A stretch of 46,242 bases of DNA from an uncultured Phycisphaeraceae bacterium (GTDB taxonomy: Bacteria > Planctomycetota > Phycisphaerae > Phycisphaerales > Phycisphaeraceae), in NCBI GenBank assembly GCA_964431205.1, contig CAYSIX010000001.1, positions 1 through 46,242 of the forward strand, written 5' to 3'. Positions 1-46,242 of the stretch are shown here, one piece after another; position 1 is the first letter of the stretch; each line of letters starts with the position of its first letter. Position numbers and translations under genes: made by a program. The notes below the pieces were generated by a model. The model had not been told where the DNA came from, did not search any database, and saw only the letters and a list, made by a program, of their open reading frames with translations.

Positions 1-767
1 GATCAACGCACGACTGATCGTTATGTTGCATTAAATCTGACGGGGACCACTAGGTGCGACGATTCAGGGACTTTGAGGCGGGGCTCAGCCCGAAAGGGAC
101 CGCGGAACCGAGATACCCCACACGTCGCGGCGCGGCTGCGCCCGCCGCGAGCAGATACGACGTAACATTATGTGTAATATATATTTAAGATTTTTCAGGG
201 CAGCAACGACCACACCTTTGGGCAGGTCACAAGCGAACCGGAACCGCTCGTCGAGCGACCCAGTGGAAAGGGGTGAGAAAAATCTCAAATTGATCGCTGG
301 CGGCGCGACGAATATCGGCGCGCCGCTGACCTGCCCCAATTCTTGGATCGGCCCGCTCGAATCACAGTCGATTTGAAGGGTTCCACCGCTGCCTGGGCGG
401 AAAGGAGGCAAGGGCTGCAGCCCGACTCAGTGCAGGCACAGCCTGGGGCATAGGGTCAGGCACTAACCTTCATAGCGGCGGGTACATAAGGCGGGAACAG
501 GTGACCCCAACAACCGTCTCTCGGCCCGGAAAACCATTGTAAATTCCACTGCCCGGATCTGACCCTTAGCGATTTTCCGACCCTTCATACATACCTTCTC
601 GAATGCGTGTGAAGCAACACGGAAAAATAGCTTACAGCAACACCAGAATGCGTCTACACGAAGTTCCAGTTCAAGGCCCCACTCAACCTGTCGATCGCAG
701 GCGAGAGAGGCGTGGTCATTCGCGCACCGTTGCGATCACGGCCGTCGCCTCTTCGCCGCCCGATCGA

Positions 768-2888
768 TCAGTCATTCAACGGGATCGACCATACACCGAC
801 ATTCTGCGTGAAGTACAGCTTGCCGTCTAAGCCCGCCGTGAGTGACTCGATGTAGCCCGGAGCGGTCAGCCTTATGCGAGTCGTGGGTGTGCCGGCGGAG
901 GCGTCAAGCTCGACGATCGAGTTGCCGGCGGCGACCCACAGCCGCGTCCCCTTCACGTCGATCGAGTGCACGAATCCCGGATTCGAAGTACCGTTGGGCC
1001 AAGGGATCGTCCGGCCAAACGTCAGCGACTGCGGGTCGAACGGATGAAACCCGTGCTTGGTGACGACCCAAGCCTGATCCGTGCCGGGCAGGTAGGCGAC
1101 CGAGGCACCCTCGGTCTGCTCGCTGATCAATTGGCGAAAGACGACCTTCTCGGCAACGGGGTCGAACACGAAGAAGATCGTCGGCTTGTCACCGGGGGGC
1201 GGACCGTTGAACCGGTTGCTGCTGAGGCCGAAGACGTATTGATCGTTGGCTGCGACCTTTCCGACGGCGTACGGCTCGTCCCCGGCCAGCCATGCCGCTT
1301 CCCAGTACTTCGCCTCTCCGGTCTCGGGACAATACATCGATAGCAGGCCTTCGGTCAGCACCTGCCGCTTGCCCCACCCGACGAACAGGCAGCCGCGCGG
1401 ACCCACGACCATGCCGCCCTGCGGACGCGACGCCTCGCCGAGATCCTTCGCACCGTAGTCCACCACGCGCTTGGGATTCACGTTGTCCCATTGATTCCAC
1501 GGCTGATCCGGGTCCCAACGGCCCAGGTCGCCGAACGCGTAAGCTGGGAAATACCAGTAGCCATCGACGAATCGCGCGTCGGTCACCTCACCGTTGCGAT
1601 CGAACACCTGCGAGGTGTTCTCGAGCAGGTCGCGCGCCGGATCGAAGCGGAACAGAGTCTGACCGAAGCGCGGCCCGCCGATGATCCCCCCGGCCGGATC
1701 GGCCCGGATGAACTCCATCGACACGGGCGGAGGGTCCTCCGCGGCGCGCTTCAGCGTGATCGACGTGGCCATCGGCTCGGCGACGAAGTACTCCTGCCCC
1801 CGCATGCCCACGGCCTTGCCCGTGCTCGTCACTCCCACAAAGTGCCCGCCCTTGAGGCCGAGGTTCCACACCGGCCGGGGCTCGGCGCCGTCACTCTCGA
1901 TCAGGTAATACACCCCATCACTGCCCTCGAGCACGATGCGCCCCGGTCGGGATGATCGCAGGACACCCAGATATTGCACGTTGGCGGGTGCCTTCCATTC
2001 CTCGACCGGTTCGAACCGGCGAACGTCGGGATCAAACCGACCGATCCCGCGTATCGTCCCCTCCCCGCCCGGATCGGGATAGCTGATGCCGACGTAGAGC
2101 TCACCGTCAATCGTGACACGCTCGCCGTACAGATCCTGCTCGACGACGAACCGCTCGCCGGTATCGACATGCACCGCGACGTCGTGCGGATCGATGAGCC
2201 GCGAGTGTCCGACTACCCACCCGTCGCTGGTCACGCCCACATAAGAGACGCGCTCGTTCTCGCCCTCGGACCGCTGGCCGATGTAGCCCAAATCCTCGTA
2301 CTGGCGCGTGTCTGGATTGAACCGGAAGACATGGCCGGTCGGGTAGCTGCCATGGTACACCCACCCGTCGCCGGCGCTGCCCATCCGTCCGGCATAAAGC
2401 GGCTGCGGATCGTTCTCGACGGGGAAGACGCCACCGTCCACGACCCGCTTGGTCCGCAGATCCACCGTCACGAAGTGCAACGGGTTGAGCGACTCGAAGA
2501 CGACGCGTCCGGGACGGTACTCGCGCATATCCCATCCGCCTCCGCCGTTGGGAAAAGGCACCGTCCACCGCTCGCCGGTCTCAGTGTCAATGATCACGGC
2601 GCTGCCGTTGGACCCGTCGCCGGGGGTGCAACTGTTGGCCACCAGCAGGTCGTGCCCGGTGCCGGGATCGGTGTAGAGGTCCACGGCCAGGGGGTTGATC
2701 ATGCGGCACGGGTTGCCTTCGTGCGTGGCGCCGGCGGCGACCAGTTGCTCGGCAAAGCGCTGACGGTGCTCGTTCGTCAGGTCGGCGCTGGTCGGTTGGG
2801 CCCCCGTGAACGCGGCGGAAATGGCCAGGGTCGCGCCGAGGAGGCCGATCCGAGCCCTGTGATGGAATCGATGTGAGATCCGGTGCAT
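768..2888 (-). CDS. Exported repeat protein of unknown function (possibly beta-propeller-like)
   Basis: ORF 768..2972 (-). I place the start at ATG 2888: MHRISHRFHHRARIGLLGATLAISAAFTGAQP has a basic n-region plus hydrophobic core (signal peptide), with GGGAG 8 nt upstream. About 700 aa rich in G/W/D/Y strand-like repeats (DGWVYHGSYP, DGWVVGHS, GKLYFTQNVGVWSI). No catalytic motif recognised. Confidence 0.6.
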   Translation of the reverse strand: MHRISHRFHHRARIGLLGATLAISAAFTGAQPTSADLTNEHRQRFAEQLVAAGATHEGNPCRMINPLAVDLYTDPGTGHDLLVANSCTPGDGSNGSAVIIDTETGERWTVPFPNGGGGWDMREYRPGRVVFESLNPLHFVTVDLRTKRVVDGGVFPVENDPQPLYAGRMGSAGDGWVYHGSYPTGHVFRFNPDTRQYEDLGYIGQRSEGENERVSYVGVTSDGWVVGHSRLIDPHDVAVHVDTGERFVVEQDLYGERVTIDGELYVGISYPDPGGEGTIRGIGRFDPDVRRFEPVEEWKAPANVQYLGVLRSSRPGRIVLEGSDGVYYLIESDGAEPRPVWNLGLKGGHFVGVTSTGKAVGMRGQEYFVAEPMATSITLKRAAEDPPPVSMEFIRADPAGGIIGGPRFGQTLFRFDPARDLLENTSQVFDRNGEVTDARFVDGYWYFPAYAFGDLGRWDPDQPWNQWDNVNPKRVVDYGAKDLGEASRPQGGMVVGPRGCLFVGWGKRQVLTEGLLSMYCPETGEAKYWEAAWLAGDEPYAVGKVAANDQYVFGLSSNRFNGPPPGDKPTIFFVFDPVAEKVVFRQLISEQTEGASVAYLPGTDQAWVVTKHGFHPFDPQSLTFGRTIPWPNGTSNPGFVHSIDVKGTRLWVAAGNSIVELDASAGTPTTRIRLTAPGYIESLTAGLDGKLYFTQNVGVWSIPLND

Positions 2889-3031
2889 GGCGTTGGCTCC
2901 CGTTTGAGGGGTCGTGTGATGCCGATGTCCACTGCAAAGGATCAGCATACCGACTTTATATCGCTTCGTCAATTACCACCTCGGACGCGTGTCCGATCTC
3001 GGCCGCCGTGGTCGGTGCGGACGGCTTCCCC

Positions 3032-4087
3032 TTACGCGAAAGCGTCCAAGCCGATCTGGTCCAACCAGGCGAACGGCTTCTCGAACTCGCTGAGAAAAAA
3101 CAGGATGCGCTCGTAGTCGGGTACCTTTGCCTGCCCCTCGATCCGGTAACAGGCCCACAGGCCGAGCATGGCCAGGGGCAACACGCGTTTTTCGGTCGCC
3201 GAAAGTGGTAGGATCGACTCGTAGGCATCAAGAAAGGCGCGCATCGGCTCGACTTTAAGAATCGGGCATTGTGTCAGTGACCAGATGTCGTTGCTGCGCA
3301 GTTCCCGCACGCGATGCGCGCCGAAGAAGAACATGCCCTCGGCGATATCACGAGTGCGCGCATCCCGCCATGCCCAGTCGAAGTCGAGCAGCGCGCGCAC
3401 CCGGCCATCCCGGTCGAACAGCAGATTGAAACAGTTGAAATCGCCGTGAATCACGTGGCCGCCGACCTGATCGTGCAGCACGGGCGGGTATTGCTCAGCG
3501 AGCCACCGGATCCGAGCCCGGGCGCGTTCGATCTGGGCACGATATCGCCGCTCCATCGGCAGCAACAGCAGGTGCTCGATCGCCTCGAGCATGGCGTGCG
3601 GGTCGTCTACGCGAGCGCGCTCCCGGACCGGTGGGTCGAGGTTGGTGAACTGGGGACACAGCGGTTCACAGGGCGCGGCATAGGAGGCGGCGGCACGATG
3701 AAAACAGGCGAGTGTCTCGGCGGCGGTTCGTCGTGCCGGGATCTCAAGCGAACGAGTGTACTGCATTCCTTCGATGAAGTCGTAGATCTCATAGACCTCA
3801 TGCTCAATCACAAGGGCGGTGCGGCCATCAGGCGTCGGCAACGGCGCATAAACGGGAAGTCCTAGGTCTTGAAGGTGGCGGCGCAGCCCGTGGTCGAAGG
3901 CGACGCGTGCGGGCTCGGACGTACGAACGCCGCGACGACGCACGAATTTTGTGCCGCCGTCAGTTTCGACTCGCCACGTTCGGCCGCCGGTGCCGCCGGC
4001 CGGTCGAAACGCACGCAGCCGCAACCCGTGCGCTTCCAGGATCTGGATCAGCAATGTTCGCCAATTGACTTCGGCAGTCTGCCTCAT
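3032..4087 (-). CDS. Phosphotransferase of the APH / choline-kinase-like family (substrate unknown; same fold family as anomeric amino-sugar kinases)
   Basis: 351 aa. Catalytic-loop motif HVIHGDFNCFNLLF (HxDxxxxN) and metal-binding LLDFDWA (DFD) are typical of aminoglycoside-phosphotransferase-type kinases. Confidence 0.7.
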   Translation of the reverse strand: MRQTAEVNWRTLLIQILEAHGLRLRAFRPAGGTGGRTWRVETDGGTKFVRRRGVRTSEPARVAFDHGLRRHLQDLGLPVYAPLPTPDGRTALVIEHEVYEIYDFIEGMQYTRSLEIPARRTAAETLACFHRAAASYAAPCEPLCPQFTNLDPPVRERARVDDPHAMLEAIEHLLLLPMERRYRAQIERARARIRWLAEQYPPVLHDQVGGHVIHGDFNCFNLLFDRDGRVRALLDFDWAWRDARTRDIAEGMFFFGAHRVRELRSNDIWSLTQCPILKVEPMRAFLDAYESILPLSATEKRVLPLAMLGLWACYRIEGQAKVPDYERILFFLSEFEKPFAWLDQIGLDAFA

Positions 4088-4582
4088 AGCGGTGGCCCGC
4101 CTCGGGAGGTGGGAATCAAGACCGCCCCAAGACTTTTAATCAAAACGATAATAAGATCTGCTCTCACTTGCAACTCACTGGCGACAGCGCGCCGGGGCCA
4201 CGTCGATGTCTGCACATGGCTCGTCCGCCCAAGCGGGCGAGGTCGCGTCGAGTGAACAAGCCGAAGATCGCCGATAGCCGATAGGATAACGGAATGACAG
4301 GCGAGAATCAGCGCGTCGCCTTGAGCCTGACGAGTCCCGCGTGGCAGCGAGGGACCGATCCATCGGCGCGGAAGGACGGCAGGTGACTTGAATGGCGTAC
4401 CAAGAGAAGGGGCACCCTCGCGGCGAGCCATGACACGAGTTGACGATGCGAACCGGGCGGCATATATTATCATGTAGTTATTTTCGGACCCAATCCGATC
4501 GTTAAGCGGCGTGGATTGGGACGTTGTGGAGCCCGTTGTCACGCCCCTTCCTCGTGGTCGTGCATAAAAAGGCGAACGTCAC

Positions 4583-5779
4583 ATGAACGTACCCGCGGAC
4601 GCGAACGGATTCGTCTCCCAGCTGGCCCTGCCCGGCGAATCCACGACGTCGTCGGCCTCCACCGCGGGGCGTCGGCGAAAGCCTCTGATCATCAACGCTC
4701 GGCACCGCAGGATCCTGCGTGCGGTGTTCCTCAACGGCCAGTCCTTTCGCCGCGAGCTTCACGACCTGACGGGAATCCGGCTCAATACTGTGGGGACGGA
4801 CGCCGCCGCGCTGGTCGAGGCGGGCATCCTGCGCGAGTGCGAGCCGGTGGCGTCCGAGGGCGGTCGGCCCCGCACGCCGTTGGAGATCGACCCGGACCGC
4901 AGGCGGGTGATCGGCCTGAGGATCGAAGAGAACTATGCCGAGTTGTCGCGCATGGACCTGAATGGGCAGCGCATCGGATCGGTGGACTCGTGTCGATCGG
5001 GAAATCCACAGTTGCTGGTTCGGATCGCCGCCGAGATGCTCACGGCGCATCGGGGGGACGACATCATCGCCATCGGCGTGACGGTGCCGCAGCGCGACGA
5101 GGAGCCATCAGACCGCCGCGAGTCCCCCGCAATCCGTATGGGCGATCGGGACATCAGTCTCAAGCCCATCCTGAAGGCCGCGGCCGACTGCCCGATCGTC
5201 ATCAAAGACTTCATGGAGGCGGTGACCGCCCGGTGGCTGCTGTCGTACCGCAATGAGCCGGACGACCAGGTGACGCTGGTCTATCTGGGTAACGGGCGGG
5301 TGCGCGCCGCGCATCTGGTGGCCGGCCAGCCGCTGCAGGGCGTCACATCCGGCAGCAGCGACCTGGGCGCTCTTCGTGTCTGTGTCCGCGATGAGGGCAC
5401 CGACGAGCCTCGACTCATCCGACTGGACCAGGTTCTTAGCACGAGCATGCTCAAGGGCACAGAACTCGAGGGTGTTCCACTTGAAGACCTTCTGCAATCG
5501 GAGGAGCTGCGCCCGCAAGTGGCGGAGATTCTCGACCACCTCGCGATGGTGCTGGCCAACTCCATCGTGCTGAACAAACCGCATCGACTGGTCCTAGTGA
5601 CCGAGATGCAGATGCACACCAACGCTGAGCGGTACGTGGCCGATCGGGTGTACGGGCTGCTGCCGCGAGCGCTGGCGCCGGTCGTCCGGGTGATCTTTCA
5701 AGAGCAGCACGTCGGGCCGCACGCCGACTCGGCCGCCTGGCTCCAACTGGCCAATCTTTACCTTGAGGGGTGGTCCTAA
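4583..5779 (+). CDS. ROK-like transcriptional regulator (divergent)
   Basis: 398 aa. N-terminal winged-helix segment (RRILRAVFLNGQSFRRELHDLTGIRLNTVGTDAAALVEAGILRE..GGRPRTPLEIDP) is followed by a sugar-kinase-fold domain starting VIGLRIEENYAELSRMDLNG. This is the NagC/XylR ROK repressor layout. The ROK zinc motif CxCGxxGC was not found. Confidence 0.5.
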   Translation: MNVPADANGFVSQLALPGESTTSSASTAGRRRKPLIINARHRRILRAVFLNGQSFRRELHDLTGIRLNTVGTDAAALVEAGILRECEPVASEGGRPRTPLEIDPDRRRVIGLRIEENYAELSRMDLNGQRIGSVDSCRSGNPQLLVRIAAEMLTAHRGDDIIAIGVTVPQRDEEPSDRRESPAIRMGDRDISLKPILKAAADCPIVIKDFMEAVTARWLLSYRNEPDDQVTLVYLGNGRVRAAHLVAGQPLQGVTSGSSDLGALRVCVRDEGTDEPRLIRLDQVLSTSMLKGTELEGVPLEDLLQSEELRPQVAEILDHLAMVLANSIVLNKPHRLVLVTEMQMHTNAERYVADRVYGLLPRALAPVVRVIFQEQHVGPHADSAAWLQLANLYLEGWS

Positions 5780-5828
5780 GCGAGCACGCGACGAACCCCC
5801 GCCGCGCCCCGCATCACAGTTCCTCGAG

Positions 5829-6935
5829 ATGAAGGACCCCGCACCACTCGACGCTTTGACTCCCAATCCGGCCAGCATAGCCGAAGTGGACCCGCATGAC
5901 TGCGGCGCACCGGGCCCGCTGAACCGACGCCGCGCCGCGCTGACCCAGACCGAGCACTTTTCCCTCGCCCCTTGGCCTGATGGACACCGCTGGGCCTACT
6001 CAATTACGTTTGACGAGGCGCTGGCTGACCTGCATCGATTCGCCGTACCTCTGCTCGCCGAGCACGAGGTCCCCGGCCACCTCGAGGTGGTCGTCAGCCA
6101 GATCGGCCGGATGCGTGAAATCGGCGACTCGAGCTACAACGGCATGCGGCACATGTCCGCCGAAGAGCTCCGCGAGATGCTGGACGCGGGATGGGGCGTC
6201 GGCAACCACAGCTGGTCTCACCGGATTGTCAACGCACAGACGTGTGAGCTCGAGCTCGGCCACGCCAAGGCCGTGCTGGAGCAAACGATCGGTCAGCGCG
6301 TCACCGTCTACTGTGCGCCCGGATCGAACGCCAACCTGAACGATGCGGCGATCGACGCCTGTCGCGCGTTCGGCTACCTCGGCGCGATGAGCATAACCGA
6401 TGCCCTGAACTGGCCGAACAGCGAGGACCTGCTCTGGATCAATCGAACGTTCCTGCATGATCACGGCTACGGTCCGTTCTTCTCCGCGTTCGACCCCTAC
6501 CGAAACATCCTGTACGCGCAACGGGACAGCGGATGGTTGATTGACTACCTGCATTGTCCTCTGGAACAACCCATTCATCCCCAAAAGGATTGCTCGGCGA
6601 ATCAACTGGAGCGTCGCCTCGCGGCGATCCGCGCGATCGGCGGCGATGAGGTTTGGTGCGCGCGGGTGGAAGACGCCGTTGAGTACCGGTATGTGTTGCG
6701 TCACGCCCACGTCGAGTCGCTCGGGCCGGCGTCCTACCGCCTGTCGCTTCGAAGCCTCCCCACCGAGGTATCGTCTCGGCGGCTCACGCTGCTGACCGAA
6801 TCGCGTGACGCCGTGGTCGAGATCAACGGGCGGCCGACGCGGGTGAGCCGGCGTTCCGGGGGCGTTGCCTGGATCACGTTGGACTTGAGCGAGCCGTTGA
6901 TCGTTCGATTCGCCTCAGAGACGCTGAACCTATGA
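5829..6935 (+). CDS. Polysaccharide deacetylase (CE4/NodB-like)
   Basis: ORF 5763..6935. The track start (TTG 5763) overlaps the upstream gene, so ATG 5829 is preferred but uncertain. NodB motifs present: SITFDE (TFDD-like) and GNHSWSH (HSxxH). Confidence 0.7.
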   Translation: MKDPAPLDALTPNPASIAEVDPHDCGAPGPLNRRRAALTQTEHFSLAPWPDGHRWAYSITFDEALADLHRFAVPLLAEHEVPGHLEVVVSQIGRMREIGDSSYNGMRHMSAEELREMLDAGWGVGNHSWSHRIVNAQTCELELGHAKAVLEQTIGQRVTVYCAPGSNANLNDAAIDACRAFGYLGAMSITDALNWPNSEDLLWINRTFLHDHGYGPFFSAFDPYRNILYAQRDSGWLIDYLHCPLEQPIHPQKDCSANQLERRLAAIRAIGGDEVWCARVEDAVEYRYVLRHAHVESLGPASYRLSLRSLPTEVSSRRLTLLTESRDAVVEINGRPTRVSRRSGGVAWITLDLSEPLIVRFASETLNL

Positions 6936-7828
6936 ACGATCCCCGCCCTGTCACCGTCGCGACCGCTTCGGTCTCCGTCCCCGGTCGGCCGAACGACCCC
7001 GAGGCCTACCGGGAGGCGAGCTTCGACCTGATTCGCCAGGCGGGTGAGCGCGGAGCCGACGTCGTCTGTCTTCCCGAGTTCACCTGTTCACGCCACATGG
7101 AGGGTGACCGCTTCGAGCCGGAGCCCGTCCCCGGCGCGGCATCCACGAAGCTTGGAGAGCTGGCCCGCGCGTATCACATGTGGGTGATCGGGTGCCTGCT
7201 GGAGAAAGCGGACGACGGCCGGTGCTACAACACCGCCCTGCTATTCGGGCGCGATGGCCACCTCGCGGGACGGTATCGCAAGACGCACCTGTGTCACCGG
7301 GACTGCGGTGAGGGAGAACGTGTCGCGGCGGGCGACGAAGTCCCGGTCTTCCGGACCGACTTCGGAACCATCGCCATCACCGTCTGCTTCGACATCCACT
7401 TCCCCGAGCTTTACCGGGCCATGGCCGATCAAGGCGCCGAGATCTTCTTCTGGCCCAGCGCTGCCATCGATTACACCGGTGAGCTGATCGAGCACATGGT
7501 CAACACGCGAGCGGTAGACAACCAGGCCTACGTCGTGACCAGTCACACCGTCGCGACGCCGTATCTGGTAGGCCGACCGTACGGGCGCAGCCGCATTGTT
7601 GATTGCATGGGCCGCACACGTGCCGACACCGGACACTTCCCGGGCCTCGCGATCGCGCGCATCGACCTGGCGCAGACCTACCCGACGTGGTACGCGGGCG
7701 TCGCATATGAGAAGTACCCGACGATGCGCGAGCTGTTTCGCCGGCACCGCCGGCCGGAGCTGTACGGGTGCGCCCCCGCGGCACCGAACGGTCCGCCGCG
7801 AGCTGGTGACGCCCGACCCGCCGGCTGA
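6932..7828 (+). CDS. Carbon-nitrogen hydrolase (nitrilase-superfamily amidase)
   Basis: 298 aa. Start overlaps the upstream stop (ATGA at 6932-6935). Glu-Lys-Cys triad contexts: VVCLPEF, GRYRKTHL, IAITVCFDIHFPE. Confidence 0.75.
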   Translation: MNDPRPVTVATASVSVPGRPNDPEAYREASFDLIRQAGERGADVVCLPEFTCSRHMEGDRFEPEPVPGAASTKLGELARAYHMWVIGCLLEKADDGRCYNTALLFGRDGHLAGRYRKTHLCHRDCGEGERVAAGDEVPVFRTDFGTIAITVCFDIHFPELYRAMADQGAEIFFWPSAAIDYTGELIEHMVNTRAVDNQAYVVTSHTVATPYLVGRPYGRSRIVDCMGRTRADTGHFPGLAIARIDLAQTYPTWYAGVAYEKYPTMRELFRRHRRPELYGCAPAAPNGPPRAGDARPAG

Positions 7829-7880
7829 TCCGCGGGGCGGCGGATGGTCTCGCACCAACGTGCAGGTGGTCGCGACGCGG

Positions 7881-8819
7881 TCACGCCATCGCGGCCAGGC
7901 GCGCTTCTCGATACGCCGACAAGTACGCGCTGCCGTCTTCACGCGACGCACGCTGCGGGTTCGCGAACAGGTCCTGCAGCTCGACGGCCACCCCATCGCG
8001 CTCCCGCGAGGTCAACGCGGCGATGCCTAGAAGCTCCGGTAGCAGCCAGCGGTCCGGCGTCATCGGCGCATGATCCGTCTGCCCGGCCAGGAATGGCAGC
8101 ACCGCGCTCAACGCGCTTCGGTGCAGTTGATCGTTCGACATTACGACAAACGTGTGAAACCGTTTATCCGTCGTGAGCGCATAGTAGAAGGGCAGCTTGG
8201 CGCGCGCCGGGCCGATCACGACTACCGCCGCCGTCTCGTCGGCGAACTCCACCAGAATCCGATCCTGCCCCTTCGTCCCCAGGTGCGTCACGCGGACGGG
8301 GTCCGAGGGAACGATGGCGACCAACCCGCTCAGCGCGTGCACGCCGTAGCCGAAGCGATCGACGCCGCAACCTGCCAGCACCGTGTGAATCCGCTCCCCC
8401 GAGGCGTCCAGCTCAGTTCGGCACACCCGCACCTCATCGGCGAACCGGATCGAGGACCCCCCCGAGACCCGTGCGCCCGACTCGACGAGTTGCCTGAGCG
8501 AGATCAGGTGATCGACCCGCCCCGCGACCGGCTTATCCAGAAACACGGACCGGCCGGCATCGAGGAACGGCCGGGCACGGTCCACGTGCGTGTCCCAGTT
8601 CGCGCCGCAAACCAACGCGCAGTCGACCAGCTCTGCGCATTGATCGAGCCTCTCGGCCACGTGGGGTATGTCGTGCTCAGCCGCGAACGACTCCGCGTAG
8701 CCCTCGGGATACACGTCGCCCGAGTCATAAACGCACACGACCTCGTGGCCCAGGTCCCGCAGGATCGGAACCCACCGACCGGGGTGTGATGTGTCCAGGT
8801 CTACAAATCCAACACGCAT
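7881..8819 (-). CDS. Gfo/Idh/MocA-like oxidoreductase with degenerate dinucleotide loop
   Basis: 312 aa. AAGGAAGG lies 8 nt upstream of the ATG. VFLDKP corresponds to the family EKP motif. The N-terminus MRVGFVDLDTSHPG lacks a clean GxGxxG. Confidence 0.5.
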   Translation of the reverse strand: MRVGFVDLDTSHPGRWVPILRDLGHEVVCVYDSGDVYPEGYAESFAAEHDIPHVAERLDQCAELVDCALVCGANWDTHVDRARPFLDAGRSVFLDKPVAGRVDHLISLRQLVESGARVSGGSSIRFADEVRVCRTELDASGERIHTVLAGCGVDRFGYGVHALSGLVAIVPSDPVRVTHLGTKGQDRILVEFADETAAVVVIGPARAKLPFYYALTTDKRFHTFVVMSNDQLHRSALSAVLPFLAGQTDHAPMTPDRWLLPELLGIAALTSRERDGVAVELQDLFANPQRASREDGSAYLSAYREARLAAMA

Positions 8820-8847
8820 GCAACGACCCTTCCTTGATGTGGGTCTA

Positions 8848-10107
8848 CTATCGCCGATGCCGCTTGGCGACCGTGGCGACGATCTCCACCGCCGTCGCCA
8901 CGTCCTGCTCTGTGTACTTTTCGCAGAACGACGCCCAGCGGATCATGTGCTCGATGTATGCCGAGGCGTTGGGACAGTCCTCGCGCACGTAGCGATGTTG
9001 GCCCGTCGCCGGCGGCGAGGAGTACGGCCACTCGCCTCGCTCGGCACGCTCGCTCAGAAACGGAAGCGCCGCCGGCATCAGGTAATACCGGCACGTGCCG
9101 ATCTTGGGAATGCCCGCCTCGGCGCACTCCTCGGCGAACTGGTCGGCGTCGCAGCGGAACCGCTCCGGATCGATGCGGAAACTGGCCATCCAGCACGAGT
9201 ACCGCTCGGTGTGGTCCGGGATCGTCGGGGGAAGGATGCCCGGGATCTTGCCCAACTCATCGATCATCAGGCGGATCATGCGGTCGCGCTGCGTCACGTT
9301 CGCCTCGGCGTCCTCGAGCTGCGCGATAGTGACCGCCGCCGACACCTGCGGAAGCCGGTGCGCAAAGCCCTGGTGCGTGTGAACCCGGCCGAAGCGCGGC
9401 TTCATCTGCCCGCCCCGGCTGTGCCCGATGAACCGCGCAAAGTCCGCGAAGCCCTCGTCGTCTGTCACCAGCGCCCCGGCGATGTCCGACCCGATCGTCT
9501 TCTCGGAGTCGAAGGAGAAGCACGCGGCATCGGCGAGCGTCCCGGCCAGCCGCCCCTTGTAGATCCCGAAAGCGGACTGACAGACGTCTTCGATCACGAA
9601 CAGCCCGCGATCACGCGCCAGCTCCATCACCGGATCCATGTCGATGAACAGGCCCGTCATGTGGACGCAGATGATCGCGCGGGTGCGAGTGGTGAGCTTT
9701 GCCTCGATCGTCCGGGCGCTGATGTTCACGTTGTCCGGCTCCGTGTCGGCGAAGACCGGGATCAGACCGAGTTCGATCAACCCCGTGATCGTGCCGTAGT
9801 CGGTGATGCAGCTGACGATCACCTCGTCGCCCGGCTCGAGCCGAAGCGCCGCGGCCGCCATCTTCATCGCCGGGTTGCACCCCGGAGAGGCGACGCAGTG
9901 TTTCCGGCCGAGCATCCCAGCCAGTTTCTGCTCCAACCGACCGGACATGTTGATCGCCAGCCCGGCGTCCACCACCTCGGACAGGTACTTCATCGTGTTC
10001 TTGCCCATCACACGCGGGAATGGGATCGGCAGGCGCCCTTCCTCGCCCGCCAGCGCCGCCGCGCCGAACTTCGCCGCGCCGAACGATGCGGCCTCGAGCT
10101 TTGTCAT
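8848..10107 (-). CDS. DegT/DnrJ/EryC1/StrS-family PLP-dependent aminotransferase
   Basis: 419 aa. Family blocks: GDEVIVSCITDYGTITGLIELGLIPVFADTEPD, HMTGLFIDMDPVMELARDRGLFVIEDVCQS, and Schiff-base lysine context ACFSFDSEKTIG. AAGGAAG RBS upstream. Confidence 0.75.
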   Translation of the reverse strand: MTKLEAASFGAAKFGAAALAGEEGRLPIPFPRVMGKNTMKYLSEVVDAGLAINMSGRLEQKLAGMLGRKHCVASPGCNPAMKMAAAALRLEPGDEVIVSCITDYGTITGLIELGLIPVFADTEPDNVNISARTIEAKLTTRTRAIICVHMTGLFIDMDPVMELARDRGLFVIEDVCQSAFGIYKGRLAGTLADAACFSFDSEKTIGSDIAGALVTDDEGFADFARFIGHSRGGQMKPRFGRVHTHQGFAHRLPQVSAAVTIAQLEDAEANVTQRDRMIRLMIDELGKIPGILPPTIPDHTERYSCWMASFRIDPERFRCDADQFAEECAEAGIPKIGTCRYYLMPAALPFLSERAERGEWPYSSPPATGQHRYVREDCPNASAYIEHMIRWASFCEKYTEQDVATAVEIVATVAKRHRR

Positions 10108-10189
10108 CTTCGTCTTCCTTTACGTTCCAAGGTCACTTCACTCTCGCGTCACACCGTCGCACGCCGACCGCGCAACGCCCGCGACCCAC

Positions 10190-11035
10190 TCACCCCTTCA
10201 CGGCCCCTGCCGCGATCCCCCGCTGTATGAACCGTTGCAGACATACGTAGATCACGATCATCGGCACCACCATGATCACCAGCGCCGCGAACGCCGTGCC
10301 CCACTGGCTGTTGTTGCTCGCCGACAGCGTCACGTTCGCCAACGCCAACGGCAGCGTCTGTACCCGCTCGACGTCCGCGTTCGACAGCAGCATGAATGCC
10401 AGAAAGTACTCGCTCCACGTCGCGAGGAACGAGAAGATCGCCACGGTCGCCAGCGCTGACCGGCCCAGCGGAACCACCACGTGCCAGAACACCTGCCAAT
10501 GGCTGGCGCCGTCAATGAACGCCGCCTCCTCGAGACTCCGCGGCAGTCCGCGGAAGAAACCAGATAACACCAAAACCCCGAATGGCAGGCCGAACCCCAC
10601 GTACGCGAGGATTAGCCCAACCCGCGTGCCCAGCAGCCCCGTGTCCCGGAAATGGAAGAACAGTGGCACGACCGCGAGCTGGACCGGTATCATCAGCCCC
10701 GCCACGAAAAGCGCGCCGATCGCTGCGCGGCCGGGCAGACAGAACCGCGTCAGGGCGAACGCCGCCATGGCCGACAACAGTGTCGTCACGATCACGACCG
10801 CCGTGTTGATCACGACGCTGTTGACAAACGCCATGCCGATACCCCCACCCCCCCAAGCTTGGCGGTAGTTCGACCAATGCAGATCGCTCAGCCGGGGAAG
10901 CCCGAATGGCGAAAAGAAGATGTTCTGGTTCGACTTGAGGCTCGAAAGAAACAGCCACAGCATCGGCAGAACCACCGACAGACCAAACCCGATCAGGATC
11001 ACGGCTCCCAGCCACGTCATCGGCCGACGAATCAT
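10190..11035 (-). CDS. Carbohydrate ABC transporter permease (MalG-type)
   Basis: ORF 10190..11251. Start moved to ATG 11035 (MIRRPMTWLGAVILIGFGL). The upstream part of the ORF is Arg/Ala-rich and overlaps the neighbouring gene. Multi-TM protein with EAA loop SLEEAAFIDGASHWQVFWHVVVPL. Confidence 0.85.
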   Translation of the reverse strand: MIRRPMTWLGAVILIGFGLSVVLPMLWLFLSSLKSNQNIFFSPFGLPRLSDLHWSNYRQAWGGGGIGMAFVNSVVINTAVVIVTTLLSAMAAFALTRFCLPGRAAIGALFVAGLMIPVQLAVVPLFFHFRDTGLLGTRVGLILAYVGFGLPFGVLVLSGFFRGLPRSLEEAAFIDGASHWQVFWHVVVPLGRSALATVAIFSFLATWSEYFLAFMLLSNADVERVQTLPLALANVTLSASNNSQWGTAFAALVIMVVPMIVIYVCLQRFIQRGIAAGAVKG

Positions 11036-11064
11036 GACCCCGAGCGTGGTGGCCGCACCGCTGC

Positions 11065-13623
11065 TCACGCGTGCACCTCCTCCCCCCGCATCACGCGAAA
11101 CGACAGCATCGACAGCCCGAACGTCATCACGAACAGAAGCACGGCCAGCGCGGCCGCTTCGCCCACCCTCAGCTCGAAGAACATGGTCTGCACCAGCCGC
11201 GTCCCGATAACGTGCGACTGCTCGCCCGGGCGTTGATCGGTCAGCAGCCACACCACCTCGAACGTCTTCATGCTCATAATGAGCAGAAACACGACGACGA
11301 TCGTGATCATGTGCCGGATCATTGGCACCGTGACCGACCAGAACTGACGGGTCCGACCCGCGCCGTCGAGGTCGGCGGCCTCATACAGGCTCTTGGGGAT
11401 CTCGCTCATCGCCGCCAGGAATAGCAGCATGTTGAACCCCACGGTCATCCAGATCAGGATCGGCAGGATGGACCAGTACAGCATGCGCTGCGAAAGCCAC
11501 GGAAACCCGTCGAACCGCTCCAGCCACGCGCCCCATGACGCGACCGAGCCCCCGAGGTAGCCGACGCCCGCCCCGTCCAGCATGGCCGCGAACCCGCTGA
11601 CCCATTGGCCGAGCATGACCAGTATCGCGTTGATCGGCCCGCTCTGCGGGTCGTACAGGTGTGTCCACAGCAGCGCCGCCGCGACACCGCCCAGAAAGTT
11701 CGGGAACAGCAACACGACACGCAACACATGCGCGCCGACGATGCCCCGAAGGATGAGCACCGCGAACGCCAGCGACAGCGGCACCACGCAGAGTGGGACC
11801 AGCACCGCGATGAACAGATTGTTGACCAAAGCGCTCCAGAACCCGCTGCTCTCCAGCAGCAGCCGACGAAAGTGGGTCAGCCCGTACCACGCGGCGTCGC
11901 CCAGCCCGTTCCACCGAACAAACGCCCACCGAAATGCATGCAACGATGGCATCAGGACGATCAGCACATACACCAGCGCCGCCGGCCCGATGAACATGGC
12001 CACCCCACGGAAGCCGAGCCTTTGCGTAGTCCCCCGATGCACGACGTCGGCTCGGCTCGCCGAGCGGCGCGACCAACGGACTTGGCCGAGCACCGACCGG
12101 ACGATCCACAGCATGCCCACTACCGTCACGGCCAAGAACGCCGCCGCCCGCCACGGGTGCTTGACCTGCACCAGCGTGGGGTCGGCACGCCGCTGGCGGA
12201 GCATGTCCGCGGCGGCCTCGAGCTCGGCCGCGATCTGACGCGGCGTCTTGCGCAGCTCCAGCAGGTCCTCCCGCGCGTTGCTCCACGCCTGCAGCATCTC
12301 CGGGGCGGCATCCGTCGACGAACCGTACGTTTCACGTGCCGCTCGCACCATCGGCAACAACGACTCGATGTCCGGGTCCAGGCCCTCGTTGGCGCCCCGC
12401 GTCGCGACCAGCGTCTGCTTCGCCACGGCGAACCGGTTCGCCTGCTCACGCGATGTTAGAAACCGTAAAAAGTCCACCGCCGCCTCAGGCGCCGCGCCGT
12501 CACGAAACACAAAGAACTGCGCTTGGTACGTCTTGAGCGCCGTCGGATCGCCCACACCTTCCTCGAAGACCGGCAGCGGGAACGACCCAAGCCGAAAGTC
12601 CTCCGGAATGACGTCCGACATCTCTGATTTCAACCACGACCCGTTGAAGATCATCGCGGCCTGGCCCAGGAAGAACTGTGCCTGGGCCTCGATGTGCCCC
12701 TGACTCATCGCGCCGGGCTGAAAATAGTCGCGCGACAGGTGCTGGACGACCTCGAACGCCCGGATCATCGCCGGATGGTTGAACGCCCCGGGCTCCAGGT
12801 CGATCTGAGCCTGATACGCCTCGGCGCCAGCCAGGCTGTAGAACGCGGACTCGTAAATCGTCGACGCGTAGTGCGTGCGACGACCCGGGAAGGCGATTGG
12901 GGCGACGCCGGCCCGCTTCAGGCGTTCACAAGTCTCAAAGAACTCCTCCCACGTGCGCGGCGGCTCCAGGCCGTGCTCTTTAAAGATCCGTTGGTTGTAC
13001 CAGACGGCGTACACGGCATAAGCCACGGGGATCGCGTATACCTTGCCCTGGTGCCGGAACCCATCGAGGCTGCCGGGCAGAAACGTTTCCCGCCAAGTCT
13101 GATCTCCCTCCCAGTTGGGGCCCTCGAGGTACTCATCGAACGACAGCAGGTGCCCGCTCTCGATCAACGCCCAAGGCGTGCGAACGGCGTCGGTCACGTC
13201 GGGGATCGATCCGGCGAGCACCCGGATCTGGACCTTGTCCATCATCACCGGATCGCCGTACAACCGCACTTCGACGCCGGGACGGACCGCCTCGTATGCG
13301 CGGGCGGCACGCAGGTAGCCATCGATCCCATACCCCCCGTCATAGAATGGCGCATCGACCACGACGCTCCTATCCGGCCGAGCCGGCTCGGGCGGCGCGA
13401 GCGAAGTCGCCGACGCCCCGCGGGGAATCGTCACCAGCAGGATGGACACGCCGCACAACCAACTCGATGACACGGCCGCTTGCCAAGGCCGCCGGCGTCG
13501 CAAACATCTCGGACGGGCTGCGGTCATGGACTTCCCGAGGCGTCGCACAGACTCTCGTGGCCTGACAAGATCCAAGCCTCTCCAACCAGGCGACGCGATC
13601 CACTTCTTCATCGCCATGACCAC
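11065..13623 (-). CDS. Fusion protein: family-1 extracellular solute-binding domain + MalF-type ABC permease
   Basis: Single 852-aa ORF.
- N-terminal basic region plus hydrophobic anchor (AAVSSSWLCGVSILLVTI).
- aa ~85-500 resemble sugar binding proteins (YAIPVAYAVYAVWYNQRIFKEHGLEPPRTWEEFFETCERLKRAGVAPIAF; FNGSWLKSEM).
- An extra TM helix (AAAFLAVTVVGMLWIV) and a basic loop follow.
- Then a permease core with EAA loop LYEAADLDGAGRTRQFWSVTVPMI.
Start is GTG 13623 or ATG 13617/13611, that is 4-16 nt after the DUF1559 stop. Confidence 0.8.
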   Translation of the reverse strand: MVMAMKKWIASPGWRGLDLVRPRESVRRLGKSMTAARPRCLRRRRPWQAAVSSSWLCGVSILLVTIPRGASATSLAPPEPARPDRSVVVDAPFYDGGYGIDGYLRAARAYEAVRPGVEVRLYGDPVMMDKVQIRVLAGSIPDVTDAVRTPWALIESGHLLSFDEYLEGPNWEGDQTWRETFLPGSLDGFRHQGKVYAIPVAYAVYAVWYNQRIFKEHGLEPPRTWEEFFETCERLKRAGVAPIAFPGRRTHYASTIYESAFYSLAGAEAYQAQIDLEPGAFNHPAMIRAFEVVQHLSRDYFQPGAMSQGHIEAQAQFFLGQAAMIFNGSWLKSEMSDVIPEDFRLGSFPLPVFEEGVGDPTALKTYQAQFFVFRDGAAPEAAVDFLRFLTSREQANRFAVAKQTLVATRGANEGLDPDIESLLPMVRAARETYGSSTDAAPEMLQAWSNAREDLLELRKTPRQIAAELEAAADMLRQRRADPTLVQVKHPWRAAAFLAVTVVGMLWIVRSVLGQVRWSRRSASRADVVHRGTTQRLGFRGVAMFIGPAALVYVLIVLMPSLHAFRWAFVRWNGLGDAAWYGLTHFRRLLLESSGFWSALVNNLFIAVLVPLCVVPLSLAFAVLILRGIVGAHVLRVVLLFPNFLGGVAAALLWTHLYDPQSGPINAILVMLGQWVSGFAAMLDGAGVGYLGGSVASWGAWLERFDGFPWLSQRMLYWSILPILIWMTVGFNMLLFLAAMSEIPKSLYEAADLDGAGRTRQFWSVTVPMIRHMITIVVVFLLIMSMKTFEVVWLLTDQRPGEQSHVIGTRLVQTMFFELRVGEAAALAVLLFVMTFGLSMLSFRVMRGEEVHA

Positions 13624-13627
13624 GGGC

Positions 13628-14443
13628 TCAATTGTACGGGTCCCACTTGTTGTTGTCGGGTTGCTCGAACGCGTCGGTCAGCTCATCCTCGCCGTAGGGG
13701 TTGTAACCCTGCGTCTCGACACCGTCGTCGATCTTGACCGCCGTCACGTGCGAATCCGCCCACAACGTATTCACCGCGCCCGAGTGTCGTGCGCCGGGCA
13801 TGAGGCGGTTATTGAGGCCCCACACCCACGTGGCGTTCACAATGTACCACCCCGAGGAGTTTGGTTCCGGGAACGCCTCCGAGGTCAGTTGCCAGGTGTC
13901 GAGCATCGAGATCGTCGAGCTGGCATTACGCACCTCTTCGACCTTGGCCGGCGTGTTCGCCGGCCGAAGCCCCTTCGGGTCACCCTGGTACCCCCATAGC
14001 CGGTCTTCGTTCGCCCCGTAGTTGATCGTGCGCCAGAGCGAATGCCGTAGATCAAACTCCGATCCACTCACCGGCAAGTCCGCGTAGGGATCCACGGGAG
14101 CGTCGGGACAGTTGTAAGCCTCTGTGGAGCTGGTGTACTGCTGCTTGATAAACATCGCCGGCCAGTAGGGAATGTCGCTCAGGCTGACACCACTTCCGAC
14201 GGGCAGGACCTGGCCGGAGGGCGGAAACGAGTTGTCGTAGTCCTGATGGTACAGGGCCACGACCAGTCCCAACTGCCGAATGTTGGACATGCAGTTGACG
14301 TTTCGGGCCGCCTGGCGGGACGCCCCCAGCGCCGGCAACAGGATCCCGATCAGGATGGCAATGATCGAGATGACAACGAGCAACTCGATGAGAGTAAACG
14401 CGGAACGAATTGGGCCATGCCGTGAAACAGGATAATCAGACAT
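13628..14443 (-). CDS. Prepilin-type N-terminal cleavage/methylation domain protein, DUF1559 (H-X9-DG) family
   Basis: Start at ATG 14443 (AAGGTG 6 nt upstream); the track ORF begins at GTG 14452. [58 protein letters not shown] is a class III (pilin-like) signal. The C-terminal [16 protein letters not shown] is the H-X9-D(G) motif, here D-S. Confidence 0.85.
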
Positions 14444-14600
14444 CAGGCGCACCTTTTCTGGAAGCTCGTGGAGTAAGTGAAACCATTGTCACGATCTGGT
14501 GGTACGTCACGACGGCGTGAAGGCGCCACACTCCCGATCGCGGGAAAGTGCATTCGCCGCCAAACGCGTGGGCGCTGACCGCCATCCGCCGCTCCCCGCG

Positions 14601-15704
14601 TCAACCGGTCCGACGGCGGCGGCGGATCGCGAGGCCGGCCACGGTCAGCAGAAAGGAAACGGCCCCAGCGGGCTCGGGTACAGCCGCCCCCTCGACACCT
14701 GTCCCGAAGTTCGTCTGCCACAAGCCCAGGTCGAACGCGTCCACGTCTCCATCGCCGTCAAAATCAGCGCTGAGGCTCTCGCCCGTCTCACCGAATTGCG
14801 TCTGCCAAATGCCCAGGTCGAAGGCGTCCACGTCGCCGTCCCCATCGGCGTCGCCCGGCACCACGTCTGCGGAGGCGACATTAATGTTGTCGATCCACAC
14901 CTCGGCCGTGAGCGACGCGTCGGTGGAGTACCCAAGACGATTGACCCCGTCCACCGTGCCGTTCATCGGGAGGTCGGCGGTTGTGCCATCGGTCAGCTTG
15001 AAGAGCACGGGCTCGCCGTCGATGAACAGCGAGTAAAGGCCCTCTCCTGCGTCCCACTCCACTGTGAGCTCGAACGGGCGGTTGATCACGTCATTTATGA
15101 AATCCGTCGGCATGGCTCCGGTCGTGGTCAGCCCCGTCCAGATGTCGCGGATATGGAAAAACCCCGTGTCCGCGACCAGAAAGTCGAACCAGATCGTGGG
15201 CGATGGACTGTTTACGTTGATCAACGGCGGCTCTTCTCCACCGATGACGACCTGCAGGTTGTTGTAAAAAAACCCGTCGGTGTGAACGGGCAAAGTGCGG
15301 TCTGGCAGCCTTGGATCCGCCAGGAAGAGATCCATCGTTGCTTGCCCGACGGGGATCGAGTCAGGCTCACCGCTGGCGCCCTCGGTGAAGGCGATCTGGG
15401 CGTTCGCCGAACCGGTGTGATCCTTGATGAACAGGCTCTGATTGTCAGGTCCGAATGGGTCCGCGAACTCACTCTCCGAGTCGGCTACAATAACCTGCGT
15501 CGCGAAGTTCAGAAACGGAAGGTTCTGGGGATCCGAGATGTTGAACGCGCCCGCCGGCGCTGAGCCCACCTCGTCCGCCTCGAAGTCCTCGTGAATGATG
15601 TTGCCGTGCACCGGCGCGGCGCCGAAGATCAGCGTTACGACGGCGACCGAGCGACCAACGCCACGTTGGGCGAAGTGCTTGCGAGTCCTCTCTTGCAACG
15701 ACAT
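14601..15704 (-). CDS. PEP-CTERM-anchored exoprotein: ConA/LamG-like beta-sandwich domain + double dockerin-like cassette
   Basis: 367 aa. AAGGAGAA RBS precedes ATG 15704 and a signal peptide is present. The core domain is shared with the 16257..17171 paralog (IHEDFEAD.VGSAP ... GLYSL.IDGEPVLFKLTDGTTA.LPMNGTVDGVNR). Two DxDxDGxVDxxD repeats (GDADGDGDVDAFDLGIWQTQFG, DFDGDGDVDAFDLGLWQTNFG). C-terminal VPEPAGAVSFLLTVAGLAIRRRRRTG is a PEP-CTERM sorting signal. Confidence 0.85.
   Translation of the reverse strand: MSLQERTRKHFAQRGVGRSVAVVTLIFGAAPVHGNIIHEDFEADEVGSAPAGAFNISDPQNLPFLNFATQVIVADSESEFADPFGPDNQSLFIKDHTGSANAQIAFTEGASGEPDSIPVGQATMDLFLADPRLPDRTLPVHTDGFFYNNLQVVIGGEEPPLINVNSPSPTIWFDFLVADTGFFHIRDIWTGLTTTGAMPTDFINDVINRPFELTVEWDAGEGLYSLFIDGEPVLFKLTDGTTADLPMNGTVDGVNRLGYSTDASLTAEVWIDNINVASADVVPGDADGDGDVDAFDLGIWQTQFGETGESLSADFDGDGDVDAFDLGLWQTNFGTGVEGAAVPEPAGAVSFLLTVAGLAIRRRRRTG
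14703..14855 (-). repeat. Dockerin-like double EF-hand cassette, copy 1 of 3 (coding)
   Basis: A 51-codon block (GDADGDGDVDAFDLG.WQT.FG...DFD.DGDVD.FDLGLWQTNFG) recurs at 19243..19395 (+) and 41423..41575 (+). Most nucleotide positions are identical by eye. Confidence 0.85.
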
Positions 15705-15790
15705 GGGTTTCTCCTTTGAAGGCGGTGAAAGCGGTTGTGGAAGCGGTTCAGCGGTCCCGTCAGCAGACCGAAATTAGCGGATCGGTAATA

Positions 15791-15819
15791 ATTATGCGCC
15801 AGCGTCGCGACGTTGTCAA
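15791..15819 (-). promoter_or_regulatory. Sigma70-type promoter for the 14601..15704 gene
   Basis: Minus strand reads TTGACA (15819-15814), 17 nt, CATAAT (15796-15791), about 80 nt upstream of ATG 15704. The -10 and early leader (CATAATTATTACCGATCCGCTAAT) are homologous to the plus-strand promoter of the divergent paralog (CATCATTATTACCATACCGTTAAT). Confidence 0.6.
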
Positions 15820-15959
15820 GGGGCGGGTGCCGGCCGGTCTAAAACCCGGGCGGAGACGCCCAAGGAACGGATCGGCGTCCGGATATGCGCTAGCTTGATC
15901 GGAGCGCCGTTTCCCAGCCGTTCACGCTCTAGGACAGGGGGACGCATGGTCGCCCATAG

Positions 15960-16125
15960 CCAGGGTGAAGACATTTACTGACCGGCGACGCCAGCGCGTT
16001 CAGGGCGGACGTGATTCTGAGGGCGTGAGAGCCGTCCAACTGGAGACCAGAAATCTGAGGCCAACTTACTCATTTCGGGTCGTCGCGGCCCGTTGCATGA
16101 GAATCGGGTAATGTCTTCACCCTGG
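15960..16125. mobile_element. MITE-like non-autonomous element (166 bp) with 16-bp perfect terminal inverted repeats and 7-bp flanking direct repeat
   Basis: CCAGGGTGAAGACATT (15960-15975) and its exact reverse complement AATGTCTTCACCCTGG (16110-16125) bound a 134-nt ORF-less interior. Both outer flanks are CCCATAG in the same orientation (15953-15959 and 16126-16132). This is the pattern of a target-site duplication. Confidence 0.6.
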
Positions 16126-16141
16126 CCCATAGCACGACCAC

Positions 16142-16170
16142 TTGACAAGGCGGCTACGACACGTCATCAT
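16142..16170 (+). promoter_or_regulatory. Sigma70-type promoter for the 16257..17171 gene
   Basis: TTGACA (16142-16147), 17 nt, CATCAT (16165-16170), about 80 nt upstream of ATG 16257. Homologous to the minus-strand promoter at 15791-15819. The MITE-like element ends 16 nt (TSD 9 nt) upstream of the -35. Confidence 0.55.
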
Positions 16171-16256
16171 TATTACCATACCGTTAATAGCTGCCCGGTG
16201 ATCTTGGGTGGACCACGTTTGACCGGGCCGCAGCACCCGTGAGAGGAGATAGCAGC

Positions 16257-17171
16257 ATGTCCAAGAGAATTCGCCAAAACCGCTTTGTCCGCAGCCGATG
16301 GACCGCGTGCCTGACAGGTATCGCGAGCCTGAGCCTGATCGTGCCGACCACGACCGCCCAAGCCGACCTGATCCACGAGGACTTCGAGGCCGATACGGTG
16401 GGATCCGCGCCCTCGTCGGCCTTCGGCGTCTCAGATCCCCAGAACACGCCTGTCACCAACTTCGCCACGCAAGTGATCGTCGTCGATTCGGACAGCGAAT
16501 TCGCCGATCCATTCGGACCCGACAACCAGAGCCTGTTGATCAAGGACCACACCGGTTCGGCTCGATCTCAGGTCGCGTTTACCGAGGGCGCGAGCAACGA
16601 GCCGAGGTCGATCGCCACGGGACAGACGACCATGGACCTTTTTTTAGCTGATCCACGGCTACCGGACCGCACCATCCCGGTTCACACCGATGGGTTCTTC
16701 TACAACAACCTGCAAGTGATTATCGGTGGAGACACTCCTCCGCTGAGCAATGTCAACAGCGCATCGCCCACGATCTGGTTTGATTTTCTCGTCGCTGATA
16801 CAGGCTTCTTTCACATCCGTGACATCTGGACCGGGCTGACCACCAGAGGAGCGATGCCATCATCATTCATTGACACGGTTGTCGGAAGACCGTTTGAGCT
16901 GACGGTGGAGTGGGACGTTGAAGAGGGCCTGTATTCATTGCTCATCGACGGTGAGCCCGTTCTATTCAAACTTACCGACGGCACGACGGCCTCGCTTCCC
17001 ATGAACGGAACGGTGGACGGAGTCAATCGCGTCGGTTTCGGCACGGACAACTCGCTCACCGCCGAGGTGTGGGTCGACAACGTCAACCTCGTGCCGGAGC
17101 CCGGCGCCCTGGCGCTGACGCTCACGGTGGCGGCCGGAGCAATCGGCCGACGGACGCGCCGGATCGTCTAA
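16257..17171 (+). CDS. PEP-CTERM-anchored ConA/LamG-like exoprotein (paralog of 14601..15704 without the dockerin cassette)
   Basis: ORF 16239..17171. ATG 16257 is preferred (GAGAGGAG 8 nt upstream). Signal peptide ..SLSLIVPTTTAQA. High identity to the 14601..15704 product across the beta-sandwich domain. C-terminal VPEPGALALTLTVAAGAIGRRTRRIV. Confidence 0.85.
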   Translation: MSKRIRQNRFVRSRWTACLTGIASLSLIVPTTTAQADLIHEDFEADTVGSAPSSAFGVSDPQNTPVTNFATQVIVVDSDSEFADPFGPDNQSLLIKDHTGSARSQVAFTEGASNEPRSIATGQTTMDLFLADPRLPDRTIPVHTDGFFYNNLQVIIGGDTPPLSNVNSASPTIWFDFLVADTGFFHIRDIWTGLTTRGAMPSSFIDTVVGRPFELTVEWDVEEGLYSLLIDGEPVLFKLTDGTTASLPMNGTVDGVNRVGFGTDNSLTAEVWVDNVNLVPEPGALALTLTVAAGAIGRRTRRIV

Positions 17172-17216
17172 GGACCCATCGCTTGCTCTGTATGCGGTCT
17201 AGTTGCAGTTCCTTCG

Positions 17217-17258
17217 AGGGCGTTGCGCGGTGAGGGTCCGCCGCGCAACGCCCTTTTC
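17217..17258 (+). terminator. Strong hairpin + T-run (intrinsic terminator or attenuator) after the 16257..17171 gene
   Basis: AGGGCGTTGCGCGG (17217-17230), 10-nt loop, CCGCGCAACGCCCT (17241-17254), then TTTC. The 14-bp stem is perfect and GC-rich. Confidence 0.7.
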
Positions 17259-17280
17259 ACTCGACTCCAGGAGCAGCCCC

Positions 17281-19524
17281 TTGCAGGATCTGCAGCCACG
17301 GCTGATCGCTCCAACCCGCCGTCCTCGGCTCAATCACGACACGGTCGAGCGCGGCCCCGCCGCTCGCGATCGTCGCGTCGCCGTAACGGGCCTGCTGGCG
17401 GCGCTGGTCAGTGTCGTCGCGACGCTCGCTGTAACGAACGCCCAAGCCGACTCCGCCGTTCATCAACAGATCACCGACGAGGCGACGCTCTGGGCCGAAG
17501 ACCTCTATCAGCGTATGAACTGGTACGTGCCACTGATCCGCTTTTCGTCGACCGGGTCCGGCCCCAACGACCCGCGGTACGACGCCAAGCACCTCTACGA
17601 CATGAGCTATTACGACGAGGCCCGGCTCGTGCAGTTCCAGAACACGCGTGATCCGGCGATCGCCGACCAGTTGCTCACGGAGTTGGAGTTCGTCCTCGAC
17701 CTGCGGACCGGCGGGCCGCTGGACCCGTACCCGGACCCGCCCGAGACGTTGCGGACAGGGCCGACCGGGCCACGATGGGTCAGTTTCAATCGCTACTACA
17801 CCCAGGTGGCCAACCCGCCGCGGCACGCCTGGTTCGCCCACAACGCCCAGTACTTGTCCAACCACCTGCGCCTCATCGGCATGATCCGCAACGATTCAGA
17901 GTTGCACGCCGAGTTTGCCGACCGGATCGATTCGATCGTCCCGATCGCGGCGGAGATTCTCAATGGATTCGACCATGAGTTCCAGCACTACTCCGACGGC
18001 GTGCGCGGGCTCTACACCGACCCGTTCTACGCGTCACTTGGCGGAGGCACGTCCACTTATCCCGGTCTGCTGCCCTTGAACATGCAGTCGGCGGCGGGCT
18101 CGGCCTATCTGGGGCTCTACCAGGCCTCCGGTGAGGAGCAATATCGTGAACGCGCCGAGGCGCTGGCGCTGACGATGAAAAGCGATCTGGTCGCGTCCGG
18201 CGACCGGTATCTGATGGCCTACGGCCAGGACCAGCGTTACGCGGCCGGACGGGAGGACATAGGGCACGGCGCCGTCAGCATCGCCTTCATCGTCGAGGCC
18301 TACGAGGCGGGCCTGGTCTTCAACGACACGGACCTGGCGCGTCTGAGCAACACGCTGCGGGCGATGAAGAAGTCCAATGGCGAGTTCTCGTTCTTCCTCG
18401 ACGGGACGGACCACAGCGGTACCACGGGCGTCAATCCGGCGGGCCTGGCCAACCGCTGGCTCCGCCTGGCGTACTACGAACCTGAGCTACGCGCCGAGAT
18501 GTGGGACCATCTACACCCGTACTACGATACCAACAACAGCTCGTCCGCGGTGTACACGGCCCTGGCCATGGCCCACTACGCCGTCTCGGGCGAATCGCAT
18601 CGCCCTGAGCGGATGTTCGTCGACCGCTTTGACGGGCCGCAGATCAGCGCTCGTTGGCGGCGGCCGTCGGATGAGTCGCTCGATGTCTTCTGGGTCACCA
18701 GCGTTCAAGACGGAGCGCTTCTTGTTCGCGACGTTGTCGACAACGCGTCCTACCCCTCGAAGTGGGTAGGCCTGACGCGTAGTCGGGAAGTATCGCCGAT
18801 CGGATCCTGGTCCGTCGAGGTTGATCTGGAGTGGAACGCCGCCGAGGCCGGCTCAAACGCGCTCAACGTCGAGCACGCGTTTCTGGTGCAGTTGCTCGAC
18901 GACGAGGGCGACGTCTTCGCGTCCCTGGGCCTGGCGGACCTGTGGCCCGAGCAGACCGCGGGCAGGCAGTGGTCGCTCGCGGGCACCTCGAGCCGATCGG
19001 CCCACCCCGGCGAGCTGGATCAGGTCGGCCGGGCACTGCTTCAGATACGAAGCCTTGAAGACGAAGCGCGAACGGAGTTGTATTGGGATCAGACGATGCT
19101 CGCGGAGTGGGACGGCTACCATACACTGAGCGAGGTCCTGCTTGTTTTTGGCAAGCACTATCCGAGCCAGGGCAGCGCGAACATGGGCGATTTCACGATC
19201 CACCGCGTCGCCGTGAACGAGCTCGCGGCCCCCACCGTGCCCGGCGATGCCGACGGGGACGGCGACGTGGACGCGTTCGACCTGGGTATCTGGCAAACCG
19301 ATTTCGGAATGACCGGCGCGAGCCTGGCGGCCGACTTCGACGCGGACGGCGACGTCGACGGGTTCGATCTTGGCCTGTGGCAGACAAACTTCGGCCGTAG
19401 CGCCCAAGGCGTGACGGTGCCCGTGCCATCCGTCGGGGTGCTGATGGTGGTCAGCGCGCTGCTGGGTGTTGGTCGACAGGACCGGGCCATCGCCCGAGGC
19501 CGAATCGCTCACACGCAACGATGA
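17281..19524 (+). CDS. Large exoprotein of unknown function with C-terminal double dockerin-like cassette and degenerate PEP-CTERM tail
   Basis: ORF 17203..19524, but the hairpin at 17217-17258 lies in its 5' end. The first plausible start after the hairpin is TTG 17281 (AGGAG 9 nt upstream). Signal-like RDRRVAVTGLLAALVSVVATLAVTNAQA. Helix-rich central region, then a beta-rich region (FVDRFDGPQISARWRRP...). GDADGDGDVDAFDLGIWQTDFG / DFDADGDVDGFDLGLWQTNFG. The tail VPVPSVGVLMVVSALLGVGRQDR has VPVP instead of VPEP. Confidence 0.7.
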   Translation: MQDLQPRLIAPTRRPRLNHDTVERGPAARDRRVAVTGLLAALVSVVATLAVTNAQADSAVHQQITDEATLWAEDLYQRMNWYVPLIRFSSTGSGPNDPRYDAKHLYDMSYYDEARLVQFQNTRDPAIADQLLTELEFVLDLRTGGPLDPYPDPPETLRTGPTGPRWVSFNRYYTQVANPPRHAWFAHNAQYLSNHLRLIGMIRNDSELHAEFADRIDSIVPIAAEILNGFDHEFQHYSDGVRGLYTDPFYASLGGGTSTYPGLLPLNMQSAAGSAYLGLYQASGEEQYRERAEALALTMKSDLVASGDRYLMAYGQDQRYAAGREDIGHGAVSIAFIVEAYEAGLVFNDTDLARLSNTLRAMKKSNGEFSFFLDGTDHSGTTGVNPAGLANRWLRLAYYEPELRAEMWDHLHPYYDTNNSSSAVYTALAMAHYAVSGESHRPERMFVDRFDGPQISARWRRPSDESLDVFWVTSVQDGALLVRDVVDNASYPSKWVGLTRSREVSPIGSWSVEVDLEWNAAEAGSNALNVEHAFLVQLLDDEGDVFASLGLADLWPEQTAGRQWSLAGTSSRSAHPGELDQVGRALLQIRSLEDEARTELYWDQTMLAEWDGYHTLSEVLLVFGKHYPSQGSANMGDFTIHRVAVNELAAPTVPGDADGDGDVDAFDLGIWQTDFGMTGASLAADFDADGDVDGFDLGLWQTNFGRSAQGVTVPVPSVGVLMVVSALLGVGRQDRAIARGRIAHTQR
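19243..19395 (+). repeat. Dockerin-like double EF-hand cassette, copy 2 of 3 (coding)
   Basis: Same 51-codon block as 14703..14855 (-) and 41423..41575 (+). Confidence 0.85.
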
Positions 19525-20411
19525 GAGCCAAGATGCCTGACGACGCCCAAGACGTGCCCAGCGTCCAGATCTCACCGCGGTACTATCGATGGTTCGTCGA
19601 TTGCGACCGGCCGTGGCGTGAGTCTCACACGGGCTACGACCACTTGGAGTGGCAGGTGCCCGTCGGGTCGATGGCCCTGGTACTCGTCGACGTGTGGGAC
19701 CGCCACTACCTGCCCGAGCCGCAGGAACGGATCGATCGGATCACCCGGGACATGATTCGCCCGCTGGTCGAGGCGTGTCGGGAAGCCGGCGTCCACGTGA
19801 TTCACGCGCCGTCAGCCGAGACCGCGGAGCGGTACCGTGACCATTGGCCGGCTGGCACGGCGTCCCAAGCGGCGGAGCGGCCGGATTGGCCGCCGGCGTC
19901 GTTCCGAGCGCGGACCGGGCCTTATCGTCGATTCGCCGGTCGCGACGAGCCGGGGCGGCAGGAGTGGGAAGCGCTCAAGAGCTCTCGGCGGATTCACCCG
20001 GCAGTCGCCCCCCTCGCCGGCGACAGCGTGGTGCCCGACGCCGACGCCCTGCATCGGTTGTGTCGCGAACGCAAATTGTTGTTTCTCTTTTACGCCGGCT
20101 TCCACACCAACAGCTGCGTGCTGCTTCGCGATTATGGCATGTGGGCGATGTCGCAGCGCGGCTACGCCACCGTGCTGTTGCGCGACGCCACGACCGGGCT
20201 GGAGGCGTCTTTCACACGCGACACCATGGAGCAGACCCGGCAGACGACGCTCCTGCTCGAGATGTTCGGCAGCTGCAGCATCCCAAGCGGCGAGCTGCTG
20301 ACCGCGCTCGACGCGCTGCGGACGTCGAGCGACGGCGAATCATGTCGGTCCTCTGTCGCGCCGAGCACACCCCTCATCCCCGCTTCACGCATCGAGAGTC
20401 AATCGACATGA
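19521..20411 (+). CDS. Isochorismatase-like cysteine hydrolase (amidase-type)
   Basis: 296 aa. ATGA overlap with the upstream stop at 19521-19524. Family blocks: MALVLVDVWD (Asp strand) and LLFLFYAGFHTNSCVLLRDYGMWAMSQRGYATVLLRDATTG (nucleophile Cys context G..T..CV ... v.Da). Confidence 0.55.
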   Translation: MRAKMPDDAQDVPSVQISPRYYRWFVDCDRPWRESHTGYDHLEWQVPVGSMALVLVDVWDRHYLPEPQERIDRITRDMIRPLVEACREAGVHVIHAPSAETAERYRDHWPAGTASQAAERPDWPPASFRARTGPYRRFAGRDEPGRQEWEALKSSRRIHPAVAPLAGDSVVPDADALHRLCRERKLLFLFYAGFHTNSCVLLRDYGMWAMSQRGYATVLLRDATTGLEASFTRDTMEQTRQTTLLLEMFGSCSIPSGELLTALDALRTSSDGESCRSSVAPSTPLIPASRIESQST

Positions 20412-21661
20412 CCCAGACCAATTCCTCATCGAACGAGCATTATCCCACCGACCGCCCGTTTCGGTTCGGCGGCAACGAGCTTCGCTACGTACGCGAGGCG
20501 ATCGAGAGCGGCAACCTGTTCTATTGGCCGGAGGGCCGATTCGTCACTCGCCTGATCGACCACATCCGCGAACGATTTGAGATGCCGTACGCGGTGGCGA
20601 CGTCATCGGGTACGTCGGCGTTGCAGGTGGCGCTGGCGGCCGCGGGCGTGCGACCCGGCGCGGAGGTGATCGTCCCGCCGATCACCGACATGGGCACGCA
20701 CATCGCCGTGTTGCGACAGAACGCGATCCCGGTGTTCGCCGACGTGCACCCACACACGTACAACCTCACACCGGAGACGATCGAGCGGGCGATCACCGAT
20801 CGGACCCAGGTCGTGCTGCTCGTGCACCTGGCCGGCAACCCGGCCGACGCGCCGGCCATCGCCGACCTCTGCCGCCGCCGCGGACTCCTGCTGATCGAGG
20901 ACGCCGCGCAGGCGTACGGCGCCTATCTGCACGGCGAGCACGTAGGGACGTTCGGCGACTTCGGATGCTTCAGTCTCAACAACTCCAAGCACATCAGTTG
21001 CGGCGAAGGTGGCTTCGTCCTAACCCGCGACAAGCGGCTTTACGTGCGCGCCCACAACCACGCCGACAAGTTCTACGACCGTCACAATTCTGGTCTGTGG
21101 TTGCAGGAGCTGGGCGCCAACTTCCGCATGACCGAGTTGCAGGGCGCGGTCGCGCTGGCACAAATGGAGCGGATGGAGGCATTCACCGAACGACGCGGGC
21201 TGATCGGTGCGCGCCTCATCGAGATGCTATCCGACACGCCGGGCATCCTGCTGCCCGAGTCTCTGCCCGGAGCAACGTGCAGCTATTGGTTCCTGATGTT
21301 TCGGATCGACCCGACCGTCGTTCGCGTCTCACGGGAGGAGCTGCAGGCCCGGCTGACCGAACGCCGGGTTCGTTGCACCGCCGGTTATCTTCACCGCCCG
21401 AGCTATCTCGAGCCCATGTTCCAGAACAAGTCGTTCTTCCCGGGCGGCGTCTGGCCCGGGGAAGTTGTCGCCGGTCGGACGTACGACTACCGCGAGGTAT
21501 CGTGCCCGGTCGCCGAGCAGGTACTCGAGACCGCCATGACGCTGCAGGTCCACGAGGGTCAGACGGACCAGGAGGTGCAGTGGATCGGCACGCACGTCCT
21601 TAAGGTGTGGGCGCGTGCGATGCAGGATGCCAACGGCGTGGCGACGGAGGTCGGTGCATGA
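20408..21661 (+). CDS. DegT/DnrJ/EryC1/StrS-family PLP-dependent aminotransferase
   Basis: The real start is ATG 20408 (MTQTNSSSNEHYP), overlapping the upstream stop (ATGA). The longer track ORF 19844.. is an Arg-rich out-of-frame extension over the previous gene. Blocks: AVATSSGTSALQVALAAAGVRPGAEVIVPPITDMGT, LVHLAGNPADAPAIADLCRRRGLLLIEDAAQAYG, lysine context GCFSLNNSKHISCGEGG. Confidence 0.8.
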   Translation: MTQTNSSSNEHYPTDRPFRFGGNELRYVREAIESGNLFYWPEGRFVTRLIDHIRERFEMPYAVATSSGTSALQVALAAAGVRPGAEVIVPPITDMGTHIAVLRQNAIPVFADVHPHTYNLTPETIERAITDRTQVVLLVHLAGNPADAPAIADLCRRRGLLLIEDAAQAYGAYLHGEHVGTFGDFGCFSLNNSKHISCGEGGFVLTRDKRLYVRAHNHADKFYDRHNSGLWLQELGANFRMTELQGAVALAQMERMEAFTERRGLIGARLIEMLSDTPGILLPESLPGATCSYWFLMFRIDPTVVRVSREELQARLTERRVRCTAGYLHRPSYLEPMFQNKSFFPGGVWPGEVVAGRTYDYREVSCPVAEQVLETAMTLQVHEGQTDQEVQWIGTHVLKVWARAMQDANGVATEVGA

Positions 21662-23499
21662 GCGAGTGGTCGTCTTCCCCCGTCGCTGTGCTGGTCGCCG
21701 ATCCGCCGCCGCTGAATCGCCCGAGGTTCTGTGAAGCCGGCGCGTACCTCTTCGAGGTGCTCGAGCACGCGGGGATCCCGTACCGGCGGCTGAGCCTCGC
21801 CGCCGGCGCCGACATGACCGGCGTCAGCGTCCTGATCACCGTGGGCGAACCCGAGGCGGCCGTGTCCTGCATCCATGCGTTGCGGGCGTGGCTGGAGTGC
21901 GGCGGCGTCTGGATCAGCATCGCGGGCCTGCACGGCGAACCCGATCTGTTCGGCGTCAAGCCGTGTCGATCCCAGTACACCGGCATCTTCGGCACCGCTG
22001 AACAGATCTCGCTGGGCGAGGGCTACCTCGAGCCGACGCCGCTCGGACGCGACCAACCCATTGCCCAGCATATCGACCACCCCCTGCACTTTTTCGGTGG
22101 GCTAGCCGCCGAAGCGACAGACGCCGCCGTCCTCGCGCGTGTCCGCGACGCCCACGGCCAGCCGACCGACCGTGTGGGTGTCTCGCAGTGCCAGCGCGGC
22201 GAAGGGCTGGCGGTGTTCATCGGATCCGACCTGACCGGCTCGATTGTTCGCATCCAACAGGGCATTTCGGTCGGCACGGATCGCGTGTCGTCCGCGGACG
22301 GAACTGCGCCGAGTCAGGACGGCATTCTCAAGTCGGACGACGGCGCCGTGCTCGATCCGATCTTGGATCGTCAGGACGTGCCGGGCGTCACGGGGCTCCG
22401 CGCGTACCTGACGCCGGTCGCCGATCAGTGGCGTCAGCTCCTGATTCGCGCAATCCTGGCAGGGTGCCGGCGCGCGGCGGCGGACCTGCCGATGCTGTGG
22501 CTTTACCCGGGCACGATCACCGCGATCGCCCACATGTCTCACGATACCGACGGCAACGACCCGCAGAAGGCAAGCCACCTACTCGAGCAGCTTCAGGCCG
22601 CGGACATCCGATCGACGTGGTGCGTCATCCGGCCCGGATACGAGCCGGACGTGATCGCCCGCATCCGCGAGGCCGGACACGAGCTGGCCATGCACTTCGA
22701 CGCCCTCACGCCCGGACATGACTGGACCCGCGCGCAGTTCACCCGCCAGGCGTTGAACCTGGCGGATCAACTCGGCGCGATGCCCAGGACCAACAAGAAC
22801 CACTACCTGCGATGGGAGGGTGGGAGCCAACTCATCGAGTGGTGCGAGGCGCACGGCCTTCTGCTCGACCAGAGCAAGGGGCCTGCCAAACCCGGAGAGG
22901 CCGGCTTTCTCTTCGGCACCTGCCACCCCTACCGCTACGTCCGCGACGATGGTCGGCTCAGTGACGTGCTCGAGCTGCCCACACACACGCAGGACCTGGC
23001 GGTCTTCGTCGAGCCGGAAGTGTTGCCGCACCTGATCCGGGCCGTCCTCGCTCAGCACGGCGTGCTTCACCTGCTGTTTCACCCATCGCACGTGGACAAG
23101 CAGGCGGTCCGTGAGGCGATCGCTCGGGCCGTCACGCTGGCGCGCGAGGCGGGTCTCGAGTGGTGGACGAGCGAGCGGCTGGCCCGCTGGGAACGCGCTC
23201 GCCGCGCGGTGCGCTGGCAGGATCCGGAGGCCGACGACGCGGCCGTGGCGCTTCACCTGCCGGATGAGATCGCCGACCGGGTCACCCTCCTGTGGCTGAT
23301 GCAGGAGGAAGACAAAGCGACCTCCGCCGCCGACGGCGAGTCGGAGGAAACGATGCGCTGCTGGGGATTCGAGTTTAGACGCGCTCGCCTGGAACGGCGG
23401 GGCGACGCGTTCGTCGCCCGCATGCCGGAATCGGAATGCACGTTGGCCCTAGACGGGCGATCAAGTCCACCCATGGAACACTCGCCACGACAGGGCTGA
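21658..23499 (+). CDS. Two-domain protein: N-terminal domain of unknown function + C-terminal deacetylase-type (CE4 / glycoside hydrolase-deacetylase beta/alpha-barrel-like) domain
   Basis: Start ATG 21658 overlaps the upstream stop (ATGA). The C-terminal half contains TAIAHMSHDTDGND, GHELAMHFDAL and HLLFHPSHV, His/Asp-rich strands reminiscent of the polysaccharide-deacetylase fold. The assignment is tentative. Confidence 0.45.
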   Translation: MSEWSSSPVAVLVADPPPLNRPRFCEAGAYLFEVLEHAGIPYRRLSLAAGADMTGVSVLITVGEPEAAVSCIHALRAWLECGGVWISIAGLHGEPDLFGVKPCRSQYTGIFGTAEQISLGEGYLEPTPLGRDQPIAQHIDHPLHFFGGLAAEATDAAVLARVRDAHGQPTDRVGVSQCQRGEGLAVFIGSDLTGSIVRIQQGISVGTDRVSSADGTAPSQDGILKSDDGAVLDPILDRQDVPGVTGLRAYLTPVADQWRQLLIRAILAGCRRAAADLPMLWLYPGTITAIAHMSHDTDGNDPQKASHLLEQLQAADIRSTWCVIRPGYEPDVIARIREAGHELAMHFDALTPGHDWTRAQFTRQALNLADQLGAMPRTNKNHYLRWEGGSQLIEWCEAHGLLLDQSKGPAKPGEAGFLFGTCHPYRYVRDDGRLSDVLELPTHTQDLAVFVEPEVLPHLIRAVLAQHGVLHLLFHPSHVDKQAVREAIARAVTLAREAGLEWWTSERLARWERARRAVRWQDPEADDAAVALHLPDEIADRVTLLWLMQEEDKATSAADGESEETMRCWGFEFRRARLERRGDAFVARMPESECTLALDGRSSPPMEHSPRQG

Positions 23500-23569
23500 C
23501 ATGTCCGGTCGCTTCGCGGACGCCGCCGCGATGGCCCGTCGTTATGCGGGATCGACATCACCGCGAGCA

Positions 23570-24910
23570 TCAATCGACACACGAATCGCTCGGCCACGGG
23601 TCGATCGCCTCGGCGTGGTGCCCGCCCAGGCCCGCCACGCTCGGATCGGGCAGGACGTGCCGACCGTCGCGCACGTCGAACAGCCCGGGGAATGCCATAT
23701 CCCAGCCACGGTTCGCTTCGGGCGTGAACTGCGGTGAGTTGAGCTCGACGCCGTTCAGCGTCGGCACGTGCGCCGCGAACAGACCCGCGTGCACCGCCGC
23801 GAGCGCGGGATTCGTCAGGTCCTGGAGCGACAGCTCGAGGTTGAACCTGTGGGCATAGGCGGCCGCGATCAGCGCGAAGCTGTGGCCCTTGCAGGTCTTG
23901 ATCGCGAAGCCGGACCATCCCTGCGCCCGCGCCAGGTCCATCGCCTCCAGCGTCGTCAGGCCTTCGTCCACCACGACCGGCTTGCGCGCGGCGATCGGAC
24001 GCCAGTCGTATGCGTGCTGGGAGATGTCTCGGCCGGTTGGCTGTTCGATCAGCTCAAGCGCCTCGTACGCGGCAGGGTCTAGCGTCTCCAGCACGTCCAG
24101 AAAGCCCGCGACGCTGCGCGCATCCGGATTGGCCTCGTTCGAATCGATGGAGACGCGCGGGTGCGCCACGCCCCACCGTCGCGCGGCCGACGCCACCTCG
24201 ATCACGCGCTTTGCGTCCTCCCCCGCGTCCCGCCCCATGATCTTGATCTTGAAAGCGGAGTAACCGCGGCGAGACACCGGCGGGCGAACGTCACGCTCCA
24301 GGTCGTCCGACTTGCCGATCAGCCACCACGCCGGGCTGCGGATCTGCCGACCGCGCGACAGCAGGCCGCGGATCGCTCGAAACGCCCCGCCCTCTGCGCC
24401 GAAGTACGGATCACACGTCGGCAGGCTCAATGGCTGGTCGTACAGCGCAAATGCGCTGCGGCCCAACGCCTGGCCGACCGCGTCGTGGATCGCGGCGTCG
24501 AAGATGCTCGCACACACGGCCCGGGCAAGCAGCGGCGGCGCAGCGGCGACGTCCGGCCGCTCATCGGTGACGACGTGCTCGTGCATCGCCATGCCCGCGA
24601 CGAGCGGGTGCGGCTGCTCATCCAGGAGGTGAGGCAGGCGATCGGCCAGTCGCAGGCACTCATCGCGCATCGCCGCCTCGCGCCGGGCGTGGCTGAATTG
24701 CGCGCTCGGCCACGCCCACAGATCACTGAGGTATATGCAGCCGCGACCGATCGACTCGACGCCATTGCACGCCGCGTGAACGCGCGCATCGGCCCTCGTG
24801 ATGGCCTCGATCCTGCCGGTGCTCAGCACCAGCGGCGTGGCGAACCGCTCGCGGCAGAAGCGCACCTCGGCGGACCGGACCCGTACCCGAGTCGACGTGC
24901 GGCCGCTCAC
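23570..24910 (-). CDS. Enolase-superfamily enzyme (mandelate racemase / muconate-lactonizing enzyme-like)
   Basis: 446 aa with a GTG start overlapping the regulator stop. KxK motif YSAFKIKIMG. Metal ligands in the usual order: SIDSNEA, ELIEQP, VVVDEGL. Second catalytic Lys context FAIKTCKGHS. Confidence 0.75.
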   Translation of the reverse strand: MSGRTSTRVRVRSAEVRFCRERFATPLVLSTGRIEAITRADARVHAACNGVESIGRGCIYLSDLWAWPSAQFSHARREAAMRDECLRLADRLPHLLDEQPHPLVAGMAMHEHVVTDERPDVAAAPPLLARAVCASIFDAAIHDAVGQALGRSAFALYDQPLSLPTCDPYFGAEGGAFRAIRGLLSRGRQIRSPAWWLIGKSDDLERDVRPPVSRRGYSAFKIKIMGRDAGEDAKRVIEVASAARRWGVAHPRVSIDSNEANPDARSVAGFLDVLETLDPAAYEALELIEQPTGRDISQHAYDWRPIAARKPVVVDEGLTTLEAMDLARAQGWSGFAIKTCKGHSFALIAAAYAHRFNLELSLQDLTNPALAAVHAGLFAAHVPTLNGVELNSPQFTPEANRGWDMAFPGLFDVRDGRHVLPDPSVAGLGGHHAEAIDPWPSDSCVD

Positions 24911-26037
24911 GCCGTCTCACCAACCAGGAGACTGACCGGGACGACCTGACGCAACGGTGGCGCGTCGATCCCGTCGCGCATCTCTTCGATCACCTGCCGC
25001 GAGCGGCGTCCCATCTCGTGAAGCCCGAGGTTGATCGAGGACATGGGCATGGGCCAGTCTCCATCCTCTAACACGGGCCCGGCGCCGACGATGGCCAGGT
25101 CCTGCGGCACGCGGACCTTCGCGGCGAGGGCCGCGAGCAGTCCGCCGCGAGCCATGAAGTCCGAGGCGAAAATGATCGCATCCGGACGGTGTTCAAGACC
25201 GAGAAGGCGTCGCGTAGCCTCGGCCCCATCGCTTTCCCCGTAGCCGGCCGTGACCTTCCAATCGGAACGAACCTCGAGCCCGTGCGCGGCGATCACCGCT
25301 TCGAACGCCTCCAGCCACCGGCCCGTGCTGAATCGCTCGGGGCCGGCGACCACGATCGCGATGCGTTCGCGCCCCCTGCGGACCAGGTGGCCGACGGCCT
25401 GGGCGATGCCGCTGCTGTAGTTGGGCACGATGCAGTGACTGAACCCGTCGACCACATCGCTGAACAAGAGCACGGTCGGGAGCTGCCTGAGGCGAGACAA
25501 CGCCAGGAGACAGGAGTTGATGGGCGACATCATGACCAGGCCATCGAGGCCCGAAAGCGGCAGACAGGCGTTCAGCTCTCGCTCGCTGTTCAGCTTCGCT
25601 GGGACGTCGAAGAGGCGCACGGCCACGTCACCGGTCGCGTCACGCAGGCCGGCGACGATCGGCCGAAAGAACGGGTACCCGTCGGCGAGGCTCGCGAACG
25701 CGATGCCCACGCTCAGCGTCTCGCGAACGGTCGGGTCTCGCCGCCGCTCCAGCTCATCAACGCTGCGCGCCACGATGGTGCCGGCACCCGGCTTGGCGAT
25801 GACCAGCCCCTCGGCCGCCAGCGACTGAAGCGATCGGCGGATGGTCATCTCGCTGATGCCCCAGCGGGCGCTGAGCTCACGTTGGGTTGGCAGCTCGTCG
25901 CCGGCCTGAAGCACGCCGTTGGCGATCTGACGCCGAATCAGGTCGGCGATCTGCAGATACAGGTGGACCCCATTGCCCCGCTGGACCTGCGCGCCGATCA
26001 CGTCAATCGAACGTGATTGCGATATCGTTGATGCCAT
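24907..26037 (-). CDS. AraR-type regulator: GntR-family winged-helix DNA-binding domain + LacI/PBP1-type sugar-binding domain
   Basis: ORF 24907..26097. Start moved to ATG 26037 (MASTISQ) because 26097 would overlap the divergent gene start. LYLQIADLIRRQIANGVLQAGDELPTQRELSARWGISEMTIRRSLQSLAAEGLVIAKPGAGTIVA is a GntR HTH. It is followed by a periplasmic-binding-protein-like effector domain (LSVGIAFASLADGYPFF...). Confidence 0.75.
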   Translation of the reverse strand: MASTISQSRSIDVIGAQVQRGNGVHLYLQIADLIRRQIANGVLQAGDELPTQRELSARWGISEMTIRRSLQSLAAEGLVIAKPGAGTIVARSVDELERRRDPTVRETLSVGIAFASLADGYPFFRPIVAGLRDATGDVAVRLFDVPAKLNSERELNACLPLSGLDGLVMMSPINSCLLALSRLRQLPTVLLFSDVVDGFSHCIVPNYSSGIAQAVGHLVRRGRERIAIVVAGPERFSTGRWLEAFEAVIAAHGLEVRSDWKVTAGYGESDGAEATRRLLGLEHRPDAIIFASDFMARGGLLAALAAKVRVPQDLAIVGAGPVLEDGDWPMPMSSINLGLHEMGRRSRQVIEEMRDGIDAPPLRQVVPVSLLVGETA

Positions 26038-26095
26038 ATTGCAATGTTCCAATACTTGTGCTAGGTTGTCAAGACCACCGTAACGGAACGATGAC

Positions 26096-27268
26096 ATGTC
26101 GAAGAAAGAAGCGTCACTGGTCGTTGGGTTCGTAGGGGCCGGCTGGATGGGCGCGGCTCAACTCAAGCAGTTGGCCGGGCGACCCGGCGTCGAGGTCAAG
26201 ACACTGTGCGAGCCCAACACCGAACGAGGTCGACAGGCACTGGTTGAGGCGGGGCTGCGCAACACCCAGCTCGTCAGCGATTACGAGCCCATCCTCGCCG
26301 ACGAGACGATCGACGCGGTCTGGCTGGTCTCGCCCAACGCCCACCACGGGCCCCAGGCGATTCAGGCACTGGAGGCGGGCAAGCACGTGTTCTGCGAGAA
26401 ACCCCCGGCCACGCGGCTCGAGCAGTTCACCCGCCAGATCGAGCTGGAACGAAGCCACCCCGGGCTGATCACCTTCGTCGACTACATCCTCTACTTCGAC
26501 CCGATGGAACGCCGACTGCGCCGGATGGTCGCGGACGGACTGTTCGGCGAGCTGACGCAGGTGCAGGTCAACTATCGTCACCCGGTCAACACGGCCGGGG
26601 ACAAGGCCTGGAAGCTGCGCCGCGACGTGATGGGCGATGCGATCGGCATGGGCATCAACCACGCGATCTCCGTGTTGCTTTGGATCATGCAGGCCAACGG
26701 CGCCTCGCCCGTCAGCGTCTTCGCCACGAGCCAGTCGGCCAAGGTCCGCGGGTTCGAGGCGGACCCGATTTGGAGCATCCAGATCCGCTTCGACAACGAC
26801 GCCAGCGGGTTCTGCTTCGGAAACATCGACAGCGGCAACGGGTACGACGCGTACCACAACCTCTTCGGCACCGAGGGCGGGTTCGTGTTCGATTCCGGGC
26901 TGGATCGTGCTCAGAAGGTACGGTTCTGGTCAAAACACGTCGCCGACGGCGAGTGGGTGTACCCGCTGAACGAGTCCCGCTGCCGCGAGCAGGGCGCGAC
27001 GCCCTGGCCCGACGACACCACCACGCCGGATTCGGGCGACGTCATCCACCACCAGATCGGTGAGGCGATCACGCACTTTCTGGACTGCGTCACGTCGCGT
27101 ACGCCCTCGCCGTTGAGCTTCGCGAACGCGGCCACCATCGGCCAGATCGGCTGGGCGGCGCAGGTGTCCGCGATGACCAACCGACCGGTGCGCCTGCCTC
27201 TGAATGAAGCGTCACAGACGTCGCTGGCTGACCATGGCCGGGCATCTCAAGGGAGCCGTGCATCATGA
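26096..27268 (+). CDS. Gfo/Idh/MocA-family NAD(P)-dependent oxidoreductase
   Basis: 390 aa. VVGFVGAGWMGAAQL (Rossmann loop) and HVFCEKPPA (EKP motif). Confidence 0.85.
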   Translation: MSKKEASLVVGFVGAGWMGAAQLKQLAGRPGVEVKTLCEPNTERGRQALVEAGLRNTQLVSDYEPILADETIDAVWLVSPNAHHGPQAIQALEAGKHVFCEKPPATRLEQFTRQIELERSHPGLITFVDYILYFDPMERRLRRMVADGLFGELTQVQVNYRHPVNTAGDKAWKLRRDVMGDAIGMGINHAISVLLWIMQANGASPVSVFATSQSAKVRGFEADPIWSIQIRFDNDASGFCFGNIDSGNGYDAYHNLFGTEGGFVFDSGLDRAQKVRFWSKHVADGEWVYPLNESRCREQGATPWPDDTTTPDSGDVIHHQIGEAITHFLDCVTSRTPSPLSFANAATIGQIGWAAQVSAMTNRPVRLPLNEASQTSLADHGRASQGSRAS

Positions 27269-28014
27269 AGGTGAAGATCGAACTCGACAGCCAGCGCTGC
27301 GGTCAAAGCGCGGCCGAGCTCGGCGCGACGCTGCTCCGCGAAGCGTTGGCGGAGCGCGGCAGGGCGACGATCGTCGTGGCCACGGGGGCATCGCAACTGC
27401 ACATGCTCGCGGCGCTGATCGACCAGCCTAACATCCGCTGGGACCGCGTCGAGGTCTTCCATCTCGATGAGTACGTCGGCCTGCCGATCACGCACCCGGC
27501 GAGCTTCCGGCGTTACCTCTGGGAACGATTCCATCGCCGACTGCCTCTGCCCGTCCACGCGTTCCATTACCTCGACGGGGAGCAGGACCCCCACGCCGAG
27601 GCCCGGCGTGTCGGAGATCTCATCCGTGAACATACGATCGACGTGGCGTTTGTCGGCATAGGAGAGAACGGGCACCTAGCGTTCAACGACCCGCCGGCCG
27701 ACTTCGACACCGATCAGCCTTATCTCGTGGTCGAGCTGGACGAGGCGTGCCGCCGTCAGCAGTTGGGCGAGGGCTGGTTCCAGAGCATGGATGAGGTCCC
27801 ACGTCAGGCGATCTCGATGAGCGTCCGGCAGATCACTAAGAGCCGCTCGATCGTCTGCACGGTCCCGGACGAACGCAAGGCCGCGGCCGTTAAGGCATGC
27901 GTCGAAGGACCGGTTACGAATGACGCGCCGGCTTCAATCCTGCAGCACCACGAGCACTGCACGCTCTTTCTCGATCAGGCCGCGGCTTCCCGGCTCGATG
28001 AGCAACCGGCATGA
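27265..28014 (+). CDS. nagB: Glucosamine-6-phosphate deaminase/isomerase
   Basis: 249 aa. ATGA overlap with the upstream gene. IVVATGASQLHML, VFHLDEYVGLP and the signature DVAFVGIGENGHLAFNDPPADF. Confidence 0.85.
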   Translation: MKVKIELDSQRCGQSAAELGATLLREALAERGRATIVVATGASQLHMLAALIDQPNIRWDRVEVFHLDEYVGLPITHPASFRRYLWERFHRRLPLPVHAFHYLDGEQDPHAEARRVGDLIREHTIDVAFVGIGENGHLAFNDPPADFDTDQPYLVVELDEACRRQQLGEGWFQSMDEVPRQAISMSVRQITKSRSIVCTVPDERKAAAVKACVEGPVTNDAPASILQHHEHCTLFLDQAAASRLDEQPA

Positions 28015-28967
28015 CGGCGCGTCACGGCTACGTCGACCTCCAGGTGAACGGCTACGCCGGCGTAGACTTCAACGGCGATGGCGAGCACGCGCTCACGCCC
28101 GAGTCGTTGCAGTCGCTCTGCAGCGCCCTGGACCGTGACGGCGTAACGCATATCCTCGCGACGTTCATCACCGACAGCGTCGACGTCATGGCGCAGCGGA
28201 TAACAAGGCTTGTCCGGCTACGCGAGACGGACCCGCTCGCCACGGAACTGATCCGTGGGATCCACATTGAAGGCCCCTTCCTCAACGAGACCCCCGGCTA
28301 CCGCGGCGCGCACCCGGCGGACGCTATTCAGCCGGCGTCGGTGCAGGTCATGGACCGGCTGCTCGACGCCGCCGCCGGCCTGACGCGAGTCGTCACTCTC
28401 GCCCCCGAGCGTGACCCGGGGCTGCGTGTGACCAATATGCTGAGCGAGCGCCGCATCGTGGTGTCGGCGGGTCACTGCGATCCGACGCTGGACGAGCTGG
28501 ACGCGGCGCTGGACGTCGGCCTGTCGATGTTCACCCACCTGGGCAACGGCTGTCCCATGCAGATGCACCGCCACGACAACGTGATCCAGCGGGTGCTGGC
28601 GCGCGCCGACCGGCTGTGGATCGGTTTCATCGCCGACGGCGTCCACGTGCCGTTTCATGCGCTGGGCAACTACCTTCGCCTGGCCGGCGAGCGGGCGATC
28701 GTGGTCACCGATGCCATGGCCGCCGCGGGGCGCGGGCCCGGACGACACCGGATCGCACGCTGGGAGGTCGACGTCGACGAAAACCTGGCGGCCTGGTCAC
28801 CCGATCGCAGCCACCTCGTCGGCTCCGCGATGTCGATGCCACAGGCCGAAGCCAACCTGCGGAATTGCCTTCAACTGGACGAAGCGACCTGTCGAGAGCT
28901 GCTCGTGAACCGACCCGCCCGAGCGGCGCAGCTCGAACCGGACCGTCGGACGTCTGACATCGCATAA
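28011..28967 (+). CDS. nagA: N-acetylglucosamine-6-phosphate deacetylase, short 'barrel-only' form
   Basis: 318 aa. ATGA overlap with nagB. Blocks match E. coli NagA in order: GYVDLQVNGYAGVDFN (cf. GFIDVQLNGCGGVQFN), GIHIEGPFLN, VSAGHCD, FTHLGNGCP, FIADGVHV, VVTDAMAAAG. The N- and C-terminal beta-sandwich segments are absent. Confidence 0.8.
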   Translation: MTARHGYVDLQVNGYAGVDFNGDGEHALTPESLQSLCSALDRDGVTHILATFITDSVDVMAQRITRLVRLRETDPLATELIRGIHIEGPFLNETPGYRGAHPADAIQPASVQVMDRLLDAAAGLTRVVTLAPERDPGLRVTNMLSERRIVVSAGHCDPTLDELDAALDVGLSMFTHLGNGCPMQMHRHDNVIQRVLARADRLWIGFIADGVHVPFHALGNYLRLAGERAIVVTDAMAAAGRGPGRHRIARWEVDVDENLAAWSPDRSHLVGSAMSMPQAEANLRNCLQLDEATCRELLVNRPARAAQLEPDRRTSDIA

Positions 28968-28979
28968 CCCATACACGCC

Positions 28980-30029
28980 ATGACTCAACACAACGACGTC
29001 CCCACCGCCGCGCCGCAAACCGTGGACGAGCTCGAGGATCGACTCTCGCAACCATCGCCCGGGCTGGTCGGTGACTTTCGCCAGCTGGAAGGCGATCTGA
29101 TCCTCCTCGGCGCCGGGGGCAAGATGGGTCCGACGCTGGCGCGGATGGCCCGGCGCGCGGCCGCGGAAGCGAACCGTCACGGGCGGGTGATCGCGGTGTC
29201 GCGGTTCAGTGACGCCAGCGCCCGCGATGCACTCGAATCGGCCGGCGTCGAGACGATCGCCGGTGATCTGCTCGACGAGCCGTTCGTCCGATCGCTTCCC
29301 GATGCCGAGAACGTCGTCTACATGGCCGGAATGAAGTTCGGCGCGACGGACAACGCCAGCCTCACCTGGGCGATGAACACGCTGCTGCCCGCTCGGATTT
29401 GTGAGCGATACGCTGCCAGCCGGATCGCGGCGTTCTCGACGGGCAACGTCTACGGCCTGACGCCGGTGACCGAGGGCGGCGCGGTTGAGACCGACCCGCC
29501 CAACCCGCAAGGCGAGTACGCGATGAGCTGTCTCGGCCGCGAGCGCGTCTTCGAGCACTACGCACGAATGCGCGGGACGCGGGTCTCGCTGTTGCGTCTG
29601 AACTACGCCTGCGAGCTGCGGTACGGCGTCCTGGTGGACCTGGCGTTGAAGCTCTGGTCCGATCAGCCGGTGGATTTGTCGATGAGCGTCGCCAACGTGA
29701 TCTGGCAGGCCGACGCCAACGCGATGGCGTTGCGTTCGCTGGCGCACGCGGCCAGTCCGCCGTTCGTGCTCAACATCGCCGGGCCCGAGCAGATCAGTGT
29801 CTGGCGTGTGTGTGAGACGCTCGGCGAACGGCTTGGCCGATCGCCGCAGTACACGGGCGAGCCCGGCGCCTCGGCGATCCTGAGCAACGGCCAGTTGGGC
29901 CACCGGTTGTTCGGCTACCCTCGGGTCCGCGTTAGCCTGCTGATCGACTGGGTCGCGGCGTGGGTGGCGCGGGGCGGGCCGACGCTTGGCAAGCCGACGA
30001 AGTTCGAGGTGCGCAACGGTCGTTTCTGA
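28980..30029 (+). CDS. NAD-dependent epimerase/dehydratase-like (extended SDR) protein with atypical active-site motif
   Basis: 349 aa. LILLGAGGKMGPTLARMA (GxxGxxG). AAFSTGNVYG. At the YxxxK position the sequence reads GEYAMSCLGRE (Y-x-x-x-C). Confidence 0.6.
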   Translation: MTQHNDVPTAAPQTVDELEDRLSQPSPGLVGDFRQLEGDLILLGAGGKMGPTLARMARRAAAEANRHGRVIAVSRFSDASARDALESAGVETIAGDLLDEPFVRSLPDAENVVYMAGMKFGATDNASLTWAMNTLLPARICERYAASRIAAFSTGNVYGLTPVTEGGAVETDPPNPQGEYAMSCLGRERVFEHYARMRGTRVSLLRLNYACELRYGVLVDLALKLWSDQPVDLSMSVANVIWQADANAMALRSLAHAASPPFVLNIAGPEQISVWRVCETLGERLGRSPQYTGEPGASAILSNGQLGHRLFGYPRVRVSLLIDWVAAWVARGGPTLGKPTKFEVRNGRF

Positions 30030-30080
30030 TCGGCCCGGACCGGCGCGCCGTGTCCACGCAACAGACCGGAAACGAAGACG

Positions 30081-31133
30081 ATGAGCCCGACGATTCGAGC
30101 GCGATTGCAGGCCGGCGTCGCCATCCCCGCGCACCCGTTGGCGCTGCGGCAAGACCGCCGGCTCGACGAACGGCGTCAACGCGCCCTGACACGCTATTAC
30201 CTCGCGGCGGGCGTCGGCGGGCTGGCCGTGGGCGTGCACACCACGCAGTTCGAGATCCGCCGCCCCGAGCACGCGCTGTTCGAACCCGTGCTGCAGATCG
30301 CGCGCGAGGAGATGGACCGCCACGAACACGCCGAGACGCTCGTGCGCATCGGCGGCATCTGCGGCCAGACGCGCCAGGCCGTCCGCGAGGCGGAGCTGCT
30401 GGTGCGGCACGGCTACCACGCCGGCCTTCTCTCCCTGGCCGCGCTACATGAAGCCACCGACGACGAGCTCATCGAGCACAGCCGCCGGGTGGCAAAGGTC
30501 ATCCCGATCGTGGGCTTCTACATCCAGACGGCGGTCGGCGGGCGAAAACTCCCGTACACCTTCTGGCGACGGTTCGCCGAGCTCCCCGAGCTGGCGGCGA
30601 TCAAGATCGCGCCGTTCAACCGGTACCAGACGCTCAACGTGGTCCGCGCAGTGGCCGAAGCCGGCCGCGACGACGTCGCCCTCTACACCGGCAACGACGA
30701 TAGCATCGTCACCGACCTGCTGACGCCCTACCGGTTCGGGATCGGCGGCCAGACCATCGAGCGCCGCATCGTCGGCGGGTTGCTCGGCCACTGGTCGGTG
30801 TGGACACGAAAAGCGGTCGAGCTGTTCCACGAGTGTCGCGAGCTCGCCAGCGGGAACGCCCCCGTGCCGATGTCCATGCTCGCCCGGGCCAACGAGGTGA
30901 CCGACTGCAACGCGGCGTTCTTCGACGCGGCCAACGGCTTCAAGGGCTGTATCGCCGGCCTGCATGAGGTGCTGCGCCGCCAGGGGCTGCTCGAAGGGCT
31001 CTGGTGCCTCGATCCGGATGAGACGCTCAGCCCGGGCCAGGCACATGAGATCGATCGGGTGTATGCTGCCTACCCGCATCTGAACGACGACGCGTTTGTG
31101 GCCCAGCATCGAGACGCCTGGTTGAGCGGATGA
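30081..31133 (+). CDS. Dihydrodipicolinate synthase / N-acetylneuraminate lyase-family (class I aldolase-like) protein
   Basis: 350 aa. AGVGGLAVGVHTTQFEIR resembles the GTTGE-type block. ELAAIKIAPFN is a candidate Schiff-base lysine strand. Family assignment is from memory of similar annotated proteins and is tentative. Confidence 0.45.
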   Translation: MSPTIRARLQAGVAIPAHPLALRQDRRLDERRQRALTRYYLAAGVGGLAVGVHTTQFEIRRPEHALFEPVLQIAREEMDRHEHAETLVRIGGICGQTRQAVREAELLVRHGYHAGLLSLAALHEATDDELIEHSRRVAKVIPIVGFYIQTAVGGRKLPYTFWRRFAELPELAAIKIAPFNRYQTLNVVRAVAEAGRDDVALYTGNDDSIVTDLLTPYRFGIGGQTIERRIVGGLLGHWSVWTRKAVELFHECRELASGNAPVPMSMLARANEVTDCNAAFFDAANGFKGCIAGLHEVLRRQGLLEGLWCLDPDETLSPGQAHEIDRVYAAYPHLNDDAFVAQHRDAWLSG

Positions 31134-32350
31134 CGATTCACGTGGATCTCGGTGAGATCGAACGGGCGAGGCAACGGATCGCCGGCGCGGTCGTCGAGAC
31201 GCCGTGCGTGCATTCCGAGGCGTTGTCGCAGCTCACCGGCTGCCGCGTGCTGTGCAAGCTGGAGAACCTGCAGCGGACGGGGAGCTTCAAGGAGCGCGGG
31301 GCGCGCCACGCGCTGGTGCGGCTGAACGGCGAGCGGGCGAAGCGCGGCGTGGTGGCGGCGTCGGCGGGCAACCACGCGCTGGCGCTGGCGTGCCACGGCC
31401 GGGAGCTGGGCATCGGCGTCACCGTCGTCATGCCACGGTTTGCACCGTTGACCAAGGTCACGCGTTGTCGAGGGTACGGCGCCGAGGTCGTGCTCCACGG
31501 CGAGACGTTCGCCGAAGCGCGCGCCCACGCCGACACGCTGACCGAGCGCGACGGGCTGACCTACATCCACGGGTTCGATGCGCCCGAGATTATCGCCGGT
31601 CAGGGCACGGTGGGCCTGGAGCTGCTGGAGCAGTGCCCGACGCTGGACGCGGTGATCGTGCCGGTTGGGGGTGGCGGGCTGCTGGCCGGCGTGGCGACCG
31701 CGATCAAGGGGCGCCGCCCGGGCGTGCGCGTCATCGGCGTCGAGCCGGCGCACGACGCGGGCTTCACCGCCGCCATGAACGCCGGCGGGCCCGTCCCCAG
31801 CCCCGGCACCGCCACGCTCGCCGACGGCCTGGCCGTGGGCCGCGTCGGCGCGCTCGCCTTCCGAACCGCCGCCCCGCTGACCGACCGCCTCGTCACCGTC
31901 GAGGAGTCGGCCATCGCCGTCGCCATTGTCCGCATCATGGAGCTGGAGAAAACCGTCGTCGAGGGCGCCGCCGCCGCCGGCCTCGCCGCTCTGCTCGATC
32001 CCCGCCTCCACGACCTGCGCGGCCGCACCGTCGCCCTCCTGCTCACCGGCGGCAACATCGACCTCAACGTCCTCGGCCGCATCATCGAGCACGCCCTGGT
32101 CACCGACGGCCGGCTGCTCCGCTTCACCGTCACCATCAGCGATCGCCCCGGCGGGCTCTCGCGCCTGACCACCCTCATCGCCGAGTGCGGCGCCAGTGTT
32201 CAGGACATCCGCCACGATCGCACCTTCGCCGGCCCGGACGTCAGCCGCGTCCGCGTCATCTGCCTCGTCGAGATCGCCGATCACCATCACGCCGACCGCA
32301 TGGTCCGGGCCCTCGAGCACGCCGGCTATCAGCTCGAACTCATCGCCTGA
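31130..32350 (+). CDS. Threonine ammonia-lyase-family PLP enzyme with C-terminal ACT-like domain (IlvA/TdcB-like)
   Basis: 406 aa. ATGA overlap with the upstream gene. PLP-lysine motif LCKLENLQRTGSFKERGARHAL. Glycine loop PVGGGGLLAG. The C-terminal ~80 aa (RFTVTISDRPGGLSRLTTLIAECGASVQDIRHDR) is ACT-like. Confidence 0.8.
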   Translation: MTIHVDLGEIERARQRIAGAVVETPCVHSEALSQLTGCRVLCKLENLQRTGSFKERGARHALVRLNGERAKRGVVAASAGNHALALACHGRELGIGVTVVMPRFAPLTKVTRCRGYGAEVVLHGETFAEARAHADTLTERDGLTYIHGFDAPEIIAGQGTVGLELLEQCPTLDAVIVPVGGGGLLAGVATAIKGRRPGVRVIGVEPAHDAGFTAAMNAGGPVPSPGTATLADGLAVGRVGALAFRTAAPLTDRLVTVEESAIAVAIVRIMELEKTVVEGAAAAGLAALLDPRLHDLRGRTVALLLTGGNIDLNVLGRIIEHALVTDGRLLRFTVTISDRPGGLSRLTTLIAECGASVQDIRHDRTFAGPDVSRVRVICLVEIADHHHADRMVRALEHAGYQLELIA

Positions 32351-33113
32351 CGACGCGCCGCGGTTCAGGCTCAGATGGACTCGACCACGCGGCGAGGCCG
32401 TCCACGCGCCCTTCGCCTCCCAGACGCCGACACGTAGCCAGCCCGGCGTGAATCATGCACCCGCCGCAGAACGAACCACAGCCGAAGGATCCGCACCCGT
32501 TCGAGCGTTCGGGCTCGCCCGCCAGACCAGACAGGACTGAGCCGCACACACGGTCTGGCGAGGATGTCAGGGGCCCCTTGGGGTGACACGACGTAACTGA
32601 CGATTACAAAAACACTTACGTTGGCGCAGCGCCCGTGACACCCTGACACATCGGCCATCAACAACTCATCTCCAGGCCTCCATATCATGCCCCCGCTATT
32701 GCAACCTGGAGATGATTCTGCGTTTTTGACACCTTCTCCGCTCCGCGTCGGGCCGCCTATTGCCGCACGGCGTAGACCCGCCGCTTCATCGCCGTGTCGA
32801 TCATCCGGTCGCCGTCCGACGCGGCGATGATCCACGGCGACCGGACGCTCAAGCCGAACGGCCGGCCCTGTCGCAAGCTCGTGTTCAGAGAGGGGGGATC
32901 GACGAATCCGGCCAAACAGACGCTGGGAGAGTGTTGGAGAGTGTTTAAGACCCGCGTCTTCCACGGGACCTACCGGGCAGAGGCGGGGACTGGTTCCGAT
33001 CGGGTATCGATCGAGCTTGCTTGAGCGCGGGCCCGGTGAAACCACGACGACGATCGTCCTCGGATAGGCGAATGGCGTCGCGATCACCTGCGCGCCCCGC
33101 CCGCACAAACGAA

Positions 33114-33145
33114 CAAGAGGCGGCAGAAAGCTCTGCCGCCTCTTG
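33114..33145 (-). terminator. Hairpin terminator candidate downstream of the 33245..34090 gene
   Basis: CAAGAGGCGGCAGA (33114-33127), loop AAGC, TCTGCCGCCTCTTG (33132-33145): a 14-bp perfect stem. On the minus strand it is followed by TTCGTTTGT, on the plus strand by CGAGATTCTTCTTC, so it could act bidirectionally. Confidence 0.5.
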
Positions 33146-33244
33146 CGAGATTCTTCTTCGGACGGTTGATCGGTGCCGCTGTGATGAGGGTCGTCAGACG
33201 CCGCCCTCATCCGAACCGATCGAAGAACCGTGCGTCATGAGCGC

Positions 33245-34090
33245 TTAGGCCTTGCGGCGGCGCACCGCGACGGCCACGGCCCCGATGCCCGTCAGCATCA
33301 CCGACGCCGGCTCGGGGATCAGCGTGAAGTCGAGGAACGGCGCGCCCGCTTCGCCGCCGGCTTCCTTGGTGACAAAGCGGAGCTGACCGCCGCTGCCGTT
33401 GCCGCCGATCAGGAACATCGCCGAGTCATCCGTGCCCAGGCTCTGCAGGTACTGGACGATGGTGCCCTCGATCGAGGTCGCGGCCTCGTTATCGATCACG
33501 TCGACCAGGTCCGGGCCGGTGGTGTCCAGCAGGTCCTGATCGATCGTCGCGAGCGAGCCGGCGGGCGCGTCGGAATCATCTTCCTGCTTGGGGAACTGGA
33601 AGGTGCCGAGGAACGCCGTCTCATCGGCGACGACACTGCGGGTCGCGGCATCGCCGTCGCTGTTCAGGCCGGGCACGTCGTCGAAGCTGCCGTCCGTCTC
33701 GGTGAGGCTGTCGAATCCCGGTGCATCCGGGCTGACGCCCCAGATGGTGTGCTCCTTGTGGTTGTTGCTCGACGTGCGGTTGAAGATGAAGTTCAAGGAA
33801 GCGTCGACAATCAGGCTCTTGTCCACGCCGCTGAGGTCGAAGCGCACGACGACGAGCTCGTTGCGGTCGCTCATGGTGAAACGCGAGTTCATGTCGTCGT
33901 CATCGGCATCGAAGGCCTCGCTAAACACAATCGACGGAGGGAACCCCTCCTCGTTGGACTGTTCCAGCGCTTCGCCATCCAGTCCGTTGCCATCGGTCGT
34001 TTTCACGATGACCGCGCTGGTGTTCGTCGACCAGACCGCGATCAGAGAAAGAGTCGCCGCCGTCAGAATGCTTTTCTTAATCGTCAACAT
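33245..34090 (-). CDS. PEP-CTERM-anchored beta-sandwich exoprotein (paralog of 40544..41689 without the dockerin cassette)
   Basis: ORF 33245..34138. Start placed at ATG 34090 (MLTIKKSILTAATLSLIAVW), which aligns with MQPIKQSVLAAAALSLTVAW of the paralog and follows GGAGG. Shared blocks: TTDGNGLDGEA, DRNE..V..FDL.GVDKS.I..AS.NFIFNR.SSNNHKE.TIWGVSPDA.GFD. C-terminal IPEPASVMLTGIGAVAVAVRRRKA. Confidence 0.8.
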   Translation of the reverse strand: MLTIKKSILTAATLSLIAVWSTNTSAVIVKTTDGNGLDGEALEQSNEEGFPPSIVFSEAFDADDDDMNSRFTMSDRNELVVVRFDLSGVDKSLIVDASLNFIFNRTSSNNHKEHTIWGVSPDAPGFDSLTETDGSFDDVPGLNSDGDAATRSVVADETAFLGTFQFPKQEDDSDAPAGSLATIDQDLLDTTGPDLVDVIDNEAATSIEGTIVQYLQSLGTDDSAMFLIGGNGSGGQLRFVTKEAGGEAGAPFLDFTLIPEPASVMLTGIGAVAVAVRRRKA

Positions 34091-34652
34091 CATGTCCTCC
34101 ATACCTCCATAAACAAGAAAGTGAAAGTGAGACGCCACATCGAATCCGTCGGTCCAATGACGTTCGGCACCCGTCCGTCATCCGGTCAGAGGCCACTTCC
34201 GCGAGCCTCGCATGATGACGGCTGTGCCAACAGGGTCATACAACTACGCGATGCTTTGATGATGTCATTGCCTCCTTCGCTTCGGCTGCGGTCGCGCCGG
34301 CCACGATCCGCAAGACTTCGAACCAGACAGGGTTTTCTCCCAGCACATGAAGATGCGAGGCCTCCGCCGTCGGAAGCGAGCCACGAAGTGGTCGGCGTGA
34401 AAGCCTCGCCGATGCCCAACGGCCCGGTGAACGAGCGCAAGTATACCGCGCCGCGACCGCGATGGAATCGGCAAATGCCCGCAAATCTCTCGGGCCCGGA
34501 AGGAATCGAGCCGAAACCTTGGCGTGATCCGGTCGCCCTCTTCGCGAACGCGCGCTGGCTGCAACTTTGCCCAGTACGGGCGATATGACGCCACGCGGAT
34601 TCTTCACGTCATCCCTTCTCATGCCGGCCTGCTCCAATGCGGTCGCCTGAGA

Positions 34653-34946
34653 TCAGACAGCGTCAGGCCGAGCACGATGGCCAACGTCTTTCGGCTCGGG
34701 CAGACCGTTCTGGCGCAGGCGAAGACTCTGGCCGATCGAATGCACGCCGTCACGAACGAGGATCTGGTCCCCGGGTGCGGACGCGTCGGCCGAGCGGGAC
34801 AGGCTGGCGAACGGGCTGTCAAGCGTTCCGAGGCCCAGCCCGTCGCCATCAACGGCGACGTGAAAGGTCGTGCTCGCCGCGGCGGACGATGTCCCCACAC
34901 ACAGGGCCAGCATCATCGCTGTACGAATGCCTGCTCGATGCAACAC
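34653..34946 (-). pseudogene. Truncated remnant of an exported right-handed beta-helix (pectate-lyase-fold) protein
   Basis: The 97-aa ORF has a signal peptide (MMLALCVGTSSAAAS) and the typical N-terminal block of beta-helix exoenzymes (FHVAVDGDG.GLGTLDSPFASLSRSADASAPGDQILVRDGVH). It then stops. No continuation was recognisable in any frame of the following ~500 nt. Confidence 0.45.
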
Positions 34947-34991
34947 GTCATTCCTTCTCCGCCCCCCAGGCGTCGTCCTCCAGCGCGGCGC

Positions 34992-36260
34992 TCACTGGCG
35001 CGTGCGGCTCGGCAGCGTTCCCGGCCTCAGGGCCGGAGCCGTCTTGATCATCACGGGCTCGGCTCGATGCGGCGTCGCGGGTCCGCCGACGCTCGCGTCG
35101 TCCGGCAGCACCCCACGCTCGAAGCACTCGCTGAAGAGGCGCTCGATCCCGTCGATCGACAGCAGAAGGTCGTCCTCGTCGTCTTCACGGTGCACACGCT
35201 GCGGCGCGACCGAACGCGGCCGAGTTGCCCGTGACACCGCCTCGACCAGGGCCGTGTGATCCCGGCCCATCTCCAGCGTCGCCAGCGTGTGCCCCGGCGG
35301 CGTCTGGCCCCGAACCACCGACGCGAAGCACTGCAGCATCGGTGTCCGGTCCCGCTGGACCATCGGCCAACGCTCGACCGCGCCACGATCGGGCGTGATC
35401 CGCACCTCCGACAGCGTCCGCTCGACCCGCCCGCGCTCGCAGAGGATCAGCAGCGTCGGGTCGATCCGCGTGCGGCAGGCGAGCGTGAACAGCGTCAGCA
35501 GGTCCACGCCGGTGTCCAGGCGGGCGCGCAGGCTCACCGTGTCGTAGTTCTCGATGTCGTGGGCGCGGAAGGTGTGGGCCTCGACCGATCGCGGCGTGGC
35601 GCTGTCTTGCAGCGTGGGCCCGGCGAAGTAGAGCGCAAGGTTGGCGAAGTGTGCCAGCGCGTTGCTCAAGGGGCTGTCGTCGACGGTGCGGCCGTCGAGC
35701 CGGTACCGTCCGGCCCAGTCGTTGCGGCGGAAGTAGGACTGCCGCCGCGGCCAGCACCCGATCACGCGGACCTCCCGCACGGCGCCCAGCTCGCCGGAGA
35801 GGAGCTTGCGCTTCAGCGCGTGCGTCGTCGGGTGATAGATCTCCTGAAACCCCAGCAGCACGGGCACGCCGGCGCGATCGCGCGTCGCGATCATCCGGTC
35901 CACCTCCCCGACCGTCGCCGCCGCCGGCTTCTCACACATCACGGGCAAACCCGCGGCCACCGCCTGAGACGTGTACGCCGCGTGCAGGTGGATCGGCACC
36001 GGCAGCCACACCGCGTCCAGCCCCTCCAGGCCCAGGAACCGATCGAAGTCGTCGCACACCGGCACGCCCCGCGACTCCAGCCGCGTCACCTGGCCGTTGT
36101 GACGATCGGGAAACGCCTCGAACACCCCGGCCAGCGTCACCGGCGGGTTCACCGCCGCGCCGCTGTTCTCGATCAGCTGCACAAGCGACCCGCCGTAGCC
36201 GCCGATGCCCGCCATGCCGACCCGAACACCATTCACGGGTTGACCCGTCCACCGGTTCAT
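34992..36260 (-). CDS. Gfo/Idh/MocA-family oxidoreductase
   Basis: 422 aa. VRVGMAGIGGYGGSLV (Rossmann loop) and PVMCEKPAA (EKP motif). Confidence 0.85.
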   Translation of the reverse strand: MNRWTGQPVNGVRVGMAGIGGYGGSLVQLIENSGAAVNPPVTLAGVFEAFPDRHNGQVTRLESRGVPVCDDFDRFLGLEGLDAVWLPVPIHLHAAYTSQAVAAGLPVMCEKPAAATVGEVDRMIATRDRAGVPVLLGFQEIYHPTTHALKRKLLSGELGAVREVRVIGCWPRRQSYFRRNDWAGRYRLDGRTVDDSPLSNALAHFANLALYFAGPTLQDSATPRSVEAHTFRAHDIENYDTVSLRARLDTGVDLLTLFTLACRTRIDPTLLILCERGRVERTLSEVRITPDRGAVERWPMVQRDRTPMLQCFASVVRGQTPPGHTLATLEMGRDHTALVEAVSRATRPRSVAPQRVHREDDEDDLLLSIDGIERLFSECFERGVLPDDASVGGPATPHRAEPVMIKTAPALRPGTLPSRTRQ

Positions 36261-36350
36261 GCCGTGGCTCCACGCGGAGCCTCGTGAACGACGGTGTGAC
36301 CGCGCCGCGGGCTTCGATTGGTCGTGTCCTTGCGCATGCGTCTTCCTTAA

Positions 36351-37649
36351 TCAGCCGCGCGACAGGGCGCGCAGGTGTCGGGTGAAGTGCTCGGCCAGGC
36401 AACGCCGGTACTCGTCCGCGTGTTCGCGCAACACGCGGTGCACCAGCGGGCCCAGCTCCGCGTCGGTCAGCACCGAGCCGAACGTGCAGTGCAGGATCTG
36501 CCGGCCCGGCGCGGTGAAGCCCCGGCCCGCCGGCACGTCGTCCCACCGCTCGAGGTAGACCGCCTCCCGCTCGGCGTCCGAGGCGATGTCCTCGGGCGCC
36601 GGCACCCGGGTCAGCTCCGCCGAGACGTGGTAGGTGGCACGGTCTTGCTCGTAACGCTCACGTGAGAACACGATGATGCGCCGGAACTGGTCCGGTGCCA
36701 GCCGTGCCAGCACGCGCAGCGCCTCGAGGTAGCTCGTGCCGGCGGTCTTGACGTGAAACATCCCCTCGGTCGCACGGGCGAGGATCGGATACATCGAGAG
36801 CTTGTCGGACCCGGAGTGAAGCGAGAGCTTGTAGGGCCCGCAGGCCCGGGCGATCGCGGCGTGGGTGCGGAGGGATCGCTCCAGCGCGTCGAGGTCCCCG
36901 CGGTAATCGACGCCCTTCTCGAAATCGCCGATGAACCGCGGCGCCAGACTGACCAGCGGCACGCCCTGGGATCGGAACTGGTCGGCGATGATGTAGTGCT
37001 CGGCCGGCGAGGTGGGCTGCTCGGTCTCGTCCACGGACAGCTCGAGCTCGATCTCGACGCCCCGCTCCTTCGCCGCCGACCGGGCATATTGCGCAAGGTT
37101 CAGGGCGCAGTCGATCGCCCGGCCGTACTTGACCGCGGCGCGACGAACGGTCAGCCCGTCGAGCGTGATCCGGCCACCGTCGGGCAGCGTGACGGTCTGA
37201 TCTTCGTACCGTTTGACCCATGGCGCGACGTCGCCGAGCGTCGCGAAGCGTTGCTCGACCTCGTCGGGGGTGTAGCCGTCGGCCTTCTGGTCTACGAATT
37301 CGGAAGGATCGAGGGTAAAGAAGACGAAGCCGGCGTCGAGCGTGACGTCGACGTCCTCGGTGCGTTTGATGTGATCGGCATCGGCGCCCCAGGGCTCGGA
37401 ATAGCCGGCGCGGGTGAGGGCGTCGGCGGCGCAGCGCATCACCTCGGTGGGCGAGCGACGGGTGCGGTTCATCTCGCGGATGGATTGCTGGGCGAAGATG
37501 CCGCGGATCGGGCCACCGGCGTCGCGCAGGGCGTCGAGGTGCCCGGGCGTGGCGCAGCCGAGCCGATCGCCGAACCCGAAGCTCGGCGTGAGGCCGAGCA
37601 GGCTCGGGGCGGTGGCGGTGCGATGCGGTGCGTCGGTCGTGTGGCTCAT
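36351..37649 (-). CDS. Tagaturonate/fructuronate epimerase (UxaE)-like TIM-barrel protein
   Basis: 432 aa. N-terminal SFGFGDRLGCATPGH and WGADADHIK blocks match what I recall of the UxaE family. Not verifiable here. Confidence 0.5.
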   Translation of the reverse strand: MSHTTDAPHRTATAPSLLGLTPSFGFGDRLGCATPGHLDALRDAGGPIRGIFAQQSIREMNRTRRSPTEVMRCAADALTRAGYSEPWGADADHIKRTEDVDVTLDAGFVFFTLDPSEFVDQKADGYTPDEVEQRFATLGDVAPWVKRYEDQTVTLPDGGRITLDGLTVRRAAVKYGRAIDCALNLAQYARSAAKERGVEIELELSVDETEQPTSPAEHYIIADQFRSQGVPLVSLAPRFIGDFEKGVDYRGDLDALERSLRTHAAIARACGPYKLSLHSGSDKLSMYPILARATEGMFHVKTAGTSYLEALRVLARLAPDQFRRIIVFSRERYEQDRATYHVSAELTRVPAPEDIASDAEREAVYLERWDDVPAGRGFTAPGRQILHCTFGSVLTDAELGPLVHRVLREHADEYRRCLAEHFTRHLRALSRG

Positions 37650-38098
37650 AGGTTCATCCGCAGGGCGTGCCTCGGGGCATCCGGTTCATGGGACCGGCTC
37701 GGCGCGTCAACACCGCCGTCGATCCGTTCGCAAGGATAGCCGAGGGGCGTGATCGACTCGCCGGTGAAATTTGAAGACATCCGGTCCCCGTGTGAGTGTG
37801 GTCGGGCCGCGGACAGGCGGAGGCTTTCCGAGCGATCCGATCGATCCGGGGCGAGGCCCGCTCGAGGCGACGAATGCTCCGGTCCGCGGGATGGATGCGG
37901 CGATCGTGAGCGGGTCGGCCGGCCGTTTGACCGACCGCGGCGTGGTCGCTTCCGCCGTGGCGGACCGATGCCCGCGCGGTCTGATCCGTTTCAACTTTGG
38001 TGCCGGGAGTGTTCGTCGGACGTGCTAACCTCCCCGCAATGGCGACGAATCCAGAAGCAGAAGGGCATCACGGCGGTTTCAAGCGGGCGACCCGAATG

Positions 38099-38154
38099 CT
38101 TCAACATTGCAGTCGCTTGTAACCATTGTTCGCCCCCTGGCGGCGGGTTATGGT
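38099..38154 (+). promoter_or_regulatory. Promoter with conserved upstream motif (copy 1) for DUF1559 gene 38310..39158
   Basis: CTTCAACATTG (38099-38109), -35 TTGTTC (38126-38131), 17 nt, -10 TATGGT (38149-38154). GACC lies 10 nt upstream of the motif. The same register is found at 39392 and 44184. Predicted leader about 150 nt. Confidence 0.5.
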
Positions 38155-38309
38155 TGAACAAGTCAACTCGCGGACGACAGGTCATTCGACATGGCGGCTG
38201 AGGCTGATTCGAAGATTTCTCTGGTTTGCTGCCCCGTTCGTGTGGTTTCACCCGAATACGCGCCGCCGAAGCCTCACGGCGACGTGACCTGCCAAGGAGG
38301 CATTCGCTC

Positions 38310-39158
38310 ATGACAACGCGACGCACCAAACACGGCTTCACCCTCATCGAGCTGCTCGTGGTGATCTCGATCATCGCGCTGCTGATCGGCATCCTCTTGC
38401 CGGCGCTCGGCAAGGCGCGCGAGACCGCGAGGCTGATCCAGTGCGCGCAGAACCAGCGTCAGGTCAGCATCGCGATGAACGTGTACACCGAGGATTTCGA
38501 CGGCTTTTTCCCGATGATGGATATGAGAAACGTCAGCTTCGGGGGCACGCAATACCTCCACTACACCTGGTGGGCCCAGCTCGGTCGCGGCCTGTACATC
38601 CCCAGCGGGGACGACAACCTCAACAACGACGCGTCCAGCAACGTGATGGTCTGCCCCTCGGACCCCGATCCCACCGAATGGACCGATCGCTTCTCCAGCT
38701 TCGGGGCCAGCGGCTTGCTCGTCTGGGGCAATGAGGATGGCACCCCGCCCACCCCGCAGCGGCTGATCGGTTCCGCCGTCACGAACGCAGACCCGAAGTA
38801 CCTCGAGCAGCGGCCCCGGATCGACGTGGTGCGTTCGCCGTCGCAGGTCATCCTCACCGGCGAGTGCGTCGGCGACCCGATGCTCAACCCGAACATTCCC
38901 AACCGCTGGTGGGCCGGCGAGCGACCGACGCCTTCCGCGATCCAGCACCAGGACTTCACGGACTGGACGCGTCACTCCCCGACACCCTCCGGCCGAACCC
39001 TCGGTGGCTTCTACGCCGACGCGAAGAACGGCATCGCCAACTTCTCCTACGTCGACGGGCACGCCGCCACGGTCAACCAGTGGTCCGAAGACCTCGTCGG
39101 GTTACAGGAAGTGCCCCCGGAGGAGATCGTCGAGAAGTGCACCATGTGGTTGTATTGA
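38310..39158 (+). CDS. Prepilin-type N-terminal cleavage/methylation domain protein, DUF1559 family (tandem copy 1)
   Basis: Start ATG 38310 (AAGGAGG 9 nt upstream); the track ORF starts earlier at 38226. [52 protein letters not shown]. The C-terminal AKNGIANFSYVDGHAATV is a K-X9-DG variant of the H-X9-DG motif. Confidence 0.85.
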   Translation: MTTRRTKHGFTLIELLVVISIIALLIGILLPALGKARETARLIQCAQNQRQVSIAMNVYTEDFDGFFPMMDMRNVSFGGTQYLHYTWWAQLGRGLYIPSGDDNLNNDASSNVMVCPSDPDPTEWTDRFSSFGASGLLVWGNEDGTPPTPQRLIGSAVTNADPKYLEQRPRIDVVRSPSQVILTGECVGDPMLNPNIPNRWWAGERPTPSAIQHQDFTDWTRHSPTPSGRTLGGFYADAKNGIANFSYVDGHAATVNQWSEDLVGLQEVPPEEIVEKCTMWLY

Positions 39159-39326
39159 CCGACCGGATCCGCCGTCTGATCTGTGGAGGATGTCGAGGGT
39201 GTCGCGTTCGCTGCGTGTTCGAACGAGCGACCTTCACGGTGGGGCGAATGCGATCGCGACCCAGCCGACCCAGAAACACACGGCGTGACGCCGGCAAAGG
39301 CCCCCACCGGTGAATCGGGATCGGAT

Positions 39327-39340
39327 CATAACGCGTTATG
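39327..39340. promoter_or_regulatory. Perfect 14-bp palindrome, candidate operator
   Basis: CATAACGCGTTATG is its own reverse complement. It lies 52 nt upstream of the conserved promoter motif of the second DUF1559 gene, in a locally AT-richer stretch. Confidence 0.35.
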
Positions 39341-39391
39341 AAACCTGACCATAGGTGTTTGACGGACGGGTTGCACGAGCGGACCGGAATC

Positions 39392-39447
39392 CTTCAACAT
39401 TGCGGGCGTTTGAAACTATTGCCGAGCCCGCCCGCCGCCGTTAGAGT
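39392..39447 (+). promoter_or_regulatory. Promoter with conserved upstream motif (copy 2) for DUF1559 gene 39626..40471
   Basis: CTTCAACATTG (39392-39402), -35 TTGCCG (39419-39424), 17 nt, -10 TAGAGT (39442-39447). GACC lies 10 nt upstream of the motif. Confidence 0.5.
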
Positions 39448-39625
39448 CAGTTTTGCGGGTCGAACACCGGCTCGACCGCCCCTGTGTGCTTTCCTTCAAT
39501 TCGTGTCCTGCAATGAGATTGGCAATGCCCTTTAACCCGACGATTCAGCGCGGCCTCCTCGGCAGGCGCGACAGTCTCGGCACCCCCGCATCGCCCCTCG
39601 CTTCCACGTTGAGGATTGCCCCAGC

Positions 39626-40471
39626 ATGAACACGCCACCGCGCAGAATCGGCTTTACACTCATCGAGCTGCTGGTTGTCATCTCCATCATCGCGCTGCTG
39701 ATCGGCATCCTCCTGCCGGCGCTGAGCAAGGCTCGCGAAACCGCCAGGCTGGTCCAGTGCGCCCAAAACCAACGTCAAGTCAGCATCGCGCTCAACGTGT
39801 ACACCGAGGACTACGACGGTTATTTCCCGCGCATGGACATGGGCGCCCGGCCCGACATCGGCTACTCGCACCACTACACCTGGTGGGGCCAGCTCGGCCG
39901 CGGTCTGTACATCCCCAACGGGGACGACAACCGCAACGACGACGCGTCCAGCAACGTGATGGTCTGCCCCTCGGACCCCGACCCCACCGAATGGAGCGAC
40001 CGCTTCTCCAGCTTCGGCGCCAGTGGCCTGCTCGTCTGGGGCAACGACGACGGCGCCGAGCCGTCCCCGCAGCGACTGATCGGTTCAGTCGTCGCGGAAG
40101 CAGATCCCGGGTACCTCAACGAGCGGCCCCGCATCAGCCACGTGCGTGGGGCGTCGCAGGTGATCCTCACCGGCGAGTGCATCGGCTTTCCGTTCATCAA
40201 CCCGCGACAGCCCAACCGATGGAAGGCCCAGACGCGGCCGACCCCCGACAAAGTCAAGCACCAGGAGTGGACCGACTGGGATCGTCACTCCTCGAGCCCC
40301 TCTGGAAGGTCCCTCGGCGGCTTCTACCTCGAGGCACGCAACGGCATCGCCAACTTCGCCTACGTCGATGGGCACGCCGGCACGGTTCAGCAGTGGAGCG
40401 AAGACCTCGTCGGGCTCGAAGAGGTGCCCCCCGACCAGATCATGGACAAGTGCAGAATGTGGGTTTATTGA
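39626..40471 (+). CDS. Prepilin-type N-terminal cleavage/methylation domain protein, DUF1559 family (tandem copy 2)
   Basis: 281 aa. [52 protein letters not shown]. Roughly three quarters of residues are identical to copy 1 by eye. C-terminal [18 protein letters not shown] (R-X9-DG). Confidence 0.9.
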
Positions 40472-40543
40472 CTGATTGGACGTGACGTCTCATTTTTATG
40501 GCCTTTTCATCTCAGACGATGAGGAGGAAAGAAGGAGGAAAAC

Positions 40544-41689
40544 ATGCAACCGATCAAGCAAAGTGTTCTAGCCGCCGCGGCTCTTTCTCTGACGGTGGCC
40601 TGGCCGATGAGTGCCGGCGCCGAAATCGTCCACACAACCGATGGCAACGGCCTCGATGGAGAGGCCTTTGAAGTCGTCAACGAAGCGGGATTCCCCCCTG
40701 TGATCACGTTTGACGATGGGTTCGACACGCTCGACGTTGAGGCGAACGGCCGTTTCAACCAGGGCGATCGAAACGAGTTCATCGTCCTGAAGTTCGACCT
40801 GACCGGTGTGGACAAGAGCCAGATCACCGAAGCGAGCGTGAACTTCATCTTCAACCGCGGGTCCAGCAACAACCACAAGGAGCAGACGATCTGGGGCGTC
40901 AGCCCCGACGCGGCAGGGTTTGACACCTTCGCCACGATGACGGATGCCGACTTCGACCCCGCCACGGGGGATCCCAGCTTCGACGACGTGCCCGGGCTGG
41001 AGAATGACGGTGACTCGGTGACCCGGAGCGTCCTCGCCGATGAAACTTCGTTCCTGGGCACCTTCCTGTTCCCCTTCGAGAACCAGGAGGAAGTGGACGA
41101 GTTCAACAACGACGAGGATCCGAGCAACGACGTGGCAGAAGACTTTCTGGACGCCGGCGATACCGGCACCATCGATCAGAACCTGCTGGACACCACCGGC
41201 CCGGATCCGCTGGAGCCGGACGCGGTGCTCGATAACGAGGCGGCGGACGCGATCGAGGGCACGATCGTCGACTACCTGCAAAGCCTCGGGACGGACGACC
41301 CGGCGCTGTTCCTGATCAGCGGCAACGGCAGCAACGGCCAGTTCCGCTGGGTCACCAAGGAAGCCGGCGGCGAAGCGGGCGCGCCGTTCCTCGAGTTCAC
41401 CCTCGGCGCTCAGGTCGTCACCGGTGACGCCGATGGCGACGGTGACGTGGACGCGTTCGACCTGGGCCTCTGGCAGACGCAGTTCGGTCAGACCGGCGAG
41501 GGCCTCAGCGCCGACTTCGACGACGACGGCGACGTGGACGCGTTCGACCTGGGCCTGTGGCAGACCAACTTCGGCACGGGCCAGGATGGCAGCGCGGTGC
41601 CGGAGCCGGCGACGCTGGCGCTGCTGCTGGCGGCCGCGGGCCTGTGCGGCCGGCGTCGCACCGCGGCGGCCGATCGGCGATCGAGCTGA
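40544..41689 (+). CDS. PEP-CTERM-anchored beta-sandwich exoprotein with double dockerin-like cassette
   Basis: 381 aa. GGAGGAAAGAAGGAGGAAAAC precedes the ATG. Signal peptide present. The core is shared with 33245..34090. GDADGDGDVDAFDLGLWQTQFG / DFDDDGDVDAFDLGLWQTNFG. VPEPATLALLLAAAGLCGRRR is a PEP-CTERM signal. Confidence 0.85.
   Translation: MQPIKQSVLAAAALSLTVAWPMSAGAEIVHTTDGNGLDGEAFEVVNEAGFPPVITFDDGFDTLDVEANGRFNQGDRNEFIVLKFDLTGVDKSQITEASVNFIFNRGSSNNHKEQTIWGVSPDAAGFDTFATMTDADFDPATGDPSFDDVPGLENDGDSVTRSVLADETSFLGTFLFPFENQEEVDEFNNDEDPSNDVAEDFLDAGDTGTIDQNLLDTTGPDPLEPDAVLDNEAADAIEGTIVDYLQSLGTDDPALFLISGNGSNGQFRWVTKEAGGEAGAPFLEFTLGAQVVTGDADGDGDVDAFDLGLWQTQFGQTGEGLSADFDDDGDVDAFDLGLWQTNFGTGQDGSAVPEPATLALLLAAAGLCGRRRTAAADRRSS
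41423..41575 (+). repeat. Dockerin-like double EF-hand cassette, copy 3 of 3 (coding)
   Basis: Same 51-codon block as 14703..14855 (-) and 19243..19395 (+). Confidence 0.85.
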
Positions 41690-41835
41690 CGGTTCGTGAC
41701 GATCGGGCCACGGACGTGGCCGTGAGGCAGGGATCGTGCGAGAATGGCGAGGCCGGTCGCTGACAAGGCGGCCGGCCTCATTCACAGGTGGCGCCGCCGC
41801 GCCTCGGTCACGATCACCCTTCGGACCGCAACACC

Positions 41836-42882
41836 ATGGACCTGTGCATCGTCGGACAACAAGGCCACGTCAAGGCGGTGCTCGCGGAGCTGACGGGCTT
41901 GCCGCGGGTGCGGATCGTGGGCGTCGCGCCGGGGACGCCGGGCGGCGAGGCCACGGTCGTGCCCAGCTGGTGTGATCGCCACGGGCACGAGCCGCGGCGG
42001 TTCGAGGACGCCGTCGAGATGCTCGACGCGCTGCGACCGGACGCGGTGTGCATCGACAACCCGTTCCACCTGCACGCGGACGTGTGCGTGGCGGCGCTGG
42101 AGCGGGGCGTGCACGTGCTGTGTGAGAAACCGGTGGCGACGACGCTGGAGGGCCTGTCGCGCGTGGAGGCGGCCGGGGAGCGTTCGTCGGCGGTGCTGAT
42201 GACCATCATGAAGAGCCGGTACGACCCGGCGATCTACACCGCGTGGCAAGCGGTGCGCAAGGGGGCGATCGGCCCGGTGAGGCTGATCGACTGCCGCAAG
42301 TCCTACCGCCTGGGTCAGCGGCCCGAGTTCTACCGCAGCCGGGAAACCTACGGCGGGACGATCCTGTGGGTCGGGATCCACGCGGTGGACTGGATCGTCT
42401 GGTTCAGCGGGCAGCGGTTCGAGTCGGCGTGGGCGACGCACACGACGGCGGACAACCGCGGGCACGGCGACCTGGAGTCGGCCGCGGCGTGCCAGCTTGT
42501 CCTGGCCGACGGCACGCCGGCGTCGGTGATGATCGACTACTTTCGGCCGGACACCGCGCCGACGCACGGCGACGACCGCATCCGCGTGGTGGGCGTCGAT
42601 GGGGTGATCGAGGTGCGCGAGGGTCGGGCGTACCTGATCAACGGCGAGGCGTCGGGCGAGCGTCGGCTGGCGGTCGGGTGCGACCGCGGGCTGGTCGCGG
42701 ACTTTCTCGGCGTGATCGAGCGCGGTGAGGAGGGGCTGATCCGTCGGTGGGAGGTCTTCGAGGCGACGCGTGCGTGCCTGGCGGCGCGGGCATCGGCGGA
42801 CGGGGCGGGGGTGGTGCGGCGGTCGGCTCTGACGGAAGTGGACGCGGAGGCATCGCGATCGACCGAAGGGGCGGTGGGATGA
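41836..42882 (+). CDS. Gfo/Idh/MocA-family oxidoreductase
   Basis: ORF 41788..42882. Start placed at ATG 41836 (MDLCIVGQQGHV). HVLCEKPVA is the EKP motif. Confidence 0.8.
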   Translation: MDLCIVGQQGHVKAVLAELTGLPRVRIVGVAPGTPGGEATVVPSWCDRHGHEPRRFEDAVEMLDALRPDAVCIDNPFHLHADVCVAALERGVHVLCEKPVATTLEGLSRVEAAGERSSAVLMTIMKSRYDPAIYTAWQAVRKGAIGPVRLIDCRKSYRLGQRPEFYRSRETYGGTILWVGIHAVDWIVWFSGQRFESAWATHTTADNRGHGDLESAAACQLVLADGTPASVMIDYFRPDTAPTHGDDRIRVVGVDGVIEVREGRAYLINGEASGERRLAVGCDRGLVADFLGVIERGEEGLIRRWEVFEATRACLAARASADGAGVVRRSALTEVDAEASRSTEGAVG

Positions 42883-42926
42883 ACCAGGCCGGTTGAGCGA
42901 TCGTCCGCGACGGGCGATCATGGACC

Positions 42927-44141
42927 TTGAGGATGAACCGCAACCCGGCGGTGACAGCCCGAACGAGCACGCGGCCGCGCGTCGCGCTGGTCTTCGCCGA
43001 GCACACCAAGTCGGCGCTGGTGGGGATCGCGCAATACGTGCGAACCAATCGACCGTGGTCGTTCGCGCTGATCCCGACGGCGGTGGAGGACTCGATGCCG
43101 CTGTGGCTGGCCAAGTGGGACTGCGACGGGATCATCGGTCGGATCGTGGACCAGAGGACGGTGGAGGTGTTCCGGTCGATCCGGGTGCCGTTCGTGGACC
43201 TGCGTGGGGACTTCCGCGAGTTGGGGATCGCGCTGGTGCACCACGACGACGCGGCGATCGGCCGGGAGGCGGCGGACCACCTGCTGGAGCGGGGCTTCAA
43301 GCACTTCGCGTTCTGCGGCTACGAGGGGGTCGTGTGGTCGGGCATGCGGCGGGACTCGTTCCTGGAGCGTACGGAAGAGGCCGGATACACCGCGGCGGTG
43401 CTGGAGCTGCCGTTGAAGGACCCGGTGGGCCGGCAGTGGGAGCGTCGGGTCTCGAGCCTGAGCCGGTGGCTGACGGGCCTGCCCAAGCCGGTGGCGGTGA
43501 TGGCGGCGAACGACGCGCTGGGCCAGCACGTCCTGCTGGCGGCGCAGGACGCGGACCTGGCGGTGCCCGACGTGGTGGCGGTGATCGGCGTGGACAACGA
43601 CGAGGGCACGTGCGAGGTGTGCGACCCGCCGCTGACCAGCGTGCCGCTGGACCACGTGAGGCAGGGGTACGAGGCGGCGGCGCTGCTCGATCGGCTGATG
43701 TTGGGTGAGCAGGTCGAACAGACGCAGGTGTTTCTGCGCCCGCCGCCGATCCGCGTGCGGCAGTCAACGGACGTGCTGGCGATCGACGACCCGTTCATCG
43801 TGATGGCGGTGCGTTACATCCGAGAGCACGCGTGCGACGGGATCGGCGTCTCGGACGTGCTGCGAGAGGTGCCGCTGTCGCGGAGCGTGTTGCAGCGTCG
43901 GTTCCGGCGACTGTTCGGCAAGACGGTCAACGACGCGATCATCGACGCGCGGCTGAAGCGGGCCAAGGAGCTGCTGACGGCGACGGACCTGTCGCTGCCA
44001 CGGATCGCGCAGCTCGCTGGTTTCCGTCATCAGCAGTACATGGGCGCGGTGTTCCGCAAGCGGCTGAAGACGAGCCCGGCAAGGTACCGGCGGGAGGTAG
44101 CGGCGGCGTCGGGCGGTCATGCCGCGCTCGTGTCGGACTGA
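42927..44141 (+). CDS. XylR-type regulator: periplasmic-binding-protein-like sensor domain + C-terminal AraC-family HTH
   Basis: 404 aa. The N-terminal two thirds are LacI/PBP1-like (RVALVFAEHTKSALVGIAQYV..., PKPVAVMAANDALGQHVLLAAQDADLAVPDVVAVIGVDNDE). The C-terminus is a double AraC HTH (VSDVLREVPLSRSVLQRRFRRLFGKTVNDAIIDARLKRAKELLTATDLSLPRIAQLAGFRHQQYMGAVFRKRLKTSPARYRR). Confidence 0.8.
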   Translation: MRMNRNPAVTARTSTRPRVALVFAEHTKSALVGIAQYVRTNRPWSFALIPTAVEDSMPLWLAKWDCDGIIGRIVDQRTVEVFRSIRVPFVDLRGDFRELGIALVHHDDAAIGREAADHLLERGFKHFAFCGYEGVVWSGMRRDSFLERTEEAGYTAAVLELPLKDPVGRQWERRVSSLSRWLTGLPKPVAVMAANDALGQHVLLAAQDADLAVPDVVAVIGVDNDEGTCEVCDPPLTSVPLDHVRQGYEAAALLDRLMLGEQVEQTQVFLRPPPIRVRQSTDVLAIDDPFIVMAVRYIREHACDGIGVSDVLREVPLSRSVLQRRFRRLFGKTVNDAIIDARLKRAKELLTATDLSLPRIAQLAGFRHQQYMGAVFRKRLKTSPARYRREVAAASGGHAALVSD

Positions 44142-44183
44142 CCCCCCGCCGGGCGGTGTGGCGCGGGCCGATCGACCGATTCG

Positions 44184-44239
44184 CTTCAAGATTGTGGATT
44201 TATTCGATCGTTGCCCGCCCCGCTCGCGCCGGTTACCCT
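44184..44239 (+). promoter_or_regulatory. Promoter with conserved upstream motif (copy 3) for the family-5 binding-protein gene
   Basis: CTTCAAGATTG (44184-44194), -35 TTGCCC (44211-44216), 17 nt, -10 TACCCT (44234-44239). GACC lies 10 nt upstream. The motif-to-ATG distance is 210 nt, against 211 nt at copy 1. Confidence 0.45.
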
Positions 44240-44393
44240 GCCCTTCGGACACGCGTCAGCACGAACGGCGCGCGTCCGGTCCCGTTCGGCTCGCGCCACT
44301 CGAGCGCGGCAGGTCGCGCTTCATTGCGGCCGGGAAGACCCGGCGTGGCTCCGTGGATTCGCTACGGGCCACGCCGTTGTGAGACGACTGGTT

Positions 44394-46242
44394 ATGCGGA
44401 AACTCATCACCGCGATTGGTCCCACGGCGGGCGGCGTCGCGCTGGCGGGGCTGGCGTTCGGCGTGGCGCTTTGGGTGCTGGGCTGGATGCTGCGGCCCGA
44501 CCTGACCCCGCAGCCGGCGCGCTACACGGCCGAGGAGCTGACCCGGGCGCGCGAGGCGCGCGACGTGCGGTTCGACCCCGAATCGCCGGACGAGCTGCCG
44601 GTGATCGCGGTGGCGGCGGATTACGGCGAGGGGCGTGGGGCGGCGTGGTGGCCCAAGGGCGAACCGCCGCTGCTGGAGCCGCTGGTCGAGAACGGCGACC
44701 TGCCGCCGGTGGCCGATCGCGTCGGGCCCGAGCCGGTGGTGATGCGCGGGGTGGACGGCGTGGGTGAGTACGGCGGGACGTGGCTGCGGATCTCGACCTC
44801 GCCGGCGGACGTGCGCGTCATGGATTGGCGGATGAGCTACAGCGCGCTGTTCCGCTGGTCGCCGCTGGGCTACCCGATCGTCCCGCACATCGCCAAGCGC
44901 ATGCAGGTGTCGGACGACTTCCGCCGGTTCACGGTGCACCTGCGCCGCGGCATCCGCTGGTCGGACGGCGAGCCGTTCACCGCCGACGACATCCTCTACT
45001 GGTGGCATTACGAGGAGATCAACGCCGCGGTGGGCGATGGAGCGCCGCCGCCGTGGCTGCGCGTCGCGGGGTCCGCCGGCACGGTCGAGATGATCGACGA
45101 CCACACCGTCCGCTTCGTGTTCGACGCGCCGGTCGGCAACTTCGATGAGCGCATGGCCTGCTACAGCTACCTGATGACCAACAGCCCGCGGCACTACCTC
45201 AGCCGCTACCACCCCGACCTGGGCGACGCCGAGTTTATCCGGCGAGAGATGGACGCCTACGGCATGCCCAGCCCGCGGGCGCTGTACACCTACCTCAAGC
45301 ACTTCCAGAACCCCGATCACCCGCGCATGTGGCCGTGGGTCTACCGCGCCTACCGCTCGACCGCGCCGCAGGTCTTCGTGCGGAACCCGTACTACTACGC
45401 CGTCGATCCGGCCGGCAACCAGCTCCCCTACATCGACCGCGTGCAGTTCGAGGTCGTCAGCGGGCAGATGCTGCCCGTGCAGTTCGCCCGCGGCCGCGTC
45501 AGCATGCAGACCCGCTACGTCCAGTACGACAACTACACCGAGCTGATGGCCCAACGCGACGCCTCGGGCACACGCGTCCTGCACTGGTACCCCGCCACCC
45601 GCTCGGTCTGGATGATCAACCCCAACAGCAACCGCCTGGTCGTGCCCGGCCGGCCGGCGACGGTCAAGAAAAAACGGCTGCTCGCCGACCCTCGCTTCCG
45701 TCAGGCCCTGTCCCTGGCGATCGACCGCGACACGATCATCCGCGCCGAGTACAACAACCAGGTCCGCCCGTCGCAGGTCGAGCCCGGGCCCGAGTCGCCC
45801 TACCACCATCCCGAGCTGGCTCACGCGTTCATCGAGCACGACCCCGATCGCGCCAACGCCATGCTCGACGCCCTGGGCCTGGACCAGCGCGACGCCGACG
45901 GCATGCGCACCTTCCCCGACGGCTCGACGATGACCTTCTACCTCGACTTCACCCAGTTCACCGGGATCGGGCCGGCCCAGTTCGTCATCGACGACTGGGC
46001 GGAGGTCGGCGTGCGCGTGATCGCCCGGGAACGCGCCCGCACGCTCTTCGACATCCAGAACGAGTCGGGCGACTTCGACTTTGCCGTCTGGACCAGCGAG
46101 AGCGACTACTTCCCGCTGATCGACCCACGAACGCTGATCCCCAGCGGCGCCAAGTGGGCGCCGCGGTGGAGCCTGTGGTACGCGATGGGCGGGTTTTACG
46201 GCCTGCCCGAGGCCGAGCCTTATCAGGAGGAGGCCCCCCCAC
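44394..46242 (+). CDS. ABC transporter substrate-binding protein, family 5 (oligosaccharide/peptide type), 3'-partial
   Basis: Absent from the ORF track because no stop occurs before the window end. My own translation from ATG 44394 gives MRKLITAIGPTAGGVALAGLAFGVALWVLGWMLRP (N-terminal anchor) ... FTVHLRRGIRWSDGEPFTADDILYWW ... NPYYYAVDPAGNQLPYIDRV ... DPRFRQALSLAIDRDTII ... FVIDDWAEVGVRV. I checked the frame from about 45000 to 46242, where it is open with strong GC3 bias. The antisense ORFs 44256..45839 and 45985..46242 are shadows. Confidence 0.8.
   Translation, partial: MRKLITAIGPTAGGVALAGLAFGVALWVLGWMLRPDLTPQPARYTAEELTRAREARDVRFDPESPDELPVIAVAADYGEGRGAAWWPKGEPPLLEPLVENGDLPPVADRVGPEPVVMRGVDGVGEYGGTWLRISTSPADVRVMDWRMSYSALFRWSPLGYPIVPHIAKRMQVSDDFRRFTVHLRRGIRWSDGEPFTADDILYWWHYEEINAAVGDGAPPPWLRVAGSAGTVEMIDDHTVRFVFDAPVGNFDERMACYSYLMTNSPRHYLSRYHPDLGDAEFIRREMDAYGMPSPRALYTYLKHFQNPDHPRMWPWVYRAYRSTAPQVFVRNPYYYAVDPAGNQLPYIDRVQFEVVSGQMLPVQFARGRVSMQTRYVQYDNYTELMAQRDASGTRVLHWYPATRSVWMINPNSNRLVVPGRPATVKKKRLLADPRFRQALSLAIDRDTIIRAEYNNQVRPSQVEPGPESPYHHPELAHAFIEHDPDRANAMLDALGLDQRDADGMRTFPDGSTMTFYLDFTQFTGIGPAQFVIDDWAEVGVRVIARERARTLFDIQNESGDFDFAVWTSESDYFPLIDPRTLIPSGAKWAPRWSLWYAMGGFYGLPEAEPYQEEAPP

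Follow-up and report, generated by a model that had tools for sequence, protein, structure and literature searches.

The window analysed here, a 46,242-nucleotide stretch of DNA, contains two convergent transcription units whose stop codons are separated by 52 bp. As the initial annotation described, a ROK-like regulator, a CE4 deacetylase and a nitrilase-superfamily amidase run toward an operon ending in a DegT aminotransferase and a Gfo/Idh/MocA-like gene; all five genes lie where it had placed them. The first (4583..5779, plus strand) encodes a divergent ROK/NagC-like transcription regulator of 398 aa with an N-terminal wHTH and a degenerate sugar-kinase fold, which has no Pfam match and matches the NCBIfam NagC and allose-kinase models weakly (E ~2e-4). 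Over 87% of its length it shares 36% identity with a protein carrying Pfam HTH_20 and ROK domains in the closest relative, locus L092, where that protein sits between the ABC genes and the second DegT operon; the other 170 loci carry no homologue. A 495-bp intergenic region separates the regulator gene from a divergent APH-family (PF01636) kinase gene (3032..4087, minus strand, 65.9 bits), and upstream of the regulator lies a sigma-70-like promoter match (4440..4468, plus strand; TTGACG-17-TATATT, 10/12 matches, a consensus match only).

The cytoplasmic CE4-family metallo-deacetylase (5829..6935, plus strand; PF01522, 50.7 bits versus a cut-off of 23.1) belongs to a divergent but highly conserved orthogroup. 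Its mechanically called ORF begins at a TTG at 5763, and homologues point to the ATG at 5829. The protein has no signal peptide, its PDB matches are reached only by profile (E 6e-5), and residues D62-E63 (TYDE), H84, H127/H131 (HSWSH) and D239-Y-x-H242-C-P are invariant (alignment A3). The start of the Nit-like cysteine amidase gene (6932..7828, plus strand; PF00795, CN_hydrolase, 148.5 bits) overlaps the CE4 stop as ATGA, and the amidase residues E49-K117-E127-C152 are likewise invariant.

On the minus strand, the DegT/DnrJ/EryC1/StrS-family PLP aminotransferase DegT1 (8848..10107; PF01041, 204 bits) belongs to an orthogroup of ~415-aa proteins that are 53-60% identical across phyla, with the PLP lysine K203 invariant. 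Its gene is followed after 28 bp, which include a AAGGAAGG ribosome-binding-like motif, by the last gene of the operon, encoding the 312-aa NAD(P) oxidoreductase Gfo312 (7881..8819; PF01408, 33.9 bits versus 24). The family match covers only the N-terminal Gfo/Idh/MocA domain of Gfo312, but its AlphaFold model (pLDDT 94.6) has the full fold; the DKP (EKP-like) motif and D154/H161 are invariant, and VDLDTSHP takes the place of GxGxxG. Upstream of DegT1 lie a CUT1-type, MalG/GlcU-like ABC permease (10190..11251; BPD_transp_1, 59 bits; NCBIfam GlcU and MalG matches under cut-off), whose true start is probably nearer 11065, and a single 852-aa ORF (11065..13623) in which an NgcE-like solute-binding domain (SBP_bac_1, 110.6 bits, residues 106-395) is fused to a MalF/UgpA-like permease (BPD_transp_1, residues 715-842). 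The fusion scores 216 bits against the NgcE model, whose cut-off is 400. A further 4 bp upstream is a DUF1559/prepilin-type N-methylation protein (13628..14452; PF07596 and PF07963), a family also found ahead of DegT operons in L087 and L094. NagA- and NagB-like genes are present in the window too.

The window carries a second triad of related composition on the plus strand. It comprises an isochorismatase-like cysteine hydrolase (19521..20411; PF00857, 36.7 bits) with C199 invariant and 47% identity to the L092 copy; a second aminotransferase, DegT2 (20408..21661; PF01041, 276 bits), whose true start, taken from the translation, overlaps the isochorismatase-like stop; and a 630-aa protein with a weak CE4-like domain (21607..23499; PF01522, 20.3 bits, under the cut-off). 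DegT2 is 31% identical to DegT1 (BLASTP 4e-44). The 630-aa protein has no significant similarity to the first CE4 protein, and a 50%-identical homologue of it lies in the L092 DegT2 operon. Both the window and L092 have two complete triads, and L092 has its two triads, ROK regulator, ABC importer genes and Gfo312 within 15 kb.

To judge linkage, we counted genes lying no more than 6 kb from the DegT orthologue and on its strand in 57 species-representative genomes with full flanks, most relatives being MAGs and gene calling in the loci being crude. The CE4 orthologue is present in 55 of these and an amidase in 54; the full set of CE4, amidase and DegT occurs together in 53, arranged in four or more distinct orders. 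Across all 80 genome loci, CE4 adjoins DegT in 72. The set stays linked in ten or more bacterial phyla, among them Chloroflexota, Latescibacterota, Gemmatimonadota, Planctomycetota, Hydrogenedentota, Armatimonadota, Verrucomicrobiota and Omnitrophota. Because the trio recurs so often, in many phyla and in shuffled orders, its co-location is far beyond chance, which bears out the earlier proposal that these genes form a functional unit.

The amidase position is filled by two unrelated families. A CN-hydrolase is found in 27/80 genome loci and an isochorismatase-like homologue adjoins the DegT1 orthologue in 43/80, the two being mutually exclusive; among the full-flank genomes the numbers are 20 and 34, never both. 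The initial annotation had called the CE4 protein and the amidase two N-deacylases. Since an isochorismatase-like hydrolase takes the place of the nitrilase-type amidase elsewhere, and the latter most resembles Nit2/omega-amidase, this label is one possible reading only of the amidase.

The same annotation had paired DegT with a dehydrogenase. Gfo312 does directly follow DegT in L065, L107, L122, L138 and L166, but a Gfo-like gene is present in only 6/85 loci first examined and in ~8/80 metagenome loci, so that it stands as an accessory, and CE4 and the amidase, instead, are the near-universal partners. Gfo312 recurs with two other genes, an MLE-type enolase-superfamily gene and an APH-type kinase gene. 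The Gfo-like gene is translationally coupled to the former, a link that the initial annotation had not drawn. In the window, the MLE-subgroup enzyme is encoded at 23570..24910 (minus strand; MR_MLE_C, 48.8 bits), and its KxK (221/223), D256, E289, D315 and K338 residues are invariant. In L084 and L122, homologues that are 47% identical overlap the Gfo312 stop or lie directly against it; more distant MR_MLE-type genes (~21-22% identical, alignment A5) overlap Gfo312 in L089 and L090; and L091 has a partial 53% match at a contig end. The APH kinase is distant from solved kinases. Its homologues (27-33% identical, >85% coverage) lie inside the DegT operons of L055, L084, L095, L109, L122 and L155, which shows that the kinase belongs to the set, as had been suggested. 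In L122, a soil contig, CE4, CN-hydrolase, DegT, Gfo312, enolase and APH genes form a tight six-gene operon with gaps of 0-8 bp. Two further window genes are linked to DegT operons elsewhere: an SDR-type (NAD epimerase/dehydratase family) oxidoreductase (28980..30029, plus strand; PF01370, 38.3 bits), with homologues 41-57% identical in L094, L101, L103, L109, L035 and L047, adjoining a DHDPS-like gene; and a DHDPS-family, pyruvate-dependent class I aldolase/dehydratase-like protein (30081..31133, plus strand; PF00701, 23.9 bits), with homologues 49-66% identical in these same six loci and in L014, L017 and L033.

One possible role for DegT is ordinary NDP-aminosugar biosynthesis. Gfo/Idh/MocA and DegT pairs of this kind are known in GnnA/GnnB and WbpB/WbpE, and DegT and CE4 can co-occur in biosynthesis, as ArnB/ArnD; the locus might therefore supply lipid A or a surface glycan with a UDP-aminosugar and lie beside unrelated catabolic genes by chance. 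WbpE, ArnB, WecE and perosamine synthase are indeed among the sequence and structure matches. However, neither DegT1 nor DegT2 reaches the NCBIfam equivalog cut-off of any curated NDP-sugar aminotransferase model (DegT2 scores 203 bits with LegC and 185 with PseC, both under cut-off), DegT1 shares its operon with an importer, and Gfo312, which most DegT loci lack, has an enolase-superfamily gene as its coupled partner instead. As had been claimed, the window ORFs scanned, several of which match no family at all, yielded no nucleotidyltransferase, glycosyltransferase or flippase family; an acyltransferase partner is also lacking in the window. Such partner genes do not recur in the 173 related loci: the neighbour clusters have no recurring glycosyltransferase, NTP-transferase or flippase family, and RmlA-like and RmlB-like queries gave one weak match each, so co-conservation with NDP-sugar genes is not seen. 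We consider this biosynthetic explanation very improbable.

The neighbours of DegT loci are instead transporters (CUT1 ABC, MFS, DUF6785), regulators (LacI, AraC, ROK, a Reg_prop/Y_Y_Y hybrid sensor) and heparinase II/III-like (polysaccharide-lyase-like), FG-GAP, DUF4838, GH42/GlmA-like and GH123 proteins and a sulfatase. Because importers, lyases and hydrolases surround the conserved linkage, not nucleotidyltransferases or glycosyltransferases, the catabolic, import-linked and non-nucleotide reading first proposed is supported.

An alternative concerns the direction of the reaction. The best PDB matches of the CN-hydrolase are mouse Nit2 omega-amidase (2w1v, 8e-28), yeast Nit3 and NitFhit, and glutamine-donor DegT enzymes exist (BtrR, StsC), with BtrR and glutamine-scyllo-inositol transaminase among the DegT PDB matches. 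DegT might thus aminate an imported or Gfo312-oxidised sugar, for salvage or small-molecule making, with the often directly adjoining Nit2-like or isochorismatase-like amidase acting as an omega-amidase that hydrolyses the 2-oxoglutaramate by-product and makes amination irreversible. The likeness of the CN-hydrolase to omega-amidases, whose usual effect is to drive glutamine-dependent amination, counts against the deaminating reading. However, the CN-hydrolase falls below the NCBIfam models for 2-oxoglutaramate amidase (PRK10438, 38.8 versus 249) and deaminated-glutathione amidase (88 versus 355), and in the window and in L092 each of the two DegT genes has its own, different amidase, a redundant arrangement for removing one shared by-product. 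Paenibacillus and Cohnella have CN-hydrolases linked to Gfo312 and the enolase gene but no DegT close by, amination gives the deacetylase no obvious role, and the contexts are importers and lyases rather than biosynthetic genes. We therefore regard amination as quite doubtful.

A non-carbohydrate substrate is unlikely too, though less so than amination. Candidates are N-acyl or N-carbamoyl amino acids, peptides, cell-wall peptide fragments, cyclic ureides and lactams; CE4 would open or deacylate the compound, a decarbamoylase/amidase would convert it to the free amine, an MLE-type racemase would set its stereochemistry and DegT would transaminate it. N-carbamoyl amidases occur in both amidase families; by profile the enolase-like protein matches N-succinyl-amino-acid racemases, muconate cycloisomerases and Ala-Glu epimerases, the closest being the N-succinyl-amino-acid racemases and dipeptide epimerases; and the substrate of Fic25, the nearest DegT structure, is a chain derived from an amino acid. 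Peptidases or amidases (M20, C45/AAT, S9/S15-like, creatininase-family, M16, M14) are numerous among the neighbours; they would suit a non-sugar N-acyl amine or a peptide as well and count against our main reading; an amidohydrolase, a class-V aminotransferase and a PLP decarboxylase are found as well. Against such a substrate stand the carbohydrate CUT1-type importers with the NgcE-like binding domain, the sugar-type regulators, the recurring lyase-like, glycosidase-like and sulfatase neighbours, the NagA- and NagB-like genes, and the CE4 orthogroup, which has no detectable similarity to PuuE-type allantoinases in a PDB search.

On balance, we lean toward a conserved, uncharacterised catabolic module of the cytoplasm that handles an N-acylated amino compound imported into the cell and derived from carbohydrate, and in which DegT deaminates a free substrate. 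The data establish the identities of the genes, the conservation of their catalytic residues and of their linkage, the exchange of one amidase family for the other and the lack of NDP-sugar genes; the substrate, step order, direction of transamination and amidase role we infer as follows. The CUT1-type importer, controlled by the ROK-like regulator, would take up the compound; the divergent CE4 enzyme and the cysteine amidase, Nit-like here and isochorismatase-like in other lineages, would strip N-acyl or amide groups; and the DegT PLP enzyme would pass the amine of a non-nucleotide substrate to a 2-oxo acid, leaving a keto compound. This would go to Gfo312 and its usual partners, the MLE-type enzyme, the APH-type kinase and, in some genomes, an SDR and a DHDPS-type aldolase. 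The absence of Gfo312, the enolase-like gene and the kinase from most DegT loci counts against this reading. More specifically, and with about half of the weight of this reading, we would guess at an aldonic or uronic N-acetyl amino-sugar acid as the substrate: Gfo312 would form or accept the acid, the MLE-type enzyme would epimerise or rearrange it, and deacylation and transamination to a 2-oxo acid would follow. We favour this version because the partner of Gfo312 is closest to N-acyl-amino-acid racemases, which act beside a carboxylate, because a 2-hydroxyacid dehydrogenase occupies the place of DegT in Cohnella, because DHDPS-type genes recur, and because the window has NagA- and NagB-like genes and the NgcE-like domain.

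We found no published description of this gene combination or of such a pathway, and comparison with known systems favours the catabolic module. The DegT1 model (pLDDT 89.6) has Fic25 as its best full-length match, an enzyme whose substrate is an amino-oxo-polyol acid linked to a carrier and not a nucleotide sugar; GDP-perosamine synthase comes next, with structural and sequence scores nearly equal to those of Fic25, which counts against this reading. Gfo312 is structurally nearest 1,5-anhydro-D-fructose reductase, KanD2, inositol dehydrogenases and GenD2 (top Foldseek matches), and KanD2 and GenD2 are the dehydrogenase halves of dehydrogenase/DegT-type aminotransferase pairs acting on free glycosides. 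Finally, an alanine dehydrogenase gene adjoins DegT in L003, which fits the catabolic arrangement of a transaminase with alanine dehydrogenase known from taurine:pyruvate aminotransferase systems.

The central result of the comparison across genomes is a core of three enzymes in which one slot is taken by either of two unrelated cysteine hydrolases. We searched 80 species-representative genome loci around orthologues of DegT1 (the DegT-family aminotransferase at 8848-10107 (-)) with the window's proteins and counted genes as linked when they lay on the same strand within 6 kb; genes in these loci were called crudely, from longest ORFs and tblastn, and nearly all of the relatives are metagenome-assembled genomes. 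A CE4 deacetylase gene is linked in 72 of the 80 loci and an amidase gene in 70, and 67 loci hold the full triad of CE4, amidase and DegT. The amidase is a CN-hydrolase in 27 loci and an isochorismatase-like hydrolase in 43; no locus has both. When only the 57 loci flanked on each side by 6 kb or more are considered, CE4 is found in 55, an amidase in 54 (20 CN-hydrolase, 34 isochorismatase-like, none with both) and the triad in 53, and this retention in 53/57 rules out chance juxtaposition. CE4 orthologues share 37-63% identity with the CE4 of the window. The type of amidase tracks lineage, with CN-hydrolases in Caldilineaceae, Anaerolineae, Hydrogenedentota, Omnitrophota, Verrucomicrobiota and some Planctomycetota, and isochorismatase-like hydrolases in Latescibacterota, Gemmatimonadota, other Chloroflexota and Armatimonadota. 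Such mutual exclusivity is a clean non-orthologous displacement that defines one enzymatic step. Because gene order varies (DegT-CE4-CNhyd, CNhyd-CE4-DegT, CE4-CNhyd-DegT, DegT-isochor-CE4 and isochor-CE4-DegT were all seen), we conclude that selection keeps these genes linked, rather than descent from a single ancestral operon.

In the window, which has a G+C content of ~65% and a planctomycete-like look (two DUF1559/prepilin-type genes and a PEP-CTERM protein), the five genes of the initial annotation lie where it had placed them. They are a divergent ROK/NagC-like regulator gene (4583-5779 (+)), the CE4 deacetylase gene (5829-6935 (+)), the nitrilase-superfamily amidase (CN-hydrolase) gene (6932-7828 (+)), which has an ATGA overlap with the CE4 stop, the convergent gene for Gfo312, a short 312-aa Gfo/Idh/MocA-like protein (7881-8819 (-)), and DegT1, 28 bp upstream of Gfo312; the motif AAGGAAGG precedes Gfo312. 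On alignment evidence, the CE4 start was moved from TTG 5763 to ATG 5829. The ROK-like regulator has no Pfam match at E 0.01 and only weak NCBIfam matches (NagC and allose-kinase models at E ~2e-4), it is 36% identical to a protein bearing Pfam HTH_20 and ROK domains in L092, the closest related locus, and no CxCGxxGC zinc motif was seen in its sequence. An APH-family kinase gene (3032-4087 (-)) is divergent from the regulator gene across a 495-bp spacer. A 152-aa ORF within this spacer (4084-4542 (-)), which overlaps the APH start and sits inside the divergent promoter region, is probably not a real gene: its translation is of low complexity, and neither a family match nor a homologue in any locus was found. 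The 495-bp spacer more likely serves as a promoter/operator region for the two divergent genes, APH and ROK-like; a promoter and terminator scan gave matches at consensus level only, with terminator counts not above those of shuffled sequences.

Upstream of DegT1 lie a MalG-like permease gene (10190-11251 (-)) and an 852-aa ORF (11065-13623 (-)) in which an NgcE-like solute-binding domain (residues ~86-477) is fused to a MalF/UgpA-like permease (~560-852); no ATPase gene was found in this importer operon. Such binding-protein/permease fusions are unusual among CUT1 sugar importers, and L092, unlike the window, encodes its binding protein and permeases separately. A DUF1559 gene (13628-14452 (-)) stands ahead of the importer ORFs and DegT1. 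DUF1559/prepilin-type N-methylation proteins, encoded also at 38226-39158 (+) in the window and in two of the compared loci (L087 5685-6392; L094 952-1932), head sugar-catabolic operons both here and in distant phyla, which hints that at least some of the hugely expanded planctomycete DUF1559 family is tied to substrate uptake. The four enzymes (CE4, amidase, Gfo312 and DegT1) have no signal peptides as read from their sequences, so they should be cytoplasmic and work on a compound that has been imported.

DegT1 matches PF01041 with 204 bits (cut-off 19.8), and DegT2, the second copy (20408-21661 (+)), does so with 276 bits. The DegT1 orthogroup is tight (~415 aa, 53-60% identical across phyla), and its PLP lysine (K203, within SFDSEKT) does not vary among 22 orthologues; the DegT2 motif is SLNNSKH. 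The retained Schiff-base lysine is that of the aminotransferase type and not of the His-type dehydratases. The AlphaFold model of DegT1 (pLDDT 89.6) has a fold-type I PLP fold with TM scores of 0.72-0.80 to Fic25, perosamine synthase, ArnB, BtrR and WecE; Fic25 is the top match, over the whole length including the C-terminal extension, with GDP-perosamine synthase, ArnB and BtrR close behind. In the alignment of the orthogroup (A1), C71, C77, C176, C378 and C395 are invariant and four more cysteines are nearly so, one of them sitting in the usual 'SGT' motif (PGC77T). These cysteines are unusual for DegT enzymes and suggest a metal or redox site.

Annotation nearly always assigns DegT-family enzymes to NDP-aminosugar biosynthesis, and DegT1 orthologues carry generic public names of that kind, such as 'perosamine synthetase' or 'dTDP-4-amino-4,6-dideoxygalactose transaminase'. 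When compared with the NCBIfam equivalogs for NDP-sugar aminotransferases (WecE, ArnB, PseC, LegC, DesI and RfbH), neither DegT protein reaches a curated cut-off: the best scores are 142 versus 375 (PRK11706) and, for ArnB, 137 versus 631 in the case of DegT1, and 203 versus 420 (LegC) and 185 versus 423.5 (PseC) in the case of DegT2. Pairwise scores of DegT1 are similar for NDP-sugar and non-nucleotide family members. The locus had been described as devoid of nucleotidyltransferase, glycosyltransferase and flippase genes, and this holds for all window ORFs scanned, none of which belongs to these families; nor is any of the three recurrent among the 123 neighbour clusters, a comparison of limited sensitivity. 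RmlA-like and RmlB-like queries gave one weak match each in 173 loci plus the window, again with limited sensitivity. A divergent rmlBCAD operon alongside DegT2 in one locus (L094) looks like an unrelated neighbour. With no curated model matched and no recurrent partner genes found, NDP-sugar biosynthesis (as by GnnA/GnnB, WbpB/WbpE or Arn) is highly improbable.

CE4 matches PF01522 with 50.7 bits (cut-off 23.1), and its matches to solved enzymes are remote only (profile E 6e-5). T-Y/F-D62-E63, H84, H127-S-W-S-H131 and H242, which include the TYDE and HSWSH motifs, are invariant in 22 sequences; the second acidic residue of the Asp pair is Glu instead of Asp. A PuuE-type allantoinase was rejected as an identity for this protein, which shows no detectable single-sequence similarity to solved CE4 enzymes and by profile resembles only remote polysaccharide deacetylases. 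The CN-hydrolase (PF00795, 148.5 bits) has E49, K117, E127 and C152 invariant in 11 orthologues, and its nearest PDB relatives are the omega-amidase Nit2 (best), Nit3 and NitFhit; its scores fall under the omega-amidase/Nit1 cut-offs (PRK10438, 38.8 versus 249; NF033621, 88.1 versus 355; NF043013, 75 versus 500). In a 12-sequence alignment of the isochorismatase-like hydrolases the nucleophile of the canonical Asp-Lys-Cys triad, C199, does not vary, an invariant Asp and Lys are not evident, and there is weak similarity to cysteine hydrolases of the biuret and triuret hydrolase type. Of the two N-deacylases initially read, CE4 is a putative one with the conserved motifs of its family, and the amidase may not be an N-deacylase. 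The similarity of the CN-hydrolase to Nit2 raises a different possibility, that the module performs a glutamine-dependent amination pulled by an omega-amidase. We regard this as distinctly improbable, given that two different amidases are retained in one island, that CN-hydrolases are also linked to Gfo312 and an enolase without DegT, and that a deacetylase is present.

Further genes are accessory to the core. Gfo312 belongs to a small family (~305 aa, 86 matches) and is confidently modelled with a two-domain Gfo/Idh/MocA fold (AlphaFold pLDDT 94.6; N-domain Pfam score 33.9 versus 24). Foldseek gives full-length matches (E 1e-16, TM 0.70-0.78), the nearest structures being 1,5-anhydro-D-fructose reductase, KanD2, inositol dehydrogenases, NanOx/YjhC and GenD2 at 13-19% identity. 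The GxGxxG dinucleotide motif was not found in Gfo312, and an invariant V-D-L-D-T-S-H-P occupies residues 6-13 instead (25 members); D95-K96-P97 (EKP-like), D154 and H161 are invariant or nearly so. Gfo312 directly follows DegT1, as in the window, in five loci (L065, L107, L122, L138 and L166) and follows the triad in two more (L007 and L172). It is translationally coupled to an enolase-superfamily gene, which in L084 and L122 encodes a protein 47% identical to the window's MLE-type enolase-superfamily protein (23570-24910 (-)) and in L091 gives a partial match, truncated where the contig stops. The window's protein has the MLE-subgroup residues that are invariant (K221/K223, D256, E289, D315 and K338), and by profile its nearest solved relatives are N-succinyl-amino-acid racemases (NSAR), muconate cycloisomerases and Ala-Glu epimerases. 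In Paenibacillus whitsoniae (L089 8447-12243) a CN-hydrolase gene precedes the Gfo312-enolase pair, and in Cohnella hashimotonis (L090 7995-12222) a CN-hydrolase and a 2-hydroxyacid dehydrogenase gene do so; the coupled enolase genes here are distant MR_MLE-type members (~21-22% identity, alignment A5), and no DegT gene was found near the pair in either Firmicute. ABC importer, GH123 and GH36-like genes accompany the Cohnella block. Both Firmicutes are cultured and are thus experimentally accessible entry points; among the other loci, L085 has been assigned to Gemmatimonas phototrophica. The APH kinase, which had been suggested to belong to the pathway, does belong to the locus set, lying inside operons of L055, L084, L095, L109, L122 and L155. 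A NahK/AmgK-like identity was considered for it, and its only matches were remote ones to homoserine kinase and YtaA. The most compact arrangement is the 7-kb soil contig L122, which carries CE4, CN-hydrolase, DegT1, Gfo312, enolase-like and APH kinase genes with gaps of 0-8 bp; an operon of this type supplies six genes ready to be expressed.

Another translationally coupled gene set lies at 19521-23499 (+) and comprises an isochorismatase-like hydrolase gene (19521-20411 (+); PF00857, 36.7 versus 27), DegT2, whose true start at 20408 creates an ATGA-type overlap (20408-20411) and whose product is 31% identical to DegT1, and a gene for a 630-aa protein with a weak, sub-threshold CE4-like domain. 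It is followed by the MLE-type enolase-superfamily gene. In the adjoining region (24907-28967), a gene for a GntR regulator with a periplasmic-binding (sugar-binding) fold is divergent from a full-length Gfo/Idh/MocA gene (26096-27268), a NagB-like gene (27265-28014) and a NagA-like gene (28011-28967), with stops and starts overlapping among the latter three. The NagA-like and NagB-like proteins score under the curated NagA/NagB cut-offs, and the former is without ~55 N-terminal residues of the model. Beyond the NagA-like gene are SDR and DHDPS-family genes (within 28980-31133) and an IlvA-like gene; homologues of the SDR and DHDPS-like genes adjoin DegT1 or DegT2 in L094, L101, L103, L109 and several Caldilineaceae. 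The second triad and these Gfo-, Nag-, SDR-, DHDPS- and IlvA-like genes give the window the character of an amino-sugar-flavoured catabolic island. A gene for a UxaE-type tagaturonate epimerase (398 bits) adjoins another Gfo/Idh/MocA gene at 34992-37649 (-), which implies hexuronate-type catabolism in the same window.

The nearest relative found, L092, has a DegT1 71% identical over its on-contig part; a metagenome scan with the single DegT1 protein found no relative and an alignment-based scan nothing closer than 58%. Within 15 kb, L092 holds CE4-CNhyd-DegT1, ABC genes and a ROK regulator gene together with DegT2, a heparinase II/III-like gene, a gene for a CE4-like 600-aa protein, an isochorismatase-like gene and Gfo312; the reordered second-triad genes, the heparinase II/III-like gene and the Gfo312 homologue form one operon. 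This packing into 15 kb suggests that genes spread over 27 kb in the window act together. The CE4 orthologue at L092 1865-2825 (-) aligns in two segments that lie in different reading frames (49% and 62% identity), which indicates a frameshift due to a sequencing error or a pseudogene. In the window, genes for 367-, 310- and 773-aa proteins with no family assigned (14601-15704 (-), 16239-17171 (+) and 17203-19524 (+)) precede the second triad; the 367- and 773-aa proteins have sub-threshold dockerin-type (calcium-binding repeat) matches, and the stop of the 773-aa gene overlaps the isochorismatase-like start. In other genomes this position is taken by FG-GAP beta-propeller or heparinase II/III-like proteins, so these three may be unrecognised glycan-active enzymes. 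Elsewhere, long ORFs of 734, 405, 379, 245 and 527 aa (768-2972 (-) and 40568-45839) have no Pfam match. The PEP-CTERM gene (40544-41689 (+)) overlaps the 405-aa ORF on the opposite strand, so that only one is likely real.

These results show a conserved functional module in a catabolic/import context without NDP-sugar machinery. By a small margin over even, we favour a general catabolic model in which an imported amino compound of glycan origin would be de-N-acylated and then transaminated, and the keto product would be handed to Gfo312 and its partners. The earlier scheme of deacylation, transamination and reduction is a fair first-order description; what it lacks is the second DegT triad, which is part of the whole system, and its dehydrogenase is optional and tied to the MLE-type enzyme and the kinase. 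The core's neighbours include transporters (CUT1 ABC, MFS, DUF6785, SSF), sugar-type regulators (LacI, AraC, ROK, Reg_prop/Y_Y_Y hybrid sensor) and heparinase II/III-like, DUF4962, FG-GAP, DUF4838, GH42/GlmA-like, GH123 and sulfatase genes; in one locus an alanine dehydrogenase gene directly follows DegT. Many further hydrolases also lie near the core (M20, C45/AAT, S9/S15-like, creatininase-family), and this abundance of peptidase and amidase neighbours would fit a non-carbohydrate N-acyl or N-carbamoyl amine or peptide as substrate, a reading that the sugar type of the importers, regulators and lyases makes rather unlikely. Within the general catabolic model, a carboxylate-bearing N-acetyl amino-aldonic or amino-uronic acid is our preferred substrate and takes about half of the confidence given to the model as a whole. 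We prefer a sugar acid because MLE-subgroup enzymes act beside carboxylates and resemble N-acyl-amino-acid racemases, because DegT1 resembles an enzyme for a linear oxo-polyol acid, because a 2-hydroxyacid dehydrogenase replaces DegT in Cohnella, and because DHDPS-type and uronate-lyase-like genes recur.

More tentatively, and just short of even, we propose a widespread, unrecognised non-phosphorylative catabolism of amino sugars or amino-sugar acids, in which a DegT enzyme would deaminate a free substrate supplied by a dedicated cytoplasmic CE4 and by a cysteine amidase of one or the other of two interchangeable, unrelated types, with an optional Gfo-like/MLE/APH lower branch. All of the enzyme families are known, as are systems for amino-sugar catabolism; if the proposal is true, a DegT-centred non-phosphorylative route with interchangeable amidases is what would be new. 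To our knowledge this gene combination has not been described, and literature searches of incomplete coverage on the combination, on DegT in polysaccharide utilisation and on DegT with omega-amidase found nothing relevant. If the orthogroup is catabolic, many proteins are misannotated in Chloroflexota, Latescibacterota, Gemmatimonadota, Planctomycetota, Hydrogenedentota, Armatimonadota and other phyla that are important for the turnover of glycans and necromass in soil, in water and in sponges. The route would also be a missing one for amino sugars barred from NagA/NagB, namely 6-deoxy, uronic, aldonic, 3-/4-amino and di-N-acyl forms.

Several known systems share parts of this module. The canonical NagA/NagB and AgaA/AgaS routes also deacetylate and then deaminate, and NagA-/NagB-like genes occur elsewhere in the window (27265-28967), but the NagA/NagB route acts on 6-phosphates, employs an isomerase-deaminase beside an amidohydrolase and lacks a transaminase, and the triad module has no such enzymes. 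The pathway for LPMO-oxidised chitin (GlcNAc1A) in Pseudoalteromonas proceeds from a deacylase (OngB D-aminoacylase) through PLP-dependent deamination (OngC) to a kinase (KdgK) (PMC9537276). It resembles our model in the cytoplasmic, non-phosphorylative loss of N-acetyl and then amino groups from an imported amino-sugar acid before a kinase step; judged by family descriptions, its amidohydrolase-type D-aminoacylase and D-amino-acid deaminase differ from the CE4, Cys-amidase and DegT found here. The glutamine transaminase/omega-amidase (Nit2, YafV) couple likewise links an aminotransferase to a Nit-like amidase, whereas here scores stay below the curated models, the amidase is swappable, two amidases stand beside two DegTs in one island and CE4 is a partner, which it is not in that couple.

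Fic25, the DADH aminotransferase of ficellomycin/azinomycin (PDB 8GYH-8GYJ; 8GYH identified as Fic25 via Foldseek and PMC11726168), aligns with DegT1 at TM 0.79-0.80 over ~430 columns. Its substrate is a carrier-linked amino-dihydroxy-oxoheptanoate and not a nucleotide sugar (PMC11726168), making it a DegT-like enzyme on a linear amino-oxo-polyol acid. It is 27% identical to DegT1, acts on an amino-group-carrier-protein conjugate and belongs to a secondary-metabolite cluster; no carrier protein genes were seen here. The UDP-GlcNAc(A) 3-dehydrogenase and 3-aminotransferase couples GnnA/GnnB and WbpB/WbpE have the Gfo/Idh/MocA and DegT pair in common with the window, but they use nucleotide-sugars beside acetyltransferase and glycan-assembly genes, none of which were found here, and the curated cut-offs are likewise not reached. 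Dehydrogenase and DegT-type pairs that act on free (non-nucleotide) sugars are KanD2/KanS2, GenD2/GenS2, NtdC/NtdA and inositol dehydrogenase with StsC-BtrR. They share the two folds and the hydroxyl <-> keto <-> amine chemistry with DegT1/Gfo312, and the top structural matches of Gfo312 include KanD2 and GenD2, while BtrR and NtdA occur among the DegT matches; identities are 13-19% for Gfo312 and 22-28% for DegT. However, the free-sugar pairs are biosynthetic and aminating, whereas the context in the window is one of import and degradation, and in the window's module CE4 and the amidase are the obligatory partners and the dehydrogenase is optional.

Follow-up and report, generated by a model that had tools for sequence, protein, structure and literature searches.

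What does a gene for a type IV pilin-like protein do in front of a sugar ABC importer? In an uncultured Phycisphaeraceae bacterium, a DUF1559 gene and a gene for a PEP-CTERM exoprotein lie upstream of such an importer. A sequence-only reading of the locus had proposed that all three form one machine, in which a pilin-tethered DUF1559 protein captures substrate together with a surface PEP-CTERM 'lectin' and hands it over to the importer. Open reading frames and profile searches of the window, that is, the whole 46,242-nt stretch of DNA analysed, confirm the gene order given there, a string of six co-directional genes:

14601-15704, minus strand: PEP-CTERM/dockerin-like exoprotein of 367 aa (TIGR02595, 17.7 bits against a cutoff of 16)
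13628-14443, minus strand: type IV pilin-like protein with DUF1559 / H-X9-DG, starting at the ATG at 14443 (271 aa)
11065-13527, minus strand: CUT1 ABC importer subunit, a fusion of a signal/anchor segment, an NgcE-like solute-binding domain and a MalF-type permease domain
10190-11068, minus strand: second permease (MalG/UgpE-like), its GTG start overlapping the stop of the fusion (GTGA), with GGAGG before it
8848-10107, minus strand: DegT/DnrJ/EryC1-type sugar aminotransferase (PF01041 at 5e-60), co-directional and 82 nt after the second permease
7881-8819, minus strand: GFO/IDH/MocA-type oxidoreductase (PF01408), which closes the string

The frame 11065-13623 had been read as a fusion of a binding protein and a permease, and its matches to SBP_bac_1 (1.9e-31) and BPD_transp_1 bear this out. 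The fused architecture is common to 144 homologs. The best match of its binding domain is NgcE (TIGR03851), with a score of 216 bits that lies under the equivalog cutoff of 399.65, so that its substrate can be assigned only approximately. NgcEFG and DasABC are CUT1 importers of Streptomyces for GlcNAc and chitobiose that share the MsiK ATPase. The importer resembles them in its two MalF/MalG-type permease domains, in an operon without an ATPase gene and in the NagA/NagB and deacetylase genes nearby; unlike in these systems, binding protein and first permease form one polypeptide, the NgcE cutoff is not reached, and DegT and GFO/IDH/MocA genes rather than classical nag genes follow the importer. 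Importers of the OpuA/GlnPQ type also carry a substrate-binding domain fused to the translocator. As in these, the covalent tether to the permease makes a separate binding-protein gene unnecessary, although the ABC subfamily is another one (CUT1) and the binding domain is N-terminal, behind the signal/anchor segment. The DUF1559 gene was said to occupy the position that in an uptake operon normally belongs to the binding protein; that position is not vacant, being taken by the domain fused to the permease.

The distance between the two genes also has to be revised. The longest frame of the fusion opens at a GTG at 13623, and the 4-nt gap reported earlier hinges on this codon. The ATG at 13527 is preceded by the SD-like motif GGGAAG and directly followed by a signal peptide, as in the homologs, and is the likely start; the gap is therefore probably about 100 nt. 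By contrast, the overlap of the second permease with the stop of the fusion, together with its GGAGG, suggests that these two genes are translationally coupled. Their pairing is kept in 7/7 distinct homolog loci.

The assignment of the upstream gene (longest frame 13628-14452) to DUF1559 holds. The protein scores above the curated cutoffs of PF07963 (N_methyl), TIGR02532, PF07596 and TIGR04294 (H-X9-DG motif), displays the N_methyl plus DUF1559 architecture of the PF07596/TIGR04294 family of Planctomycetes and groups with a Phycisphaerae-type subgroup of PF07596. It departs from the family norm in that the PF07596 match is limited to residues 44-82 and the motif reads H-X9-DS. With type IV pilins and T2SS pseudopilins (PilA4 of Thermus, geopilin, PilE1, GspG/GspH) it shares a class III signal peptide, in which 15 residues precede FTLIELL with Glu at +5, a long, hydrophobic helix (alpha1) and a small head made of a beta-sheet; the residue at -1 is Ala instead of the canonical Gly. 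AF2 predicts a 50-residue alpha1 helix and the head with a pLDDT of 86.6. The profile matches to type IV pilins and GspG (PilA4, E=1.6e-12; GspG, E=5.7e-5) are restricted to alpha1, the equivalog cutoffs of GspG and GspH are not reached, and Foldseek and PDB comparisons of the head revealed neither a structural match nor a carbohydrate-binding fold or motif. A further difference from pilin assembly operons is the occurrence of DUF1559 genes as tens of dispersed paralogs per genome (PMC8567305, PMC10632474). They constitute the largest paralog family of Planctomycetes, evenly spread and often flanked by signal-peptide genes, and their products are found in membrane fractions (PMC10632474, PMC8567305).

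A fold suited to ligand binding, as the hand-over proposal implied, is not what was obtained: the protein models confidently as type IV pilin-like, with no PBP fold and no profile similarity to solute-binding proteins. The DUF1559 protein as a substitute binding protein was rejected on the grounds of its pilin architecture, this lack of similarity and the binding domain already fused to the importer. The Pfam name of PF07596, 'SBP_bac_10', implies a solute-binding protein, of which the model and the profile comparison give no sign.

None of the seven distinct loci of fusion homologs, four of which are from PVC genomes, contains a DUF1559 gene within 8-10 kb, and the DUF1559 HMM matched nowhere in 125 kb; the closest cluster includes a Gemmatimonadaceae genome. 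Conversely, ABC binding-protein families do not appear among the best 25 of 86 Pfam families of 64 downstream neighbours of other DUF1559 genes, and a hydropathy screen for the six-helix build of importer-type permeases identified none (0/64, with an upper 95% bound of about 4.6% and little power for a weak preference, since sugar ABC importers are generally uncommon near these genes). The roughly 600 kb surrounding 109 DUF1559 genes contained no frame for a CUT1 binding protein/permease or for a family-5 (SBP_bac_5) binding protein; for other ABC-importer families the absence rests partly on custom profiles and the hydropathy screen. The gene caller and the signal-peptide test were crude but internally controlled. 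The anticipated enrichment of DUF1559 genes upstream of importers was thus not observed. The DUF1559 protein has no close ortholog in the databases (best identity 41%), so conservation was assessed at the family level. At that level, a functional association that arose recently in this lineage would be indistinguishable from an incidental neighbourhood.

Since the adjacency is absent in relatives and the importer possesses its own binding domain, the three genes probably share a pathway, not a machine. The reading to which we give somewhat better than even weight is a lineage-specific juxtaposition of the DUF1559 gene and the importer in a GlcNAc/amino-sugar island, in which the parts serve one pathway as separate machines. 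The amino-sugar setting is indicated by NgcE-like, NagA-like and NagB-like genes and deacetylases, found by profile searches of the window.

The promoter-like sites, all of them pattern matches, are as follows:

15791-15819, minus strand: near-consensus sigma-70-like site TTGACA-17-CATAAT (11/12), in front of the PEP-CTERM gene
13631-13659, minus strand: weak site CCGACA-17-TACAAT (9/12), within the DUF1559 coding sequence at its 3' end
16142-16170: site of the divergent exoprotein gene at 16239-17171 (plus strand)

The first is a candidate promoter of the entire minus-strand string, and a pattern scan of the two gaps flanking the DUF1559 gene detected no terminator-like sites. Co-orientation, the single strong site and the terminator-free gaps make co-expression of the DUF1559 gene with the importer plausible, and co-transcription might mean a closer functional tie; the weak site could provide independent transcription of the importer genes. 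Random shuffling of the window's own gene content placed a DUF1559 gene next to an ABC gene 44% of the time (P=0.44); within the window the adjacency does not exceed chance.

The first gene of the string encodes, behind a strong SD (AAGGAG) and an ATG, a signal-peptide-like segment, an orphan N-domain of 246 aa, two dockerin-like DxDxDG (Ca-loop) repeats and a PEP-CTERM anchor. Of its earlier description as a PEP-CTERM/dockerin LamG-like protein, the anchor and the dockerin-like repeats were recovered, the latter at 18.6 bits under the Dockerin_1 cutoff of 22.9 and with PDB dockerins at E about 1e-3. The LamG or lectin part is unsupported: the N-domain has no Pfam match at E<=5 and no PDB match, and AF2 modelled it with a pLDDT of 27. 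Related modules and further DUF1559 genes occur elsewhere in the window:

16239-17171, plus strand: divergent paralog of the exoprotein N-domain (73% identity); it carries a PEP-CTERM anchor but lacks dockerin-like repeats
17203-19524, plus strand: exported protein of 773 aa that shares the dockerin-like module (67% identity over 85 aa) and whose anchor is degenerate (VPVP)
38226-39158, plus strand: third DUF1559 prepilin-like gene (PF07963 and PF07596)
39626-40471, plus strand: second DUF1559 prepilin-like gene, with a PEP-CTERM gene 72 nt downstream
40544-41689, plus strand: PEP-CTERM/dockerin-like exoprotein; its C-terminal module and that of 14601-15704 have 86% identity

The recurrence of the DUF1559/PEP-CTERM pairing at 39626-41689 was confirmed by the domain profiles; the gene at 38226-39158 is an addition to the earlier reading. 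The N-domain of 40544-41689 is unrelated to that of 14601-15704, and the two pairs are not arranged in the same order.

Taken as a single capture and hand-over machine, the locus can claim its common strand, short gaps and one strong promoter-like site, the carbohydrate context and the second DUF1559/PEP-CTERM cluster, which lies on the same strand as an SBP_bac_5 gene and a few genes upstream of it. The association of DUF1559 genes elsewhere with sugar sensors and exported glycan-active proteins (see below) fits as well, as does the planctomycete 'fishing rod' hypothesis of dedicated pilin-like proteins for polysaccharide capture, with its dextran-binding fibres (PMC5394234; review PMC12078418). 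Against these stand the missing adjacency in relatives and its chance level in the window, the importer's own binding domain, a DUF1559 protein unlike binding proteins, an exoprotein N-domain without lectin signature, and a gap of about 100 nt with a weak internal promoter-like site in front of a fusion coupled instead to the second permease. We regard the single machine as very improbable and a physical hand-over from the DUF1559 protein to the importer as unlikely.

What does recur around DUF1559 genes is of another kind. Sugar sensors of the LacI/GntR/AraC types occur immediately upstream or in divergent orientation (10/15 regulators, p=1.7e-6), and the regulators have a mutual identity of at most 35%. 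Immediate neighbours look exported, glycoside hydrolases included, in 43% of cases vs 19% (p=1.2e-5). The regulator-linked cassettes include a GH10, a GH42/GH2-like and a LamG-like protein encoded immediately behind DUF1559, as well as a GH16 behind two tandem DUF1559 genes. Exported proteins of large size (GH10, GH42/GH2-like, LamG-like and one without a Pfam match) are co-directional and begin 21-67 nt after the DUF1559 gene. Both PEP-CTERM-like proteins of other loci adjoin a DUF1559 gene, and the three nearest relatives of the DUF1559 protein with readable context reside in amino-sugar loci (GH20, GH3/Amidase_3, GH114). The broad idea of DUF1559 proteins in carbohydrate acquisition therefore gains new support from the regulators, exported neighbours and amino-sugar loci, in contrast to the part of a hand-over component for an importer. 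The DUF1559 protein probably has its role in the cell envelope, alongside exported proteins active on glycans.

Two versions of such an envelope role can be distinguished. In one, each DUF1559 paralog would be a cargo-specific T2SS-type pseudopilin or minor pilin that recognises the adjacent exported protein, here the PEP-CTERM/dockerin-like protein, and helps to secrete it or display it on a fibre, and the importer would be an unrelated neighbour. The GspG/GspH- and pilin-like N-terminus, the name 'type II secretion system protein' given by NCBI to many relatives, the exported neighbours close behind DUF1559 genes, the two pairs in the window, the PEP-CTERM-like proteins of other loci and the hypervariable loops on a conserved scaffold of the family all suit this version, and flanking signal-peptide genes have been remarked upon (PMC8567305). 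The pairing in the window nevertheless does not exceed chance in shuffled gene order (two or more adjacencies, P=0.21), the two pairs differ in order, and the protein falls short of the GspG and GspH cutoffs. We know of no T2SS with dozens of cargo-dedicated pseudopilins, and PEP-CTERM proteins would be expected to take the Sec plus exosortase route. We consider this version doubtful.

In the other version, sugars would induce DUF1559 paralogs, each a substrate-specific subunit or tip of a retractile fibre, which bind polysaccharide directly and pull it into the periplasm; the paralog here would be specific for an amino-sugar polymer. Sugar-sensor adjacency, the amino-sugar loci of the nearest relatives and the variable head loops speak for it. 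So does the published proposal with its dextran-binding fibres, with which the sugar-sensor and glycoside-hydrolase neighbourhoods are compatible; these fibres are not known to be tied to DUF1559 or ABC importers (PMC5394234, PMC12078418). The head shows no carbohydrate-binding feature, the localisation to the membrane fraction in T. immobilis (PMC8567305) is neutral with respect to fibres, and direct glycan binding leaves the enrichment of exported neighbours unexplained. This version appears unlikely.

According to the favoured juxtaposition of separate machines, the fusion and the second permease would form a CUT1 unit of two genes, complete in itself and widely conserved. In the periplasm the membrane-tethered NgcE-like domain would capture an amino-sugar or oligosaccharide and pass it to the two permease domains, energised by an ATPase presumably encoded elsewhere, as in MsiK-type systems, and the imported sugar might then be processed by the DegT and GFO/IDH/MocA enzymes. 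The two front genes would represent a separate unit recurrent in PVC bacteria, a DUF1559 gene with an exported-protein gene, elsewhere usually under a LacI/GntR/AraC-type sensor and beside secreted glycoside hydrolases, that in this lineage came to lie upstream of the importer. A prepilin peptidase from another locus would most likely cut the class III (prepilin) signal peptide of the DUF1559 protein, and the protein would be built into a T2SS/T4P-type fibre; pilus, T2SS, prepilin-peptidase and exosortase genes were not detected in the window, as had been stated before. The variable head may work with the neighbouring exported protein, in its secretion or display, or with a polymer. An amino-sugar polymer would be the target of the outer steps, and its products would be imported in the inner step, in a pathway probably co-expressed. 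In the Sus-like loci of Bacteroidota, substrate-induced clusters combine a sensor or regulator with secreted glycoside hydrolases and a component at the surface or in the envelope. The likeness is conceptual: SusC/SusD homology is lacking here, the envelope part is pilin-like and uptake proceeds through an inner-membrane ABC system. The PEP-CTERM and DUF1559 genes have a GC content 4-6% below that of the importer and enzyme genes.

GC3 frame analysis and an ORF listing revealed one credible gene string at this site, on the minus strand; the plus-strand ORFs across the exoprotein, DUF1559 and fusion genes are the usual high-GC antisense artefacts. The genes of the string are:

15704-14601, minus strand: exoprotein of 367 aa (ORF) with PEP-CTERM and dockerin-like repeats
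14443-13628, minus strand: DUF1559 protein, 271 aa from the ATG (longest ORF from a GTG at 14452)
13623/13527-11065, minus strand: fusion protein, SBP_bac_1 + BPD_transp_1
11068-10190, minus strand: second permease, BPD_transp_1
10107-8848, minus strand: DegT, after the second permease
8819-7881, minus strand: GFO/IDH/MocA, after DegT

The sequence-only reading of this DNA had combined the first three genes into a module for substrate capture and uptake, an observation that was partly confirmed. Its domain calls hold with qualifications, Pfam and NCBIfam agreeing on the pilin-like and the PEP-CTERM genes.

Sequence and predicted fold alike mark the DUF1559 protein as type IV pilin-like, its head being specific to the family. 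The prepilin N-terminus was recognized above cutoff by TIGR02532 (24.9 bits vs 16.3) and PF07963 (24.4 vs 21.2). PF07596 (37.6 bits vs 23.3) aligned with residues 44-82 only and TIGR04294 (21.2 bits vs 19) with residues 219-240, where the actual motif is H223-X9-D233-S (H-X9-DS). The predicted cleavage site, between ...IRSA and FTLIELL, has Glu at +5 and Ala, not Gly, at -1; relatives in the alignment of the family (A2) have either G or A at this position. Prepilin cleavage of the protein is predicted with a reservation, given the Ala at -1. In the AF2 model (pLDDT 86.6, pTM 0.82, 58-sequence alignment) an extended alpha1 helix of 50 residues (21-71) is packed on an antiparallel beta-sheet head of four to five strands (145-148, 181-189, 216-219, 226-231, 236-240). 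The sole match of the model in a Foldseek comparison with the PDB was the alpha1 helix of PilA4; the head domain had no match in the PDB and no PBP chain was among the matches. A profile search of the PDB likewise yielded PilA4 (1.6e-12), geopilin, PilE1 and GspG (5.7e-5), all confined to alpha1, and the GspG equivalog TIGR01710 was not reached (29.1 bits vs 88.85, N-terminus only). The alignment falls into three zones. The N-terminus (residues 21-60) is invariant, the scaffold (C-P at 115-116, YG.N at 145-148, RH..N..W.D.H at 222-235) is conserved, and the loops (81-90, 121-130, 151-170, 191-200, 241-250) are hypervariable and rich in indels. Genes for a prepilin peptidase or an assembly ATPase/platform were not found in the window. 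Homology to binding proteins, which the Pfam name SBP_bac_10 would imply, was considered and rejected on the pilin architecture, the Foldseek result and an hhalign probability of 0.3% against the profile of the importer's binding domain; the name is only a label, and a misleading one.

The importer next to the DUF1559 gene brings its own binding domain. The 852-aa ORF of the fusion combines a family-1 solute-binding domain (SBP_bac_1, 1.9e-31) with a MalF-type permease domain; BPD_transp_1 occurs in the fusion and in 10190-11068, and the MalF/MalG/UgpA/UgpE-like matches place the pair among the CUT1 importers. The best match of the binding domain is NgcE (TIGR03851), the binding protein for GlcNAc/diacetylchitobiose, with a score of 216.1 bits that lies below the equivalog cutoff of 399.65, and the substrate is therefore assigned only approximately. 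The fused architecture is shared by 144 homologs (best 49% identity) from Phycisphaerae, Verrucomicrobiota and Armatimonadota, and from a Gemmatimonadaceae genome in the closest cluster (the P0002 cluster). The presence of this member from outside the PVC group among the closest relatives hints that the two-gene importer unit may have spread horizontally.

In the fusion homologs about 30 residues, a signal/anchor segment, precede the mature domain. The best candidate for the start is the ATG at 13527: GGGAAG stands ahead of it, and the protein then opens with RRRRPW, a hydrophobic stretch and GASA. The 765-aa database start (GTG at 13362) has a good SD but was rejected, as it loses the segment that all homologs keep. 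With the ATG at 13527 the gap between the DUF1559 and fusion genes, previously put at 4 nt, amounts to ~100 nt, and it includes a weak promoter-like site. On the other side, the GTG of the second permease overlaps the TGA stop of the fusion (GTGA, 11065-11068), with a GGAGG motif ahead, and this tight coupling is found in every homolog locus. An ABC_tran ATPase gene is present neither in the window nor adjoining the fusion-permease pair in 7 homolog loci; a shared ATPase is presumably encoded elsewhere. The DUF1559 gene had been seen as occupying the place of the binding-protein gene. Given the importer's own binding domain, the width of the gap and the coupling of fusion and permease, this premise fails.

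The adjacency of the two units was examined from both sides. Seven distinct fusion loci served for the reverse comparison: L001 from Mucisphaera, the metagenomic L081, L082 and L084, L169 from a Phycisphaeraceae, L170 from a Tepidisphaeraceae and L171 from a Verrucomicrobia genome. A profile search of genome contigs with the fusion alignment retrieved only L001 as a true ortholog and otherwise generic permease motifs, and the other 79 loci from this search served solely to train broad profiles of binding proteins and permeases. The fusion and the second permease are kept together in 7/7 loci. The gene upstream of the fusion encodes a Rieske, sulfatase, beta-helix, OmpA or PALP enzyme type of protein or is a small ORF, and the DUF1559 HMM found no match in the 125 kb of these loci.

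For the forward comparison, 80 metagenome loci around the nearest DUF1559 relatives and three loci from exact look-ups were collected; the DUF1559 protein of the window has no close ortholog (best relative 41% identical) among more than 7,000 family members at E<=1e-5. Genes were called with a home-made GC-frame heuristic validated on the window, and 112 DUF1559 genes were found. Their downstream neighbours were further DUF1559 genes in 20/86 cases. Of the remaining downstream neighbours, 64 lie outside the window; for these, no binding-protein family was among the best 25 of 86 Pfam families, and a hydropathy screen of the downstream neighbours revealed no six-helix build of an importer permease. 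The broad profiles, after iteration with 88 binding proteins and ~171 permeases, detected no CUT1 component in the ~600 kb that surround 109 DUF1559 genes, and SBP_bac_5 was likewise not detected there. The DUF1559-ABC adjacency is thus not enriched above chance: it is missing from 7/7 fusion loci, it occurs in 0/64 neighbours, and at least one such adjacency arises in 44% of trials when the window's 34 genes are shuffled, figures in which a young lineage-specific association would look the same as an incidental one and cannot be told apart from it. At least two DUF1559-PEP-CTERM adjacencies arise in 21% of these trials. The components of the locus are all members of known families, and there is nothing unusual in the adjacency as such; as it is unconserved, it offers no basis to annotate DUF1559 proteins as analogues of binding proteins. 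Physical capture of a substrate by the DUF1559 protein and its hand-over to the importer would agree with the gene order of the string; with the importer's own binding domain and the results from both sides, it is very unlikely.

The exoprotein carries a PEP-CTERM signal (TIGR02595, 17.7 bits vs a cutoff of 16), its PEP motif, transmembrane helix and basic tail being VPEPAGAVSFLLTVAGLAIRRRRRTG; an exosortase gene was not found within the window. PF00404 scored below its cutoff (18.6 bits vs 22.9), two DxDGDGDVDAFD repeats are visible and the profile of the exoprotein matched PDB dockerins (E=8.5e-4); "dockerin-like" is a fair description. The lectin assignment has no support. The N-domain (246 aa, residues 36-281), earlier called LamG-like, matched no Pfam family at E<=5, Laminin_G and LamG included, and no PDB sequence, and the AF2 model of the protein reached a pLDDT of 27 (6-sequence alignment). 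Its only five relatives are a small Pirellula group and a divergent paralog at 16239-17171 on the plus strand, whose N-domain is 73% identical and which has no dockerin-like repeats. In the 534 nt between the divergent paralogs (15705-16238) lie two sigma-70-like promoters close to the consensus:

15819-15791, minus strand: sigma-70-like promoter, 11/12 match
16142-16170, plus strand: sigma-70-like promoter, near-consensus pattern

The C-terminal module of the exoprotein, two DxDGDGDVDAFDLGxWQTxFG repeats followed by PEP-CTERM, occurs in the window at 14601-15704, 17203-19524 and 40544-41689 and, with 65-88% identity, in dozens of further proteins (P0243-P0279). The attached N-domains are mutually unrelated (GH10, GH16, peptidases, LamG and others), and the module looks like a surface-anchoring cassette shuffled within one genome or lineage.

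Around DUF1559 genes it is regulators and exported proteins that recur. Among 69 upstream neighbours, Pfam identified Peripla_BP_3 in 8, GntR in 6, LacI in 2 and AraC in 2. Across ~100 metagenomic loci, with genes called by the home-made caller, 10/15 regulators of the LacI/GntR/AraC type with PBP-like domains for sensing sugar lay directly upstream of a DUF1559 gene, well above expectation (516 called genes, hypergeometric P=1.7e-6):

L086, L087, L093, L103, L114, L139, L147, L162, L166, L172: loci with the regulator immediately upstream or divergent

Six of these ten pairs are co-directional and four divergent, with gaps of at most 273 nt and one overlap of 76 nt. No two of the regulators share more than 35% identity, and the link to DUF1559 therefore arose repeatedly. 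The parts consulted of published accounts of DUF1559 make no mention of such neighbours, and the association may be new. By a crude but internally controlled signal-peptide test, 43% of the immediate DUF1559 neighbours look exported, while for the remaining genes of these loci the share is 19% (OR 3.3, P=1.2e-5); this fits a remark published for T. immobilis (PMC8567305). In the regulator-linked cassettes the DUF1559 gene is directly followed by one for a GH10 xylanase-type, GH42/GH2-like or LamG-like protein and, in L139, a tandem DUF1559 pair by one for a GH16 protein. The cassettes, in which these large signal-peptide proteins are encoded co-directionally with DUF1559, are at:

L093, 10727-15238
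L162, 6427-8280
L139, 7549-10053
L114, 10652-13321

These loci look like minimal cassettes of a sensor, a pilin-like protein and an exported glycan-active protein. They bear on two further explanations of the DUF1559 protein, which, like hand-over, partly overlap the reading preferred below as specific versions of its role. A pseudopilin specific for one cargo would accord with the exported neighbours and is unlikely. Direct binding of glycans by a "fishing rod" would suit the hypervariable loops of the head, for which the PDB offered no match, and is a slightly less likely explanation still; pilin-like fishing rods for polysaccharide uptake have been postulated, with no proteins identified (PMC5394234, PMC12078418).

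A Pfam scan of the wider context (±4 genes, 122 proteins) gave GFO/IDH/MocA and these same regulators as the commonest families, as in the window, and no recurring ABC-importer family. Among the relatives whose context could be read, the three nearest each follow a GntR/PBP regulator in an amino-sugar locus:

L086: APH, GFO, GH114
L087: GH3, Amidase_3, SIS-domain protein
L172 (complete genome): GH20 hexosaminidase

By its gene content, the window itself is a predicted GlcNAc/amino-sugar catabolic island. Besides the NgcE-like importer it carries GFO/IDH/MocA genes, five in all, and two genes for DegT aminotransferases; Rfam identified no structured RNA in it. Its further genes of this context are:

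28011-28967, plus strand: NagA-like, amino-sugar island
27265-28014, plus strand: NagB-like, amino-sugar island
4583-5779, 5763-6935 and 21607-23499, plus strand: weak ROK/NagC-like regulator and two polysaccharide-deacetylase-type genes

Sugar sensors directly upstream, exported glycoside hydrolases immediately downstream or close by and the amino-sugar loci of the nearest relatives together suggest that the DUF1559 family takes part in inducible carbohydrate acquisition. To this extent the earlier interpretation gained ground, in its carbohydrate context; the surrogate binding protein, the lectin and the hand-over to the ABC importer did not survive. According to the parts consulted of the literature, no paralog family of planctomycete genomes is larger than DUF1559, with 68 copies in P. 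limnophila and ~91 in T. immobilis (PMC10632474, PMC8567305), and its function is not known (PMC10632474, PMC8567305, PMC4807772). The regulator-linked paralogs are concrete experimental handles on the family, and the locus offers a defined substrate class for one paralog of this large orphan group.

Starting from the observed anatomy, domain identities, conservation pattern and neighbourhood statistics, we lean slightly towards a reading in which the DUF1559 gene and that of the exported protein form a unit with an envelope role, linked to a self-contained importer at the level of the pathway. The promoter at 15819-15791 would drive the whole string, whose co-expression is plausible because no terminator-like site lies in the gaps. 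After export, the PEP-CTERM protein would be sorted by an exosortase whose gene lies elsewhere. The class III signal peptide of the DUF1559 protein would mediate its insertion; a prepilin peptidase, likewise encoded outside the window, would cleave the protein, which would be built into a fibre of the T2SS/T4P type, where its variable head may serve the secretion or display of the neighbouring exported protein or bind polymer. The tethered domain of the importer itself would bind periplasmic oligomers, their import being powered by an ATPase encoded elsewhere, and DegT and GFO/IDH/MocA would process the imported sugar.

A more far-reaching proposal, improbable when all its parts are taken together, regards DUF1559 proteins of Planctomycetota and Verrucomicrobiota as sugar-induced specificity subunits of pilus- or pseudopilus-based polysaccharide acquisition, a system that in function would resemble the Sus-like systems of Bacteroidota. 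The adjoining LacI/GntR/AraC sugar sensor would induce each paralog, which would act with the adjoining exported glycoside hydrolase or binding protein, either in the capture of polymer on the fibre or in secretion or display of the enzyme; in the window, a paralog specific for amino sugars would share a transcript with its PEP-CTERM partner and with the importer of the products. If this were so, the locus would represent a complete pathway from outside to inside and, with GlcNAc/chitin-like substrates, a defined test case for what the phylum's largest orphan family does.

A second DUF1559 cluster lies on the plus strand at 38226-46241 and comprises two DUF1559 genes, a PEP-CTERM/dockerin-like gene, GFO/IDH/MocA, a regulator of the XylR/AraC type with a PBP sensor, and a family-5 ABC binding-protein gene that runs off the end of the window. 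Each of the window's two DUF1559/PEP-CTERM pairs is thus followed, on its own strand, by an ABC binding-protein gene, which is adjacent in one case and four genes away in the other. The 30-nt motif CTTCAACATTGCnGnCGnTTGnAACnATTG occurs in exactly two copies in the window, at 38099-38128 and 39392-39421 (plus strand), with none expected by chance; the copies lie upstream of the two tandem DUF1559 genes, at distances of ~100 and 205 nt to the start of the respective ORF. An operator common to both clusters was not found, the motif being absent upstream of the minus-strand string; probably the motif serves a duplicated unit as a common promoter or operator. In the segment 13628-17171 the PEP-CTERM and DUF1559 genes have a GC content of 60.0-62.3% vs 65.4-66.3% for the importer and enzyme genes and a window mean of 65.9%; this difference of 4-6% is consistent with the joining of two units of different history.

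Follow-up and report, generated by a model that had tools for sequence, protein, structure and literature searches.

What is an ilvA-like gene doing at the end of an operon of apparent amino-sugar genes? The operon lies in a window of 46,242 nucleotides from an uncultured Phycisphaeraceae bacterium (genome G000; other G- and L-numbers denote the genomes and loci compared), and an earlier note on this DNA proposed that its IlvA-like product acts as a glucosaminate lyase in an oxidative amino-sugar route. Our preferred explanation, which we hold with slightly more confidence than doubt, is that the six genes make up a single catabolic operon put together from three blocks, in which IlvA would deaminate a serine- or threonine-type product of the pathway.

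Gene content of the operon

Six plus-strand open reading frames, each with a coding-type GC1/GC2/GC3 pattern, occupy the operon in the order first described, and the ORF list and the Pfam and NCBIfam profiles place their products in the families proposed (Table 1). Three ATGA overlaps were likewise located, at 27265-27268, 28011-28014 and 31130-31133, and at the other two junctions the genes stand 12 nt and 51 nt apart. Within the operon the plus strand has no terminator-like site. We infer that the six genes are co-transcribed as one catabolic operon. Comparison with other loci did not bear out the view that they constitute a single conserved unit: it divides into three separable blocks, namely the Gfo/Idh/MocA, NagB-like and short NagA-like genes, the SDR and lyase genes, and ilvA.

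Table 1. Features of the operon and of the region upstream of it
Feature	Coordinates	Strand	Evidence
Enolase-superfamily enzyme	23570..24910	-	Pfam MR_MLE_C, 48.8 bits
AraR-type regulator, divergent from the operon	24907..26037	-	GntR, 71.4 bits; Peripla_BP_3, 75.3 bits
Candidate operator or 5' leader element CCATATTGCAATGTTCCAAT	26034..26053		Common to AB-hyl4 (L051)
Predicted Gfo/Idh/MocA NAD(P)-dependent sugar oxidoreductase	26096..27268	+	Pfam GFO_IDH_MocA, 82.4 bits
NagB-like amino-sugar-phosphate deaminase paralogue	27265..28014	+	Glucosamine_iso; TIGR00502, 137 bits
Short NagA-like amidohydrolase	28011..28967	+	TIGR00221, 172 bits
Atypical extended SDR, gene 1 of the conserved pair	28980..30029	+	Pfam Epimerase, 38.3 bits
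Distant DHDPS/NanA-superfamily class I (Schiff-base) lyase, gene 2 of the pair	30081..31133	+	DHDPS family, weak, 23.9 bits
IlvA, PLP threonine/serine ammonia-lyase, last gene	31130..32350	+	PALP and ACT; TIGR01127, 402.8 bits

The Gfo/Idh/MocA protein scores under every NCBIfam equivalog cut-off, and Gfo-family genes recur beside the SDR-lyase pair in Paenibacillaceae and at L099, L119, L141, L150 and L152. The label nagB-nagA given to the next two genes stands as a statement of family likeness and fails as one of equivalog identity, both products lying below their cut-offs (237 bits for TIGR00502, 226 bits for TIGR00221) and two canonical nagB genes being present elsewhere in the genome, on contig C237. 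The NagB-like protein has LDEY and GIGxNGHxAFNxP motifs that align with those of Bacillus subtilis NagB. The NagA-like protein, whose match to the 380-position model is confined to positions 56-331, consists of the barrel without the beta-sandwich domain; this short form is a conserved family (median length 311 aa), and a longer NagA-like gene is found elsewhere in the genome. Its QxN, HxEGP, SAGH, THL and TDA blocks, which we take to be the catalytic blocks of Escherichia coli NagA, align with that enzyme. Amino-sugar genes (NagA/NagB-like, DegT, GNAT) recur near the SDR-lyase pair in unrelated lineages, with NagA/NagB-like genes in the same operon as the pair in L123 and L152. In our preferred explanation the first block would handle an amino-sugar moiety, the short NagA-like protein acting as deacetylase and the NagB-like protein as deaminase.

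The SDR-lyase pair is a conserved module

In more than 10 phyla the SDR and lyase genes have stayed next to each other as a conserved module. Of 20 planctomycete loci, 16 have the SDR gene immediately before the lyase gene and one more has it immediately after; the two adjoin at 63 of 80 loci in a set spanning more than 10 phyla, and at 32 of 35 loci from Verrucomicrobiota and Bacteroidota. The lyase has more than 8000 relatives, 68-76% identical across phyla.

The SDR keeps an intact GAGGKMG Rossmann motif, with YxxxC replacing YxxxK; among 81 homologues Tyr180 is invariant and Cys is found at position 184 in 79%. Its AF2 model (pLDDT 92.6) has a GalE-like fold (TM about 0.7), and without the catalytic lysine the protein could be non-catalytic. 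The lyase is distinct from DapA, as the earlier scheme requires; the true dapA is located on contig C196. Lys175 and Tyr147 of the lyase align with NanA Lys165 and Tyr137, and from the fold and these two conserved residues we infer that the pair cleaves a 2-oxo sugar-acid-type intermediate.

The best structural matches of the lyase's AF2 model (pLDDT 94.2), and its closest solved folds, are N-acetylneuraminate lyases (TM 0.70-0.74). The nan (sialic-acid) clusters contain NanA, a Gfo/Idh/MocA oxidoreductase (YjhC/NanOx), an ABC importer, NagA and NagB, and in several lineages the lyase is likewise accompanied by Gfo/Idh/MocA, sugar importer and NagA/NagB-type genes. However, identity to NanA is only 18-20%, HTTQF stands in place of GSTGE, and the constant partner of the lyase is the atypical SDR. 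None of the loci compared showed NanK, NanE or a sialidase, and Ser/Thr deaminases and M20D enzymes, for their part, are not known to have a place in nan clusters.

One alternative, compatible with our preferred explanation and in our judgement unlikely, is that the SDR reduces DHU/DEH (4-deoxy-5-hexosulose uronate) to KDG/KDGal, which the lyase splits as a non-phosphorylative KDG/KDGal aldolase, while the hexosamine of a uronate-hexosamine glycan is consumed through the NagA/NagB-like genes. The DEH and KduD reductases described so far are SDRs, yet this SDR is without the catalytic lysine; Sulfolobus KDG aldolases belong to the DHDPS/NAL family, yet sequence and structure comparison places the lyase at least as far from KdgD and every characterised KDG aldolase as from NanA. 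A route of only two enzymes would account for pairs that stand alone, and the window also contains UxaE and an enolase-superfamily gene. Heparinase III-like lyases adjoin the pair in Paenibacillus faecis and L043 and GH88-like and GH109 genes are part of the L152 operon, but among more than 130 loci only 3 have polysaccharide-lyase or GH88 neighbours. The deaminase, with an M20D aminoacylase, would on this reading use the Ser or Thr amide-linked to some uronic acids, although such amides are a niche substrate.

The oxidative uronate route also combines an epimerase-family SDR (Udh) and a DHDPS-family enzyme (KdgD) with an enolase-superfamily cycloisomerase. The resemblance extends to an enolase-superfamily gene here, the start of which overlaps the stop of the regulator gene, and whose product may play an accessory part at this locus as a sugar-acid enzyme. 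Unlike that route, the SDR and lyase have no specific similarity to Udh and KdgD, and the enolase-superfamily gene is missing from the other loci, none having been found beside the SDR-lyase pair in the other genomes examined.

IlvA is probably not simply a housekeeping enzyme

By sequence, IlvA resembles an ordinary threonine ammonia-lyase with one ACT domain. Like the B. subtilis-type enzyme it passes the TIGR01127 equivalog cut-off (378.75 bits, NCBIfam), and it has the SFK motif with the PLP lysine, SAGNHA, GGGGL and a single C-terminal ACT domain. No substitutions specific to the operon-linked copies were found. The gene was the sole match in a search of the genome, so the separate housekeeping ilvA for which the earlier note proposed looking does not exist, and the operon copy is the only one.

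Might IlvA then serve merely for isoleucine supply, its place after a sugar operon being synteny inherited in a few Phycisphaeraceae? Its equivalog score, ACT domain and single-copy status are as expected, ilvC is present in the genome, the orthologous IlvAs of relatives sit amid housekeeping genes (VKOR, QueC, PanE, AccC, PEPCK), and within the Planctomycetota searched the linkage is limited to one family. We nevertheless think this distinctly improbable. Each of the 18 family relatives sampled encodes citramalate synthase CimA, as does G000 (628 bits), whereas IlvA is patchy (5 of the 18); because isoleucine synthesis can run via citramalate synthase, IlvA may be an accessory catabolic enzyme here. 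The linked IlvAs are not monophyletic, the tree requiring at least three linkage changes. Unlike a biosynthetic ilvA, the gene has no ilv/leu neighbours and ends a sugar-type catabolic operon, where it overlaps the lyase gene by ATGA, which points to coupled translation. IlvA is therefore probably more than a housekeeping enzyme.

Non-homologous deaminases occupy the same position in three phyla

IlvA directly follows the lyase in four Phycisphaeraceae genomes (G000, G302/L076, L097 and L145). At 21 of 30 Paenibacillaceae loci the lyase is followed instead by SdaAB and SdaAA, both of which pass equivalog cut-offs as a canonical iron-sulfur L-serine dehydratase, and in four Verrucomicrobiota the order is SDR, lyase, TetR, an optional M20 and then a single-chain SdaA, with a PALP enzyme at the SdaA position in a fifth. 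A Ser/Thr ammonia-lyase has been recruited downstream of the pair independently in three phyla, via non-homologous enzymes. Chance synteny therefore does not explain the position of IlvA. Since unrelated serine deaminases hold the same spot in two other phyla, the terminal threonine/serine deaminase is probably part of a breakdown pathway that is widespread but uncharacterised. The conserved pair and these recurrent deaminases uphold the proposal that the distal genes are part of a pathway.

Against our preferred explanation, most pairs have no neighbouring deaminase, which is therefore optional: one was found beside the pair in 0 of 24 cases in a first planctomycete sample, and it is absent from 76 of 80 multi-phylum loci. 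Nor is the co-occurrence of IlvA and the SDR-lyase pair strict among the relatives of G000 in its own family. Among Paenibacillaceae, sdaAB-sdaAA is missing after the lyase at 9 of 30 loci; in two of these, L275 and L298, a Gfo gene directly follows the lyase and the whole sdaAB-sdaAA-M20D cassette is missing. An M20D aminoacylase often accompanies the pair and deaminase, and the order SDR, lyase, IlvA, M20D in L145 mirrors SDR, lyase, SdaAB, SdaAA, M20D in Paenibacillaceae. No M20D homologue was found in G000, which also tells against our preferred explanation, since Ser or Thr would have to be released by some other enzyme here.

Substrate of the deaminase

In our preferred explanation, the YxxxC SDR, NanA-like lyase and IlvA would be the form taken here by a module that is widespread and uncharacterised. 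The ammonia-lyase would deaminate a beta-hydroxy-alpha-amino acid arising from the pathway, most likely L-serine or L-threonine, which in other lineages M20D may release, and IlvA would keep its ordinary chemistry, yielding pyruvate or 2-oxobutyrate and ammonia.

A fuller form of the scheme proposed earlier, which we consider unlikely, runs differently. An N-acetylhexosamine would be oxidised by the Gfo protein or the SDR to an N-acetyl-amino-aldonate and deacetylated (by the short NagA-like protein here, M20D elsewhere), IlvA (SdaA elsewhere) would convert the 2-amino-2-deoxy-aldonate to a 2-keto-3-deoxy-aldonate, and the DHDPS-like aldolase would split the latter into pyruvate and an aldehyde. 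This gives a role to every enzyme class in the G000 and Paenibacillaceae operons, but the core operon often has no deacylase or deaminase, which would break a linear route, and the NagB-like protein retains deaminase motifs and does not look like a lactonase. Stereochemistry matters as well. The M20D enzymes match TIGR01891, N-acyl-L-amino-acid amidohydrolases, and 2-epimeric (manno) or L-series amino-aldonates would have the L-amino-acid configuration; D-glucosaminate and D-galactosaminate, however, have the D configuration at C2, and iron-sulfur L-serine dehydratases are narrowly L-serine-specific. The deaminases are, moreover, standard equivalogs, and none of the four linked genomes checked (G000, G532, G326 and G327) has a second copy. 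That the counterpart of IlvA is a canonical SdaA, encoded by the sole sdaAA in both linked Paenibacillaceae genomes checked, points to L-serine or L-threonine over D-glucosaminate. Ordinary deamination of these amino acids is thus more likely than glucosaminate lyase chemistry, a role that a sole, standard ilvA with its ACT domain kept and no linked-specific substitutions does not bear out. The Salmonella glucosaminate-6-P lyase (DgaE) also converts an amino-aldonate to a 2-keto-3-deoxy acid; unlike IlvA, it comes from another PLP fold family, and its substrate is phosphorylated.

The general deacetylation-deamination scheme does have a precedent, because in the Pseudoalteromonas oxidised-chitin pathway (OngB deacetylase, OngC PLP deaminase, KdgK) the N-acetyl-amino-aldonate GlcNAc1A is handled like an N-acetyl amino acid, being deacetylated and then deaminated to KDG (Jiang et al. 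2022, PMC9537276). As proposed for our module, a sugar-derived N-acyl amino acid is there deacylated, deaminated to a 2-oxo acid and then split to pyruvate, by a repressor-controlled cluster with a dedicated importer (PMC9537276). The Ong enzymes, however, are a D-aminoacylase-type amidohydrolase and a D-amino-acid deaminase, whereas here we find M20D or the short NagA-like protein with IlvA or iron-sulfur SdaA; the implied stereochemistry is L rather than D, and the NanA-like lyase and YxxxC SDR are present instead of a kinase.

Regulation of the operon

The divergent gene on the minus strand, likely starting at 26037, does encode an AraR-type regulator, as its GntR HTH and sugar-binding Peripla_BP domains indicate, and the operon is probably under its control. 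Regulator homologues with 30-39% identity lie beside the SDR-lyase pair elsewhere too: in L051, L076, L097 and L363 they are divergent from it, whereas in L141 they share its direction. A 20-nt element begins at the regulator start codon, and the identical 20 nt recur at the corresponding position in Phycisphaerales AB-hyl4 (L051), whose regulator homologue faces the pair directly. Judged from this shared element and the homologous regulators, regulation is probably common to the window operon and the AB-hyl4 pair. L097 carries a related element, ATTGCGAT...GCAAT.

Architecture of the operon

The earlier note had described a six-gene plus-strand operon diverging from an AraR-type regulator, and on these points it was borne out. 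The six open reading frames lie where they had been placed, with codon-position GC of the coding type; three of their junctions are ATGA overlaps, while the others are gaps of 12 nt and 51 nt, and no terminator-like sites were seen on the plus strand inside the operon. The divergent gene has the AraR architecture, in which a GntR helix-turn-helix/winged-helix domain is fused to a LacI/PBP-type sugar-binding domain. The window also contains DUF1559/N-methyl genes; these, with the named relatives of its proteins, assign the source organism to the Planctomycetota, close to Phycisphaeraceae. In its entirety the window may represent a single island for the use of amino sugars or acidic glycans.

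Genes of the operon and its divergent regulator, with the matches on which their names rest
Feature	Position in window	Strand	Match
AraR-type regulator	24907-26037	-	Pfam GntR, Peripla_BP_1, Peripla_BP_3
Gfo/Idh/MocA	26096-27268	+	Pfam/NCBIfam
NagB-like	27265-28014	+	TIGR00502, 137.4 bits vs cut-off 236.9
NagA-like, 318 aa	28011-28967	+	TIGR00221, 172.5 bits vs cut-off 225.65, model positions 56-331 only
Epimerase-family SDR	28980-30029	+	Pfam/NCBIfam
DHDPS-family protein (lyase)	30081-31133	+	weak match, 23.9 bits
PALP + ACT protein (IlvA)	31130-32350	+	TIGR01127, 402.8 bits vs cut-off 378.75

The SDR-lyase pair is the conserved part of the operon

Mapping all proteins of the window by tblastn onto 20 planctomycete loci that carry a relative of the DHDPS-like protein, we found the SDR gene directly upstream of the lyase gene in 16 and directly downstream in one more, locus counts within one phylum such as these coming from lineages whose independence is only partly established. 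None of the 20 loci carries IlvA, the NagB-like gene or Gfo, and a NagA-like gene is present in one, on the opposite strand. In a wider set of 80 loci, drawn from Planctomycetota, Verrucomicrobiota, Acidobacteriota, Armatimonadota, Hydrogenedentota, Bacteroidota, Chloroflexota, Gemmatimonadota, Omnitrophota and Bacillota, the SDR gene adjoins the lyase gene in 63. This rules out the six genes as a single conserved unit, the conserved part being the SDR-lyase pair only. We conclude that the six genes are three blocks joined in this lineage.

The pair is very common, with more than 8000 relatives in the lyase family, the best 120 of which are 68-76% identical. The lyase was present in 23/301 Planctomycetota, 37/251 Verrucomicrobiota, 5/251 Bacteroidota and 67/201 Paenibacillaceae genomes sampled. 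The pair itself occurs in approximately 8-33% of those from Planctomycetota, Verrucomicrobiota and Paenibacillaceae. A de novo neighbour search showed that no universal third partner of the pair exists; its commonest annotated neighbours are GNAT (11/103), MFS, Gfo, M20 and xylose-isomerase-like TIM proteins. In one family relative (genome G314, contig C17 61387-62514, loci L089/L090) the match to the DHDPS-like gene is split into two parts with about 60 nt between them, corresponding to query residues 7-196 and 193-348; the gene may contain a frameshift or be a pseudogene.

The lyase and the SDR

Sequence and the AF2 model (pLDDT 94.2) both point to the lyase being a class I aldolase of the DHDPS/NAL type, with a TIM barrel, a predicted Schiff-base lysine and a predicted catalytic tyrosine. 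These residues, Lys175 and Tyr147, align with Lys165 and Tyr137 of NanA, and in an alignment of 32 sequences each is shared by at least 90%. Among solved structures N-acetylneuraminate lyases come nearest (TM 0.70-0.74), and a profile search of the PDB returned nothing closer. We rejected NanA as an identity for the lyase, given that the carboxylate-binding GSTGE is missing, with HTTQF in its place, and that the sequence relationship is distant (18-20% identity to NanA; best phmmer E-value 2.5e-7). That the protein might be a bona fide DapA, a result that the earlier note had considered fatal to its scheme, was likewise rejected: it is absent from the eight matches to TIGR00674 in the genome, and the true dapA (372 bits) lies on another contig, C196. 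Neither a close solved structure nor a curated family match was found for the lyase.

The SDR contains the Rossmann GxxGxxG as GAGGKMG, while the site at which a catalytic YxxxK is expected reads YAMSC. Among 81 homologues the tyrosine is invariant and a cysteine takes the place of the lysine in 79%. The model of the protein is a generic GalE-like fold. In searches by sequence, by profile and by fold, neither member of the pair showed a specific likeness to Udh, KdgD, KDG aldolase or threonine dehydrogenase.

The surroundings of the pair suggest one possible function for it in uronate catabolism, as a DHU/DEH reductase and a KDG/KDGal aldolase. In Paenibacillus faecis the next gene downstream of the lyase gene is heparinase III-like (L170 9047-11110), a heparinase III-like polysaccharide lyase is found near the pair in a planctomycete MAG (L043 4295-5695), a GH88-like gene is among the pair's neighbours, and the window itself contains UxaE and enolase-superfamily genes, although such neighbour support comes from few loci.

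NagB-like and short NagA-like genes

In the NagB-like protein the active-site blocks LDEY and GxGxNGHxxFNEP align with those of B. subtilis NagB (2BKV), while its score is below the equivalog cut-off. As it retains the deaminase motifs, we do not favour a role as a lactonase. Two genes on another contig of the same genome, C237, do pass the TIGR00502 cut-off, at 311.9 and 259.3 bits. These canonical nagB matches stand in tandem (C237 1689-4573); the open frames around them are 681 and 698 aa long, so that they are long fused NagB forms.

In the NagA-like protein the metal/catalytic barrel blocks QxN, HxEGP, SAGH, THL and TDA, which we take to be the catalytic blocks of NagA, align with E. coli NagA (1YMY), while its score too is below the cut-off, and the full architecture with an N/C-terminal beta-sandwich is missing. 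The short form is the norm in the protein's own family, which in 76 metagenome loci (L190-L265; 50-62% identity) has a median length of 311 aa. Neighbours of these short genes vary, and include class III aminotransferase, AIRC-like, PhoH, Gfo and glutamate dehydrogenase genes; a NagB-like gene adjoins in approximately 10 of the 76 loci, and the SDR-lyase pair or IlvA in none. Two low-GC genomes unrelated to this one (loci L123 and L152) also have NagA/NagB-like genes in an operon with the pair, and the fusion seen here is therefore unlikely to be accidental.

Regulation

A 20-nt stretch beginning at the start codon of the regulator gene, CCATATTGCAATGTTCCAAT (window 26034-26053), is identical in Phycisphaerales AB-hyl4 (L051 6869-6888), where the regulator is only ∼39% identical, and is a candidate operator or leader. 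In AB-hyl4 the homologous regulator faces the SDR-lyase pair directly. Together with the identical element, this suggests that the regulator and its putative site belong above all to the pair; the block of Gfo, NagB-like and NagA-like genes would then have been inserted downstream of that control region in this lineage.

Ser/Thr deaminases recur beside the pair

The order SDR, lyase, IlvA recurs in three more Phycisphaeraceae genomes (G302/L076, L097 and L145), with an AraR-type gene upstream in the first two. In L145 an M20D amidohydrolase gene follows IlvA, which is the only copy in that genome. The four linked IlvA genes, those downstream of the pair, are interleaved with unlinked ones in the IlvA tree, where well-supported branches force at least three changes of linkage.

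In Paenibacillaceae the position is taken by sdaAB and sdaAA, encoding an iron-sulfur L-serine dehydratase, which directly follow the pair in 21 of 30 loci from different genomes. Both products score above their equivalog cut-offs, and in the two linked genomes checked the cassette sdaAA is the genome's only one. The conserved operon (L299-L318, L160, L169) comprises regulator, SDR, lyase, SdaAB, SdaAA, M20D (TIGR01891), Gfo/Idh/MocA and an ABC importer of one solute-binding protein and two permeases. In the remaining nine loci sdaAB-sdaAA is missing after the lyase gene, and in two of these (L275 and L298) Gfo directly follows it, which indicates that the sdaAB-sdaAA-M20D segment is an optional cassette. 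The 442-aa protein that these bacteria encode upstream of the pair was considered as an enzyme and rejected, its look-alikes in the Atlas being transcription regulators.

Among Verrucomicrobiota, four genomes have SDR, lyase, TetR, an optional M20D and then a single-chain SdaA; another carries M20D only, and in one more a PALP enzyme stands where SdaA would be. Two enzyme classes that share their chemistry but are not homologous hold the same operon position in three phyla, a recurrence that is hard to put down to chance and that we read as functional coupling. The repeated attachment of two unrelated Ser/Thr deaminases and an aminoacylase provides a concrete, testable handle on the chemistry of the pair, and the module is present in cultured Paenibacillus and Cohnella strains, among them Paenibacillus sp. 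MSJ-34 and Cohnella endophytica, in which genetics is feasible.

IlvA is canonical and accessory

The window IlvA exceeds the TIGR01127 equivalog cut-off over its full length (model positions 1-378). The PLP-lysine motif SFK at residue 52, the substrate loop SAGNHA at 78 and the glycine loop GGGGL at 180 align with TdcB and IlvA structures; the ACT domain scores 23.1 bits against the 27-bit Pfam cut-off, and is spanned by the TIGR01127 model. Orthologues in related genomes, 55-60% identical, adjoin VKOR, QueC, PanE, GatB, AccC or PEPCK genes. Taken alone, such motifs and orthologue neighbours would read as a housekeeping IlvA. The earlier note had proposed a search for a separate housekeeping ilvA; none was found elsewhere in the 92%-complete genome, leaving the operon gene as its sole ilvA-type gene, and no iron-sulfur serine dehydratase was found there either. 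We rejected the possibility that IlvA is a specialised paralogue, there being no second ilvA, no residues specific to linked copies and no long branch.

The same genome encodes a citramalate synthase (contig C226 3507-5096; TIGR00977, 628 bits, above cut-off). This enzyme is present in all 18 sampled genomes of the window's family, of which five have a full-length IlvA; five further families of the order were sampled, and four of them gave no match. The distribution of IlvA against that of citramalate synthase is patchy and largely complementary. With citramalate synthase universal and IlvA in 5/18, we conclude that IlvA is accessory in the family, rather than the obligatory route to 2-oxobutyrate. 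A gene with the score of a textbook biosynthetic IlvA can thus probably be an accessory, operon-embedded catabolic enzyme where 2-oxobutyrate comes via citramalate.

Chemistry of the pathway

To our knowledge, IlvA and iron-sulfur SdaA share no substrates other than L-serine and, weakly, L-threonine. The linked deaminases are standard enzymes; none of the four linked genomes checked has a second copy, the IlvAs have no substitutions specific to linkage, and the M20D enzymes of TIGR01891 are N-acyl-L-amino-acid amidohydrolases. The most economical reading is that the pathway would release L-Ser, L-Thr or something very similar for deamination. A 2-oxo sugar-acid part would fall to the SDR-lyase pair, in many cases together with a Gfo enzyme.

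A serious rival is the scheme of the earlier note, a second, oxidative amino-sugar branch via an amino-aldonate, with the IlvA-like enzyme as a glucosaminate-type ammonia-lyase. It gives every enzyme a role, and a precedent has been published: the OngB/OngC route for GlcNAc1A, likened by its authors to D-amino-acid catabolism (PMC9537276). As described in that paper, OngB is a D-aminoacylase and OngC a D-amino-acid deaminase, and the families here differ. The scheme is harder to reconcile with canonical deaminases, with glucosaminate and galactosaminate being of D configuration, and with the absence of both deacylase and deaminase from many core operons.

As the most far-reaching reading, we tentatively propose a catabolic pathway spread over many phyla, a proposal that we judge likelier to fail than to hold. 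A NanA-like lyase, a YxxxC SDR, an M20D enzyme and a Ser/Thr ammonia-lyase, interchangeably of the PLP or the iron-sulfur type, would together consume a sugar acid that carries Ser/Thr or is itself an L-configured amino-aldonate. The pathway would be an undescribed one, no description of the module having been found in the literature on glucosaminate lyase, this gene combination and nonulosonic-acid catabolism. If true, it would be an L-amino-acid-like counterpart of the OngB/OngC oxidised-chitin route, and the planctomycete operon would be one variant of it, fused to NagA/NagB-like genes.

Elsewhere in the window, at 19521-23499 and 4583-10107, there are more DegT aminotransferase, isochorismatase-like, deacetylase-like and Gfo genes, and DegT homologues also adjoin the SDR-lyase pair in four other loci (L043, L100, L128 and L164).
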